Assembly: GCA_002189035.1 (NCBI GenBank) | Contig: NEEC01000029.1 | Location: forward strand, 186,001-250,000 | Source: Utricularia gibba | Taxonomy: Eukaryota; Plantae; Magnoliophyta | DNA length: 64,000 nt | Direction: 5' to 3' | In this document: positions 1-64,000 of the stretch, one piece after another | How positions within the stretch are numbered: the stretch's first letter is position 1 | Layout: each line of letters opens with the position of its first letter | Made by a program: the position numbers and the translations under genes | Notes under the pieces: generated by a model | Databases searched by the model: none | Told to the model about the DNA's origin: nothing | What the model saw: the letters and a program-made list of their open reading frames with translations, nothing else

Positions 1-1532
1 GTGAGACAGCAAAAAACGTGCCTGAGCAACTATCCTGGAGTTCGTTGTGTTTTTTTCCCTCCAAACCCACATCAGCATTGTGGATGCAAAGGTTATGGCA
101 AATACTAACACAGTTACCTGTCCATGATTTTTAAAAGCATGCAAGTTATATATACATATCAAATAGAGAAATTTTACAATGTATCCTTTTTACCAGAATC
201 ACACTTTTCTGTCGAGAACCTATATCAATTGGCCAACTTGTGCACAACCTCCCGCAATTATTGCTACACGAATCAGGTAAATCCATCATTTCCAACAAGG
301 GTTCCTGAGAGTTGTACTCGTCATCATCATAGTCATCATTTGACTGGTGGCAGACGTCTACCCTGTAAAGAAATGGAAAAGTTCCATGTACGGTGAAAGT
401 AGAAGTCAAAAACACAAGAAATTTAACAGACTATAATATCAAGGCAATACAATGTTCACATTGCATTGTATTATTTTGATTCCATGCACGTTTCACATGA
501 TAGTATGATAGTCAGGAAACAGTCACGCTGCATGTTCAAGAAGATACGGGCAACTTACCAGAATGACAAGAGTAGAAGATAAGCAGCAAAGAGCAGGATC
601 TTAGGGAATTCTGAAACGATTAAAGCAGCCAAAAAAAATATGGAGTAACCGAACATATCCTTCAAAAACTAAAAGCGCAAAAGTGTGCGTTCATACCCAT
701 TGCAAAAAATCCACACGAACATGACCAGCACACCCAACCCTTACAGGAAGCGACCACAGTCAACACAAAGTATAGGAAATACCCTGAAGTATATACAAAT
801 AAAAAAACTGGATCAGTACTACAGGAAAATCAACTTCATGCCCTAAAGTAATTCCAGAAAAAGTATCAAAAGATAATAATGCTCACCCAAGTTGGAGGTT
901 CCAACCAGAACATGGAAAACCTGAATTTATAGCATTACTCATCAAAATATAGTCGCAAATGATGGGAAAAAATGAATAGCATCTTACCTTTTGACGAGTC
1001 CATCCAAGCTGCACATTTCTTGAATGTATTCTTATCAACTAGAAAAAAAAAAGCAAAGAAAATTCCAGTCAGAACAAAAAGAAAAGAACTTTATAACAAT
1101 GCATAAAAAAAACACTACACGATACATATTTCGACTGCATCTTAGCGATAGAATGGCTTAAGGAAAAATCAATTTATAACAGAAACACAACCGAGTATTT
1201 TTGTTCAGAAAAAAAAAAAAACTCGCTCAGGTTCCTAATCACTTTCAATATTTGAAGGTAATCACTACATTTCCAAGAACTCTCATGCGCAAAATCAAAT
1301 GAAAGTCAACTAAAAGAAGTCCCTTCACCCCAAATCGTAATTACACGGCGACGTGATTAGAATCGGCTTAACCATTTCCCATTCATGCATTCAACGAGCG
1401 CTGGACAGCCAAAAAATCAATAAAAATAAAATCAAAGATGATAACCTGATAGAACGCAACAATGGAGACCACCCAACAAACAAACGCCAGCCCAACATTG
1501 ACCCCCACCACGGCTTCCCTCGTCTCCAACAT
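1..1532 (-). CDS. Tobamovirus multiplication 1 (TOM1)-like membrane protein, 5' part; gene continues beyond position 1
   Basis: Manual splicing from ATG 1532 (exons include 1446-1532 and 988-1038) gives MLETREAVVGVNVGLAFVCWVVSIVAFYQ|LIRIHSRNVQLGWTRQK|VFHVLVGTSNLG|YFLYFVLTVVASCKGWVCWSCSCGFFAM|EFPKILLFAAYLLLLSFW|VDVCHQSNDDYDDDE...GSRQKSVIL|VTVLVFAITF. The FPKILxxxxxLLLLSFWVDVCHQ motif matches TOM1-like proteins as I recall them. Confidence 0.8.
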
Positions 1533-2541
1533 TTACAAAAGACCCTTCCTGTACGGCTGCCCTAACCCCAAAAATCCCCCAAATGGAAGGCCAATACACG
1601 AGGCCAAACTTTGTGTGAAGCAGTTCAGATCCTTGGATAGAAAGGGGGAAGGCAGGCACGAAGTAGAATGCAGAAGAGGCAGAACCCCAAATGATGGAAT
1701 GTAAAGACCAAAATATCCCCGTACACAAACAAGGCAAAATATTCCAGCAGTAAAGCTAACGGAGGAGTGCAGCCCTATATACCATCCCCCTTAGGAACCA
1801 GACACGGAAGAACAGCCTCCGATGATAAACCGAAAGTATATCCACTCTCATCCCGTTGATTCCAATGCCCACTTCCCCCACCGACGCATCTAAAGATCTC
1901 CGTCACCTTCCACCCCCAATGACACCAATCCACCCACCCAAATCAGCGGGAATCATAGCCCATGTATGCATATACATAGGTATGCACGCGCGCGTTTGTG
2001 TAACGCACCGCCATCGCTTGACCAACTGACCGGCGTCGTCAATTTGGTCCTACGAATCCCTTCGCTGGATCCCCAACCTCGGTATTACTTACCTTTCCTC
2101 TTTTTTTATAATTTTTTTAAAAGTCCTTTTAAATTTAATATTTAAAATAAAATCCGAATAAATAAAAGGTTTATTATGTGGAATATAAATTTGCAGAAAA
2201 AGAATATTAAAAATAAACTTGGAAAATGCAACATAAGACAATAATTGTTCTAATCTGGTGTATTAAAAATCTGACCATCTTAAACAACGGAAAATGTTTA
2301 GAGTGTATTAAAATTAGAAATAAGATAAGAAAAATAGGTCATTCTTAATTATTCCAAACGTAATTTTTGTAATATAATTTCAAACTTATTTTTGAAAGAA
2401 ATATTTTTACAATTGATAGTGTTTTAGAATAAAATTATTTCTATTTTTTAAAAAATAAAAATAACTTACAAAATTTTCTAAAACATTGATTTAATACATA
2501 AAAGAAAATATGAGAATGGTCAGTTTTGTCAATAACCCGTT

Positions 2542-5170
2542 CTAGGCCTCATGATCCCAATTCCTAAGAGACTCAAAGCCATCACTGTGTGCAACTGATG
2601 GCCTCATTGCAACTTCTTCGCCATAGCTCATTGAGTTGGATGAGAGTATTGATCCTTCTCTTGATCTAGAAGCATCAACGTACTGTTGAACTATCAGCAC
2701 GGCGAAGGAGGACTCGAATTCGGACGTCACCAGAAGGTCTCCGATCGGCCCAAGCTCCGGGCAGTCGCACCAGTCGGCTAGCCCTGAGGTCAATGGCGAC
2801 TCCATGCCACTCCCTCGTCCCACCACATACAGATGGTAGTTCTCCTCGTCCATTGACTTTATGGCCTTGATGGCTTCTTCCTCATCATTCAGTACCAGCT
2901 CCGTGTAGCTCACTGACTGGTTCTCCATTGTTTCTGTCTTGAACCTGCTTAGATACTCCTCGTCGAGATGCTTGTCTGATTGATCCTCGACACCCAGGCT
3001 CACGTATCTCTGGTTGCTCTGGCTTGGTTCAATCACGGTGTCGAAGCTTGCAATGAACCGGACGACGGAGAGGTTTGTGTCTCCGTCTTTCACCATCCTC
3101 CGTGCGTAGGACAGTGCTTCTCGATCGTCCGGTCCTCCTAAGTAGAGCATGACGATGTTGCGGAAGCGATCCGGCTCGCCTGAGAAGCCTTTGTCGATCA
3201 GGATTCCGACAGAGCAAGGGGCGTTGTCAAGCACAGCTTCGTTGACGTTCCTGATGTCGGGATTGATGTCCTCCATCTCCCCGTCGTCTGTTTGCTGTTT
3301 GTGGAAGGGGATGATTATCAGGGCCGTCCGTTTCTCGCCGGCGACATTGCAGATGTCCGCGTCCATGGTCGAGTAGGAGCTCCGGGCGGTCATCACCAGC
3401 GTCCTCACGCCTTCAGACTTCAGCTCGAACTCATCCAGGGCTGTGATGATCTGCTCAGCTTCGGCATCCATATGGGTGGGGTTCCTCGGCCCTGCCTTAC
3501 GCGGGTCGTGGGTGATCATCATGCTCGTGGCCCGGCCAACAAGCTCCACGATTTGCAGAGCAAAGACGCTGATGGGGGATCTGATACTCGAATTCGATGT
3601 CCGGAGGAGATTGATGAGTGAAGGGACATTGCATGTGTCGTAGATGCAGGCAAGGATTCGAAGCTCCTCCTCCGGTTTAGCGTTCTGCACCGTCCGCCGC
3701 TTGTACGGCGTCATGTGCTGCATCGGCTGGAACCAATTCATCGCCGGAGTGACGACAGCTGTCATCACCAGAGCTGCAATGATCATCATCGTGTAGGTTT
3801 GTGTACTCAGCGACTGTGATTAAGGAAAAGTAACTGGTTAACATTTCCCAGTCTCATCAATGGCGTCAAAGAGAGGCTGGATGGCATACCCCTTGAACCT
3901 CTCCGGCTTCAAGAATGAAGAGCACCATTACACCCTTCACGCTGCTGAGCACTCCGACGAGGAGTGCTTCTTCAACAGAAAGATCATCACAGAAGAGGAC
4001 GACAGCAAGAGTGCTGACCAGCTTAACACCGCAGAAAATGAGTATAACAAAGACGGCCAAAAACCAGGATGACTGAGAACCTATGGCATCCATGTTGGTT
4101 CTTAGTCCACACACCACATAATACACTGGCATCAAGATTCCCACCACAAAATCTTCAAGTTTATCAACAATGGTAGCTTCAAGCATCTCATTTGGTATCA
4201 GTAAACCGAAGATCAACATCCCGATCATCGGATGGGTGCCGCACCAGTCAGTGATCACCCCACTTAAAAGTGCACATGATAGAACAGAGCACAGGTAGAA
4301 CTCGCTGTATCCCTGAGATTCTGGAGTTTTGCTGATGGCCCAGTTTAGAGCAGGCCTTACATAGTTGGTGCAGAGAAGTACAAAGGCAGCAGTACAGATT
4401 AATGACCAGTAGAAGCTCAATGGAGAGCTTGACACAGCATAAGCTAGAGTCAGTAGTCCCCAAGCACAGAATTCATTCACTGAGGCGGCTCCAACTGCTG
4501 TCTTCCCAATCTCTGTGTGAAGAATTTGCTGCACATCGAGCATTTTTTTCAACGTAGAGAAGCCGGTGACGCTAAGAGCAGCACCCCAGAAAATCCAGCC
4601 AGTTTTTTCAAATTCATCCATCTCAAATATGAAGTACATCCCAGTGGCTACTGAGAAAGGGACGGCGATTCCTGCAAGAGCAATCTTTATCGGTTTTTGT
4701 CCAGTTCTTGCGAGTCCTCTAGCGTCCATCTTCAATCCGATGAGGAAAGCGTACAGCGAGATGGCGAACTGCGCCATTGGCTCCAACACTTTGAACGAAT
4801 AAGTGGGGAATATCGTTTTCCTCAATGGAGTTATTCTTCCAACACAGAGGGGCCTAAGACTACACCCAACTGCACCATCAACAAACCAAGAAACGCATCA
4901 TAAATCAAATTGTACCTCACATTTCAAGCACTTTTTCTATCTTACCAGAACGTTTTTGACAAACTGGGGTTGGTTTAAGGATGTCAGAGCCCAGTTTCCG
5001 ACATGAATGGTGGTGATGGAGACTATGAGTTGGATGAAGAACAGAGAGATGAGTGGATTTAGTGGATCAGGGCCTTCCCATAGGCCATTAAACCTGTAAA
5101 TTGTTTCAGCATAGCAGAGAATGGTTTGGTTCAACCTGGAAATATCTGTTGTCGATGATAGAGTCTCCAT
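2542..5170 (-). CDS. CHX: Cation/H+ antiporter (CHX family, CHX15-like), 3 exons, one apparent 1-bp frameshift at 4839-4840
   Basis: ORFs 4937-5170, 3866-4825 and 2542-3789 carry CHX hallmarks: N-terminal LWEGPDPL, multiple TM helices, ELRILACI, ELVGR, IIIPFHKQ, PCSVGILIDKG, GGPDDREALSYA and CPELGPIGDLL. Restoring one G gives GPSVLGRITPLRKTIFP. Confidence 0.9.
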
Positions 5171-5760
5171 TTCTTCGTCGCTCCTCCGCGTCTTCCCCCG
5201 CCTTCCAGGGCCTTATCGCCACCCTGGTCTCTTGGAATGGAGAATCCTCATGGATGCACACATCATTGCATGGACAAGGATGAGAGCAAAACAGGGAGTT
5301 ATCTAATGGCTAACCTCTCTGTAAGGAGGAGAGCCTTTTTAGCTGTTTTTAACATTGAAACTTGGAAACCAGTATTTAATATAATATAAAAGGTATCAAA
5401 ATTAAAGTAACCAGTAAACTAATCTATGGAAACCAGTATTAAATTATAATAGTTTTTAATAATAACAAGGACACTATTTCAATAGTGAAAAAAAAAGGTC
5501 ATTTCCAATCTTGATTCATATTTCCCAAGTGGATCATCATGAATTCAAGTGGTCGAAAGTGAAATTAACAATAGAGATCTAGACGCTCAGATAGCATATA
5601 CGAGGAACAAGAGTGAATCCGAATTCATACTCCAAAGCAAGAAAAACCATTAATCCGAATTTCCATAGAAAACCAAGAAATCAATCCGAACTCTACGCAT
5701 CGTCTCAAAAATTTCATGCAGAAAAATGAACTGGCGAGAATTCTTCAATGTAGAAACAGG

Positions 5761-6751
<991 letters not shown>

Positions 6752-7327
6752 TCCCCGAGGTGCAACGCAGATCAGATTTCGCGACGGCGGGGAGAAAAGC
6801 GATCAACAAAGTTCCTTTAAAGCCCTAATTCATCACAGGCCAGACTCCTTCACAGCCCAACTGCAGCTATAATAATTTGAAAGCCCAGCCCACTTCAGCA
6901 GCGCAGCCCACCTAATGTTATTCACCAGGTAGATCTCATTCCTTATCTCCCATTGCAAAAATCGCATTCCGTACATTTAAAGTTTACAAAAAAATTAAAA
7001 AATAATTATTTATCATATATTTGGTAAAACTTTAATTACATTTATAAAAAATATTATTAAAATATCCTTAATAGATAATTAAAGAACAAATATTATTAAA
7101 ATAATAAAATAATATTACAATTTACTAATATGAGATTAATTAAATCCACCTAAATGAATTTGTATTAAATAAAAAATATTTAATCTTTAATATCAAATAT
7201 CACTATTTACCAAAATACCCTCCGCATCCTGTGCACACGCCAATGATAAAAACAAAAAATATATATATATGCAAGGATTGAGATGTGGAGCACGTCCAGG
7301 TGAGACAGAAGGAGGGACAAGACGGTC

Positions 7328-8033
7328 CACGTGTGATGGAACATGAAAGCAGGTGAGGCAAATGGTACTGCGGAACACTACGACAGTAACCAAATCCTCT
7401 GGTTTGGACACCAACCATGCATTCTTCCACCCATTTACAAATTGCCCTAAACCCAGAGAAAAAACACATGGGCAAGTGGTGAGTCTCTGCTTCATCTTCT
7501 CTCAGGTTGCACGTTCGTTCCAATCTGTATGAGGGCTCAGGGGGCATCATACGTTATCCGGACACACAGGACAGCGGTCGTAGTGTCAAATCAGAGCCGT
7601 TCCCTTCCCGAGGACACTCAGCGGCCCTGATTCAGTGTGTTTACAGACCAGACCAGACCAGACGGCTTTACTTTCACGTGGACGGCTCCATTTTTTACGC
7701 CTACTTGACGGCCAGCCCAAACATGCTTCACGTGGAACCTCACCCTAAACACAACTACCAGAACACTACGAGGTTTATCAAGAGAATTTCAATTTATTAT
7801 GTTGAAATTCAGGATTCGATGAGTGATTGAAGCATACACGTGAAGTCCAAATACACAAGAAATATGAATTACAATAGAAAAATTAAGGCTAACCGATTAT
7901 TTGTGATCTGTAGTTTCATATATACTTAATTATTTTATTGTTATTTTTTGATGTGTTATTATGTATTATAACATATTAGATACTTTTTACAATGTATGCG
8001 GTAGTAAGTAGATAAGTTGTAAGAAGACACGTG
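7328..8033. promoter_or_regulatory. Cluster of five G-boxes (CACGTG) upstream of GA2ox
   Basis: CACGTG at 7328, 7675, 7729, 7837 and 8028. Function is inferred. Confidence 0.45.
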
Positions 8034-9138
8034 GACTGAAAACGAGTGACGGAACTGTCTGACTTTGTTGACGGTGTGGTGCGTTTCGATATTTTGTTAA
8101 ATTATTACAAACGCAGTCAAGTCATCTCGTCTTCAATTATACTTCTTTCATCTACGTCATCCATCTCTTGTATCAAACTCAGCCTTTCTTCTTTCAGCCT
8201 CATCGATCCCTTTATCAGACTCGGCCTTTCTTCTTTCACCCACATCCATAACCTTCTTTGTTTCACTGATGTGTATTTCTTCATTGGGAAGCAAAGAGCC
8301 AAACCCTAGGGAACGAAAGACATCATCAGCTCATTACTATTAGAATAAACAATTTCATATAGAAAAATTATAGTGAAATATTTCAATATACAATAAGTTA
8401 CAAATTACTAATTATCTATTGTAATTAATTTTTATCAATTTGGACTTCAAGAGTCTTCATCGGACCCATTGGATTCTTAAATTCAATATTGGAAAATTTT
8501 CAATGTCAATATGTCTTGGGATGTACGTGACACCAAGGTTTTAAATTTCGATTTATCATAAAATAAAAAGCTTGTGAAATCTGAAATTTTTTGGAATTTG
8601 GTACATTGCACCACATGAGTGTAATATTTGTGTACACGTATCAATGAAGATGTAAAAAGTATCAAATTGGTTTGAAAGAAAAGCGTTGTTGAACTGAACT
8701 CATCTGTTAACATCATCTTTTTCCCACTTTATAAGAACTCATTTTGAATGAATATTCCCTTTAAAAATATCTTGACGCCTTTTTACTCTTAGCTCGTAAG
8801 TTTTGGTTCATTTCGTGGATTCCGTATGGTACGAGAATTCATCATTTTTTTTTATGCGAGATAATGAAATTATTTTTGTGTAATAATGGATAAATACGTC
8901 AAAATGGAATATTTTTTAGTTTATTTCTGCGTATTATTACAGTAAATGGAAAATATGATGAAAAGGACAGGTGGGTGTTGTCAGGGAGGGCCACCTCATC
9001 ACCCACTCACAATTGGGAATTAGTTACCGTATTTTTCCGCCTATTTATGGATGAAGAAGCTCTGCTGTTTCCTGTGAGCCCCAAAGCACAGACGCCAGTC
9101 CCTTTGCTTGTTCTGTTCTTCTTCTTTGGAAGCTGAAA

Positions 9139-10234
<1,096 letters not shown>

Positions 10235-13200
10235 ATGACACGCCAACTCCCTCCTCCAGTTTTTTTTTTTTTTTTTGTGCATTTAATATTTATTATATTC
10301 CCCGAGCATTTTTGAAAAATAAAATAACTTTAAATTAAAATATGCAGAAATAATACCGGAAATATCAAAATAACATGTTATTGAAATTCAAATAATTAAA
10401 TAAAAAAGCCTTTAAATTAGTAGTCAAAAACCATTCTTACATGTTCACCATCTCACATTCAATGTGAAAAATAATTTAACCCCACGGGAATTACCCGGTA
10501 GTAAAAAGTGAATTTTGGATAGAAGTGGGGTACCAAATGCGATTAAAATAAATTTGAACAGAGTCTGACGACTACGTGAGTATTGAATCGTCAGTCTTCT
10601 AGATTTCATGTACAACTGCATAGATTCGTACCTCTCTTTTTCCCTAAAAAAAAAATACATACTATAAATAATCCTAAGTTTCGGAATTGGAGGCTCAAAG
10701 TCAATTATCAAATGCATTTCGAAATTTCAAACCTCGGATTAGATAATCGAATAACAATCGTATCGATTTAAATTTTTGATCGATAACAGATTATGAATGG
10801 ATTTTCATAAAGGTAGAAATGACAGTTTTTTATTTAAATACGATATTTGAATATATATCAATTTTAATTACATTTAACTATCGAACCCATTATTGGGGTA
10901 TATTGGACAATTGAACATGAGAACCCGACCCCGTCCACGGTATAGCTCAAGGCCCATTAACTTAAATTGGGCCGTTAGCTGGCCCAAATAGTCTTTCTCA
11001 GTTCTCGTTGAAGTCGGACTAACACCTCTCTCTGTTCAGAGCAGCAAAGCGTACGGACGGCCATGCAGCCCCTGAATTTAAACAGTTTCAATCGGCATTG
11101 GGCGGCGGAGCATGAGTTCGACTATGGGTGGCCGTTTCGAGTCCACCCACTTCTACAAGTTGGCGATTTTCGCACAGATGAATGAATCAGATGATGGAAG
11201 TAGCATGTGTCCTTTAATGCTGGTGATACATTTCTGGTTGAGGAGGAGATGGAGGAGGAAGGATAAGGCTCCGGGTCTGGTGCGCCGCCCACCAAAAAAA
11301 GGAGAGGCGGTCAGCGGTCAGAAGTCAGCAGCTACGAGCTCCAAGTTGTGGCCGTAGAGAGGGGATCCATTCCATTTCAGCGACAACACGAGCAAAAGTC
11401 TTGGCCATAAACGTCGCACCTGCACGAAACTTTCACCCCAAGGCTTTCCAGACGCCAGCTTTCTTCCTGCGACGTCCCCCTCACTTGCAACTTGCTCACC
11501 GTTCTTATCCACTTTGCACGAAACTTCTCAGATATCTCCCTCATCTTCTCTGGTCGAGCCATCCGTACCAAATTCAGCCATAAAAATCTAGCTCACAACA
11601 ATTTCTCCCTCTTTCTTTTTTTTTTATATGTGTCTCTTTATGTAATGTGCATAGATGATACGATGTATGCATGGTAGAGGCTGCTGCGGGTGGCACCATC
11701 GGGATCAATAATTGTACCCTTGGGGCATTTAATGCGTTCACATCGCATGGTAAAAGATTCGCAGTTGTGTTCAAATGCCATCACGTGGCTCTCGAAACTT
11801 CTTTTTGGTTCCATTTTCGTGAAAAAAAAAAGGTATTTTTGTTCATAATTTATATCGAATATTTAACACTGAAATGTCACAAATGTTAAATACTCTCCGG
11901 GCCCCACATCACAACATTTTATCACTTTATTTTATTAATAAAAAAATACAGCTTCAGACCAGTCGCATAACAATGTTACTTACAATAAGTGCGCCCTAAT
12001 AATTTTACAGCAAGCGAACATGCTCCATAACCCTAATGCCACGTCATTTGTCTGGGGATTAAAGAATGTTTATGAATAGTCAAATCCAGAGAATTAGTGC
12101 ATGTGTCAACTTGGTAGGAAAAGTCAACGAATTACACCAAATGATGTTGACCCTGATTTTATTGTGAATGTGATTGGTCGCTTCCCTATTATTTGAATAT
12201 TTGAATGCTGATAATAGGGTATTAATATACTTAATTATAATATAACTGAGATTTTATATACTATACTATAAAACACTCCAAAAAATATATCACTAAATAA
12301 GTATAATTGACCATCCTTTCAATTTATGTATATAATTCATACATTCAAAAAATGAGTATATAAATGGTATATCCATAGAAGACACCTCTTTATCACGAGA
12401 GTTGAAGGCTTCATTGCCCGTTTCTTGGTCGGCAAGAGTTATTTCTAACGCTTTCGTGGTGAAATGGGAGACGGAAATGGCGGTCTCGGTCCAATTCAAG
12501 ACTTGTTCTAACTTGGACAACGATTCGTACTAAATTCACCTTAAAAAACCGGTGCTAATGGTCATCGTGATGAACACTAGCAAAACATGTACACCAGAAA
12601 GCTAAGATTGTAATGTGTGTGGAAGATGATGACCATTAGTGAGCAAGATAAGCAATAATTAGGCATGATGGGTACCTTTTCGTAGTTTAAATTGTCTATT
12701 TCTCAACAAGGAATGGTTATTGATGTTAACTGAATGACTTGTTAATAATTAAACTGAAACTATATATTGATTCTTTTGTCTTTATGTGATTTAATAAAAA
12801 TGCATTTTTTATTAGGTGAGGTGGGTTCTACTCTTCTGAGATCTTGCATTGTGTCATCTAACCTTGTAGCCTATCGCGCCTACATGGGTTGATCATGAGG
12901 ACAATCAACTTCCTCCCTCCAAAAACAAAGCATACTTTCATCACATGGCATGGCACTCGCCTCTGCTAACATGATGGCGGTTTTTTGAGCTTAATCTTGT
13001 CTTAATTCGACCGATTCTTTACGAGGTTAGGAACTGGGTCTCGTATTGGAACATTGAGGAAGCTGTAAGGGCGTGTAAGTTTGAGTTTCATGCGCATCTA
13101 TGGGGCTCATTCGACCGTCCAGATCTGTGCCGAAGGATCCCCGATCTCGACCCTGATTGGATTGAAAATGTGGAGACATCGAAGGTGGGCTGCCCAACTG

Positions 13201-14861
13201 CCAAAACCACCCTATATTTATAACAACCATCAACATTAAAAATGAGACAAAGAAAACGTAACCTCTTCTATTTTGTCGTGGAGGAGTGAGTACAGCCATC
13301 CTCACATGTCCTGATACAAACAAAGCACAGAACCCGGCAGAAATGCGTTTAAGGCCGCCCTCCGGATCTTAACCGCTTTCTTTGCATGTGATCCTGCTGC
13401 TCGAACACCCGACCGCTGTAATAACTCAAGGATTATATTTCTCGAAGCATCCATGAAATCCCATGTGGGGAACTTTTTCGAACTCCAGGAACGATGCCGC
13501 CTATACCACACCATAGCAGTTGCGTTTTAGGGTTTTTTTCACTTGTGTTGATTTAATTAACCTTTCCCTAATGTGGTTTTGAATCCAGTGATCTCGGCTT
13601 GGGAAAAAAAGGGGTTTGGCTGGACGCCGGAGATTCCAACTCTGGCACCGCGACACGGCTTGAGCCTGCCTCCCGACCAAGTTTAGGTGTTGCGAATAAT
13701 GTGTGTAGGGTAGGGTTTTTGTAGGGCTGTTGGTTTATTCTAAAATAATGCATGTGTTTATTTGTGATCTAAATAGGGTAACCATGTCTTGATAATTCTA
13801 TGGCGATCAATCTCATTCCAAACCCCGATTCTACGAATTTCTCGCTTCCGCTTCGATGTTTGGACGATGAATCAAGGGTTCTTCACCAAATTGAGAGATG
13901 TTGCAACTTGGGAGACAGTGTACACTTCAATCTGTGTCCCTTCACGTGACATTCACGTGAAGACCAATAGTGGCATGCATTTAAAGTTGCAACTTGCAAG
14001 GTAAGAATTGTCCCTTTTCGATGTTTTTTAATAGCACACAGTGATTGAATAGTTCGTAATATAAAAATACATAATGGGCCCCATTTTATTTTACTTCCCC
14101 TACGACTGAGATCGGAAATTAGTGTGATAAATTAGTAAAATAATTCGTTGTTTTATAAATTGTTTCTTTTCTTTTTTAATTCCGACATACAAGTATTGTT
14201 TAATCGTGTGTTTTTATGGACAGGATTTGTTAGATGTCGACAAACGTCAAGAGGGAGGGGCAGTGGGACCCGCGGCTGGAGGGGGTGACCGGGTATCTGG
14301 CCGCCAATGGGCTCCCCTCGGGACCCCCTGCGTCCCATCCGCCCATACCGTGGCCGGTTTCTGCCCACAAGTCACAACCCCCACCTCTTCGGGAAATGAT
14401 CCACGTACAATACACTCTAGCATACGTAATATTTTTTAAGAAAATAAAAAAGCAAAATTTCTAAAATATAAATCATTAATATTAGATGATAAGTGTTTAA
14501 ATAGAAATATTTTATCTAATTTTGTATTAAATCTTTTTCTCATAAGTAAATAACATAAAATAGTGAGAATTGATTATTCGAAACAGATATATCGTACAAA
14601 GTGAGAATGAATCGTGATATTTAATCATATAGCTTACGATAATATCTCATATTAAATAATCATATGAGGCTTCTTTAATTTTACATTAAACCTTTTTACT
14701 AAAACAAGACCATATCGTCTTGGGTGGTGACATTTGGTGATTCCAAACACCACTACATATCATATTCTTCTAGAGAATTGGATGCCCGAGGGAGGGGAGC
14801 TCGAATTTCCAGGCTTTGATTGTCATGAGTGTATATGCCATGTGGCAGAAGAATAGATCAC

Positions 14862-14869
14862 CACGTGGC
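14862..14869 (+). promoter_or_regulatory. ABRE (CACGTGGC) upstream of NCED
   Basis: Exact ABRE about 520 bp upstream of the NCED ATG, with a TATA-like CTATTTAAA near 15273. Confidence 0.35.
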
Positions 14870-15391
14870 GGCCGAGTGAAACGTAGGATGGACCTTCCCT
14901 CTCCCAATGAATCCCACGTCAGACACGATATTAAATTAAACCGATTTTATTTATTTTATTATTAGAATTATTATCCGACAATAGCATCAAGTTTGACCGC
15001 TTTGGTCCGCCTCCCGTAAATGGGTAATTTAATTATTATTTTTATTTTTTAACATGGATTTATTTATGATTTGATCATGATGGATTTCATGGCCATACAT
15101 GATCGGCCATGCATGGGTTATGGAAGGAATTCCCATTCCTTGCTCCGGATTTATTGTGAATTATTTTATTTTTACCCTTTTGTAGAAGAAAAATGTAAGT
15201 GGGAAATAATTTAGTTAAATAAATTGGTTTTTTTTTAGGTTTTGGAAATTGTATTGCAACCCCTTTCGAAGTCCTATTTAAAGACCCCTCCCAGCATCTT
15301 CTGTATCCCACAAATCACTCCCCTCTGTGGTGTACTTGTTACGTCCCTTTGCTTCAACACTTGAAATTCTGAAACCGCTGCCGCAACTATA

Positions 15392-17162
15392 ATGTCAGCT
15401 TCATCTTCTTACTCCATATCGCGATCAAGTCTCCGGCAGCAGCGATGGAAGAGTAATTCCTTGCCGGGATCGTCGCGGCTCAATTTGCGGCTCTCGAAGT
15501 TCGATTCGAGTGAGAAACAGGCGAAAAGATGCCAGATTCTGTGCGCCTCCGTGGCTGATCACAGTTTTGCGGCCGTTGGAAACGAATACCGGACTCTCCG
15601 TTCACTGCCGGAGGACTGGAATTTGGTGCAGAGAGTGGCGGCGAGAGCGTTCGATGCCGTCGAAAATATGCTACTTTCGCGGGAAGCAGAGCACCCACTT
15701 CCTAAAACGGCGGATCCCAGTATTCAGATTTCTGGGAACTACGCGCCAGTACCAGAACAGCCGGTGAAACACAATCTAAACGTGACCGGAAGTATTCCGG
15801 CGTGCATTAATGGCGTTTATGTTCGAAACGGAGCTAACCCATTGTACGAGCCACTGGGAGGGCACCACTTATTTGACGGCGACGGTATGCTTCACGCCGT
15901 TAGTTTCTCAGGAGGAGACTCCGTTAGTTACTCTTGCCGCTTCACGGAGACTGAGAGGCTGATTCAGGAGCGCAAATTGGGGAGACCGGTTTTCCCAAAG
16001 GCCATCGGAGAACTCCACGGCCATCTGGGTATTGCGCGGCTGCTGCTTTTTTACGGCAGGGGATTGTTTGGATTGGTCGATCACCGCCGTGGAACTGGGG
16101 TGGCGAACGCCGGCGTCATCTATTTTAACCAGAGGTTATTAGCGATGTCGGAAGATGATTTACCGTATCACGTGAGAATCACTTCCACCGGCGACTTGGA
16201 AACCGTCGGAAGATATGATTTTGAGGAACAACTACAGAGCACGATGATAGCCCACCCGAAAGTAGACCCTGTCTCCGGAGAAATGTTCGCTCTAAGCTAC
16301 GACGTCGTTCAGAAACCGTATCTGAAGTATTTCAAATTCTCCGGCGACGGCAAGAAATCCCCGGACGTCGAAATCCCACTCGATGTTCCGACCATGATGC
16401 ACGATTTCGCCATTACCGAAAACTTCGTTGTGATCCCGGATCATCAATTGGTTTTCAAGCTCCAAGAAATGATCAAAGGGGGTCCCCTGTAATCTACGAC
16501 AGGGACAAAGTATCAAGATTCGGAATCTTGTCTAAAAACGCCGCAAACTCCGACGACATAATCTGGATCGATTGTCCGAATACATTCTGTTTTCATCTCT
16601 GGAACGCTTGGGAGGAGCCAGAGACCAACGAAGTCGTGGTAATCGGTTCTTGCATGACGCCGGCGGACTCCATTTTCAACGAAAGTGCTGAAAAATTGAA
16701 CAGCGTATTGTCGGAAATTCGTCTTAATTTGATCTCCGGCGAGTCACGACAGCGCCGTATCATTTCCACCGACCAGCAGATCAATCTGGAAGCCGGGATG
16801 GTCAACCGAAATCTCCTTGGGCGGAAAACGCGTTACGTTTATTTAGCTATCGCAGAGCCGTGGCCCAAAGTATCCGGGTTCGCGAAGGTGGACTTGTCTA
16901 CCGGAAAAGTTGAGAAGTACATGTACGGCGATCGGAGGTTCGGGGTGAGCCGTTCTTTCTGCCAAATTCTGAGGGAACAGGAGGGGAAGACGAGGGATAC
17001 ATTCTGGGCTTCGTGCACGACGATGCAACGGGAATATCAGAAGTTCAGATCGTGAACGCCAAGAATCTAGTGATGGAAGCTTCGATTAAGCTCCCCTCCC
17101 GAGTACCGTACGGCTTCCATGGAACCTTTATACCATCGAAAATGCTGGAAAATCAAGCCTGA
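15392..17162 (+). CDS. NCED: 9-cis-epoxycarotenoid dioxygenase, intronless, with two apparent 1-bp frameshifts (16478-16482, 16942-16945)
   Basis: Transit peptide followed by [56 protein letters not shown] and [10 protein letters not shown]. Adding one G at each run restores KGGSPVIYD and FGGEPFF. Confidence 0.95.
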
Positions 17163-17789
17163 AAGTGCAGTGCAGTGTACATAGAAGCTGTTCAAAGAAG
17201 AGGAAGTGAGAGACTTTGCAGAGGGATTTTGCAGCATCGTCCCCGCGGTCCCTCCCCTCTCTGTGTCACTTCAGTTCACTGGTTTTCATATTGCTCGTTG
17301 CTTCATTCATTTATTTGTTTGTCTTCAAAATGGTGTAAAGAAGTGTTATTTTATTACTTCCATAGAAATGTGACACCCAGCTACATCATTCAACTATCGC
17401 GCACCGCAGTGCAAGGGCAATGGGAGATTTGTTATTACAATCATTATTACAGAAGTGCACATCCATGTCCCTTCAGACATGTACCTGGATTTATAGCGAA
17501 TAGTAATGGCGATGGATGGATGCATCGACCCTTCGTTTTCCAAGTACCCGGTACCCTGTTGGCTCTCGCTTCTAATTCACTTCCAACTACTGCATTCTGT
17601 TCTGAGACCACAGAAGTGCCCATGCATTTGCCCACCAGCACAGAAAGCCCATTTCTTTGTATGCTGAGTTGATGTTACAATGGGGCACCCCCATTTGAGC
17701 AGCCCAAGTCTTTGGAATTGGTAGAGAAATACGACTGTTCAGCAAAGCAAGCCAAGAACAAGATTTGATGTCATCTACAGCAATGAAGG

Positions 17790-18146
17790 TTAGCTTTCGT
17801 TCACAAGGGAGAGAAGAGACAGTTGCTCCTCAAGGGAGCAATCAGCATGGCAGGAAGTTCGACAGGCGGATGGAATAAGAATGAGGCCGACACCACGATG
17901 CTCCATGGGAAACGTTGATGTTCGTCTTGTGCTACGATACTCAAATGCATCTTGAAGAATAATGTTGCCTTGTTTGTCCATGCAGTAGAATGATCCTAAA
18001 AAGAACCTCCCGTCTTTGACTCCGACCAGCATTTGACGGTAGATCAGTTTCTTTGTCTGTGCAATGTATCTCGAGGTTTGTGTATTGGAAGAACCATAGC
18101 TTCCTTCTTTATCCAAAGGCACTCTTGACTCTTCTGCCGCCTCCAT
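17790..18146 (-). CDS. NAA38: Sm/LSm-domain protein, NatC auxiliary subunit (NAA38/Mak31)-like
   Basis: KKLIYRQMLVGVKDGRFFLGSFYCMDKQGNIILQDAFEYR...EHRGVGLILIP Sm fold; ATG at 18146; probable 5' UTR intron upstream. Confidence 0.8.
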   Translation of the reverse strand: MEAAEESRVPLDKEGSYGSSNTQTSRYIAQTKKLIYRQMLVGVKDGRFFLGSFYCMDKQGNIILQDAFEYRSTRRTSTFPMEHRGVGLILIPSACRTSCHADCSLEEQLSLLSLVNES

Positions 18147-19889
18147 CAACCCTGAAAGAGAGAATTTTGCAATTGTTGTTAAAATTCTAGAGACGGGCCT
18201 ACTCACTTAAGAAGAATTCGCACGATCATAGCATCTATAGGAAAGGAATCACACCCAGAAGGGTGTTCTGCACTAGTTACCAATACTCTACCTCACATCA
18301 GATCATCTTACAGAATAGATTACAAATGGATCTATCGGAGCTCCGGATAGGAAGGTTTAACACAGAGGATCCCTCATGCAAATTTGACTTATCTGAAGCA
18401 CCATTTGCGAAATATCCGAGGATCTTGCTGAAAATATGTTATCTAATCGGAAGCAGGGTGAACTTGTTGCAAGATATTTTAAAGCGCGAATAACTAACTC
18501 AGCAACAAAACAATAAAGAAAATTTCATTATCCGTAGAAGGAAATCTACCACAAATTCACTGCACCCAAGGGACAAGAATCACCGCGCCTTAAACTACCG
18601 GAGTCGTCCAGTACGCTCAACTCCGTTTCCGCCGGCGATCTTGAAGCCCTAGCCAAGAAATTTGTGCCCACAGCCTATGCGCAGGAATGCCTCCCGTATA
18701 AGGCGCGAGGGACAGTTTGTGGGCCTTAAATATTGGGCCTCATCACCCCAAAACCTCGATCCAGTACCGCTCCTCCTAGCACCGGCAATCCTGGGGATAT
18801 TCAAAGTAAGCATCTCCATTACATTCAAGTCTCCGGTGGGGTTGTTCGAAGGAAGCTGATACTTGCAGTTGGTCTGGTCTGAATGGAGTCATGCATTTGT
18901 CTCCAAGCCGCGAAAGGAGACATCGTAGAGACACAATAATTCCTCCTCGCGACTCTCTTTTTCTAGCAAAACTGCTCCACGGTTCGAGCGAGGTTCATCA
19001 GTCTCCTTCAGCTTGTAATAGATTCCTTGGATTCTGCTGCAAGTTGCAGCGGGGACCTCGGAGAGAATGGCCTTCCCGTCTGGCACAAGTAGGAACGAAT
19101 GCGGGTCGGGGCGTCCAAGATCCGTTATGTTTTCCGAATCGGATGGTCCGGAAACCGTTGGATTTGAAATAAGCTTAGCCAGCTGTAGGCAGAGTAGGAC
19201 AGGCGAAATTATTGATTCTCTGATTCCTTAGGATTGGTGGCTTGCTGACTGGATATACCAGATAAGCCTATAGATACACAAGTCTCTCTCTATTGACACA
19301 CCAACACCTAGCCACATTCTATTCATACATGATTAATATTTGGTATTAGAACTAAACCCGAATACATGATGGATGGTGATATAAATCTCAACGAATACGT
19401 CGAGTTTTCGATATTTGGTGAATCCTACCTAAGTAAGGATGGAAATACGATTATGCATAAATCTTATATTGATTATGAATGAGTGACTTCAAAATTGGGT
19501 TAATGAAAGTAAAATGATGGAGTATATGCATCATGGATGAAGTTGCATTATATGAAAAGCGCTTTAGTGGTATGAAACACGATTTCGGTTACAAAACCAA
19601 AGGCAATGATTGGACAATTAAATGAATTTTTTTGGGGGAAAAAAGGGCTATAAATTAAGCAAAAAATGGGGGACAAAAAAAAGGTAAAGACTTCATTTGT
19701 CAGTGTAATGGCGTCTTCGTCTCTCTCATTTCGCCACTGAAAACGCATACACACTGCGTGCTGTTCTGTTAAGTCTCTGCGCGCTCCGCTTCGCTTGCTC
19801 TCGTTCAGTTTATTTGGGGTTTCTCGTATGGTGTTTCGTAAAAGATACTGAGTGGCTAATTTGAGGGAATTCTGGTAATTTTGGAGGAT

Positions 19890-21032
19890 ATGGATTCGGT
19901 TCTACCAGATCTGGGAGGTAAGGTGCATCCAGAGCCGATTGACCACATCGATCGGCTTCCTGATTCATTGATACTCTTGATCTTCAACAAAATAGGGGAT
20001 GTTAAAGCTTTGGGTAAGTGTTGCGTCGTCTCCAAGAGATTCCACTCTCTGGTTCCACAGGTGGATAACGTCATAGTGCGTGTGGACTGTGTCATCTCTG
20101 ATGATGGGCCTTCAGCTGCATCTTCATCGTCGGCTGCTTCATTAGCTATTGTTCACAAACCTCGGTGCCCAATTTCGGCTCTTTTTCGGATATTTTCTGT
20201 TTTCTTTAAGCCCTTGCAGTCCCTTTCTCGTCTTATAGCACCTTCGCAGCGTCGTTTGGCTCTATCTGATGATTTTGATGGCGATTCAGACCAAAATAGC
20301 GTGACCCACCACTCGCCTACCCAGGTCCTGAAAAATTTCAATGAAATCAAGTTCCTGAGGATTGAACTTCCTGGAGGGGAACTAGGGCTTGATGAAGGGG
20401 TTCTCCTTAAGTGGAAGGCTAATTTCGGATCAACGCTTGATAATTGTGCAATTCTTGGTGCATCAAGTATTGTTCAAAGTTCCACCAAGAACTGTGAATC
20501 CCCAGGTAGTTCTGGAAGCAATGATGCCACTGGTGCAGGGGAAACGGATAATGGGGGCATACCAGAGTCCTTTTACACCAATGGAGGTCTGAAATTGCGC
20601 GTTGTGTGGACTATCAGTTCATTGATAGCAGCGTCTGCGAGGCATTATCTGCTGCAGCCTATCATAGAAGAGCATAAGACAATGGAGAGCCTTGTTTTGA
20701 CAGATGTCGATGGTCAGGGAGTCTTGTCCATGAACAAGGAGCAATTGGAGGAGCTGAGAGTAAAGCCTCTGTCTGCATCGTCGGCATCCAAGAGGACCCT
20801 TGTTCCTGCTCTGAACATGCGGTTGTGGTATGCACAGCATCTCGATTTGCCTAATGGGGTGATCTTAAAAGGGGCGACCTTGGTTGCAGTAAGGCCAAGT
20901 GATCAGCCGAATAAGGATTTGGTGTGTTCAGAAGTGGATTGGATCGCTTCAGCTTTTGAAGAGCCGTTTCAAACCGCTGCCCGAATGCTGGTGAAGAGGA
21001 GAACGTATTGCCTGGAAATGAACTCTTTCTAA
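19890..21032 (+). CDS. F-box protein (plant At4g18380/At5g46170-type family), intronless CDS
   Basis: DHIDRLPDSLILLIFNKIGDVKALGKCCVVSKRF F-box, THHSPTQVLKNF, YTNGGLKLRVVWTISSLIAASARHYLL and C-terminal KRRTYCLEMNSF. Confidence 0.92.
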   Translation: MDSVLPDLGGKVHPEPIDHIDRLPDSLILLIFNKIGDVKALGKCCVVSKRFHSLVPQVDNVIVRVDCVISDDGPSAASSSSAASLAIVHKPRCPISALFRIFSVFFKPLQSLSRLIAPSQRRLALSDDFDGDSDQNSVTHHSPTQVLKNFNEIKFLRIELPGGELGLDEGVLLKWKANFGSTLDNCAILGASSIVQSSTKNCESPGSSGSNDATGAGETDNGGIPESFYTNGGLKLRVVWTISSLIAASARHYLLQPIIEEHKTMESLVLTDVDGQGVLSMNKEQLEELRVKPLSASSASKRTLVPALNMRLWYAQHLDLPNGVILKGATLVAVRPSDQPNKDLVCSEVDWIASAFEEPFQTAARMLVKRRTYCLEMNSF

Positions 21033-22395
21033 AGGTTGGTTTTTTATCATAAACATTTCAGTTCCTTGTTCACTACTCAAGTTATTACCCTTTCTTTCAT
21101 CCAGATTTCGGTTGATTAGAAGGGTCGTGATAATCATCATCAGCGTTTGCCCATTTGGCCTTATGACTACCATTGCTGAGTGATGCCCTATGTAGTAATT
21201 TCTTAGCCATCATCTACCTTGTGGTTAGGAATCACATCCACTTGCAGTTTCGTTAGCATCTTCTCCAGGAAACAGATTGTTTTTTAGTACATGATGCTTT
21301 TCTAAACCATAGCTTGTGTATCATGACAGTTGGTTCTATGGAGTGAAGCAAAGTTGATGTGGTGAAGGTGATCAATTCCATGTACATGGGAATTGTTGTG
21401 TAGCTGCCTCCCTGTGAATACTTTTTAGGCATCCAATCCAGCACATGTGTACTTCGTCTGTTGTGTGGTGGTGACTGATGTCCCCTATAAGATTATCTAG
21501 AAGTACTTCTTCTGCATAACAATAAACTCCCAGTTGATCCAAATCAGCTTCTTGTGTATCCTGATGACTATGGTTTCTTTTTGCAACATCTTCCCAACAT
21601 TATACGCAGAGGAACTGTCTTGAATGGGACTCAAGTTCAATAAGTAGCCATGTGTGTTTTTTTTTTTTTTTTTTTTGGGCTTGTTCGAGTTTGGTTGATG
21701 AGGTAGCTGCAATGCTTTCCTCTCTGTTTTCTTGGTACGACCTGGTTGCGTTTGTTGAACCGACAAGGTTCTCGGCCATCCGGTCCAACGGAGATGTGCA
21801 ACACTAATTATCCATCTCAGACAAGGGAAGACTGCTTAAAATTGGACTGCAAGAAGTCATGCATATGATGATTCTGTAAGATCATACAGGAAGCAGGCGT
21901 GCTTCTGGTTCCAAAACGGCAAGGGAATTAGCATTACAACACGCGGAGTTTTATTACATGCCCCAAAAGAGTTCCGGCTGCAACATAACACGCAGAGATG
22001 GGTCTGGACTCCTTTCACCGCAGCCCCACACCACGGCTACCTGTGAATCATCAAGATTTCTTAAAGGGTGATTAAGTGATAAACTGCGTTGTTAAAATAC
22101 TTCACAGTGTGACTTGATCATCTCTAAGAAAACGCGGAAAAGAGAATCCTTGAAAACACTGTTTTATCAACTTGTCCTGATTTGATGAAACCGAGAAAAA
22201 TGGGGAAACTTGTAATGATAGATGTGACATGTCAAAAACAGAGGAGCTAGAGATCCATCCATCAATGGCGGAAACGAGAAACGGGGCTTGAATTCATGAT
22301 TGGACTATGACGGCAAGAATGCAAGAATATGGAAATCGGCGGTAAAGACAAGGTTTTTTTGTAGAAGAAGTTACCGGGATTGAGGAAGTATATCA

Positions 22396-23602
22396 TCAGT
22401 TGTTCCCCCTTCCCCTGTGTGCAGAGTGCCGGCTTCCATTGTCACTACCGGCATCGTATCCGGCTAGAAACTGGTGATGTTGGTTATCCACCCCTGCGAA
22501 GAAGCTCACCGGAGAACCGTCGGAAAAGCTCTGTATGTGAGGCAACAATGAGGGCGAGGAAGAATTGGACTGAAGGGTCCCCCTGTTGAATCCGGCGAGG
22601 CCTGAAGAAGCAGCAGAAGATGAGATTGAGAAGGTCAGATTACTATACTCGTGGCTGCTTCCATTGTGTTGATTTGTATTTATATTTGAACCATTGACCA
22701 CTTGTACTAAGTGGTCAGGTACAAACGAATATTGTTGCAGCTCCGGTTGGTGGTCCCCCGCCGCTAATCCGAACATCGGCGAATAAAAACGGCTGTGGAT
22801 TTCTCCGCCGCGACCAGAAGGCGGCGGAGTTAGCAAACCAGAACACAAGTAATCCCATTGCTTTGAAGATTTCAGGAAGAAGCTTGAATCAGTCGCAGTA
22901 CCATCTGCGGCGGCGCCGGAGCTGGAATTCTCATGAACGGAGCTGTTGTTTGGGCTCGAACCACTTTTGTTTATTCCTCCACCTACTCCGTTGAGAAGCT
23001 CTGTGAATGAAGTTGTTCGAGAAATAGGATTATTTTTGTTCATAGACGCATTCTCCTTTTCCTTCTCCTTCTCTGCAACCCTTTCTTTTGCTCTTTCTCG
23101 AGCTTTAATCCTGATCTCGGATCTGGATAACGAAAGCCCGGAACCTTTACTAGTTTCAGAAGCGCTGCTACATGCTGACGACTTCGTGACCAACTGTTGA
23201 CGGAAGCTCGGATCTACGCCGCTGCCGCAGCCGTCCATTTCCACTTCCGCCGAGTCTAACCCGAGCTGATCGCTACCTCCTGTACTAGACTTCTTCTCGT
23301 CGCTGAGCTGATTCGGGGTCTCTGGGAACGCATTCGGAATTGGCGGCAGCTCAGCGATGGAACTCGCCGCCGCTTTCAATAACCACTCCACCGCCTTGCT
23401 CGGCTGGTCGTAGCCTAACCGATCTTGCAAATCGTAAAACTGGATTGCAGTGTTTACCGATAGCCGCACACGGCGGTCCCTCAGCCCCTTCGAAGTCAAA
23501 ACTTTGCTGTGTCTATCTTTCCCACCGGAAGCCCGTGAAACCCTAACGATTCGTGACGACGGCCAGGCGTAAAATCTCCCCATTGCCGCAGTAAATTCAA
23601 CT

Positions 23603-23634
<32 letters not shown>

Positions 23635-23781
23635 CCCGATTTTAGCACCGCTGCCTCTTTCACTTTCCCCTTCCGCCTCGTCGTCCTGAAACTGATCTTC
23701 CATTTTCTCATTCCCTGATTCTAACCTCCCATCTCCATTGTTACCTCTCTGAAACTTACATCGAATCCCATCTCCACCCAT
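22396..23781 (-). CDS. TCP2: CINCINNATA-class TCP transcription factor, TCP2/TCP24-like
   Basis: TCP domain [49 protein letters not shown] domain ([11 protein letters not shown]) and NRGTLQSN miR319 motif. Confidence 0.93.
22565..22584 (-). promoter_or_regulatory. miR319 target site within TCP CDS
   Basis: The mRNA sequence AGGGGGACCCTTCAGTCCAA is complementary to miR319 (UUGGACUGAAGGGAGCUCCC), with a perfect match to its first 13 nt. Confidence 0.9.
23603..23632. repeat. (CCG)10 microsatellite encoding poly-Gly in TCP
   Basis: Ten CCG units read directly from the sequence. Confidence 0.9.
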
Positions 23782-26069
23782 AACAAAAGCTTATCATTCC
23801 TTCTCCAAAATGCCTCTTCTCCTCTCCATCTAAGATCATAAGCAAAGGGGCGAAATATCTGAAATCCTTAATTAGGGTTCTACTGAGAAAAATCGTCTGC
23901 CTTCACAGAAGCCCAGATGCCACTACACCTTGACCGTCCTCGAAATTGATGGATTTCCAGGGAAATCTTCTGCTTTTTCAGAGAGGTGTAATGCAAAATA
24001 CATACAAAAGTCTAATATCCTTCACAGAGAAAGAGGTCAGGACGGCGGGTAAGCGAAAGCTTTTTGCAGTGCTTCCAAAACAAGAAACCCGCGCCAAGAC
24101 TGCAACTCCTAGCAGATCTGCAAACAAAACCATTAAATCAAGTCACACCAAAAACTACGAGATCTGGAGTCGAAGAAACTCAAACCCAGAAAAGCAAAAG
24201 TAGAAACTTTATACAAAAATTTCATCTGGGGGTTGGTTGGTTCCTTTAAGTTGTTGTTTATGAATGAGATGTGAGAAGAAGCTACGACTTAGGCAGATTT
24301 CTTTTCAGAAACACGATAGAGACCGGTGGTTGTGAGAAGGTGAAAAAGAGAAGGCCTTACGCCATTAAAGCTTCGCCGGCCCAGAACTTGCAGACACAAA
24401 TGACCTCTTCTTCTTCTTCTACACCGCGCAAGAAAGTTTCTTCCTACCTCTAGACTCCGTGATATCGTTAAAAACACTCAAAACAACAAAACTGGGATTG
24501 AAAAAAACAGGTTCTTGAAAAGCTCATGAACTTTTTCCCTTGTGGGAAATATTGAAAACTCGAAATGCTGGAGAAAACAGAAATCCCACCTCTGAACCCC
24601 TTGTAGACACCGGAAAAGTTGCATAGAAACCCACCAACGCCAACGTCTGAGTAGTCACTTCTCTGTGTTAATATTTTTATATTGGGTAGAATATTGCTAA
24701 ACAGCACCCAAAAACGAACAAGGGCACGGCCACAGCATAAGGCCAACGCTTCGGACCGCATCTGCATGGTTGTCCCCATCTCGACAAGAATTCCTAATTC
24801 CATCTTCTTCCTCAATGAATCCCCACCTTCTCCATTCAGACAAACACCTCTCACATTAAATTTGAACTCATCACATGATTCGGTTCAGCCAAAATTCCTT
24901 TGAAAAAGAACCAGGACCCCAATAAGCTCATGTTCCTTTCTTTTCTATTATTTTACAAGCAGTTCAAAAATCAAGAAAATTATTTACATGAGGAACAAAG
25001 ATTTAAGATAAAAAAAAATTCTCTCGCATTTTTTTATTTTTTTAAGGAAGATAACAACATAGATACTCTTGTCTTAGCATAAGCCCATAGGTGGCAGGGG
25101 TATTTATGGAATTTCCCAGTAATTTTTTGTTCCAACGGAAATTTACCATCTATAAGACTATAACCATATCTTCTTGGAGTAATATTTTCTTGTTTTTGTA
25201 TTTTGATTTCTTGTGTGGGCTCAAGAGGGCCCAATAAATAAAGGGTCAATAATGGGTCACATTTGAAATGGCCCATTAACGGGCCCGTTAATAACCCAGA
25301 GTCTGACTCAGCAATCACCCGTTGCCCTCGGAGGACGTATAATGCTCTGCACTTACAAGTTTTTTTTTAAATATTTCATAAGCATCCGTACGTATGGCAT
25401 TAAATCCTCGTTCATGAAAAGTAACCAGTAGCAGTAGGCATTTGACATAGAGAGCATAGGGGTGTTATTTATTCGGTGAATCGTAGTTATCAGGTACTTT
25501 GGGGTGCTGGCTGTTAGCTGTTCAGAGAAGAAAAGAAAAAGCACTGATATCGAACCAGGAATCAGTTTTTTGGTTTGTTGATGATTTCTTTGGCATTCAG
25601 ATCTTATCAACGAAATCCTATGGTATTGAATACCCCCAAGTGCTCAGGTTTTGTTTTTTGGAGGTGCCCCAGTATTCGTCTAAAACATTTGGAGGTGATT
25701 AATCAAGGGCTAGATTAGCTGTCGAGGTTAGCGATGTCGGGATCGAAGGGAACACTTCTAGACGCTATATGTTTGACTTTAGCGCAAGTTGGCGATGCAA
25801 CCTTGGAAATGGGTAACTGGGAATATTATTTCTTTAATGTCGGTTGGTGGTTTTTTAAACCTGGTAGGATTCGTATGCGTGCAACGGGAACCAATGGCGC
25901 GAGGTGTTTTCTGGTAATGTAGTTGCCTTGCTTCCCGGTTTTCTGTAGGATTCAAAGACGAGGCTTTGTGTTGAAGGGAAGGTGGGGTGGTTTCCAGCGT
26001 CTACTGCATCGGCATTTTGCATCAGGGAAGAGAGTAAAAGTGGCCTGATTTGAGATACCCGAGATTCTG

Positions 26070-28473
26070 ATGGGGCTGAAAACAGGGGATGGTGGAAAGC
26101 GAAGTTCCATTGCGAGTGAGAGAACTCGTATTGGGGGGTATAAATTGGGAAGAACTTTGGGGGAAGGAACTTATGGTAAAGTGAAATTTGCTTGGAATAT
26201 GGAGACTGGGCAGAATGTTGCCATTAAGATCTTGGATAAAAACAAGGTCTTTCAGCATAATATTATCAGTCAGGTACTGTTGGATTGATTCCACTTTGTT
26301 AAGCATCTGTGATTGCCTTAGTGATGAATTTATATGTATCTTCTTGCTTGTGTGATCAAGTCCCATGTTCCTTTTGACAGGTAAAACGTGAGATTTCTGC
26401 CATGAAAATGACAAGGCATCCTAATGTTATACACATGGTTGAGGTGAGTTTAAACTATTTTCCAATGATTTTGGAATCCATTTGTTGATGGTTGAATATC
26501 ATTTCTTATAGGTTATGGCTAGCAGGACGAAGATATACATTGTTATGGAATTCGTCGCTGGTGGTGAACTATTCCACAAAATTGTATGATCATGATTCAC
26601 CGTCTTCATTAGGAACTTTTTTGTTATATTGTAAAATGGATTCCATCTCTTGCTGTTTCAGGCTTCACGAGGAAGGCTTGAAGAAAATGAAGCCAGAAAG
26701 TATTTTCAGCAGCTCATCAGTGCCGTGGATTACTGTCACAGTCAAGGTGTTTATCACAGAGACCTTAAGGCAAGACCCTGAAGTCTTTTCTCTGAGATTC
26801 TGAAACTTAAGAAAAAAAATTGGTATTCATTTGCATTTCCTTCGATATTCAGCCAGAGAATTTGCTGCTTTCTTCAACTGGAGTTCTTAAAGTATCAGAT
26901 TTTGGCTTCAGCGCTCTACCTCAGCAAGTTCAGGTGTGAAATTAACCGGTGCTCAATCATGATTTTTGTCCAGCCTTTCCTGCAGAACTTGTGTTACCTG
27001 TTATGCAGTGCATATGTTTATGTTCAATTTTTTGTTGTTGACATCAGAAAGATGGACTGCTTCACACAACATGCGGGACTCCGAATTATGTAGCTCCAGA
27101 AGTACTCATCCTTCCACTGCAACAAATATGCTCAGCACAATGCTCCGTAATATAGAAATATATTTTGATCTCGTTCCTTCTTTTTCAAAGGTGATCGGCA
27201 GCAAGGGATATGATGGAGCCAAGGTTGATATTTGGGCTTGCGGTGTTATTCTTTTTGTGCTGATTGCTGGCTACTTACCCTTTGATGACTCGAATCTAAT
27301 GCTGCTGTACAAAAAGGTAACCAAATATTTTTGTTTGGAAGAGACTTAGAAGAAAAGCTAGTAGTCATAACTGGTTAATTCTGCAGATACTCAAGGCAGA
27401 CTTTTCATGTCCTAAATGGTTCTCTTCTGGTGCAAAGAAGCTTATCACAAGAATCCTGGATCCCAATCCATCCACGGTATATTTTAGCTTCATTTTATGC
27501 GCATGACTCATGGAGTTGATGGTTACTCTTCTTGCCATGTGAACAGCGTATCACCATTGATGAGATCCTTGAGAACGACTGGTTCAAAAAGGACTACAAG
27601 CGACCTGTTTTTGTTCATGAGGAAGCCATTTCTGATGATGTCGATTCAGTGTTCAGTGAATCCATGGTGGGCGGGCACTCTGTCCTTCACTTGTACCGTT
27701 TCTCTTTACTGCTTCTCATGTCCACGCCTCGTTTGGCTTCCAGGATCCATCTGGTCTCCATGTCAAAAGGGAAGAGGAAAGGACTCGAGATGCACCTCCG
27801 CTGATGAATGCCTTTCAGCTGATATCTGCTTCAAAGAGCCTTAACCTCAGCTCTCTATTCGAAAACGAAATGGTACGTAGTAGCCATGGACTCAAACCTT
27901 ATTAAACTACCTAACAGGCAATGCATTCATTCCAGGGGCCTGTGAAACGTGAAACCAGATTCACTTCCAAGTTTTCTGCAAACGAGATCGTCTCAAAGAT
28001 CGAGCGAGCTGCCACCCACATGCAGTTCGATCTAAAGAAGAGCAACTACAAGGTGGCCACCTCTGCTTACCCTCTTTACTAAATATCCATTCCATGCTGC
28101 TGATACACTGCTATCTTCCCCTTGAACCAGATGAAACTCTATGGCCAAAAACCAGGGCGTAAGGGTCATCTCTCTGTCACTATAGAGGTTAGCCAGCATT
28201 CAAAATGCAAACACACATTGCCAAATATCATGTCATCTAAACCATCACTTTTATCAGATCTTCGGGCTAACTCCATCACTACGCATGGTCGAGCTGCGGA
28301 AATCCGGAGGCGATCCATACGAGTTCAACAAGGTAGGAATATGCAACCAGGTGGTGAAGCTCTTAGATACACCTCTCATTTCCTCCTGTTTTTGCAACAT
28401 ACAGTTGTGCAAGGATCTCCATTCTGGCTTGAAAGACATTGTTTGGAATAGCAGAAGCAATGGCGTGGCATAA
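26070..28473 (+). CDS. CIPK: CBL-interacting protein kinase, CIPK23-like, 14 exons, GC-AG intron at 26770
   Basis: [26 protein letters not shown]|[25 protein letters not shown] motif (MNAFQLIS) and C-terminal GRKGHLSV. All exons splice in frame. Confidence 0.93.
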
Positions 28474-30265
28474 GGAAGGAGCCCATCTAATATTGGCGAA
28501 CCAGCTACTCTTATTCCCCATCCCAACACACAAAAACACCTATACAACAATACACCGCATTGAATTTTTTTTTCTTTTTAATACTTGTATAGGAAACTGC
28601 ACCACCTGAGTAAAGTAACAGTAAAGCTTCATGATTTACCCCAAAAGGCCTTTGCCCAAGAGACACTGGGCCAGCCTCTGTCTAAACAGAGGCCCACGTC
28701 GGGCCTTGACCTTATAAAAGCAGGCAATAGTTATATGGCCGTTGTGTTGTTTAATTCTCGTTAAATATTCTTTTTGTTTATATTTCTCGAAAATTAATTC
28801 TTTAATAATAATAAGTGAACAGGACAATTTGGTAATTTAATTCAGACAATATTCATAATAATGGCGGCAGGGCACACCATGTGGTGGCCTTAATTATTTG
28901 GTAATCAAGAATGCGCTGGTTGGGCTTACCATCAAGCTCTTAATTATTTGGATCTTATTTTGCACATTATTATATATAACAAATATTAATTATTTTTGCC
29001 TTACGTTGATTGGTCAAAGTTGGACCACTAAAAGCGATTGATGTGACGTGCTCCAAGGCGTTTATCGAGCATGGTAAAAGTTAATTATAACGTTCAATGT
29101 GCAGTGCTCACCACAAAAACCATCCTGTCCCCACGTGCAATCCAAATACGTTTTTGTTTTACTGATGTATTAAATTTTAATTAATAAAGTATTAAAACAA
29201 ACTACCTTTAATTAGGTGTGAATTAGAGTATTGGTTGGCGAGGGTAAAATGGGAAGAAAGGGGTGGAGGGATTACAAGGATATCGGCATTCTTTGTTTTC
29301 CCAAGGAATGGAATGGAATGGAATATATTGACTCAATTATTGCATTGGACTTTTGTCTCTCTCACATCCATACTTGTAATTTAACTGCCTTTTTCATTAC
29401 AAAAATGTCTTTATTCGCCTCGCTCCACATTCTAATTAATTAGTACCCCTGGCCTGGCTATATTTCCCATCCATATATATCCTCTCAATATTTTATAACA
29501 AAAAACATTAAATGCTGGCTTTCATTAACATGGATGTATGCATTGGTTATGTGGTAAATATGTATGATTTATTAACATAGTTTTTTCAATCATTTTTATT
29601 TTTTATTTTTTATTAATACAGAATAAAATATAATGGATAATTGAGATAGGGTCATGGGATAGGCCTGCGTCTCTGCACGATGAACTGTCCTGGAAGACTT
29701 CTGAAACAAGCAAAACGAATCCAGATATCTCAGCTGCGACTCAACACATGTCGCATAACTATTCACCCAACTAATATTTAGTAATTTATTTTTGATTATT
29801 TAAAAATTTAATGATGGGGGGATTTGGATGGATAATCATTGTGACTCGTTGCGACTGTTTGAAATTGTGAAGCAGCAGCAACTCAGTGGCATTGAATTAC
29901 CGCGGTAAATGCTGAAATCCATAAACAGTAATCTACTTTTAGAAATAGGGAAAAGGGGATTGGGGTAAAAAAAGAAAAAAAAAAGTTACAGTGAATGAAT
30001 GAATAAAAGAAGGCCAATCATTTATCCCAACTCTGGTTTTTCTCTCTCTCTCCCTGTTTCTGTAGGATCAGAACAGAGCTCAGTACTCAAAGAGGCTTGC
30101 CTGCCTTGGCTTTGCTTCTCCACAAGCAGCTGCAGCAGTGCCCGTGGCCAGCCCCCTCCGCCTTCTCTTTTCACCTTCCCAATCCCTCTGATACCATTTC
30201 TGTTCAAAGATTCTGTCGCCTCTCTCTACATTGTTAGAGAGAGAAACTTAGGGCATTGGTCGCTA

Positions 30266-32649
30266 ATGGACTACGAGAGGATACACAAAGTTCAGGTTCA
30301 GATTTCTTCTCTTCTTCTCCACTTTTTTTTTTCGCAATCGGAACTCTAGCCACGTTTCCGCTGCCGATTTCTCCTTTTTTTTTTTTCAAATCTGATCTGA
30401 ACTTCTTCGCGTCAGATCGATTCGTTTAGGTTCTTCGCCTGATCCGTGTGAAAATCGTCGGGCATTTTTGCTTTGGTGTTGTCTGCAGACTGGTATGATA
30501 TCTCCGAGCAAGCTTAGGATCAGGCTTTTAGGAGGGAAGAAGAAAGACGGATCAACAAGCAACTCTTCCAGAACATCTCCTTCGCGAATGGATGACGCAG
30601 AGTTCGTCAAGAACAGCTTGCTCTTATCTCCTCCGGACGGAGATTTCGGTTCACAAGGTCTGTGAATTTTCTGCATTTTTTTATTAATTTTTCCGTTTCA
30701 GTATCTGCATTAATGTCGTCAATTCAAGAATGCCAACGAGGCCTTGAAATCTGCATTGACCGGTGGCCATTGCTTCAGAATTAATTGCTGAGAAATTGGC
30801 TGGTGACTCAAATCTACTGAAAATAATTTCGAGTGATGATATAACTGCTATACTGTGTTCATGTCCCGTTCTGCTCTTTGTACCATAGTTCTCTCTCTCC
30901 CTCATTCGCGAATTGTCTCCAGATTTGGTGCATTTACTTCACCCCCAACGGGGATGAAGGAAGCTGAATTATTGCGTGAGTCTGGTGCGCTAGTAAAGAT
31001 TCCGCAGGCTGATTTTCAATTCTGTGATCTGTTCTTGTAGTATCGTCACCTTCAGAAGATCAACCTACCCACTCAGATCCCGCTGCTGCTGTCTCAGAGA
31101 TCTGCCAAGGCAATACGAATTTATTGCAGCAGCCCAAGATAGATAATCTGGTTCTAAGGGAGATTTCCGATGCTGCCGGACGGCTGAGAACGTTGCAAAC
31201 GCAACCGGGCGCGAAGGGTGCCGATCTTGCTGATCCGCATCGGTACGAGGATGAGAATCTGGATTATGATAGCACGTCCAGCTTTGAGTTCCATAAAGGG
31301 GAGAGGTCGCTGCACCATTCGCTGTCCCGGACATTAGCCAGGCCGATGCCATCGAAATGGAACGATGCTGAGAAGTGGATCATGAACAAGCAAAGCGGTC
31401 AAACGAATATGGGGAAGAAAAACAATGTGCAGCAGAATCAGGGGAACTGGCCATCTACCTCTAACATGGTGAAGGTTGCTCCCGAAGCTCTTGTTTCTGA
31501 TTACAAGGCGTCCGTGAAAAGGGTGGATTTTGTCCAGCCCCCGCAGCACGTAGGGCCTTTGAGGTCTGGTTTTCTTCCTCATGAAGCTGCTCCCACTGAG
31601 GGCCAGGATCTCACTGACGTCGATGACGATGGTTTGCTCTGTACCAAAAGCGTGACCGAGGAAAACAAGGGTAATTCTTGATCTCTTTTCTTCATGTAAA
31701 TCTCCTTCCACTCCATTGTGTAAGTTCACTTATCTTGGTGACGTTGCAGGGGTTCCGATGGTAAGATCAGTGTCAATGAGAGATATGGGAACAGAGATGA
31801 CACCGATACCAAGTCAAGAGCCTTCAAGAAGTGCTACCCCTCAAACTGCAACGACTCCACTCCGAAGTCCAACTTCATCTATGCCTTCCACTCCACGCAG
31901 AGGCGAGCCTGCACCATCTCCCACTGAATTCTGCATTAGCAGCAACCCAACGCAAAACTCGGGTGTGGCAGGGAAGAAAGAAATGTCTGAGCAGGAACTG
32001 AAGATGAAAACGAGAAAGGAGATCATGGCCCTTGGAGTCCAATTAGGTAAGCTGAATATCGCTGCATGGGCAAGCAAGGACGAGAAGGACAAGAGTGTAT
32101 CTGGAAGCGAAAACGCTGCTGATGAGAACGAATGCGCTGAATATGCAAAACGTGCTGCTGCATGGGAAGAAGCTGAGCTAGCCAAACATGCGGCTAGGTT
32201 AGTCTTCAAGAATCTCGATGACAAAGCGGCGTGATCCTTCCCTTTAGAAAATGATAACCAAATCCCTTTTACTTGCAGGTTTAAACGAGAAGAAATCAGA
32301 ATCCAAGCATGGGAAGGTCGGCAGAAAGCAAAGCTTGAATCTGAGATGAGGAAAATAGAGGTTAGAATCCTCAATCTCTCCCGCTGATTTTATTACATTT
32401 CCTCCCTCCATTGCAACTCTGATGCACCCGGTGATCCCCAACCTCCAGGCACAAATCGAGCAGATGCGAGCACACGCTCAAGCTAAGATGGCGAAGAAGA
32501 TAGCAGTAGCACGACAGAAATCCGAGAAAAAACGCGCAGTTGCAGAGGCACACAAGAACAAGATGGCTGAGAAGACCGTAGCTCAGGCAGAGTACATCCG
32601 CCAAACCGGAAGACTACCATCTTTTGCTTTCATGTGCTGTGGCTGGTAA
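30266..32649 (+). CDS. Remorin (long N-terminal type), multi-exon
   Basis: MDYERIHKVQ|TGMISPSKLRIRLLG, SKWNDAEKWI, VSMRDMGTEMTPIPSQEPSR, GKLNIAAWASK, AAAWEEAE and the remorin C-terminal coiled coil. Confidence 0.92.
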
Positions 32650-34670
32650 TACATTTTTCAGGGCCATTGCTACAATAATGATCCTCAGAACTTGCACCCC
32701 ATCTGTATAGTCCCTGAAGTAACTGGCCTTATTACCGGATCCAACTTCCGGGAAACATGAAATGCTGCATTTCTCCATACAGGGCCTCCAGCCAGGCCTA
32801 ACTAATTAATTCTGCATTTTTAGAATAACAGCGAATTCAGATCCCCTCCAGCATCAGATAATGGCAGGCATGGAAGCAGCCCCGTGGGCAATACGGAGAA
32901 GCCAGTGGCCCAGGGCTTCTCTATATGGGTCACAAGCCTACCCGTTAGTAATGATATTTCGCACACACACAAAGGAATCAACTTTTGCCGAATTCCAGCC
33001 AACCATTTCATCGAGAAGACGACATGCATTGTCCAGCCAACCGACCAACCACAGCAAAAATGCAGACATTATCCAGTAAAATCGCCCAGGACAGAATTCC
33101 TCATCGATCGCGGCAAAATACTTCACCAAAACCGTCGAAGAGTTCTTCAGAAATTAGCCTACAGCACGCAAAAATTAGGGTTCAAGATGGAGCATACCAT
33201 GATACTGCTTGCATCAGAATCGAGGAAATCAGATCACGAAGGGCTCCCGCTGCGCAGTCTTCGTACCTAAATGGAGTTCTTAGCGGCCAAGCTCCTTGCC
33301 GGAAGAGGAATCATCCGCTCTAATCGCCGGAGTGGGCCTGGGCCAGCCAGGCATCGGAAAGTAGCCCTTCTCGGGCTCCATCAATGTCGGTGTTCTTCAG
33401 CCCGAAGGACGCTAGTACTTTATTGGGCCACAAGCCCATTGAGCTCCCATCAGGATTTCTAGACTTGTTCCTCTGCATCCTGTTTTGTTCTTAGACATTG
33501 TGTGTTGCAGTTGGTGCATTCTGTTGTGGGAAGCGCAACTGTTTCGTGGTGGCGTTGGGGCGGAATCAACTGTCTATCATTGAAAGGGTCGTGGTTGAGG
33601 ACACCACACCCTCTAACTAAACAAAGGGAGTGGCCAAGTTGAGGCCTAAAAAACAAGGCAAGGCACGCGACAATAATTTATTTGTTGGCTTGGCGATGGA
33701 TGGGCCGGGACAAGGATGGAGATTGGGGGAGGCGTGGGCCGACCACGTGACCCCCGAGTGATGCCTCTTGAACATGGCCAGTTGCCCCCACACCCCCTTT
33801 TCCCTTTTTCCCGATGCCTTCACATTCCCCCCCTTTAAACTTGCCCTTCGGACTCATCATACCGTTACTGTCCAGAAATCCCACATGGGTGGAGGCCAAC
33901 CCAACAAATATATCTGTTATATAAATAATATAGTATTTTCTCCAATAATTTGAATAATAAATTATGACCATATTTATATATCATGTGGATTCCAAGGTGG
34001 ACATAGTGTGAATACCATACTATTCTTTCAAACTATGACACATTAATTTCTCATATTTTTTATATTCTTCACCAAACATTTATTCAAATAGATCAACGAT
34101 ATAATTATATTAATTTCCATCCAACATGGGTTGACAAAAATTAAGATATTACTAGATTTATAGGACTATTTATTGTTGTAAAATGGTTTTCACATTTAAT
34201 TCATATTTGACGTGAAGATAAAGGGATGGGGCTTAGGAATTTATTTATTTGTTAATAAAAAGAAATTTAGGACCCAAAGGTGCTCCATGCCACATGGTGG
34301 GATTCTTGGTGTTCCCCGGATGCGTATTACGCCCGTCTACCGTCGGTGTCCGTGGACCGCAACCACATGATCTTAACCGCTGTCCCCTTCTCATGAATTG
34401 AATTATTATATTTATGGCATTTTAGTGCTGTTACGAGATGCTTTCAACGCATACCAAAATAGTAGCGTCTTGTGGCCGCGGTATCTATCAGTTTCTTTTT
34501 ATGTTGCCGACGTTTGAAATAAAGAACATGCCCTAAAAGTAACCTTGGGCTGGGCCAGCGACTGCAGCACTTGGCCAACTATCAATTTAATGATTTGTTT
34601 AGTTGGTTGATATATTTTTTTATTTGTTCCCTAAGGCTACGTGGCATGTGATGGGAACACTGGGTATTGA

Positions 34671-36002
34671 TTATTGGGGCCGACGGAGGATGCCGACGCC
34701 GCTGGGTGGCACAACGGAGCGAATGAGTGCGAAATTCAAACCTTTGAAAAAGGGGTGCGATTTCACCTCCGGGGCGCCGCGCCTTGACCCGAGCCTCTTA
34801 TTCGGATCCTTTTTCAGTAGCCGGGAAATTAGGTCCCTCGCGTGACCCTCACTCTCGTCCCACGGCACGGCGTTGGGGAACGCCAGGGGCATTTTGGAGA
34901 TGTTACGCAGGGTGGCTTCGTTGTTGGCGCCTGCGAAAGGCGTCCGTCCGTAAACCATTTCGTAGATGAAGATTCCGAGGGCCCACCAGTCAACGGCGTT
35001 GCCATGGGCGGCGCCGGCTGCGATCTCTGGCGCCACGTACTCGTGTGTCCCGACGAAGGAACACGACCGCGCGGCTAACGGTTCCGCCACGAAGAGACGG
35101 GTACCGGCGAGTGCTTGGCTTCTCCGGTTGCCGCCGGACATGCAGGCGAACGGCGAGAGACCGCGGAATTTCGGCGATAGCCGGTCAGGGGAATTATCTG
35201 GCGTTTCGACGGTTAAAAATGCGTCGGAGCAGAGGGAGAGATCGAAATCGGTGAGCATAATATGGCCGTCCGATCGTACGAGCACATTTTCCGGCTTCAG
35301 ATCTCTGTAGATTATGCCAAGCATATGAAGATACTCGAGCGCTACCAGAACTTCAGCCGAGTAGAACCTGCGGTTTTGCCCCAAACTTAATCAACAAGAA
35401 AAAGCCCTAGAAATTGAAGACGCACATGGAAATTCATGCACATTTCCTTTTCAATATGAAATCGACAGATGAGAAACAGGGGAGCAACTGAACCTCGCGG
35501 CGCTGATCGAAAACCGTCTCTCCGGTTGCCTATGCCGGAGAGAATGCAAATCGCCGCCGCTACAATACTCCATAACCACACACGAAAAATGTGGCGTCTC
35601 GAATTCCGCGTGAAGCGTGGGCAAAAACGGATGTTCTAGCTGGCGCAATATCCTCCTCTCCGTCTCCACCCTATGCGTCTTCTTCTTCAACCTAACAACC
35701 TCTCTATCCACCACCTTCATGGCGTAAAGAGGCACCTCCTGGGCGGCCTCCCCCGCGCGCAACCTGCACAAATACACTCTCCCGATGTCTCCGCTTCCGA
35801 TCTGGTTCACGACGCTGAAATCGCGAAATGTCAGATCCTTCCTCCGGCGAACCGAAGACTCCAACCTGGTAGGAAACTCAAACGAGAGATGGTCGATGCT
35901 GATGCCAGTGCTCTGGCTCACAATCGTTGTATCGCTGCTCATAGAGCTCTTTCCTGAGTCGGAGACCAGGTCAATGGAATCGCGGCGGAAACTGTCGATC
36001 AT
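34671..36002 (-). CDS. PID: AGC VIII kinase, PINOID-like, 2 exons
   Basis: LTFRDF, IGSGDIGRVYLC, DLHSLRHRQPERRFSISAAR|FYSAEVL, DFDLSL, ARSCSFVGTHEYVAPE and HPFFKGLNFALIR. First ATG at 36002. Confidence 0.85.
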
Positions 36003-37935
36003 TTTCGATAGGATCGGCAAAACACCAGCCGGCGAGGATGAGATGAGACCACGCAGACAAGTGAAGCAAGATCCGCGTGATTGTGCGCATTGACGCTACG
36101 AGGAATTAATGCTGCTTCACTGAGCAGTAATGGGCCCGGCCCGTACACTTCCTCCCTCAATAAACCCCCCATCCTATTGTTTCCCTATTTTAATTTACAT
36201 CCCCTTGAAAAAAAAAACAATTAAAAAATCACAAAAACGAAAAATAAATGCTTAATAATTGGGTCGTGACGTTTCATTTTCATGTCCCATGTGCATCCTA
36301 TCGGAGTACCGGACTCACGCTAGCTGTGCAATGGACAGTTAGGGGTACAAGGCACGGATGCCTGATAATTATAATTACCAGATTAAGATGTAACTAACGA
36401 CATGTTTCCTTTGATTTGTGATATGCTTCAGTTGGGTTGAGAGCTTCCATTGTGGACCGTTGTCGATCCCTCACGGTCGAGATCTTTTCGACATCGATTC
36501 ATGCAATTCGATATTCCGTATTAGACTCACCATCTTACTCTTAGTTAAAATTCCCTTTGGGATAAAATTATGTTTCAATTATTCCTATTTAATAATAATA
36601 ATAATAATATTTGTTTATTATGGGCTTATGGTTTAAGTTCAGTCATTTGTGAGAAAAGCAGCCCAAATACTGCAAGGCATCTTCATTGGGCTACACCGTT
36701 CCTCAAGCCCAAAATTAAAAATATTACAAGGCCTATCCAGTTGACACCTCCCCTTACTCGGGCAAACACAGTAGTAGTTCAACCTTGTAACAGTGTTCTT
36801 GAGTGTGCATTTTCTTCGAGTTTTGTTCGAAGGTGTTTTTAGTTTTCATGGTCCCTTGCGCGATGGGATGGGTTTCTTTTTTAAAGTATGAAATTACAGA
36901 AATTTATTGTAGAATGCACAGTTACGGTAGCTCTGGAGCAAAACTCAATAATGGTGCCTGCGGCTGCGTATGTCTGAAAATGAGTCTGCCACTTCTGCTC
37001 CCTAGAGGGGTACCCGCTCTGCTCTGCCTTCTATTTACTCGCGTCCAAATTTTTGATGTTTCGTCAATACTTCCCCTGCTTCTGTAATGGTGCGAAAGAG
37101 AGCAAAAGCTTTATTATTTTGTTACCAAATGCTTCAAGATGATTGGGCTAGTTTCCTGTGCATGGTTGAGGGGTTTTATCTTTAACAGTGCTGATCTTTT
37201 CAATTGCATTACCCCAAACAGAGCTTTTTGTGTTACTTCACCAAATCCAACTTCCTTTTTGTCCATTCCCCGATACCGGATTTGGTTTGCTTCTCGAGAT
37301 TTGAGGAACTGGTTCTTTCTGATCGAGTGCTGTTTCTTTTTCTCGAAGTGTAGATATATCTGTTTCTACTTATCAACTCTTTTTCGAGGTGATTGAGTTT
37401 CATGTGGAAGCACTTGCCTTTTGTTGTGAAGAGCCCAATGGGCCTGATTGGATATATCCGGCCCAAAAACCAACTGGCTTTTCTGTTGTGGAAGTACCAG
37501 CACAAGTGAATGTTTGAGAGGCCCATGTTTACGCCCTGCACTTTCACCTCGGAGGAGCGTAGAGCCGACAGAAGCCGACGATTTGTGCGTTTCACCTCCT
37601 TCGTGCTCGAAAGTAGCCTTCGCTCTGTGCTGCTTGCCTGTAAGTCGCCGCTAGTCTAAACTAAGCTTGGTTTTTATTGTTTTGATTTCGTCGTTTCTGA
37701 ACCGTTGGTGCCCAAAATGCATTTCGTTTTCATTCTTCTGGTCATTGAGTATCGGTTGATGTTGTTTCGTGCGGGGAGAAAGGTTCCTGATAGGATTCTT
37801 AATATCATGGCTGTTGTAATTGGTTTTTTTTGTTTGATTTGAGCTACTGTTCTTACCATTTGCCTGCCTAATTTTTATCTCTCCAGGAAATAGACCAATC
37901 GGCTGTCAATCGCATTCAGTCGATTCATCGAAACA

Positions 37936-38533
37936 ATGAACAAGAAAGAGGTATTTAAACTGGCGAAAGGATTTCGCGGAAGAGCAAAGAATTGCATAAG
38001 AATTGCTAGGGAGAGAGTGGAGAAGGCACTTCAGTACTCTTACCGTGATCGCCGCAACAAGAAGCGGGACATGCGTTCGTTGTGGATCGAGCGGATCAAT
38101 GCCGGTAGTCGCCAGCATGGGGTACGCTGCTCTCTATCCCTTTGCGGTTACCTATCAATTAGCTACCTTCTGCTATTTATGTGCCTGCCTGAATATGTTT
38201 GGGGGCTGAAGTGAGATCTTCCGCTCGTTGGTGAATCTGCTAAATCTCCCGAAAAACTTGTTGGTTCAGATTAGAGTCCCTTAGCTTGGATCAGTCTATG
38301 TGTTTACTTGACGAGTGCTCTTATACCCTTACCATTACCACCAGGTGAATTATGGGAATTTCATGCACGGGCTGCTGAAGGAGAATATCCAGCTTAACAG
38401 AAAGGTGTTGTCCGAGATTGCGATGCACGAGCCCTACAGCTTCAAGGCGCTGGTGGATGTTTCACGCACTGCATTTCCAGGAAACAAGGTGCCCGTGGCT
38501 CCCATGAAGCAAGGTTTAGCAAGTTTACTCTGA
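37936..38533 (+). CDS. RPL20: Organellar (probably mitochondrial) 50S ribosomal protein L20, 2 coding exons
   Basis: [57 protein letters not shown]...|[30 protein letters not shown]. Confidence 0.93.
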
Positions 38534-39051
38534 ACCATCTTGTGCCGTTTCTCTCTGTGCTTGTAAGCACATAATGGGGCTTTCTCTACTCCTAAATTTG
38601 ACCGTCCACCAAGTAGCTGGGGCCTGGAAAGGCACACATGTGTCTCCAGGGGAGACTTGTGAACGACAAAAATGTCACAAGAAGAGAGAAGACTTGCCAA
38701 GCACTGGACAAACTTGTCGTTCAGATTCCCATTAATTTATCAGCAATATGATGATCACGAGAACTTGCCTTGTTTTCTTTGTCTGGCTTCCTTTTCTTCA
38801 GTTGAGCAGTGAGTAAAGCAGCAAGTTTTATTGGGGTTTTGGATTTCCTCAGATATCATTAATGGGCGTGATATTCTGTGTAATCTTTGTGGAAATGCTT
38901 GTTAAGCAACTTATGCTCCTCGCCGTATTTTATTTCACGCATTTCATCGAGCAGATGGAGGATGGTAAAAAATTGCATAAATGAAATTAAAAGGGTGGTA
39001 ATTTATCATAACAAACGAAAGGTGAAAAGAGCGAGGAACTAAAAACCACGC

Positions 39052-39459
39052 TCAATTCTCCACTGCTTTGACCTCCGGCGAATTGTTTTTGTTCCTGATC
39101 CGGAGCATGAAAACGAAGGCGGAGATTACGAGCAAAACGACCCCGGCTATTCCACATACGGCGCTAGCCAGTAGCAATCCTACCCTGACGTGATCTCTTT
39201 CGGCGACGCCGTGAGTCGCCTTCCACGGCGACTGGGTGACGTTCTTCGCCTCGGGGAGTTCCACCGGTCGCGTGTTGCCGAAGAAGGAGAGCATTTCCTG
39301 AGCTTGATTCGATTGCGCCGGGGGCAGAGAGTTCTCCTGATACGCCAGGCCGTGGTCTGAGGGACGGAGACCGCGGGCGGCGATGGGGCACACGAGAGCG
39401 AGTGCGGCGACGACGTATCCGAGGACATTGAAATGGGCATTTGGGCGGCTAAGTTCCAT
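39052..39459 (-). CDS. Small single-pass membrane protein of a conserved plant family
   Basis: Signal-like N-terminus, ARGLRPSDHGLAYQ, MLSFFG, LPEAKN, DHVRVGLLLASAVCGIAGVVLL and a basic stop-transfer segment; intronless. Confidence 0.8.
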   Translation of the reverse strand: MELSRPNAHFNVLGYVVAALALVCPIAARGLRPSDHGLAYQENSLPPAQSNQAQEMLSFFGNTRPVELPEAKNVTQSPWKATHGVAERDHVRVGLLLASAVCGIAGVVLLVISAFVFMLRIRNKNNSPEVKAVEN

Positions 39460-39900
39460 GTTCTCTTGCTTTCCCTTCCGCGGCTGAGGAAACAAAAACT
39501 ACACAGTGAATGAATGCGGTAGATGCACCGCTCTCCAGTGTGTTTGAATTCGAATAAATGCTGGATAATTGCCCCGTGAATTTCCCCCCATCGTTTCAAT
39601 GACGCTTTTAACCCCCTCACCGGTTCGTATAAAGAAGCATTCGAATACCTGTTTTCATGAGAGAGTGGAAAGGGTAAAAGAGTAAATAGCTCTTAGCACA
39701 AGGGTAGCCAATCTTCCTCGGCGGCAATCTACCACGAGCTTTCAAACACAAATCCCGGCAGCAAACCATTCAGAAAGCCACACGACAGCATACGACCATT
39801 TCAGTTACAGGACACACTCCGATGCTGGAATCACAAAAACTGACTATAAAAGACAAGCCCCAAAGCCGGACACGTGGTTGGATACTGGGATAGACCAATT

Positions 39901-41796
<1,896 letters not shown>

Positions 41797-41914
41797 TCAC
41801 CCTTGGAGTTTTCCAGAATATCGAAAATGCCATCCCAATTGATTGCACCTAAATGGAATATTATTCTAAACAAAAATAATGTATTTTATAAAATACTGAT
41901 AAGAACATCAGGAA

Positions 41915-43624
41915 GTGGACTCTTGCATAGTCACAGAAATGCTCATCTTCTTCTTGCTTATACTCATTGCGTCGGTTGGGCCGTCGTTGACGCAACCAGC
42001 ATCGGATAAGTTCCACAACTGCGTTAAAGAAAAAAGCCAAACGCCGGTCAACTTTTCGGATGATTTGTCGGCGCCGGAGGACTCCTCATTCATCCCAATT
42101 CTCCAGTCCACCGCCCAGAACCTCCGGTGCTTGCTGCCCTCGGTGCCTAGGCCGCAGCTAATATTCAAACCCAGATACGATTCCCACATCCAGGCGGCTG
42201 TGATTTGCGCCAAAGAGGAGGGAATTCACCTCAGAGTACGCAGCGGCGGACATGATTACGAGTGCCTTTCTTATATTTCTGTGGCGCCGGAGGAGTTTGT
42301 GTTGCTCGATATGTCGAATATGCGTGCTGTGTCAGTGGATATACAGAGTGAAGGTGCTTGGGCTGATGCCGGGGCGACCATCGGAGAAGTTTACTACTGG
42401 ATTTCGAGGAGCAGTGGGGTGTATGGTTTCCCGGCGGGGCTCTATTCCAGTGTCGGGATAGGAGGATACATCTCCGGCGGCGGCTACGGTAGCATGATGA
42501 GGAAGTATGGCCTCGCTGCCGATAATGTTGTAGATGCGAAGATCGTTGATGCCGATGGCCGGATTCTTGATAGGGATGCCATGGGGGAAGACGTTTTCTG
42601 GGCGATCAGAGGCGGCGGTGGCGGCAGCTTTGGGATCATATTATCCTGGAAACTCAAGCTCGTTCCGGTCCCGAGAACAGTAACCGTTTTCACCGTGTCG
42701 AGAACGTGGGAGCAAGGCGCAGCGAAGATTCTTTACAAATGGCAACACATCGCCGATAAAATGGACGAAAATCTCTTCATAAGAGTAGTAGCAGAGCAAG
42801 CGAGTTCCACCATTTCAGGCGACAGAACGGTGGTTACTCTTTACAACGCGTTATTTCTCGGCGGAACCAATAAGCTTCTGAAGTTGATCGGAGAAAGCTT
42901 CCCTGAGTTGGGATTAACAAAAACCGACGCCATGGAAATGAGTTGGATCGATGCAGTTGTTTATATGGCCGGTTTCCCGGCGAACTCCACTGCGGAGATT
43001 CTCCTCCAGGGGAAACCTACATTCCGAAACGCCTTCAAAGCGAAATCAGACTTCGTAAGAAACCCAATTCCCGAAGCCGCAATCGGAGATCTCCTGAAAA
43101 AGCTGCTTGAAGACGATTCCCCTCGGATTATATTCACCCCATACGGCGGCGAAATGGGTCGAATACCGGAAACATCGACGCCGTTTCCCCACCGGAAAGG
43201 CGTCATCTGCAAAATTCAATACGTTTCAATGTGGAAAGATGACGACCCGACATCTGCATCGAAACATATGAACTGGACCAGGGGACTGTACGAGTTCGTG
43301 ACTCCTTATGTTTCATCGTCTCCCAGAGAGGCTTATGCTAACTACAAGGATCTTGATCTCGGAATGAACGGGGAAAACGGGAACACCTTTCCAGCAGCTT
43401 CTTCTTTCGGATTCAGCTATTTCAAGGACAACTTCATCCGACTGGTCGAGATCAAGACGAAGTTCGATCCTGATAACATCTTCAGACATGAACAGAGCAT
43501 TCCAACTTTTCAGCAGTTGTCACAGAATCTTGTTCCCACATCCAATAACCATCCTGGGGATCTCAAACTTGGAACAAATGGAAACTGGAACAGCTCAATT
43601 GCATTTAGATTCAGCTATTTCTAG
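41915..43624 (+). CDS. Berberine bridge enzyme-like FAD oxidase, intronless
   Basis: Signal peptide, RVRSGGHDYE, GGGYGSMMRKYGLAADNVVDA, FWAIRGGGGGSFGII, PREAYANYKDLDLG and DPDNIFRHEQSIP. Confidence 0.93.
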   Translation: MDSCIVTEMLIFFLLILIASVGPSLTQPASDKFHNCVKEKSQTPVNFSDDLSAPEDSSFIPILQSTAQNLRCLLPSVPRPQLIFKPRYDSHIQAAVICAKEEGIHLRVRSGGHDYECLSYISVAPEEFVLLDMSNMRAVSVDIQSEGAWADAGATIGEVYYWISRSSGVYGFPAGLYSSVGIGGYISGGGYGSMMRKYGLAADNVVDAKIVDADGRILDRDAMGEDVFWAIRGGGGGSFGIILSWKLKLVPVPRTVTVFTVSRTWEQGAAKILYKWQHIADKMDENLFIRVVAEQASSTISGDRTVVTLYNALFLGGTNKLLKLIGESFPELGLTKTDAMEMSWIDAVVYMAGFPANSTAEILLQGKPTFRNAFKAKSDFVRNPIPEAAIGDLLKKLLEDDSPRIIFTPYGGEMGRIPETSTPFPHRKGVICKIQYVSMWKDDDPTSASKHMNWTRGLYEFVTPYVSSSPREAYANYKDLDLGMNGENGNTFPAASSFGFSYFKDNFIRLVEIKTKFDPDNIFRHEQSIPTFQQLSQNLVPTSNNHPGDLKLGTNGNWNSSIAFRFSYF

Positions 43625-43700
43625 GACATTTCATCAGGTATATCAAAAGTAAGGCACAGAATGATCCCGGTAACTTTCATCACAGATGAACAAAGCATTC
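43558..43700 (+). repeat. Degenerate tandem duplicate of the BBE C-terminal segment (source about 43348-43503)
   Basis: ggattcagctatttcaaggacaacttcatc versus agattcagctatttctaggacatttcatc; gacatgaacagagcattc versus cagatgaacaaagcattc. Confidence 0.75.
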
Positions 43701-43839
43701 ATAATGAATGATATCAATGAAGTGATTCAGAATCTGCAACTATCAATAATCAAAAGAATTGAACTGCACACAGAACTCAACAACGCATAGACACAACCTG
43801 AGTAACTACAGTATCAGAGGACATGATCAAAAACTCTTC

Positions 43840-44977
43840 TTAATCACTTTTGTTGGTGGCAGGGTTCCGAATACCTTATCCCAGAGAGAGGATGTGATGC
43901 CAAATCCCTTGTTTTGGATCCGGAAATGATGATTCAAATGATATCTCTGCATCAAAAAAAGTATGAGAAAAGGCCCCATGGATGCAGTAAAAAATCGGCT
44001 GGTCATTCAGTTCATCTACCTTGAGATTCTTGATCATGTTGCTGGATGGCTGTCCATGGTGGACATAATAATGTGTGATATCGTAGATCACGTAGCCGAG
44101 CAGGCCGCCGCCGAACAGTCCAGGTGTAGTTGCCGGAGTAGCCAAAGATTTTATCAAACTCCAGAACTACATTGTTATTGCGAGATGAGAAGAAATCCTG
44201 ATGTCACACAGTCGCTCTGAGCAGAAATGCTCAAGAGATGAAAGCCATGTGTCGTGTAAGAAACGCAAACATTCCCATAAGAAGGAAAAGTTGGCCTAGA
44301 AGGTGATCAGGAGAGTACCGGAAATAGGAGAACAGCCGTTGCAGCAGGAGGGAAAACAAGGCGGAGACCATCCATAGGATGTTTATGATGACAACCGTGG
44401 AGGAGATAATGCATTGTATTACCCCTGTGAGTCAGTAAATGAATAACCATGAAACATCAGAAAGATGAGGATCAAGAACTCTAACCAATATGTCTGTGTC
44501 TTGACATGGAAAAGGAAGCGGTGCAGGATATACTCGAGCAATGTCCACGCGACAATTCCAGATATTATCATTATGCAAAGCTCAAGAACTGTACAGCCTA
44601 GGACAATGGATCTAGAGAGGAACCACCCAACAACCGGGAGCCAAACCAGGGGAATGACCCACCAGTGCGTGCGGGTCAAAAACTGTTGGGCAAAGGAAGC
44701 AAAGTTCATCAATGAGTGAAATCATCTGGCCAAGATAAAGACTGTGTAGACACTGGTAACACCTCCAAAAAATCATTTTCAAAGAATCGTGGGCCTTCCT
44801 TCGTTGCAATAGGCTGATGAACCCATTCTTGGTATCCCTTGCCAAGATGGCCAACCTGTTCAGTTAAGTTCAATCCCGGATTCAGGTGAATGACCCCTAC
44901 AAAATCATCATCAAGGCACGCCCTACCTGAAACACGAGGGGTTTGTTGAAGTCCACTGTGAAGTCCTCTGCTACCAT
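43840..44977 (-). CDS. FAH: Sphingolipid fatty acid 2-hydroxylase, 6 coding exons
   Basis: MVAEDFTVDFNKPLVFQ|VGHLG...WVHQPI, LEYILHRFLFH, HYLLHGCHHKHPMDGLRLVFPP, THYYVHHG and YHLNHHFRIQNKGFGITSSLWDKVFGTLP. Confidence 0.95.
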
Positions 44978-45826
44978 TTTGGCACAGCAAATGCACTGTC
45001 AAAGTTGAAGAAAAAAACTCATGAATTGATAATGTGGTAACATTGTTCTTTGAGCATAATAATCTCGCAAACCAGAAGACCGAGATAAGTCAAATGACAA
45101 GATATTCGAAGCAAATGCAGTATCCTCAAGGGCAGATTCAGCGAGCTTCGTCTCATCAGGCTGATTCAAGAAAATCCAAGATCAAATAAATAATTGAAAC
45201 ACTGCGAATCAGATTCTTAGCCACCCAGCGAGAAACCCAAAAGTTTCAGACAGTAATAAAGAATCCGATGCGACTCAAGCAGAAGACAAAACTTTCATCC
45301 CGAATGATGACCTACCTACAACAATGCGGCTTAGAATCTTGGCGTGAAACAAGGTCTGGATGAATCCCAACTCCGAAAGGCAACTGTAAAATGGCTACGG
45401 CAGTTTGATTCCTGAGAGCAGAAATGGAATCTATGGGCTGAAGTAAGTATCCAGGTGGCGCCAGCGTGGCCGCAGGCCACACCATAAATAATTTAAAAAT
45501 ATAATTTTATTCATTAGTCACATTCAAACAAATCAGGCAATAAAAAATTATAATTAAATTTTTAGTAATCTTGCCTGAGAATATTTTTTAATTGTTCTCT
45601 GGTTGGTAAAAAAATGTGGAAATTCGAATTTTATCACGCGATTAAATAACCAATTAAAACTCAACAAATGAAAAACTATATTACAAAAAAGACCCCTGGA
45701 AAAATGGATATTCCATCTTTGCACCACAACAGATTCAACTCAACCAATATATATACAGCATAGTGATTCAGCTCACGGCGAGTGACAAAACTGGCTGACA
45801 ACGGCACCAGGCTCTGCGTCTCCATG

Positions 45827-48800
45827 CTACCTCTTCAGTTTCCTAAGCTCAGGAGGTACATCAACATCCGCATACTCACCGGTGATTCTGTCAAAAGCCA
45901 TTAGCAGTATGAGTGGAACATCACTCACGGTTGCTCAGATGGCCCAGTTTCCATTGTTTTCAAAAGAACTCAGACAAGCAGAGCAAGGAGCTTGACAAGC
46001 CTTTACCTGTTGTATGATAAGAAGGCATCACCAATTTGTCCTATGACTTTGTTTCTCACCTTCCGGACGCAAACCTGTGGTTTTCAAAGAGTGTTGAGAA
46101 AAGTCGAAATGGGAGTTGTTACCAATCATCTAGGAGATGCATACCTGCACAAGATCGATGGGGAGGGCATCCGGACCCCGGTTGCGATCCCAGTTACGGT
46201 GGATTACAATCCCATTGTCACACTTGTTGTAGAAGTGTGCACTGCCGCTGATGTCGTATAGGTTTGGGGTTCACCGGCCCAGCCATGTAACTAGATATAA
46301 ACCCCAGATTAGGGAAAACGACACCTGGTAAAGTGCAAGCTTGTGAGGTGGCTAACCTGTCTAGGGTGAGCCACGAACCATACATGGCAAGCATGGTGCT
46401 GGGCAAATCGTTTGATTCTTGTCAGCAATTGACTTATGTATTCTGTCTCAGTCCTGTTCTCTGTCATGTTAGATAAGGAAGATAAACTGAAACTTCAGAC
46501 TAGGCAAAGCTGACAGGACTCACTGATTGGAATGACGTTGATGATCTAGCTCATTGTATGGATCAATTACAAGTCCGTTGACACCATGACGTAGTACTGC
46601 GATTTTTGCCAGTTCAAGAACCCAATTGATACTTGGGAGGCAATCGTTTTCACACCTGTTCCATGACATGGTATCCAAAGAATTATACAGTGAAGCAGTG
46701 GATGAGGGGAGGGGAGGATGATATTTCTGGATGCAATTCATGATCATTATAGAACCAAACCCTGTAAAAAACATGGTGATTTCGACAAAACCCATGGTTC
46801 AGTAAGGCAAAACTTGGACATTTTTTAAGTGTGTGTGTGAATTAAGATGCTCAGTTCCATGCAGAGATCAGGGAACCAATTACCTTATAAGATAAAATGT
46901 ATCACTAAGCCACCTCTTTCCTTCCTGTAATTCCTCCACTGTCATCCTCTCGACATTCTCCCCATACCTAAAATCAAAGGAAAGAGCAATGCTGACTCTA
47001 ATCTGTGATAACGACAATCACCATGAGATTTGGTGCCCGCTATTGTATCTTATATTTATTGAACACTTGTTTGATCAATGAAGTACCTAATATTAAAGAA
47101 AGGCTTCCTAACATGTTTTTCCAAAAGTTTTCTTGCATGCTCGCGAACCTGAAAAAGAAAAAATCAACTAAAACGAATAAATAAACCCTCGTGTCCAAAC
47201 TTGAAACAAGATGTGCAAGATGGCAAATGAAGGTTCAGCTCTCAAGCTGAACGACCCGCCCTTTTTTTTTTTTGAAGGGCTCGATCAAAATGCGATGCAT
47301 AGATACTGACACACCGAGACAAATATGAGTGCATGTAGGAGGGTTCAAGATATCAGCATCACAATTTCAACTTCCCAACTCTCAAAATAAATGCAGGACG
47401 ATACCTTGTTTTCCATAGAACAAAGTGCGAATTTCCACCCAGCACCGTGGTTTATGTTGCATAGTAAAGCATCAATCCACTCACTCTTTCCAGAATTTGG
47501 AACCCCAGTTACAATAGTGAGTTCTCCAGGAACCACCTGTAACAGTTTTCAATGTTCAAAGAGGTGGAGTACGTAAGCACAACACGAACTACCCCCTTCC
47601 AAAGATGGAGACACCAAAAACCCTTGAACATTAATTATATGACCACGCAATCTTTGAAAAGGGGGTATACAATGTCAGAGGTGAACAAATGGCAAAGCTT
47701 ACACTTACGTTATACAATGAGTTAAGACCTGTCCACCCAGTTGAGACACCAAGGTCATAACCAAGGGCGTGGTTGTAATAGTCATCAATCTCCTTGAAGT
47801 AATCTTTGAAGTTGAACAACCCTTTTATAGGATAAAGCTCAGCTTTTTCGACAACTTCCTTTAGTGCTTCAGGTCCCATGTAAGTTAGCACCTGATTTAA
47901 AAAAGATAGATTACAATGATTTCCAGCAAAAACATGTATTCCAGGTCTATTGCACATTCAAAATACAAGCTCTGAAGGCAATACTGGCTCATGGTGGTAT
48001 CACATTTCCATGAAGAAGAACCTTTGGTGCATCAGCCATTTCAGCAATTTGTTTAACAATTTTGGAGTTAGAAAGATAATGAGGGTAGACAGAAAACCAT
48101 AATATCAAACCTCATTTGCATCCTTATAACTCTCAGTGCCATCTTTTTTTTTCGGCCATTTGATCCTCCAACATCTGAGAAAGAAAACGATTTCAGCTCA
48201 CTCCAATTTCAATTGCAATTTTTGCATGAAAAATGCAGACAAGCATCCTGATAACATGACCTTTCTCTTCCCAAACGCCTGGCAAGTTCTTCGGCCAAAG
48301 CTTGACCAGGGGGATCAGCATCAGTTGCTAAAATTATACGTGAAGCCTTAAATGAAAGATAAAACCAACAAATAATTTTTCCAGGTGTATCTGCATACAG
48401 AATTTAAAGATAGCAACATAAAAAATGATCAAACCTTATCTATGTAATCCTTGCAGTTCCACAAGTACTGATATTTGATGTCCTGAACTCGGAAAGATGC
48501 AAAACATTAAAAAAAATGGTGGTACTGTAAAATGAACGAGCTTGCAGCTCCAGCAGACTATGTAATGTGTCAGGATTGGTACTTTTTCTTCAGGGGGTAA
48601 TTCTTTACTGGACACCTTTGAAGGGGCACCATCAGGCACACTAACACAATTTCGAAAGCCAGCCTCTTCCATTGCGAGTTTGTCCATCTCACCTTCAACC
48701 TGAAATGAGATACCAGGCAATATGTATATGTTGTTTGAATCAATGATATGTAACAAGCAAAGAGATGCCATTACGATTATGATGTCACTTGCTTCCTTTA

Positions 48801-50775
48801 CATCATCCAGTCCATAAAAAATCTTCTCAGTATTTGCTTCCTGAATTAAGAGAATAATCTAAATGAATCACAAATACAAAAAAAAAAAAAACAAAAAATG
48901 AATGTAGAGAGCCTTAAGAAATTCGTCAGTAAACAGAAAATTAGCATTTAAAAATATCAAATTCACAACCTGAATAATTAGAAGAGCATACCTGCCAAAA
49001 TTTCTTTGCACTGTCACGATACTTGCAACCTATCAGTTCTTTGTTCCTTCGGTAGGTGAAGGCAATCACAATCTGAGGATAAGAAATTATTTTTATAAGC
49101 AGCAGACACCTTAGGCGCATTTCAACAGCACCTTTTGTACACGTCCAAACTATCTTATTTCATCAACCATTGGGAGCCACCCAAAGAGCATTTACAAGCA
49201 CAAAGAAGATTTAAAAGGCACATGGTACAGTAATGTCCTTAAAGAAAATGAAAACAAGACCCGCACCTGATCACCATGTTTTCGCTGCATGACAAAATTT
49301 CTCCTCAATGTTTCTTCTGATATCATGCGCTCAGAAAAGTACGAAAGTAGCTACGGGAAAAGGCCATAAGAGAATGAGAAGGCTGAAATGTGGCATATAC
49401 ACAGTTGGAAAGATATGAGACAAACTAGCCATAAAATGGTGAATTTATCACACCTCCAAATGAGCAGAAAAAGTAAATCAGCAGCCACAGTACAAAAGAA
49501 GAGCTAAATACAAAAAAAAAAAAAAAAAAAAAAAAAGATTACCTGAGGACCCAGTGGTTCAAGATTTAAATCCTCCTCCGAGATCACTCTGGATGGCTCC
49601 TTTGCTACAGTACCACTCATTGCAAAATATGTTGACTTTGCATCTGCAAAAGGCTGAAAACAAGGCAGGATGAAATTACGAGCAGAATAGCACCAAATTC
49701 TCAACGAATTTAACAAAAAAAAAAAACCTACACGAGTAGTGCCTTGCCACCCACATTTAGCTCGAAAACAGTTCCACACTGCTGCTCCCCTAAAGCGCAT
49801 ACAGAAATCAGAGATTCTAAAATCAGAAATACATAGAGAAAATCTCAAGATATCCACAGTAAAAAAATTACCAATCATCATCAATGCGAAGAGACAAACT
49901 CCGCTCATGTGAATCCCCACCTTGACACTACAAAATCAAGAAGTTTAAAGCTCAGTTTCGAACACTGTGCAGACTCTGCATTAAATTGCCGGAGAACTAA
50001 AAAGGTGTAACAAAATTCCCTATTCAGTAACTTTGAGATGAAGGTAACAAACAGCTACATAAAAAGGGGAAGAGGTACAAAGCAAGAAAGTGGATAAGCA
50101 AAAACACGTACCATTGGGCATAATAAACCATTGTATTGTCCCGGTTTGTAATCCATGCCATCAATTCCAATTTCTCGCAGTTTCTGACCTAGAATACTGA
50201 ACTTCCTACCGCAGTCCGCGGTCTCCATATCGACGCTAGAGACTAGATTTGATGAATCATCATCAAGGTTTAAAAAAAAAGGATTCTTTCATTCAAATTA
50301 GACAGCGTGCGTGAAATCGAAGACGATGACTATAATTTATACACGAAAAAACTAAAAACAGAAGCAGAAAACACCACCATTGTGACGGAAAAACTTGTCA
50401 GAAAACGCGGAAAAAAAAAACATTGAGGCAAGGCCGACCCAGAATGGCAATCAACTTAATGAAACGAAATTGAATCATAAAACGCTTACTAGGTCTCGGA
50501 ACTGGCATAGCAGAAGCAGAACGGTAGCACAGGCCCCTCTGAAAAATGAGAGGAAAGCGCCTGGGTGAAGCGTAACCGACGCTGCTTTTCCACCCAGTGG
50601 AACAAAAGAAGCGAGATTGAGAACGCCAAAGATAACAACTGTCCAAAAAGCGGTTCTCTTGCTCAGAAACACCTGGAAAAGGCTTGACGAAGAAATTCTT
50701 GGATTCCATGAAAGTAACTGAATGACTATACAATTTACGGCTACAAAACAGCTTCCTCTGAGGAGGCAGAAGCAT
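45827..50775 (-). CDS. TWINKLE: Organellar DNA primase-helicase TWINKLE, many exons, one apparent frameshift at 46266-46269
   Basis: Transit peptide, zinc finger (LLCPM|CQGG...WNCFRAKCG), TOPRIM (VEGEMDKL), Walker A VTGVPNSGKSEW, LVIDPYNEL, WFVAHPR and ISGSAHFYNKCDNG. Confidence 0.92.
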
Positions 50776-50951
50776 ATCTCTAGTTCGCAAGCTCAAAAAC
50801 AGAGGAAAAAAACCATGAAAAATGAAGACGAAATTGAGGTTCTCAATTCCATGAAAGGGAAGTGCAGTGGGTTTAGGAATCGTTTGTATCCCTCTGCTCG
50901 CGCGTCAGCTATTCGTTTTCTGCGCTTTCTCAATGGGCTGCGCCGCAGTAG

Positions 50952-51292
50952 TTCAATGGGCCCAAGAAGAAAGAACGTGGGTTGGGCCGTTAAACATTAC
51001 GCATGCTCAAAATGTGACGGCCACCAATCCTGCCCTCTCTTTTTCATCATACGAAAACCGAAGGGTAGAGCCAGAGATTACCATCAATGGCTTGCTGTTA
51101 CATAACAGTTTCAAGATTGTATGTTGGGAATGCTGTGATGAGATTGTATACCAAGTGTGGATACATCGAAAATGCATTTGTTATCAATAACACATCGTAT
51201 TGTTATTAAGTTTGGGTTTCAAAGAGATGTTCAGGTGAACAATTCATTGCTTGACATGTATGCAAAACAACGAGATATGAACTCTGCAGAAA
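50952..51292 (+). pseudogene. Chimeric stub: OMA1-like promoter and first 11 codons fused to two fragments of the neighbouring PPR gene
   Basis: 50952-51118 matches the 5' regions of both OMA1-like copies. About 51116-51183 matches PPR 56487-56553 and about 51185-51292 matches PPR 56765-56870. Mini-ORF 51087-51209. Confidence 0.85.
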
Positions 51293-51491
51293 TATGCATA
51301 ATCGACCGATCGATCGGTAACCGAAAAAATGTATCAATATTCATCAATTGATCACATTTATTAAGAAATCATATCACCGTCAACACGCCATTTTTGTTGC
51401 TCAGTTTAGGGTTTACCAAAGAAATCGATCGGTATACCAAAGAAATATGCAAATGATGATTGAAACAAATCGCAGTTTAGGGTTTACCTCA

Positions 51492-51716
51492 TCAGCCATT
51501 TTTTTTTCCCAAGCGGTACAGTGAAATACCGAGACCCACAGTAGTTGCGCCTGTGATGAATCCCCACAAAAAACTGGATAGGTCTTCATTTTTGTGGGAA
51601 GAGGGTGGTGTGGGACGGCATTGATTCGGATCAAATCGAACCGCTAATATGTCAACAGTCTCTCGGGGCTTCATGGCGTCGGTGATAGAAACGGCGACAA
51701 TATCTCGGGGCGTCAT
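51492..51716 (-). other. Orphan 74-codon ORF with a C-terminal hydrophobic segment
   Basis: MTPRDIVAVSITDAMKPRE...LSSFLWGFITGATTVGLGISLYRLGKKNG; no recognisable homolog. Confidence 0.2.
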
Positions 51717-51737
51717 GGCGTCGGTGGTAGAAACGGC
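51661..51737. repeat. Two-copy tandem repeat with a 42-bp period
   Basis: tctcggggcttcatggcgtcggtgatagaaacggc and tctcggggcgtcatggcgtcggtggtagaaacggc. Confidence 0.85.
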
Positions 51738-51807
51738 CGCCGGTGTCGTTCACCCTGTTGAAAAGGCGCAATGATGACGATAGTGTGTGTTCCAAGTACA
51801 TTTAAAT

Positions 51808-52011
51808 GATGGCCTTGGCGGGCAGAGGCGCGTGATGTGAGGTATTTCGAGGTCACGGTGGTGGGCCGTTGCACTTCAATGGGCCCTAACAAGAAAGAAC
51901 GTGGGTTGGGCCGTTATAACATTACACATGCTCAAAGTGTGACGTCCACCAATCCTTCCCTCTCTTTTTCATCATACGAAAACCGAAAGCTAGAGCCATA
52001 GATTACCATCA
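51808..52011 (+). promoter_or_regulatory. Duplicated promoter module of OMA1-like copy 1: primase-homolog 5' fragment plus three site II (TGGGCC) motifs
   Basis: 51808-51858 matches 55815-55865. The rest matches 62761-62912 and, in part, 50952-51086. Confidence 0.7.
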
Positions 52012-53452
52012 ATGGCTTCCTGTTACATAACAGGTTCAAGATTGATTTTGTATGGTGCATTCCCTCGAGACTCTGCCGCTAGAAACGACGTACCCGCAAA
52101 CCTATTTTTCTATCTCCGTTGTCGGCCGTGGAACCCCTTGTCCAGTTCTTCAAATGTGCTCCCAATTGGGCAACAGATTTTCAGAGACACTAGGATGCTG
52201 GCTACGAAAAGCCTATGGAAGAGCCATGATGCTGGTGGGTGGAAGAGATTTTTCGACGGCCGCAAGACACTCCTTAAGCACTTCGATAAGCCCAACGGAT
52301 GGTTCCCCATTGTTAGGGATACTTTGGTTGTAGTTGCCATGTTTGTCGCAGTCTCATGCGTGATCATCTGCCATGGGAAGGTGGTGACTACCCCTTATAT
52401 CAATAGAACCCAATATAGGCTTTTACCTCGTAGTTTCCACAGCACGGTCGCGGACATTGTGGTTGAGTGGAAAAAATATCAATACCGAGACCGAATTTTG
52501 TCTCCTCTTCATCCACTCAGTGTGGGTGTTGGGGCCATGGTACAGCGCATGGTTGATGAATTGCCCGAGGCGGGAGAGGTGCCCGTTTTGAGCTACTTAA
52601 GAAAGGCGATGGGGAGAGATACCAAGGATGATATTCTAGACGCATCAATGGGTAAGAGTACTGAGGTTGGTAATTTGGAAGGGGTGGCATGGGAAGTTAT
52701 TGTGGTTCATGATCTTTGTGTGAATGCTTATTGTTTAGCCAATGGTAAGATATTTATACATACCGGTATAATTGAGTGTTGTCAGACAGATGCTGAACTT
52801 GCAACTGTTCTTGCACATGAGGTAAAAAACAAACAAACATATTGGCTCTCTAGTCATATAATTACATGTTGGATTATGAGACATTTTTTATGTGCAGGTT
52901 GCGCATGTCTTCGCTGGCCACTTTGGCGAGGAGATGTTGTCGTTCATTATACACTACTTTCTTGAAAATAAACTTGCCATCGAAGTGGCTTCTGTGTTGT
53001 TTTATCTTCCACTTCTCCGAAGGTTGGTTATTTTACTACATTGTTGGAGTAGATAGGGAGATCCTTTACATCAACAAGTAACTTGTTTGGTTGCATGATA
53101 AGAGGGTAAATGACCCATTCTTGATGTTTGTAGGAACGAGATGGAGGCAGATCATATAGGGCTCATGCTAATGGCGTCAGCAGGTTACAATCCTCGAGCG
53201 GCTCCCAAATTACATAAGAGGATTGGGGGACGTTCAAAAGGCTATAAAGACTGCCTGGAAACTCATCCCTCAGGAGAGGAGAGAGCTGAAAATCTTTCCC
53301 GATACCAAGTTACGAACGAAGCTTGGGCCACATATACAAGAAGAAAAAGAAAGTGTAGAGGAGTCCACCCAAGGTCCCCCTATGCAAAATCTTTTTTTAA
53401 GGGAGCGTATGCTTGCATTCTTTGTGTTCTGGTGCTGCTGTTGGATGCTTAA
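52012..53452 (+). CDS. OMA1-like: OMA1-like mitochondrial M48 metalloprotease, divergent paralog 1, 3 exons, intact
   Basis: Exons 52012-52821, 52898-53022 and about 53134-53452. Motifs TPYINRT, LSPLHP, LEGVAWEVIVV, NAYCLANGKI, VLAHE|VAH (HExxH), EMEADHIGLMLMASAGYNP and THPSG. Confidence 0.88.
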
Positions 53453-53732
53453 CATATTTTCTTCGTGCCATTACATAGTTTATGAACCCCTGCAAGCCGC
53501 TTGGCTGTCTGCATGCAGCCTTTGTAGAGTGCATCAGCAACCTGATGACTAACAATGTCACAATTCACAAATAATTATAAATTTAAAATGAGTTAGAATC
53601 AAACGAACAACAATTTCTCCGTTCAAACTCGTTGAGTTGATGTCATCACATAGCATAGTTTGCCTACGGCTCCAGTATTCTAGAGATCACTAGAGTCTCC
53701 AGTGTAGATATGGTTCAACTACGGACAGCATA

Positions 53733-55852
53733 CTAAGCATTGCTGATGGTGTTGCATGGCTCTGCCTTTTGAATGGCTTCTCTCAAAGCTTCAGGGCCCA
53801 GAAACTGCAGAACCTGTGATTGAAGGACATAGTGAACAACACTGTTGGCCAACAGCTGTTTCAATCCAGCTGGTGAATCCAAATTAAGCAGAATTAAGTA
53901 AAGTTTTAACCTCGTTTGCATCTTTGAATGAACTGGAAGAATCCCTTTTTGGCCACTGGACTAGGAAGCATCTGCAGTGATCAACACAACAAGATATAGC
54001 GACCATTTTGATGGAGTGGCTGAAAAGAGATTGCGGTGTTCCACCTCTCCTTCCCTAGGCGGCAGCTGAGTTCCTGTGCTAGAGAGCGCCCTGGAAGATC
54101 CCCATCGGTTGCTAGAACAATTCGAGATGCCTGTAACAGATGGAATGAGAATGGTTGTTCATTTTCAAGTGCTCTGATTCAGATGTTTTGTTCAGGAAAG
54201 AACCTTATCGAAGTAGTGCTCACAGTTCCACAGGTACTGGAATCCGGTGTCCTGTTGCAAATTGGAAATGAAGCGATGAGTCAATACAAATGGAAGGATT
54301 TGCTGCAGCTTAAGATGTAAAGGTTCACCTTCTCCATTGCTGGCAGTTCTTTGAGTGAAACTGTTTGTGGTGCACCGGCAGGAACGCTGACACAGTTGCG
54401 AAAACCAGCTTCTTCGACAGAAAGCTTGTCCAATTCACCTTCAACCTACGAGCACCGAACTTCAAGATGATACAATACAAGGGATGTATTCACTAGAAGC
54501 AACTGATCATGGCCATTACAATTATGATCTCATCAGCTTCTTTGATGTCATCAAGTCCATAGAATATCTTTTCAGTGTTCTTTGCCTGCCAAAACCTCTT
54601 TGCGATTGTTCGGTATTTGCAGCCGACAAGGAGCCCCTCTCGTGTATATGTGAAGGCAATGATTTTCTATACCAAACAAACACATAGTCTCAGCTAATGA
54701 GTTGCACACATGATCCGCACCTGTTTCTAATGAAGTTCGATGTTGAAAGGAAACTGACCTCATCACAAACATCTTGCATTACATTGTTTCTTCTCAGTGT
54801 TTCCACAGATATCTTCCTTTCAGCAAAGTAAGCAAGCAACTGAGACATTCTCCATGAAACAACAACCAAAGATTAAGCAGCATCCTTCAAATTGATACTA
54901 ACAGCAAAGAGAAGACGGCCTTACCTCATTCCCTAAAGGTTCCAGTCTTCCCCTCTCAAACGCTAGCATTTGAGATGAATGGTTTTTCTTACCAGGTAGT
55001 TGTTCTCTATCTTCGAAAGATATCTACAAACAGGTTAAAAAAAGCTCATCTAAGCATATGCATCAGCGATGGAAAATCCAGATTTATGCAAGAAGCAGTG
55101 GCACCAAACACAATGGCATCAAAGATCAAGCAATAAGCATGGCCTTCACAATGCCTTCCTTAAGCGGAACAAGCCCGAGGCTCACCTTGTCCGCCCATCC
55201 GCACGATAAGTTGAAACATCTCCACAGTGCAAAACTCCTACAACAAGATACATTAGTCTAAAATCAGCATGAGGTGAAAACCATCACAACTCCAAAAATG
55301 CCACTTACAAATCCTGGGTGAGATGAAACGACAGCGTTTTCAAGCTCAAAGGTCCACCTTTGCACTACCCACAAGAATCATTATACACAAGAGTTTATGA
55401 AACTTGGAATGAATTTCCACAAGTTTTCCTGTAAAGAACTCATTGGAATAAAGAGAGATACCTTGGGGCAATACAATAGATTGTAGTTTCCAGGTGTGGA
55501 TGAGTCTACGTTCAGCCCCTGGGCCTCAAGTTTCGTTTGATGATCACCAACTTCCTCGGTCTCACCTACAATACAAAGAAACGAAAAAAAGTAAAGAGAA
55601 CGGAAATGCTGTCGTAGAAGGAGTCAGATTGCCACATATTTTATGATGAAAAGGAGAACCTGTTGATACAAATGGCCGCGATTGAGAAAAAAACCGGAAC
55701 CCATTACTGCGCACCGAAGCACTTGATGATGCCACAGACGAGAGCGACGGATAGCAGGGAAATCCTAAAGACTGCAATTTTGACGACGAACAGGTAGGTG
55801 AAAACCCTGGTAAGGATGGTCTTGGCGAGCAGATGCGCGTGATGTGAGGCAT
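53733..55852 (-). CDS. Primase homolog protein (TWINKLE paralog with zinc finger and TOPRIM, no helicase), intact
   Basis: Spliced in frame: ...LLYCPK|CKGG...|SFALWRCFNLSCGWADK|...|VEGELDKLSVEEAGFRNCVSVP|DTGFQYLWNC|ASRIVLATDGDLPG|...VLQFLGPEALREAIQKAEPCNTISNA*. Confidence 0.85.
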
Positions 55853-55972
55853 TTCGAGGTCACGGCGATGGCCACGCGGGTAGCGCGATGGATAAAACCG
55901 CTATTCAGGATAAATGGTTTCTTTTTTAAGATTGCTAAACCGTGGTTCTTCTTGACGGTATCGGAGTGAGAA

Positions 55973-58243
55973 ATGCACAAGAATGCTTCTAGTTTGGCGA
56001 ACTTGCTGCAGATATGCATAAACAATAAACTCCTTAAGGCAGGGAAGTTGATTCAGGCGCACATTCACCGTACAAGTCAGCTTTCCAACACTTTCCTAGT
56101 GAACCGTTTGATTCATTTGTACTTCAAATGCGGTTTCAGCGTTGGCGCACACTATCTGTTCGACCAAATGCCTACAAAAAACATATTCTCTTACCACGCA
56201 GTTTTAGATTCTTGCAGCAAGTCAAATGACGTGGCTGGTGCCTACAAGATATTCGAACAAATGCCAGAAAGGAATGAGGTATCGTGGAACTTACTAATAG
56301 GTATGTTCTCAAAAAGTGGTTTTAAAGACAAAGCCTTAGAAAGTTATTACTCCATGAGATTAGATGGTTTTATACCGACACACTTCACGTTGGCCAGTGT
56401 TCTGAGTGTTTGTGGGAGCATGGGCGATTTTGATTGCGGCAGGGAATGCCATGGGGTTGCTACAAAACTTGGGCTTGATGAAAATTTGTATGTTGGGAAT
56501 GCTGTGATGGGGTTGTATACCAAGTGTGGATACATCGAAGATGCATTTGCTATTCATGAGAGGCTACCTGAACATAACCAGATATCTTTTACTGCATTGA
56601 TGGAAGGGCTATTTGAGGCTGGTCGTGTCGATGAAGCACTGGATATGTTTAGGCTTATTCACAAGGCTGGGTCAGTAGATCGTGTTTCATTGCTAAGCGT
56701 ATTAGATGTTTGTTCATTTCTTGTAAATAGTGGCACTGAGGAGAGTTGTAGAATGCAGGGGAAACAAATACATTGTATTGTTGTTAAGCTTGGGTTTCAA
56801 AGAGATGTTCAGGTGAACAATTCATTGCTTGACATGTATGCAAAACAAGGAGATATGAACTCTGCAGAAAAGTTGTTCCTTAGTTCTCCTGGAGTCACTG
56901 TCGTTTCATGGAACATCATGATTTCAGGGTATGGCAATGTATACCAGAAAGACAAGGCGGTCGAATGCCTCAAAAAGATGCAGAGCAGTGGATTTGAGCC
57001 TGATGAGGTAACTCATGTTAATATGCTTTCAGCTTACTTGAAAAATGGCGATATTGAAGGAGGTCTTCAAGTATTCTATTGTATGTCATCACCAAGTCTA
57101 GCCTCATGGAATGCGGTACTATCGGGGTGTTTGCAGCACAACCGTGAAACTGAAGCAGTGACCCTTTTCAAAGAAATGATGCTGAGAAATATCACACCAG
57201 ATCGTACTACCTTTGCATCAGTTATCAGTGCTTATTCAAGCTTGGGGCTTTTGCAAGGGGGAAAGCAAATCCATGCTTGTTTATTGAAGACGGATTTTTG
57301 CACTGATCTGTATATATCAAGTGGGCTGATCAGTGTTTACTCAAAGTGTGCTGAAATAGAATTGGCCAAGCGTGTCTTCAACATGGTTGCTCCCAATCTT
57401 GACGTCGTTTGTTGGAATTCAATGTTAGCGGGTTTATCCATGAATTCAATGGAGATGGAAGCGTTTCTTCTCTTCCAGATGATGCTGAGGGAGGGGTTGA
57501 AGCCAACTGAGTTTTCTTGTGTCACATTACTCAATTGTGGATCTTCATTGACATCTCTGCCACTGGGGAAACAAATCCATGGATTGATGGTGAAAAATGG
57601 GCATGCAGATGATGTTTATGTAGGAACTGCACTGATCGATATGTATTGTAAATGCAGCGATGTCGAGAAAGCTAGATGGTTTTTCGACATTATGCCAGTG
57701 AAAAGCGTTGTCACCTGGAATGTGATGATACATGGCTATGCCCAAAATGGACAGGGAGAAGATGCTGTTAACCTGTTCAAGGAGATGACGTATTCAGGAC
57801 ATAAACCAGATACCATAACCTTTGTTGCAGTGTTGACAGCATGCAGTCATTCAGGATTGATAGATGCTGGATTGGAGATATTCAATTCCATGAAGGAAGA
57901 ACATGGTGTGGAGCCACTTACGGATCATTACACTTGTATAATCGACTCACTGTGTCGGTCCGGTTTGTTTACTGAGGTGGAACACATGGTTGACAAGATG
58001 CTATGCAAGGATGATCGCATCATATGGGAGGCATTGCTCAGTTCTTGTAGAGTTCATGGAAATGTGAAATTAGCAAGAAGAGCTGCGAATGAGCTCATTC
58101 TCCTCAACCACAAGGACCCTGCTCCGTACTCACTGCTAGCCAATATGTATTCATCTTTGGACAGGTGGGAAGATGTAAAAGAAGTTAGAAGCACAATGAA
58201 TGAATATAAGATCTCGAAGGAACCGGGTTATAGTTGGATCTAA
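55973..58243 (+). CDS. PLS-class pentatricopeptide repeat protein with E domain (no DYW), intronless, 756 aa
   Basis: Repeated PLS motifs (VSWNLLIG, GKQIH, VVTWNVMIHGYAQNG), HYTCIIDSLCRSG, IWEALLSSCRVHG and terminal KEPGYSWI. Confidence 0.95.
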   Translation: MHKNASSLANLLQICINNKLLKAGKLIQAHIHRTSQLSNTFLVNRLIHLYFKCGFSVGAHYLFDQMPTKNIFSYHAVLDSCSKSNDVAGAYKIFEQMPERNEVSWNLLIGMFSKSGFKDKALESYYSMRLDGFIPTHFTLASVLSVCGSMGDFDCGRECHGVATKLGLDENLYVGNAVMGLYTKCGYIEDAFAIHERLPEHNQISFTALMEGLFEAGRVDEALDMFRLIHKAGSVDRVSLLSVLDVCSFLVNSGTEESCRMQGKQIHCIVVKLGFQRDVQVNNSLLDMYAKQGDMNSAEKLFLSSPGVTVVSWNIMISGYGNVYQKDKAVECLKKMQSSGFEPDEVTHVNMLSAYLKNGDIEGGLQVFYCMSSPSLASWNAVLSGCLQHNRETEAVTLFKEMMLRNITPDRTTFASVISAYSSLGLLQGGKQIHACLLKTDFCTDLYISSGLISVYSKCAEIELAKRVFNMVAPNLDVVCWNSMLAGLSMNSMEMEAFLLFQMMLREGLKPTEFSCVTLLNCGSSLTSLPLGKQIHGLMVKNGHADDVYVGTALIDMYCKCSDVEKARWFFDIMPVKSVVTWNVMIHGYAQNGQGEDAVNLFKEMTYSGHKPDTITFVAVLTACSHSGLIDAGLEIFNSMKEEHGVEPLTDHYTCIIDSLCRSGLFTEVEHMVDKMLCKDDRIIWEALLSSCRVHGNVKLARRAANELILLNHKDPAPYSLLANMYSSLDRWEDVKEVRSTMNEYKISKEPGYSWI

Positions 58244-58366
58244 ACAACATAGTTGTACCCGTTGAGAAGGTTCTCAATGACTTCCAGCTTACATATAACA
58301 GAAACGAACACAACCGAGAACGCAAGACAAGCCTGAGTTGATATGTGCTCTGAGATTGCAATACAC

Positions 58367-59718
58367 TCACCAGGGAATTTCTTGTCCATCCCAAGCAAAG
58401 AACTTGCCACTGTCAGTAGCCTTGGCATTATTTATTACGGTCAGTAGCTTCTGAACTGAAAATTCTTTTGTGAACAATTTTCCTTCAGGGACATTGCTCT
58501 GGAAGGGCTTTGATAAATCTGTATCCACTGTTCCAGGATGCAAGAGTATACACACAATGGGATCCTTTTTCCTCATGAATTCCACGGTTACATTCTTTGT
58601 CACTGTTTGAAGATATAAAACAGAAATTTGTGAAGCAAACACTGCCTGAAGGAGAACATAGGAGCAACCGAAGTAGTATTTCTTACATTGATTGAGTGCA
58701 GTCTTTGAGGCCCGGTAAGAATGCCACCCCCAAGACCATTGTCTCCGATCGATCCGACTCGCGCACTTAAGTTTGCAACTACTGCAAAGTCTCTCTCAGT
58801 CCCATTTCCTCCTCCCAGCTTCAGCAGAGGCCACATATGCTTTTTCAGGCGAATCATGGCCACAGAGACAAAATGTGAGATTTCTCATGCTAAGTGACAC
58901 CTTCGAGCTGATTCAGCTTCAGCCCTGGTATAGTAGTTCTTACTTACATGCCATACCAGAACTGAAACCGATTGGCTTCCAAAAAGTCGAAAAATCGAAC
59001 AGCGGGGATGATACCTTGATGACCAAAATGGGGCCAACAGCATTCACCTCATAGGTAAGAAGCAAGGATTTCCTCTCAACTTTGTTCAGTGTCGTTTCTA
59101 TACTGAACAATCCACAGAAAGATGCAGTCACTAAACTGAAAAATTCTCAACTAGCATTGCAGTTGATATCTTTACCTGGCCTCAGAAGATTGGGTATCGA
59201 CAGAGTTCCAGATGCGTTTATGAGAAGATTCAGGTACTCATACTTCTCCTTCACCCATTTTGCAGTTTCCTGGAAAACTAACCATTTGCAGAATTAACCT
59301 TCTTTCCGCTGTTAAAACAGTGCAGAGTTCGTTTTTACCTCTATTGTACTATCAACTGTAAGATCCAGGCGACGAATGTCTAAGCGATCGGGAACTTATT
59401 CTTCAATTCCTGAAGCCCTATTGCCCCCTCTGGCGTACGGCACGTCGCCACAACTTGCCCTTTGTTGCTCTTCTCCAGCAATTGCTTAACCTAGCAGCAG
59501 CAGCAGCAACAGCGAATGAGACACGACCATTTGGGTATTGAATGAAGGTAGACAGACAGATCAATGGGACTCACGAATTCGAGTCCGATGCCTCTGGAGG
59601 CGCCTTGAACCAGTGAAATGCCGCCGTCCCATTTTCCAGCGGATGTAGAAAGCATTCGAACGGCCGGAAACATCCTCGTCGCCGACACTATCCGACCACC
59701 AAAATTCGCGTTCATCAT
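58367..59718 (-). CDS. C-factor/CsgA-like short-chain dehydrogenase, multi-exon, apparent frameshift at 59390-59392
   Basis: LVQGASRGIGLEF|VKQLL, EVNAVGPILVIK, VVANLSARVGSIGDN, LLHPGTVDTDLSKPFQ and DSGKFFAWDGQEIPW. Confidence 0.9.
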
Positions 59719-60987
59719 CGATCACGTTTCCGTTTCCATTTCCAAGAATTCTGGTAACTTAAACGCTGGCATAGCATCAAATATGTTCATGATCCGGAAG
59801 TAAACCACGTTTCAGTTTCCATTTCCAGGAATTTTAACACGACGTCGTTTTTACTCTCAAAAACAATAAAATTAGTGAATTTTAATCTCATCGAGACACT
59901 CAAGTTGCCGTAAGATAAAAATCAAATATATTACCCAATTTATGAATTGCTGATTTCTTTTATTATATAGACTTTAAATTAATATTAACAAAACCAATAA
60001 ACTTTATTGTTTAAATAAAAATACCAAAAAATGAATATATTCCCTCCCTAGCATGGGACCCGCACACCAAATTCAAGATTCATTGTTCACATCCATCCCC
60101 CTATGAAAAAAATCTTCCCTTGAATCTTGGTGAACTTGGGTATCACCATTTTTGTAAATCATTTACAAAATTAGTTCGTCATCACTTTTTCTCATACATT
60201 AAAACAAAAAATTAATCGTTAATTTGATCATTTTTATTACACATATATCAAAAAGTGGTAAGTTTTCTTAATGATTCATTTTTGTTGGCAATAGATAACT
60301 TAAACTAGATCTTGATTAGATTCTTTTTATCTTTGCAAATCACATAGAAAAAGCTCAACTCACTCACTATGGCACCCCCACCATTTGAAAATTTCTTTAG
60401 CAAAAGTCGCATCCTCTAGAGCATATGCATCAAAGTTGCTCTTGCACAAAGAAACAATGGGAATTTTGCAAAACTGATCAAGTGGTGTGATGGATTTGAC
60501 ACAACTGCCAGCCTCACTGTTGCCATCCCAATGGGCATGACTTGACATGGAGACTCTGTCTGTCGTCAATGAATGCATAGATCATGTAGCATGATCTCTT
60601 CATTCTTCACCAGGTACATCCATCCATACATGGCATCTACCACAATTTGTATCATTCTATGGTTGCAGTGCGTGATGATCTAGACGACATTTGTATCAGT
60701 GAGCCGTCTTGTTGTTGGCCCCCCTTTTGTCAACCGGAAACTTCTGCTTTTTCTCAGCTTTGTGTCCCATCCCACCAATATGCTGCTGCAGCAGCAGCCC
60801 ATTCCAAACCGCAATCCCCACAACTGCCCCAATGAAGAAACTGAGACCCATGGTGTGAACGAACCACCAAGTATTATACATTTTAAGACGACGACTGAAA
60901 TATGCGTACGTTGAAGGAGGTAGTAAAAGGTGTGTACATTGAAGAGGAGGCTAAACTGTACATCTGTTAACAGTTCCGACCGTGAAC

Positions 60988-62254
60988 TTAATCCGCCTTT
61001 TCCGGTGGAGGCGAATGATCCCAATCCAAACTGAAGAAGCTACTAAAAGGGGTGTTTGGTGGGCCTCCGCGGCCGTCGACGGAGAAGCCACGAGCAAACA
61101 ATGTTTCGAGGGAATCGAGAAGGATATCGTCGGCGTAGTGATTTGAGTCCGGGGGGTTGTGGATGGGCTATTGATGCCTAGTTCTTTCTTCACGGCGGCG
61201 AACCATCCATTTCCGCCGGGTTCTGAGGCTTCCTCATAGTCGGAGATCTTGTCTGGCCGGCGAAAGCGTTCCTTTGCGTCGGCCAGTGATGGTTGTGCTC
61301 CGAGGAGTAAGTGATCACCAGCATGTTTGGATCGGTCCGACTTCGCTCGACTTGCTTCCTCGCGGCGCATCCCTTTGAACTGCTGCATTTGTAGTAAGCC
61401 CTAAAGATGCTTGAAACAATCAGATGATATCGTCATTTTTGGATAATTCACTTGTTGTTGCTCACCTTGGAAAGGGAGAGCCTTTGATGGGCTTCTGTCC
61501 GTACTTCCTCCACGCCCAGAGATCCGACGGCACAACCTCGCCACCTGACCTGGCGTTCGCAGGCAGCGGCACCGGAATACAAACTACCTTCTTCGCCTGG
61601 TTTTTTCTGATAACATCAAAATACTGTAATCAGAAGTGACGCAAATTTTCCGAACTGAGACAAAAACCCTTTTCGCATCGTCACAAAAGCCGGAAAACAC
61701 GGAGAAATGTGTAAGAAGAAAGTGCTGAAGAAGTGAAATGAAAAGCTACGTCGTTTCATCATAAGCTCTGAACCCTATATCGAAAACCCAGTTCTTGAAA
61801 ACTGCATGCGATTTATATACAAACCATAACTTCAACTTCCCCACCTTCTCTTAGTCCCCGTGTTTCGCGGAGACGAGATCTGCGTATCTGGGCCGTCCAT
61901 TTTCTGCTTACTAATCGAAATCCCATCACTATGAACCAATGGACGCTTCTGTGCCGCCGGAGGATCTCCAAACGGCGGCTCCACCCCCATCGATAACCCC
62001 ACTCCCCCTTCATGGAACCCTGGTCTATAGAAACTGGAAGCCTGCAGAAACCCTGAGCCTCGCGTTTCGGTATCACTAAGAAGAGGATCTCTAAAATGGA
62101 TAAACGGGTCCCCGAACTCCTCATCCGGGTAAGCTAGAAAGTTCATCGGAAACTCCCATGACCCCGCTTCTTCCGCTCCCCAGCTTCCTCCTCCGCCGCC
62201 GCCGTTGCCAGCTCGAATGATATCGGCCAAATCCCCCTGATATTTATTCTCCAT
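60988..62254 (-). CDS. WRKY: WRKY transcription factor, group IIe (WRKY14/35-like), 3 exons; exon 3 appears to carry two 1-bp deletions
   Basis: [49 protein letters not shown]|[37 protein letters not shown]. The C-terminal boundary is inferred across frameshifts. Confidence 0.88.
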
Positions 62255-62619
62255 CCAATGACCACACACGAAGAAGAAGAAGGGAGTAACTATTCAGTAA
62301 CAGACAAAGGAAAGCAGAGCTTGAAGAACTCTAACTCATACGCAAGCCAAAGGTTCTATTTATTTAAATCATTTAAAAAATAAATTGGTCAAATTTTTTA
62401 ATTTGTCTTAACTGGACTTCCTCCCCATGTGACACCAAACCATTATCCAATCCAGTTTGTTGAAAAATATGACGATATATAATTATTTAATCACGTAATA
62501 AATGATGTAATGACCACATCAACCACTCGTCGATTACTACGTCTCACCATTTTTTCCATTTAATTAACCTAATCTAAAGAATTATCAACGCCATTAGTTT
62601 AATCCTAAAGTAATATTTT

Positions 62620-62912
62620 GAAAGCATTCGAACGGCCTGGAACATCATCCTAGCCGACACTATCCGACCACAAAAATTCGGGTTCATCGTCGATCACGTT
62701 TCCGGGTAAGGATGGTGCCGGCGAGCAGAGGCCGTGACGTGAGGCATTTCGAGGTAACGGTAGTGGGCCGTTGCACTTCAATGGGCCCCAACAAAATTGA
62801 ACGTGGGTTGGGCCTTTAAAATATTACACATGCTCAAAGTGTGGCGGCCACCATCCTTCCCTCACTTTTTCATCAAACGAAAACCGAAAGGTAGGGCCAG
62901 AGATTACCATCA
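62620..62912 (+). promoter_or_regulatory. Mosaic promoter of OMA1-like copy 2: SDR 5' fragment, primase-homolog 5' fragment and site II module
   Basis: 62620-62704 matches 59648-59732; 62705-62760 matches 55809-55865; the rest matches 51859-52011. Confidence 0.75.
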
Positions 62913-64000
62913 ATGGCTTCTTGTTACATGAAAGGTTCAAGATTGATTTTTTATGGTGCATTCCCTCGAGACTCTGCCAACATCGTACCCACAAACCTAT
63001 TTTTCTATCCCCGTCGTCGGCCGTCGAACCCCTTGTCCAGTTCTTCAAATGTGCTCCCAATTGGGCGACAGATTTTCAGGGACACTAGGATGCTGGCTGC
63101 GAAAAGCCTATGGAAGAGCCATGATGCTGGTGGGTGGAAGAGATTTTTCGACGGCCGCCAGACACAACTTAAGCACTTCGATAAGCCCAACGGATGGTTT
63201 CCCATTGTTAGGAATACTTTGATTGTAGTTGCCATGTTTGTCGCAGTCTCATGCGTGATCATATGCCGTGGGATTGTAGTGATTACCCCTTATACGAATA
63301 GAACCCAGTGCGGGCTTTTACCTCGTAGTTTCCTCAGGACGGTCGCGGACGTTGCGGTTGAGTGGATAAAATATGAATACGGAGACCGAGTTTTGTCTCC
63401 TCTTCATCCAGATAGTGTGAGGGTTGGGGCCATAGCACAGCGCATAATTGATGAATTGCCCAGGGCGAGAAAGGTGCCCGTTTTGAGCTACTTAAGAAAG
63501 GCGTTGGGGAGAGATACCAAGGATGATACTCTAGACGCATCAATGAGTAAGAGTACTGTGGTTGGTGACCGAAAAAATAAGTATTTGGAAGGGGTGGCTT
63601 GGGAAGTTATTTTGGTTGATGATCCTTCTGATGAGGCTTATTGTTTACCCAATGGTAAGATATTTATGTATACCGGTATGCTTGAGTTTTGTCGGACAGA
63701 TGCTGAAGTTGCAGCTGTTCTTGCACACGAGGTAAAAAAGCAAACAAACACATTGGCTCTCTAGTGATATAATTACATGTTGGATTATGGGACATTTTTT
63801 ATGTGCAGGTCGCGCATGTCTTCGCTGGCCACTCTGGCGAGAAGATATTGTTGTGGTTGATTATACGATGCTTTCTTGTAAATGAACTTGCTATCGAAGT
63901 GGCTAATGTGTTGTTATTTCTTCCGCTTTCTCGAAGGTTGGTGATTTTATTACTTGTTTGGTGGTTTGCTTGCAGTGGATTTGATTCCATGGTGTTTGGC
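62913..64000 (+). CDS. OMA1-like: OMA1-like M48 metalloprotease, divergent paralog 2 (exons 1-2 visible, truncated by the window end)
   Basis: Exon 1 62913-63731 ends VLAHE; exon 2 from 63809 begins VAHVFAGH. Same intron positions as copy 1. Confidence 0.88.

Follow-up and report, generated by a model that had tools for sequence, protein, structure and literature searches.

We found two OMA1-like genes (Peptidase_M48, PF01435) on the + strand and 10.9 kb apart in the window, by which we mean the whole 64,000-nt stretch of Utricularia gibba DNA that was analysed. We consider it somewhat probable that they form a lineage-specific OMA1 paralog family distinct from the housekeeping OMA1, with products that are membrane-anchored and retuned toward a changing mitochondrial partner. 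On present sequence evidence the duplication of the copies is recent and their number is at least two; 51817-53045 in copy 1 and 62720-63958 in copy 2 share 88% DNA identity.

Copy 1 (52012-53452) has three exons and an intact reading frame for a 417-residue M48/OMA1-like product. Its exon 1 (52012-52821, +), an open reading frame of 270 amino acids with a GT donor at 52822, encodes the N-terminal region, a transmembrane-like helix (TM1) that hydropathy places roughly at residues 96-120, and the M48 core as far as the H-E of HEVAH. Exon 2 (52898-53022, +) was delimited by the AG acceptor at 52896-52897, the GT donor at 53023 and alignment to ordinary OMA1, and it encodes the remainder of HEVAH and a hydrophobic helix downstream. 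Exon 3 (53134-53452, +) was identified by PF01435 and by alignment, with its acceptor seen in an RNA contig; it carries EMEAD, which is the third zinc-ligand motif, then THPSG, then a C-terminal hydrophobic extension of about 25 residues that is absent from ordinary OMA1. In both copies the zinc-binding HEVAH is split between exons 1 and 2. In copy 2, exon 1 (62913-63731, +) is an intact open reading frame of 273 amino acids with its donor site present, exon 2 (63809-63936, +) is likewise intact and completes HEVAH, and intron 2 runs from 63937 up to the window end. Contigs from runs X1 and X6 (apparently DNA) and X8 (apparently RNA) join the final letters of the window to sequence resembling that from 53094 onward, so we place exon 3 of copy 2 outside the window, probably some 45 nt past its end. 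The initial annotation had counted two full OMA1-like genes; copy 1 is one, while copy 2 is intact as far as it lies in the window and its third exon is deduced from the contigs.

Family membership is well marked in both copies. Against the curated PF01435 cut-off of 20.3 bits, copy 1 exon 1 scored 41.1, copy 1 exon 3 scored 30 and copy 2 exon 1 scored 37.6. A phmmer search of 1.84 billion representatives returned plant OMA1s as the best matches, and every named match was a plant OMA1; with tblastn the alignment spans approximately residues 70-435 of ordinary OMA1. Like the conserved-type genes (AtOMA1 At5g51740, and those of Sesamum and Paulownia), the copies have a Peptidase_M48 domain with HExxH, ExxxD and THPSG, an N-terminal membrane helix, and three exons with introns at the same positions, the layout of copy 1 being that of Sesamum OMA1. 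The first 60 residues of the copies are only mildly basic. Both ancestral introns are retained, so the founder was not a retrocopy, an origin that we considered and rejected on this ground.

Four other genes lie between or beside the copies. These are a Toprim/primase homolog (53542-55660, -), an E-class PPR gene (55973-58243, +), an SDR gene (58367-59718, -, with its start codon at 59718) and the 5′ part of a WRKY gene (61220-62269, limits approximate, -); Toprim-like similarity at 48140-50200 marks a TWINKLE candidate upstream. RNA runs X8 and X12 contain CT..AC joints of the primase homolog, showing it to be transcribed and its roughly 11 short introns to be spliced out, and the gene is collinear with the Erythranthe Toprim gene; the SDR gene is collinear by tblastx with the Erythranthe adh_short gene, and tblastx also matches the WRKY part to an Erythranthe WRKY gene, all three being conserved neighbors. 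The PPR gene, identified by the Pfam PPR and E_motif families, is a 1:1 ortholog of At4g20770, with 64-67% identity to the Lamiales orthologs of that name; as a conserved E-class ortholog it was rejected as a restorer-like PPR (RFL) gene. The interspersion of OMA1-like genes with a primase homolog, PPR and SDR noted in the initial annotation is thus confirmed, with WRKY in addition.

We compared this block with those of relatives, and found no M48 gene in the same block of Erythranthe (Toprim, PPR, SDR and WRKY) or Sesamum (Toprim, PPR and SDR). In Lamiales, ordinary OMA1 belongs to a different conserved block, composed of NHX, DEAD helicase, OMA1, PPR and P450 genes; in Paulownia and Sesamum it is flanked by the DEAD helicase and PPR genes. 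The synteny agrees with the earlier proposal of insertion into a conserved block, and supports the interpretation of the OMA1-like genes as extra insertions into a block collinear with Erythranthe and Sesamum.

The copies are far from ordinary OMA1 in sequence as well as in genomic place. They are about 36% identical to every ordinary plant OMA1, whereas the ordinary ones are 61-87% identical to Sesamum OMA1 and 55-87% among themselves; in the gene tree their stem branch is 2.48 changes per site long, the median for tips being 0.21. Relative to ordinary OMA1 they have deletions of about 50 residues in the middle region and of 7-8 residues after HExxH. Despite this divergence the catalytic motifs HExxH, ExxxD and THPSG are intact and the first membrane helix is kept. 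Ordinary OMA1 is classed by high identity of the AtOMA1 type and by residence in the syntenic OMA1 block, and the copies show neither. By position and divergence alone, they would be paralogs of ordinary OMA1. We judge it quite unlikely that they are instead the only OMA1 genes of the plant, an ancestral gene that relocated and evolved as fast as the family's genomes while still serving ordinary inner-membrane quality control. Substitution rates are described as high in all three genomes of Lentibulariaceae (PMC5749785), and in U. gibba one of the genes highlighted for adaptive specialisation, in connection with the COX/ROS hypothesis, encodes DEG10, a mitochondrial quality-control protease (PMC4350169); both points would suit a sole, fast-evolving OMA1. 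Yet the PPR neighbor keeps its 64-67% identity to Lamiales orthologs when the copies show 36% where 78-87% is the norm within Lamiales OMA1. Besides the loss of the 50 or so middle residues, only 69 of 121 near-invariant columns of ordinary plant OMA1 are kept (about 43% lost), and the inter-copy dN/dS of about 1.4 reported below lies far above the value of 0.22 for conserved Oma1.

The promoters are mosaics that include pieces of neighboring genes, as found by sequence matches and motif scan. That of copy 1 (51805-52011, +) begins with a 60-nt piece that also occurs in the 5′ region between the primase and PPR genes (55812-55871); three TGGGCC site-II elements lie in the segment after it. That of copy 2 (62620-62912, +) opens with a fragment of the SDR 5′ end (62620-62704, matching 59648-59732), continues with sequence from the primase/PPR 5′ region (62702-62760, matching 55806-55865) and ends with the same kind of three-TGGGCC segment. 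A third such promoter is found in the feature previously called an OMA1 stub (50939-51119, +), a name that misdescribes it: after about 150 nt of OMA1-like promoter with two TGGGCC site-II elements come the first 33 nt of coding sequence (11 codons), and then two PPR pieces are fused on. The stub aligns to 51862-52044 at 91% identity and to 62764-62945 at 85%. tblastn with ordinary OMA1s gave nothing at the stub, and there is no M48 domain there. Its PPR coding fragments (51117-51292, +) derive by sequence identity from the PPR gene of the window, 51117-51184 corresponding to 56486-56553 (94%) and 51189-51292 to 56767-56870 (95%). Each of the three promoters has TGGGCC pairs, of which the window contains 8 where 0.14 would be expected; such site-II elements are frequent in promoters of nuclear genes encoding mitochondrial proteins. 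Together with the conserved N-terminal region, they hint indirectly at a mitochondrial inner-membrane location of the products. Two copies and a mosaic stub are clustered within 13 kb. As we read the matches, they show that a founder, made by duplication of OMA1 at the DNA level, would have settled outside the ancestral OMA1 block and gained a promoter patched from the 5′ ends of adjacent genes, after which small local mosaic duplications would have given copy 1, copy 2 and the promoter-only stub fused to PPR pieces.

Divergence between the two copies was also examined. Pairwise dN/dS is 1.37 with a bootstrap confidence interval of 0.88-2.4, which excludes 0.22 and includes 1; the excess over 1 is not significant (binomial P = 0.13). 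The three codon positions carry nearly the same number of differences (34/32/31), and the differences strike OMA1-conserved and variable columns equally often, both of which neutral drift also predicts. Redundant duplicates drifting without function, incipient pseudogenes not yet struck by a stop, would further account for a coding divergence (10.5%) equal to the non-coding (5-10%), for an RNA signal that is low or absent, and for the stub as evidence that the region generates dead fragments. We nonetheless find this reading rather unlikely. Neither copy has a stop over about 310 codons (P = 0.043 for no stop under random substitution), and the three coding indels (6, 15 and 3 nt) are all in frame when the four non-coding ones are all of 1 nt. 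The catalytic motifs outlasted the long stem branch of some 2.5 changes per site. Conservation is selective and favors the N-terminus and TM1, where 8-13% of residues differ between the copies against 28-34% in the M48 domain, TM1 being the most conserved part of all (2 of 25 residues differ). A correctly spliced transcript is present as well: an RNA contig of low depth spans the exon 2-exon 3 junction of a copy-2-like transcript and uses the acceptor of the 53134 exon. No RNA contig at 95% likeness or more covered copy 1 exon 1 in two RNA runs. In run X6 the summed contig depth over exon 1 was 2-3 times that of the flanks, a contig depth that is not a copy number.

For the paralog family that we favor, these patterns suggest proteins that retain the requirements for a seat in the mitochondrial inner membrane and for zinc binding (the N-terminal region, the first helix, HExxH, ExxxD and THPSG), in which, since the last duplication, divergence has probably been faster in the M48 domain than in the N-terminus, with the frame apparently held open and amino-acid changes building up no more slowly than silent ones. 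The exposed domain may be undergoing a retuning, still in progress, to bind or cleave a changing partner in the mitochondrial membrane. By analogy with beet, the most likely mechanism would be nucleus-mitochondrion co-evolution in the evolutionary mode of RF-Oma1, and the putative partner could be either a sterility-causing ORF, as for a strict restorer, or ordinary fast-evolving respiratory subunits.

The mode in which the copies appear to evolve matches that of beet RF-Oma1 (the Rf1 locus, bvORF20 and its copies). Like these, they are an OMA1-derived duplication at the DNA level with two introns, off the syntenic OMA1 block, clustered and partly mosaic, with dN/dS of about 1.2-1.4, the zinc motif kept, and far more divergence than the conserved ortholog. 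Beet RF-Oma1 has a dN/dS of 1.23 and conserved Oma1 one of 0.22 (PMC7846149). Unlike beet, which belongs to Caryophyllales, the plant order here is Lamiales by the neighbors' best matches. RF-Oma1 is reported to be unique to Beta vulgaris (Arakawa et al., 2020, PMC7846149), and together with the Lamiales best matches of the PPR neighbor this upholds the earlier suggestion that the duplication is independent of beet. Also unlike beet RF-Oma1, the promoters here are stitched together from 5′-end pieces of neighboring genes, and TM1 is conserved while the M48 domain is variable. Beet RF1-Oma1 has a target, preSATP6, whereas the copies here are known from sequence and low-depth transcripts. According to PMC7846149, the hallmarks in common with RFL clusters are clustering, turnover of copies, recombination and a high dN/dS; RFL proteins belong to another family and act by another mechanism, RNA binding.

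The likeness to beet bears on whether the copies are strict restorers of fertility, which would bind or remove a mitochondrial sterility protein in anthers and diversify as a cluster by arms race; we regard this as unlikely. Every sequence-level feature of RF-Oma1 listed in PMC7846149 is present at the locus, from a putative lineage-specific paralog off the syntenic place, with two introns as in the ortholog, in a mosaic or recombinant local cluster, to a dN/dS close to that of beet rather than that of conserved Oma1. Anther-limited expression would be compatible with the low depth in bulk RNA. A study of the U. reniformis mitogenome reports many transcribed unknown ORFs and raises cytoplasmic male sterility (CMS) as a possibility, but it found no fusion of a truncated atp gene with an unknown ORF (PMC5516982). 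The hydrophobic helix after HExxH, another of the listed features, is highly variable between copies (13 of 38 residues differ), but selected sites in beet lie mostly in transmembrane helices and TM1 is the part that changes least here. U. gibba is largely selfing and spreads clonally, which weakens an arms race between sterility and restoration, and in the literature searched for the genus Utricularia neither male sterility nor gynodioecy nor any genetics of restorers turned up. A broader proposal, to which we give a similarly low probability, is a second and independent recruitment of OMA1 duplicates against a mitochondrial protein that is harmful or selfish, in a lineage of carnivorous plants whose mitochondria are unusual and fast-evolving, the anchor staying constant while the exposed M48 domain diversifies under promoters taken from neighboring genes.

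The locus had been thought possibly undescribed. This holds for the species within the literature searched, where Utricularia and OMA1 are mentioned jointly only in an annelid study and there is no report of these copies; it does not hold for the class, as lineage-specific diverged Oma1 copies have been tabulated for eight plant genomes (PMC7846149). Such diverged-type copies occur in Medicago, Helianthus, Fragaria, Lotus, Eucalyptus, rice and barley (Arakawa et al., 2020, Table 1, PMC7846149), and like those described here they are lineage-specific extras of low AtOMA1 similarity, sporadic across angiosperms. Lamiales are represented in that survey by only two conserved copies, from Sesamum (PMC7846149). 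The survey does not describe selection pattern or promoter structure for the diverged-type copies. Further diverged OMA1 representatives, from Heracleum, Aquilegia, Tarenaya and Brachypodium, were among our homology matches.

We found two Peptidase_M48 (OMA1-like) genes in the window, both on the + strand and separated by 10.9 kb. The PF01435 profile scored 41.1 bits with the ORF at 52012–52965 and 37.6 bits with that at 62913–63764 (cut-off 20.3), its C-terminal end being matched by the ORF at 53141–53452, and ordinary (conserved-type) OMA1 proteins matched only these two loci within the window by tblastn. Copy 1, as read from DNA with GT/AG borders, has + strand exons at 52012–52821, 52898–53022 and 53134–53452 and a 417-aa product; its HEVAH motif is split by intron 1, and exon 3 carries EMEAD and THPSG. 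Copy 2, also on the + strand, has intact exons 1 (62913–63731) and 2 (63809–63936), and the window end falls within its intron 2. Blastn of the window against itself aligned 51817–53045 with 62720–63958 at 88% identity. Introns are very short (71–162 nt) and genes tightly packed.

The initial annotation had counted two full OMA1-like genes and a stub. Copy 1 is indeed intact and copy 2 is represented in the window by exons 1 and 2; the stub (50939–51119) has no M48 domain. It duplicates ~150 nt from upstream of the gene together with the initial 33 coding nucleotides, at 91% identity to copy 1, with PPR coding fragments directly 3′ of it (51117–51184 and 51189–51292; 94–95% identity to the PPR gene). 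A truncated protease gene was rejected for this promoter copy with its PPR pieces, which is a dead mosaic.

Contigs of public sequencing runs were compared with 50900–56890; X1 and X6 are apparently listed as DNA and X8 apparently as RNA. Contigs from all three fit copy 1 from 53094 on, and the loose end preceding that point is the window's last 26 letters plus four more, indicating that a copy sharing copy 2's intron 2 leads into sequence with ≥95% likeness to the intron-2 end and exon 3 of copy 1. Exon 3 of copy 2 should thus lie ~45 nt past the window end, and copy 2, judged from these contigs, is probably complete. X6, a later run, also shows a 31-nt skip within the copy 1 C-terminal tail coding region (53317–53349), as well as indels or replacements at several points of the stub region (51303–51459), so that both places vary between samples or near-identical copies. 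The C-terminus of copy 1 (53383–53452) has gained a hydrophobic extension of ~25 residues that is absent from ordinary OMA1 and covered by no RNA contig; either a second membrane segment or plain read-through to the next stop may account for it.

In two RNA runs the neighboring primase homolog is clearly spliced (eleven CT..AC joints, depth 12–38). At 53100–53299 RNA depth was 2–7, and no contig matched copy 1 exon 1 at ≥95% likeness, contigs being able to prove presence, not absence. In one X8 contig an exon-2 end one letter off copy 2 runs straight into exon 3, which confirms the splice site predicted here for a copy-2-like transcript; a second X8 contig retains the intron. Another X8 contig, of 2129 nt, passes through spliced primase exons into PPR coding sequence (window 53542–55900 and 55658–56726). 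The primase homolog (− strand) and the PPR gene (+ strand) are divergent neighbors ~300 nt apart, and the contig represents either overlapping transcripts or a merger across a shared bidirectional promoter.

The copies are strongly diverged. When 1.84 billion representatives were searched exhaustively with phmmer, the best identity was 36% (E = 5e-18), and every named match was a plant OMA1. A word-indexed protein search with exon 1 was empty at E ≤ 1e-5, which we attribute to a threshold too strict and a protein too diverged to share words; a metagenome scan with exon 1 gave no relative, and exact-product look-ups for the copy-2 ORF and the PPR gave no record. Ordinary eudicot OMA1s have 55–66% identity to a Rhododendron query, and 78–87% within Lamiales. 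Maximum-likelihood analysis joined the window copies with full support, their shared stem measuring 2.48 changes per site vs a median tip of 0.21, and gave the pair no resolved position among eudicots. Among 121 alignable columns with ≥98% invariance across 112 ordinary OMA1s, copy 1 retains 69; its catalytic motifs are intact, and it is missing ~50 middle-region residues and 7–8 after HExxH. Sesamum OMA1 likewise has three exons, with introns at equal positions. Since both ancestral introns are kept, the founder arose by DNA duplication, and a retrocopy origin was rejected.

The window order is a BBE/FAD oxidase gene, a TWINKLE-like gene (−), the stub, copy 1, the Toprim/primase homolog (−), the PPR gene (+), an SDR gene (−), a WRKY gene (−) and copy 2. 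Lying immediately upstream of the TWINKLE-like gene, the oxidase is an intron-less 569-aa ORF (41915–43624, +) with FAD_binding_4 and BBE (berberine-bridge-like) domains; BBE-like genes flank Twinkle on Arabidopsis chromosome 1 also, and a BBE gene is present on the Genlisea contig bearing the PPR ortholog. The TWINKLE-like gene is long, with minus-strand, Toprim-like exons; the TWINKLE name is that of the initial annotation, its likeness was checked over the primase part, and for the helicase part small exons gave uninformative Pfam and PDB results. The PPR is orthologous to At4g20770 (best matches Lamiales, 64–67% identity; a Genlisea aurea protein, 62%), and as a conserved E-class ortholog it was rejected as a restorer-like PPR.

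Around the orthologous PPR, Erythranthe guttata has Toprim (−), kinase, bHLH, methyltransferase, PPR (+), L20, SDR (−) and WRKY (−) genes, and Sesamum indicum has kinase, bHLH, methyltransferase, PPR, LTP and SDR genes. By annotation and tblastn alike, no M48 gene lies within 22 kb in either species, nor was one found on the Genlisea contig with the PPR ortholog. The Erythranthe comparison starts at Toprim, the TWINKLE–Toprim interval of relatives lying outside it. Ordinary OMA1 of Paulownia and Sesamum occupies a separate conserved block (Na/H exchanger, DEAD helicase, OMA1, PPR, P450). The copies are accordingly insertions into a conserved block, as the initial annotation had proposed, for the part of the block compared. 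Arakawa et al. (2020; PMC7846149) put AtOma1 on chromosome 5 and report that its block shares synteny with that of beet bvOma1. The PPR adjoining ordinary OMA1 in Paulownia and Sesamum is E-class and the DEAD-box helicase of RH7/DDX21 type; a Capsicum OMA1 record bears the name of such a helicase. That the copies are instead this plant's sole OMA1 ortholog, relocated, is the least likely reading in our estimation; a search of Logan-derived proteins for the plant's ordinary OMA1 returned a single Lamiales-clade protein (ERR329084/ERR329082), without a tie to this plant.

A carrier transposon with long terminal inverted repeats was rejected, there being no inverted repeat of at least 60 nt in 44000–64000; capture by a Helitron or Pack-MULE may have been the means. 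The promoters are mosaic: copy 1 opens with 60 nt of the intergenic 5′ region between the primase and PPR genes, and copy 2 has 85 nt copied from the SDR 5′ end, then this primase/PPR piece again. After these pieces comes a segment, common to both copies and the stub, with paired TGGGCC elements. The window has eight such pairs (0.14 expected), five of them in the promoters of the copies and stub; the other three, site-II-like (10951–10986, 25228–25275 and 33701–33740), presumably sit in other genes' promoters. Nuclear genes encoding mitochondrial and ribosomal proteins typically carry TGGGCC/T site-II elements, which here hint that the OMA1-like products may be mitochondrial.

Over 309 codons the copies have dS = 0.088, dN = 0.120 and dN/dS = 1.37, with a bootstrap interval (0.88–2.4) that excludes the 0.22 of conserved Oma1 and includes 1 (binomial P = 0.13). 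Differences fall 34/32/31 by codon position, coding divergence equals non-coding (upstream 9.8%, intron 1 5.3%), and residues differ at 25% of OMA1-conserved vs 22% of variable columns. There is no stop in either copy; when 97 substitutions were placed at random, 4.3% of trials left an open frame. Three indels lie in coding sequence, of 6, 15 and 3 nt, and four in non-coding sequence, of 1 nt each. Difference is least in the N-terminal region (13% of residues) and the first membrane helix (8%), and reaches its maximum of 28–34% across the M48 domain and the post-HExxH helix. To judge from this pattern, the copies are the reverse of an ordinary enzyme, with frame and anchor kept and the domain free to change. 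Neutral drift is unlikely; if the copies merely drift, they are still a clean case of small mosaic duplications building promoters from neighbor 5′ ends. We lean somewhat toward a retuned mitochondrial OMA1 paralog family. The lower dS of the 5′ part (0.05 vs 0.14) allows for gene conversion there.

To our knowledge beet Rf1 is the only OMA1-derived restorer, and its authors asked how a quality-control protease gene becomes a suppressor of sterility-inducing mitochondria. Its RF-Oma1 family is a lineage-specific set of paralogs unique to Beta vulgaris, outside the syntenic Oma1 block, clustered and recombinant, with two introns as in bvOma1 and dN/dS of 1.23 vs 0.22 for conserved Oma1 (PMC7846149). 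At sequence level the locus appears to match these features: it has a non-syntenic place, kept introns and mosaic structure, apparent clustering (two copies and a stub), amino-acid change that seems to equal or exceed silent change, and a kept zinc site. A second, unrelated lineage with the same mode of OMA1-duplicate evolution would be a natural replicate, allowing a direct test of whether the path is general and which OMA1 parts are retuned; the tiny, gene-dense genome makes the whole locus easily resolved. Strict restorer function, an analogy with beet, is quite unlikely. The U. reniformis mitogenome paper only speculated on CMS and reported no case of a truncated atp gene fused to an unknown ORF (PMC5516982). 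The initial annotation thought the array possibly undescribed. Literature joining Utricularia and OMA1 came to an annelid paper only; the kind is already known, diverged extra Oma1 copies being tabulated for Eucalyptus, Fragaria, Lotus, Medicago, Helianthus, rice, barley and beet (PMC7846149). The copies here add a member from another order (Lamiales, not Caryophyllales), distinguished by promoters of mosaic make-up and by a domain that varies beside a conserved anchor. The Utricularia COX/ROS hypothesis and adaptive changes in the mitochondrial protease DEG10 (PMC4350169) might provide another frame for a co-evolution reading.

Follow-up and report, generated by a model that had tools for sequence, protein, structure and literature searches.

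Two OMA1-like paralogs of Utricularia gibba diverging at about the neutral rate with their reading frames preserved

Of the 309 codons that could be aligned between two OMA1-like genes in the window (the whole 64-kb stretch of DNA that was analysed), here called copies A and B, 70 differ by a replacement and 11 by a synonymous change. At present, this shows fast evolution, close to the neutral rate, in which the reading frame was preserved; it falls short of demonstrating adaptive diversification. The dN/dS ratio exceeds 1 only nominally, and a single pair allows only a weak distinction between selection for change and relaxed constraint. Compared with a conserved gene, the copies have changed more than expected by chance, but this change is only nominally above strict neutrality. 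Judging from sequence similarity, A and B probably represent a highly diverged Oma1 family that is specific to one Lamiales lineage and distinct from the housekeeping gene. As the cause of the divergence, we lean with modest confidence towards relaxed constraint, mainly on copy A, and some positive or diversifying selection acting together.

Gene structure and family identity

The Peptidase_M48 profile (PF01435) matches exon 1 of copy A (E 9e-10), exon 1 of copy B (E 8e-9) and exon 3 of copy A (E 4e-8, covering profile positions 139-184), and all three scores exceed the curated cut-off. Both copies exhibit the zinc-binding HExxH motif as HEVAH, which spans the junction between exons 1 and 2. 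The third zinc ligand is found in copy A at the start of exon 3, within RRNEMEADHIG. For copy B, the support for NEMEAD is indirect: RNA contigs join the end of its exon 2 (...TTTCTCGA) to an exon 3 that hardly differs from that of copy A (0-1 differences over 53132-53208). In addition, an unspliced contig connects GTGGATTTGATTCCATGGTGTTTGGC, at the start of copy B intron 2, to an A-like sequence (53094-53161).

The features of both genes are listed in Table 1. Exon 1 of copy A encodes the N-terminal region, a transmembrane (TM) helix near residues 104-122 (the hydropathy peak covers residues 96-130) and the first half of the M48 domain, and ends in the HE of HEVAH. The complete product of copy A comprises 417 residues, of which 395-417 form the hydrophobic tail. 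The introns are of the GT..AG type in both copies, and exactly the 76 nt at 52822-52897 are skipped in a B-type RNA contig. Exons 1 and 2 together measure 935 nt in A and 947 nt in B, which leaves an identical phase, and each of the three indels between the copies (6, 15 and 3 nt) preserves the frame. Retention of HEVAH and in-frame splicing in both copies, as stated in the preliminary description, is borne out by the gene models over the compared part.

Table 1. Positions of the features of the OMA1-like genes in the 64-kb window
Feature	Position	Strand	Remarks
Truncated third copy	50939..51119	+	Promoter and first 33 nt of CDS only; sequence match to A and B
Copy A upstream region (promoter/5' leader)	51805..52011	+	Homologous to copy B 62708-62912
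Copy A exon 1, 270 codons	52012..52821	+	Open frame from ATG
Copy A intron 1, 76 nt, GT..AG	52822..52897	+	Frame kept on removal
Copy A exon 2, 125 nt	52898..53022	+	Most diverged segment
Copy A intron 2, 111 nt	53023..53133	+	Sole in-frame splice yielding NEMEAD joins 53022 to 53134
Copy A exon 3	53134..53449, with stop 53452	+	NEMEAD third zinc-ligand motif, C-terminal M48 part, unusual hydrophobic tail
Copy B upstream region	62708..62912	+	Aligns to copy A upstream region
Copy B exon 1, 273 codons	62913..63731	+	Open frame; expressed
Copy B intron 1, 77 nt	63732..63808	+	Spliced out in B-type RNA contig
Copy B exon 2, 128 nt	63809..63936	+	3-nt in-frame insertion relative to A
Copy B intron 2, start	63937..64000	+	Gene runs past window end; copy B incomplete in window

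The truncated third copy is 90.7% identical to 51862-52044 and 85.2% identical to 62764-62945. In three-way site counts, A and the fragment agree at 12 sites, B and the fragment at 3, and A and B at 12; since the split of the copy A promoter and this dead fragment, A has undergone 3 changes and the fragment 12. Further variants of the family are present in independent DNA contigs.

An exhaustive search of 1.84 billion representatives gave best matches of 30-36% identity, all to plant proteins that are annotated as OMA1-like or as mitochondrial metalloendopeptidase OMA1; exon 1 of copy A had no match in a word-indexed protein search. As all relatives are at most 36% identical, there is no close outgroup for nucleotide-level polarisation or branch models. 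In the protein tree, the stem of A and B measures 1.67 substitutions per site, compared with a median tip of 0.56, and the tip branches measure 0.19 for A and 0.094 for B. Canonical OMA1 (AtOMA1, At5g51740; bvOma1) also exhibits the M48 domain, HExxH with a downstream Glu motif and an N-terminal TM helix, and the intron number equals that reported for the beet genes. In contrast to the high AtOMA1 similarity and slow evolution expected of a canonical housekeeping Oma1, the window genes combine this low identity and long stem with an omega of 1.15-1.95, and copy A carries a novel hydrophobic C-terminal tail. The products of A and B are presumably targeted to mitochondria. A literature search combining Utricularia and OMA1 found nothing relevant.

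Divergence between the copies relative to neutrality

The preliminary description had claimed a strong excess of amino-acid-changing differences on the basis of two blocks. A recount gave identical numbers, namely 7 replacement and 0 synonymous differences for 52561-52671 versus 63456-63566, and 15 and 2 for 52681-52821 versus 63591-63731. The 3 substitutions and 1 indel of intron 1 (3.9% divergence) were also reproduced. Over the full alignment, dN/dS is above 1 by every pairwise method (NG86 1.39, LWL85 1.15, YN00 1.65, ML 1.81), and a separate GY94 fit gives an omega of 1.82-1.95. The significance of these values is divided. By the likelihood ratio test (LRT), omega departs nominally from 1 (p 0.015-0.031), and a neutral Monte-Carlo simulation, which forbids stop codons only, yields 18-21.5 synonymous codons compared with the 11 observed (P 0.005-0.03), a result that holds with 10-15% tandem double mutations. 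Other tests fall between p 0.1 and 0.5: p is 0.31 in the NG86 Fisher test, 0.11-0.18 for isolated single changes (41N:10S) and 0.51 for the comparison of replacement sites (11.2%) with non-coding flanks (9.6%). As the pair was chosen by eye from a large scan, a p of about 0.02 also carries a selection effect. Replacements at or above the neutral rate are thus what stands of the claimed excess, which is not robust.

A young duplication had been proposed from the silent sites and the intron; its basis is the 76-nt intron 1, whose low divergence is itself non-significant (p 0.07-0.10). The proposal is not supported in this form: the upstream flank (51805-52011 versus 62708-62912; 207 nt) differs by 24 mismatches and 2 gaps, a divergence of 11.7% that equals that of the replacement sites, and intron 2 is unalignable beyond about 22 nt.

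The divergence is also strongly uneven along the gene. A 60-codon N-terminal block is preserved between the copies and the TM helix is conserved; codons 41-120 contain 11 differences in 240 nt, and codons 121-309 contain 77 in 567. Exon 2 is 15.2% diverged at the nucleotide level, with a dN of 0.258 and a dS of 0.192 over aligned codons 281-309, and A and B differ by at most one position over 53094-53208, which corresponds to the end of copy B intron 2 and the start of exon 3. dS and dN rise and fall together along the gene (rho 0.71, p 0.047), a sign of mosaic ancestry, so that part of the pattern reflects mosaic age or gene conversion. Adjacent differences number 19, compared with 10.2 expected (P 0.004), and an excess of this kind is known to inflate dN/dS.

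Possible roles of relaxed constraint, selection and gene conversion

Plain decay is unlikely, since no stop codon arose (98 random substitutions would leave the frame open with a probability of about 0.05), the three indels are in frame and HEVAH is kept in both copies. In the explanation that we favour, the family would have expanded by local duplication, with pieces scattered nearby, and would have left the slow housekeeping regime long before the A/B split. Since that split, replacements have built up at the neutral rate or a little faster (omega about 1.4-1.9), and the zinc-binding HExxH and NEMEAD motifs, the TM helix, the splice sites and the reading frame have been retained. Two processes probably acted together: (i) relaxed constraint, strongest on copy A, and (ii) a degree of positive or diversifying selection, which would concern the segment between HExxH and NEMEAD and the soluble part that follows the TM helix. 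The second process would resemble the selection described for the RF-Oma1 genes of sugar beet, which favours binding to a mitochondrial partner protein.

The two copies are unequal. Between 0.34 and 0.48 of the sampled words of copy B exon 1 are present in RNA runs, and the RNA contigs of two studies carry B variants, including the 15-nt insertion, so that B is transcribed and spliced; no A-type RNA was seen in the RNA contigs. The losses of conserved OMA1 residues were polarised with distant OMA1 amino acids and the protein tree, in place of a per-branch omega, which requires a close third full-length copy. Of 24 polarisable losses, 18 are assigned to A and 6 to B (p 0.023), and many replacements are radical and affect motifs conserved in plant OMA1, such as CLP to CLA and PFSRR to PLLRR in A. 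Given these losses and the missing A-type RNA contigs, the signal is in part accounted for by relaxed constraint on A. Of the earlier reading of diversifying selection rather than decay, the part directed against decay is supported by the retained frame, splice sites and catalytic motif.

Pure relaxed constraint, under which the family, or at least A, is dispensable and drifts at an omega of about 1, is a serious but less probable explanation. The excess of omega over 1 would then reflect sampling noise and clustered multi-nucleotide mutations, and the open frames would reflect a short time or weak selection against truncation. The 98 nucleotide differences are spread evenly over the codon positions (33/33/32), replacement divergence equals that of the non-coding flanks, adjacent changes are in excess, and neither the NG86 Fisher test nor the isolated changes depart significantly from neutrality. 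Nevertheless, even when multi-nucleotide mutations are allowed for, omega=1 has a p of only 0.005-0.03 in the LRT and the Monte-Carlo simulation, and zero stops and three of three in-frame indels are not readily reconciled with free drift. Likewise, the lost residues, the radical replacements and the missing A-type RNA are what a dispensable copy A would exhibit, but its promoter has changed less than the dead fragment, B is transcribed and correctly spliced, and HEVAH, NEMEAD, the splice sites and the N-terminal block have been retained.

A mosaic origin by gene conversion is distinctly improbable as the main cause. Old duplicates would have been partly homogenised at intron 1, codons 41-120 and the start of exon 3, and the contrast between intron and exons would reflect tract ages. 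The uneven divergence, the near identity over 53094-53208 next to a 15% diverged exon 2 and the tracking of dN by dS agree with this, possible donors are present among the other copies and fragments, and inter-copy recombination is documented for beet RF-Oma1. However, since conversion affects synonymous and nonsynonymous sites alike, it accounts for the contrast between intron and exons and leaves the synonymous deficit within the diverged segments unexplained. Moreover, intron 1 is a 76-nt island between 14-15% diverged exons, which is an odd tract shape, and the low divergence of this intron does not reach significance.

An artefact of assembly or read errors, or of collapsed haplotypes, is effectively refuted: a separate DNA run reproduces copy A exactly (100% over 52349-53135 and 53114-53700), other contigs of this run show the letters typical of B and, at 52671/52672, its specific insertion (one adenine shorter than in the window and the RNA contig), and the RNA contigs of two studies carry B variants with the 15-nt insertion.

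Comparison with known systems

The RF-Oma1 family of sugar beet (Rf1 locus; bvORF20/orf20 genes) was reportedly described by Matsuhira in 2012. We know of no CMS system or partner protein for the window plant. The beet family was studied further by Arakawa et al. in 2019 (PMC6894571) and 2020 (PMC7846149, PMC7607634), and exhibits an M0 omega of 2.45, a P of 2e-33 for M7 vs M8 and 37 selected codons, with selection hot spots in TM helices, whereas canonical Oma1 is conserved, with an omega of about 0.1-0.22 (PMC7846149). The beet RF-Oma1 genes and the window genes are alike in being lineage-specific, diverged Oma1 paralogs that are clustered and complex in copy number, with three exons and two introns, much faster evolution than canonical Oma1, a dN/dS of 1 or more, indels that keep the frame from copy to copy, and traces of mosaicism or recombination. 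The view of the pair as unusual for a housekeeping protease does not apply to such paralogs, for which a dN/dS above 1 has been published in beet (PMC7846149).

Several differences are nevertheless observed. The window plant belongs to the order Lamiales and beet to Caryophyllales, and the beet family is reported to be unique to Beta vulgaris. The beet motif is HQVGH (PMC6894571), which lacks the catalytic Glu, and the protein is chaperone-like, whereas the window copies exhibit HEVAH. The N-terminal TM helix is conserved in the window genes, in contrast to the hot spots in beet, and positive selection is here only nominal (one pair, omega 1.8-1.95, p 0.015-0.03). Diverged-type Oma1 copies are also found in Medicago, Helianthus, Fragaria, Eucalyptus, rice and barley (Table 1 of PMC7846149); they are similarly sporadic, lineage-specific extras with low AtOMA1 similarity, whose selection regime was not analysed in that study. 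Its Lamiales sampling comprises Sesamum, with two conserved copies, and no Lentibulariaceae.

If confirmed, the window family would represent the second plant lineage in which an Oma1 duplicate turned into a clustered, fast-diversifying family, the first being sugar beet, where it restores fertility against male-sterility mitochondria, and would offer a compact genome for studying this diversification. A further proposal, which we consider rather unlikely, is that the array is an independently evolved OMA1-type locus of cytonuclear conflict in a carnivorous Lamiales lineage, with HExxH intact, unlike in beet Rf1. Its products would then be proteolytically active, fast-diversifying suppressors or modifiers of a fast-evolving mitochondrial protein, either a factor of male sterility or a component of the bladderworts' unusual respiratory chain, and Oma1 duplicates would have been recruited convergently into nuclear-mitochondrial arms races. 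Were there a second, independent family with its catalytic motif retained, Oma1 duplicates could be regarded as a recurrent raw material of nuclear-mitochondrial co-evolution, beside the Rf-like PPR (RFL) genes. The latter are clustered nuclear genes encoding mitochondrial proteins, with copy-number variation and a dN/dS above 1 attributed to nuclear-mitochondrial conflict, and belong to a protein family unrelated to the window genes.

The window does not correspond to the beet Rf1 locus, as the RF-Oma1 primers and exon/3'UTR sequence gave no match with about 1/6 mismatches allowed and the flanking PPR gene is of Lamiales type. Pfam scans of the short ORFs between copies A and B were mostly empty, and an exact look-up of the PPR protein encoded between them gave no record. 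The PPR gene located between the two copies is an E-class At4g20770 ortholog rather than an RFL gene, and all its best named matches are in Lamiales, at 62-67%.

Gene structure and family placement

Both OMA1-like paralogs near the end of the window, copies A and B, have GT..AG introns, match Pfam Peptidase_M48, and contain an HEVAH motif, with a NEMEAD motif downstream in copy A. Their homology extends over ~1.25 kb at 88% identity and begins ~207 nt 5' of each ATG (at 51805 and 62708). A truncated third copy groups with copy A, as 12 sites are common to it and A, 3 to it and B, and 12 are private. Residues 395-417 of copy A (53380-53449) form a hydrophobic tail, YAKSFFKGAYACILCVLVLLLDA, which has no counterpart at the C-termini of canonical plant OMA1 and may be either an extra membrane segment or a read-through into non-homologous sequence.

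Features of the window
Feature	Position	Strand	Description
CHX-type cation/H+ antiporter	2542-4825		Pfam
Carotenoid cleavage dioxygenase (RPE65 family)	15392-16492		Pfam
TCP transcription factor	22396-23781		Pfam
Berberine-bridge-enzyme-like oxidase	41915-43624		Pfam
Paralogous stretches	48432-48834 and 54201-54579	-	67-78% identical; weak Toprim match in the first
Truncated third copy	50939-51119		promoter and first 33 nt of CDS only; unrelated sequence beyond
Copy A gene	52012-53452		three exons, GT..AG introns; 417 aa
Copy A exons	52012-52821, 52898-53022, 53134-53449 plus stop
PPR gene	55973-58243	+	between A and B; single exon, intact, E-class, 756 aa; At4g20770 ortholog
Direct repeat, 85 nt	59648-59732 and 62620-62704		90% identity; second copy stops right upstream of B's homologous flank
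Copy B start and exon 1	62913-63731
Copy B intron 1	63732-63808
Copy B exon 2	63809-63936		window edge falls inside intron 2

Compared exhaustively by HMMER with 1.84 billion representatives, the A/B protein has no match above 36% identity (E 5e-18), and those matches that bear a name are plant proteins annotated as "mitochondrial metalloendopeptidase OMA1" or OMA1-like. In the protein tree, the common stem of A and B is three times as long as the median tip, at 1.67 substitutions per site, which indicates that the family had ceased to evolve as a housekeeping gene well before A and B were duplicated. The dN/dS ratio (omega) of A and B far exceeds that of canonical Oma1, 0.1-0.22 (PMC7846149). 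The divergence had been called unusual for a conserved housekeeping protease, but the two copies belong to an already diverged family. The best named matches of the intervening PPR gene are all from Lamiales, at 62-67% identity (Genlisea 62%), and this low identity suggests a fast-evolving lineage.

Divergence between copies A and B

One pair was compared, over all 309 alignable codons. It shows 98 nucleotide differences, distributed 33/33/32 over the codon positions; 70 codons differ by replacement and 11 synonymously. There are also three indels, one of 6 nt at 52078, one of 15 nt at 52671/63567, and one of 3 nt. The two blocks counted by hand in the preliminary description were recounted with identical results (7 replacements with no synonymous change in the first, 15 with 2 in the second), as were the 3 substitutions and 1 indel of intron 1 (76 vs 77 nt). 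Assembly or read errors do not account for the differences. In an independent DNA run, contigs reproduce copy A without a single mismatch over 52349-53135 and 53114-53700, and separate contigs show the letters typical of B along with its specific insertion, which there lacks one A relative to the window.

Depending on the method, dN is ~0.11-0.13 and dS ~0.07-0.10, with pairwise dN/dS of 1.39 (NG86), 1.15 (LWL85), 1.65 (YN00), and 1.81 (ML). The omega of the pair is clearly near or above 1. A Goldman-Yang pairwise fit gives 1.82-1.95, with a likelihood-ratio statistic against omega = 1 of 4.7-6.0 (p 0.015-0.031). In a neutral Monte-Carlo simulation that forbade only stop codons (kappa 2-3, 0-15% tandem double mutations), 18-21.5 synonymous codon differences were expected, compared with the 11 observed (P 0.005-0.03). 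The excess of replacements, which had been described as strong, is thus nominal but not strong, since simpler tests do not reach significance: p is 0.31 in a Fisher test based on NG86, the isolated single differences (41 replacement vs 10 synonymous) give p 0.11-0.18, and the 11.2% divergence of replacement sites does not differ significantly from the 9.6% of the pooled non-coding flanks (p 0.51). Adjacent differences are in excess (19 vs 10.2 expected, P 0.004), a feature known to inflate dN/dS, and the pair was selected visually from a large scan.

The duplication had also been considered young, a view that depends on intron 1, which is 3.9% diverged over 76 nt. Several features oppose it: divergence reaches 11.7% in the 207-nt upstream flank, the alignment of intron 2 is lost after ~22 nt, and the divergence of the coding sequence is patchy, with 11 differences in the 240 nt of codons 41-120 and 77 in the 567 nt of codons 121-309. 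The low divergence of intron 1 relative to the flank or the exons is itself not significant (p 0.07-0.10). RNA and unspliced contigs show that the end of intron 2 and the start of exon 3 of copy B are nearly identical to copy A over 53094-53208, unlike exon 2, which is 15% diverged, and local values of dS and dN within the gene are correlated (Spearman rho 0.71, p 0.047). Gene conversion or recombination among copies is compatible with such a mosaic and would account for the intron-exon contrast, but not for the shortage of synonymous changes. Recombination among copies has been described for RF-Oma1, the Oma1 paralogs of the sugar beet Rf1 locus (PMC7846149).

Decay, relaxed constraint, and selection

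Simple decay is opposed by several observations. The chance that 98 random substitutions would leave 309 codons free of stops is ~5%, all indels are multiples of three, and over the compared part both copies keep an intact frame, the splice sites, the HEVAH motif, the TM helix, and an N-terminal block of ~60 codons. Copy B is transcribed, as RNA runs of three studies contain its words (0.34-0.48 in five runs of two studies, 0.10 in one run of the third). B-type RNA contigs, including the 15-nt insertion, were obtained from two of these studies; in them, intron 1 is exactly removed (76-nt skip, GT..AG) and exon 2 is spliced to an exon 3 encoding NEMEAD. Words of copy A are almost missing from the RNA runs (0.03-0.06), a level compatible with words common to A and B, and no A-type RNA contig was found in the diagnostic region, which, as contigs lose rare variants, indicates low expression and not absence. 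Contigs from DNA and RNA also contain variants that are neither A nor B over 51960-52281 and 53158-53277, such as an alternative start region and two types of exon 3 (9 and 13 differences); the genome thus has additional members of the family, of which some are expressed.

The two copies have evolved unequally. When the 70 amino-acid differences were polarised against 27 plant OMA1 proteins, 46 fell at positions that vary among plant OMA1s; of the conserved positions, 18 are derived in A, among them CLP -> CLA and PFSRR -> PLLRR, and 6 in B, among them VNA -> DEA (binomial p 0.023). The tip of A in the protein tree is also longer (0.19 vs 0.094). The higher losses and the longer tip of A indicate that relaxed constraint accounts for part of the signal. 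As a small hint against it, the promoter of A has changed at 3 sites since its split from the truncated third copy, which has changed at 12. The proposal of diversifying selection rather than decay is partly supported, in its rejection of plain decay; the observation behind it is confirmed, and positive selection is possible but unproven. A and B are best read as a lineage-specific, fast-evolving OMA1-like family with relaxed constraint, especially on A, to which positive selection may add.

Comparison with sugar beet RF-Oma1 and neighbouring features

The sugar beet Rf1 locus carries a cluster of lineage-specific Oma1 paralogs with an M0 omega of 2.45, in which M7 vs M8 gives P 2e-33 and 26 of the 37 positively selected codons lie in TM helices; other plants have diverged copies of Oma1 only sporadically (PMC7846149). 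The A/B family is also lineage-specific and fast-evolving, and would best be regarded as analogous to RF-Oma1 but independent of it. Beet RF-Oma1 has an inactive HQVGH motif (PMC6894571), whereas A and B have HEVAH. In contrast to the hot spots in the beet TM helices, the N-terminal TM helix of A and B is conserved, and their changes cluster downstream of it, over aa 123-270, and in the HExxH-NEMEAD interval encoded by exon 2. The window is not the beet Rf1 locus itself, as the published beet primers and sequences have no match in it and the plant order differs. A literature search found no paper linking Utricularia and OMA1.

The primase/Twinkle-like gene suggested by the Toprim match seems to have been duplicated together with the OMA1-like genes. 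A segment of ~60 nt is repeated at 51805-51864, 55806-55871, and 62702-62760; it lies in the 5' flank of each OMA1-like gene and also where a minus-strand gene at 53.5-55.9 kb has its 5' end. RNA contigs ending in 53600-53700 contain a related copy, which differs from 51808-51858 by 4 differences. The duplications seem to have been accompanied by a shuffling of pieces of bidirectional promoter or 5' UTR.
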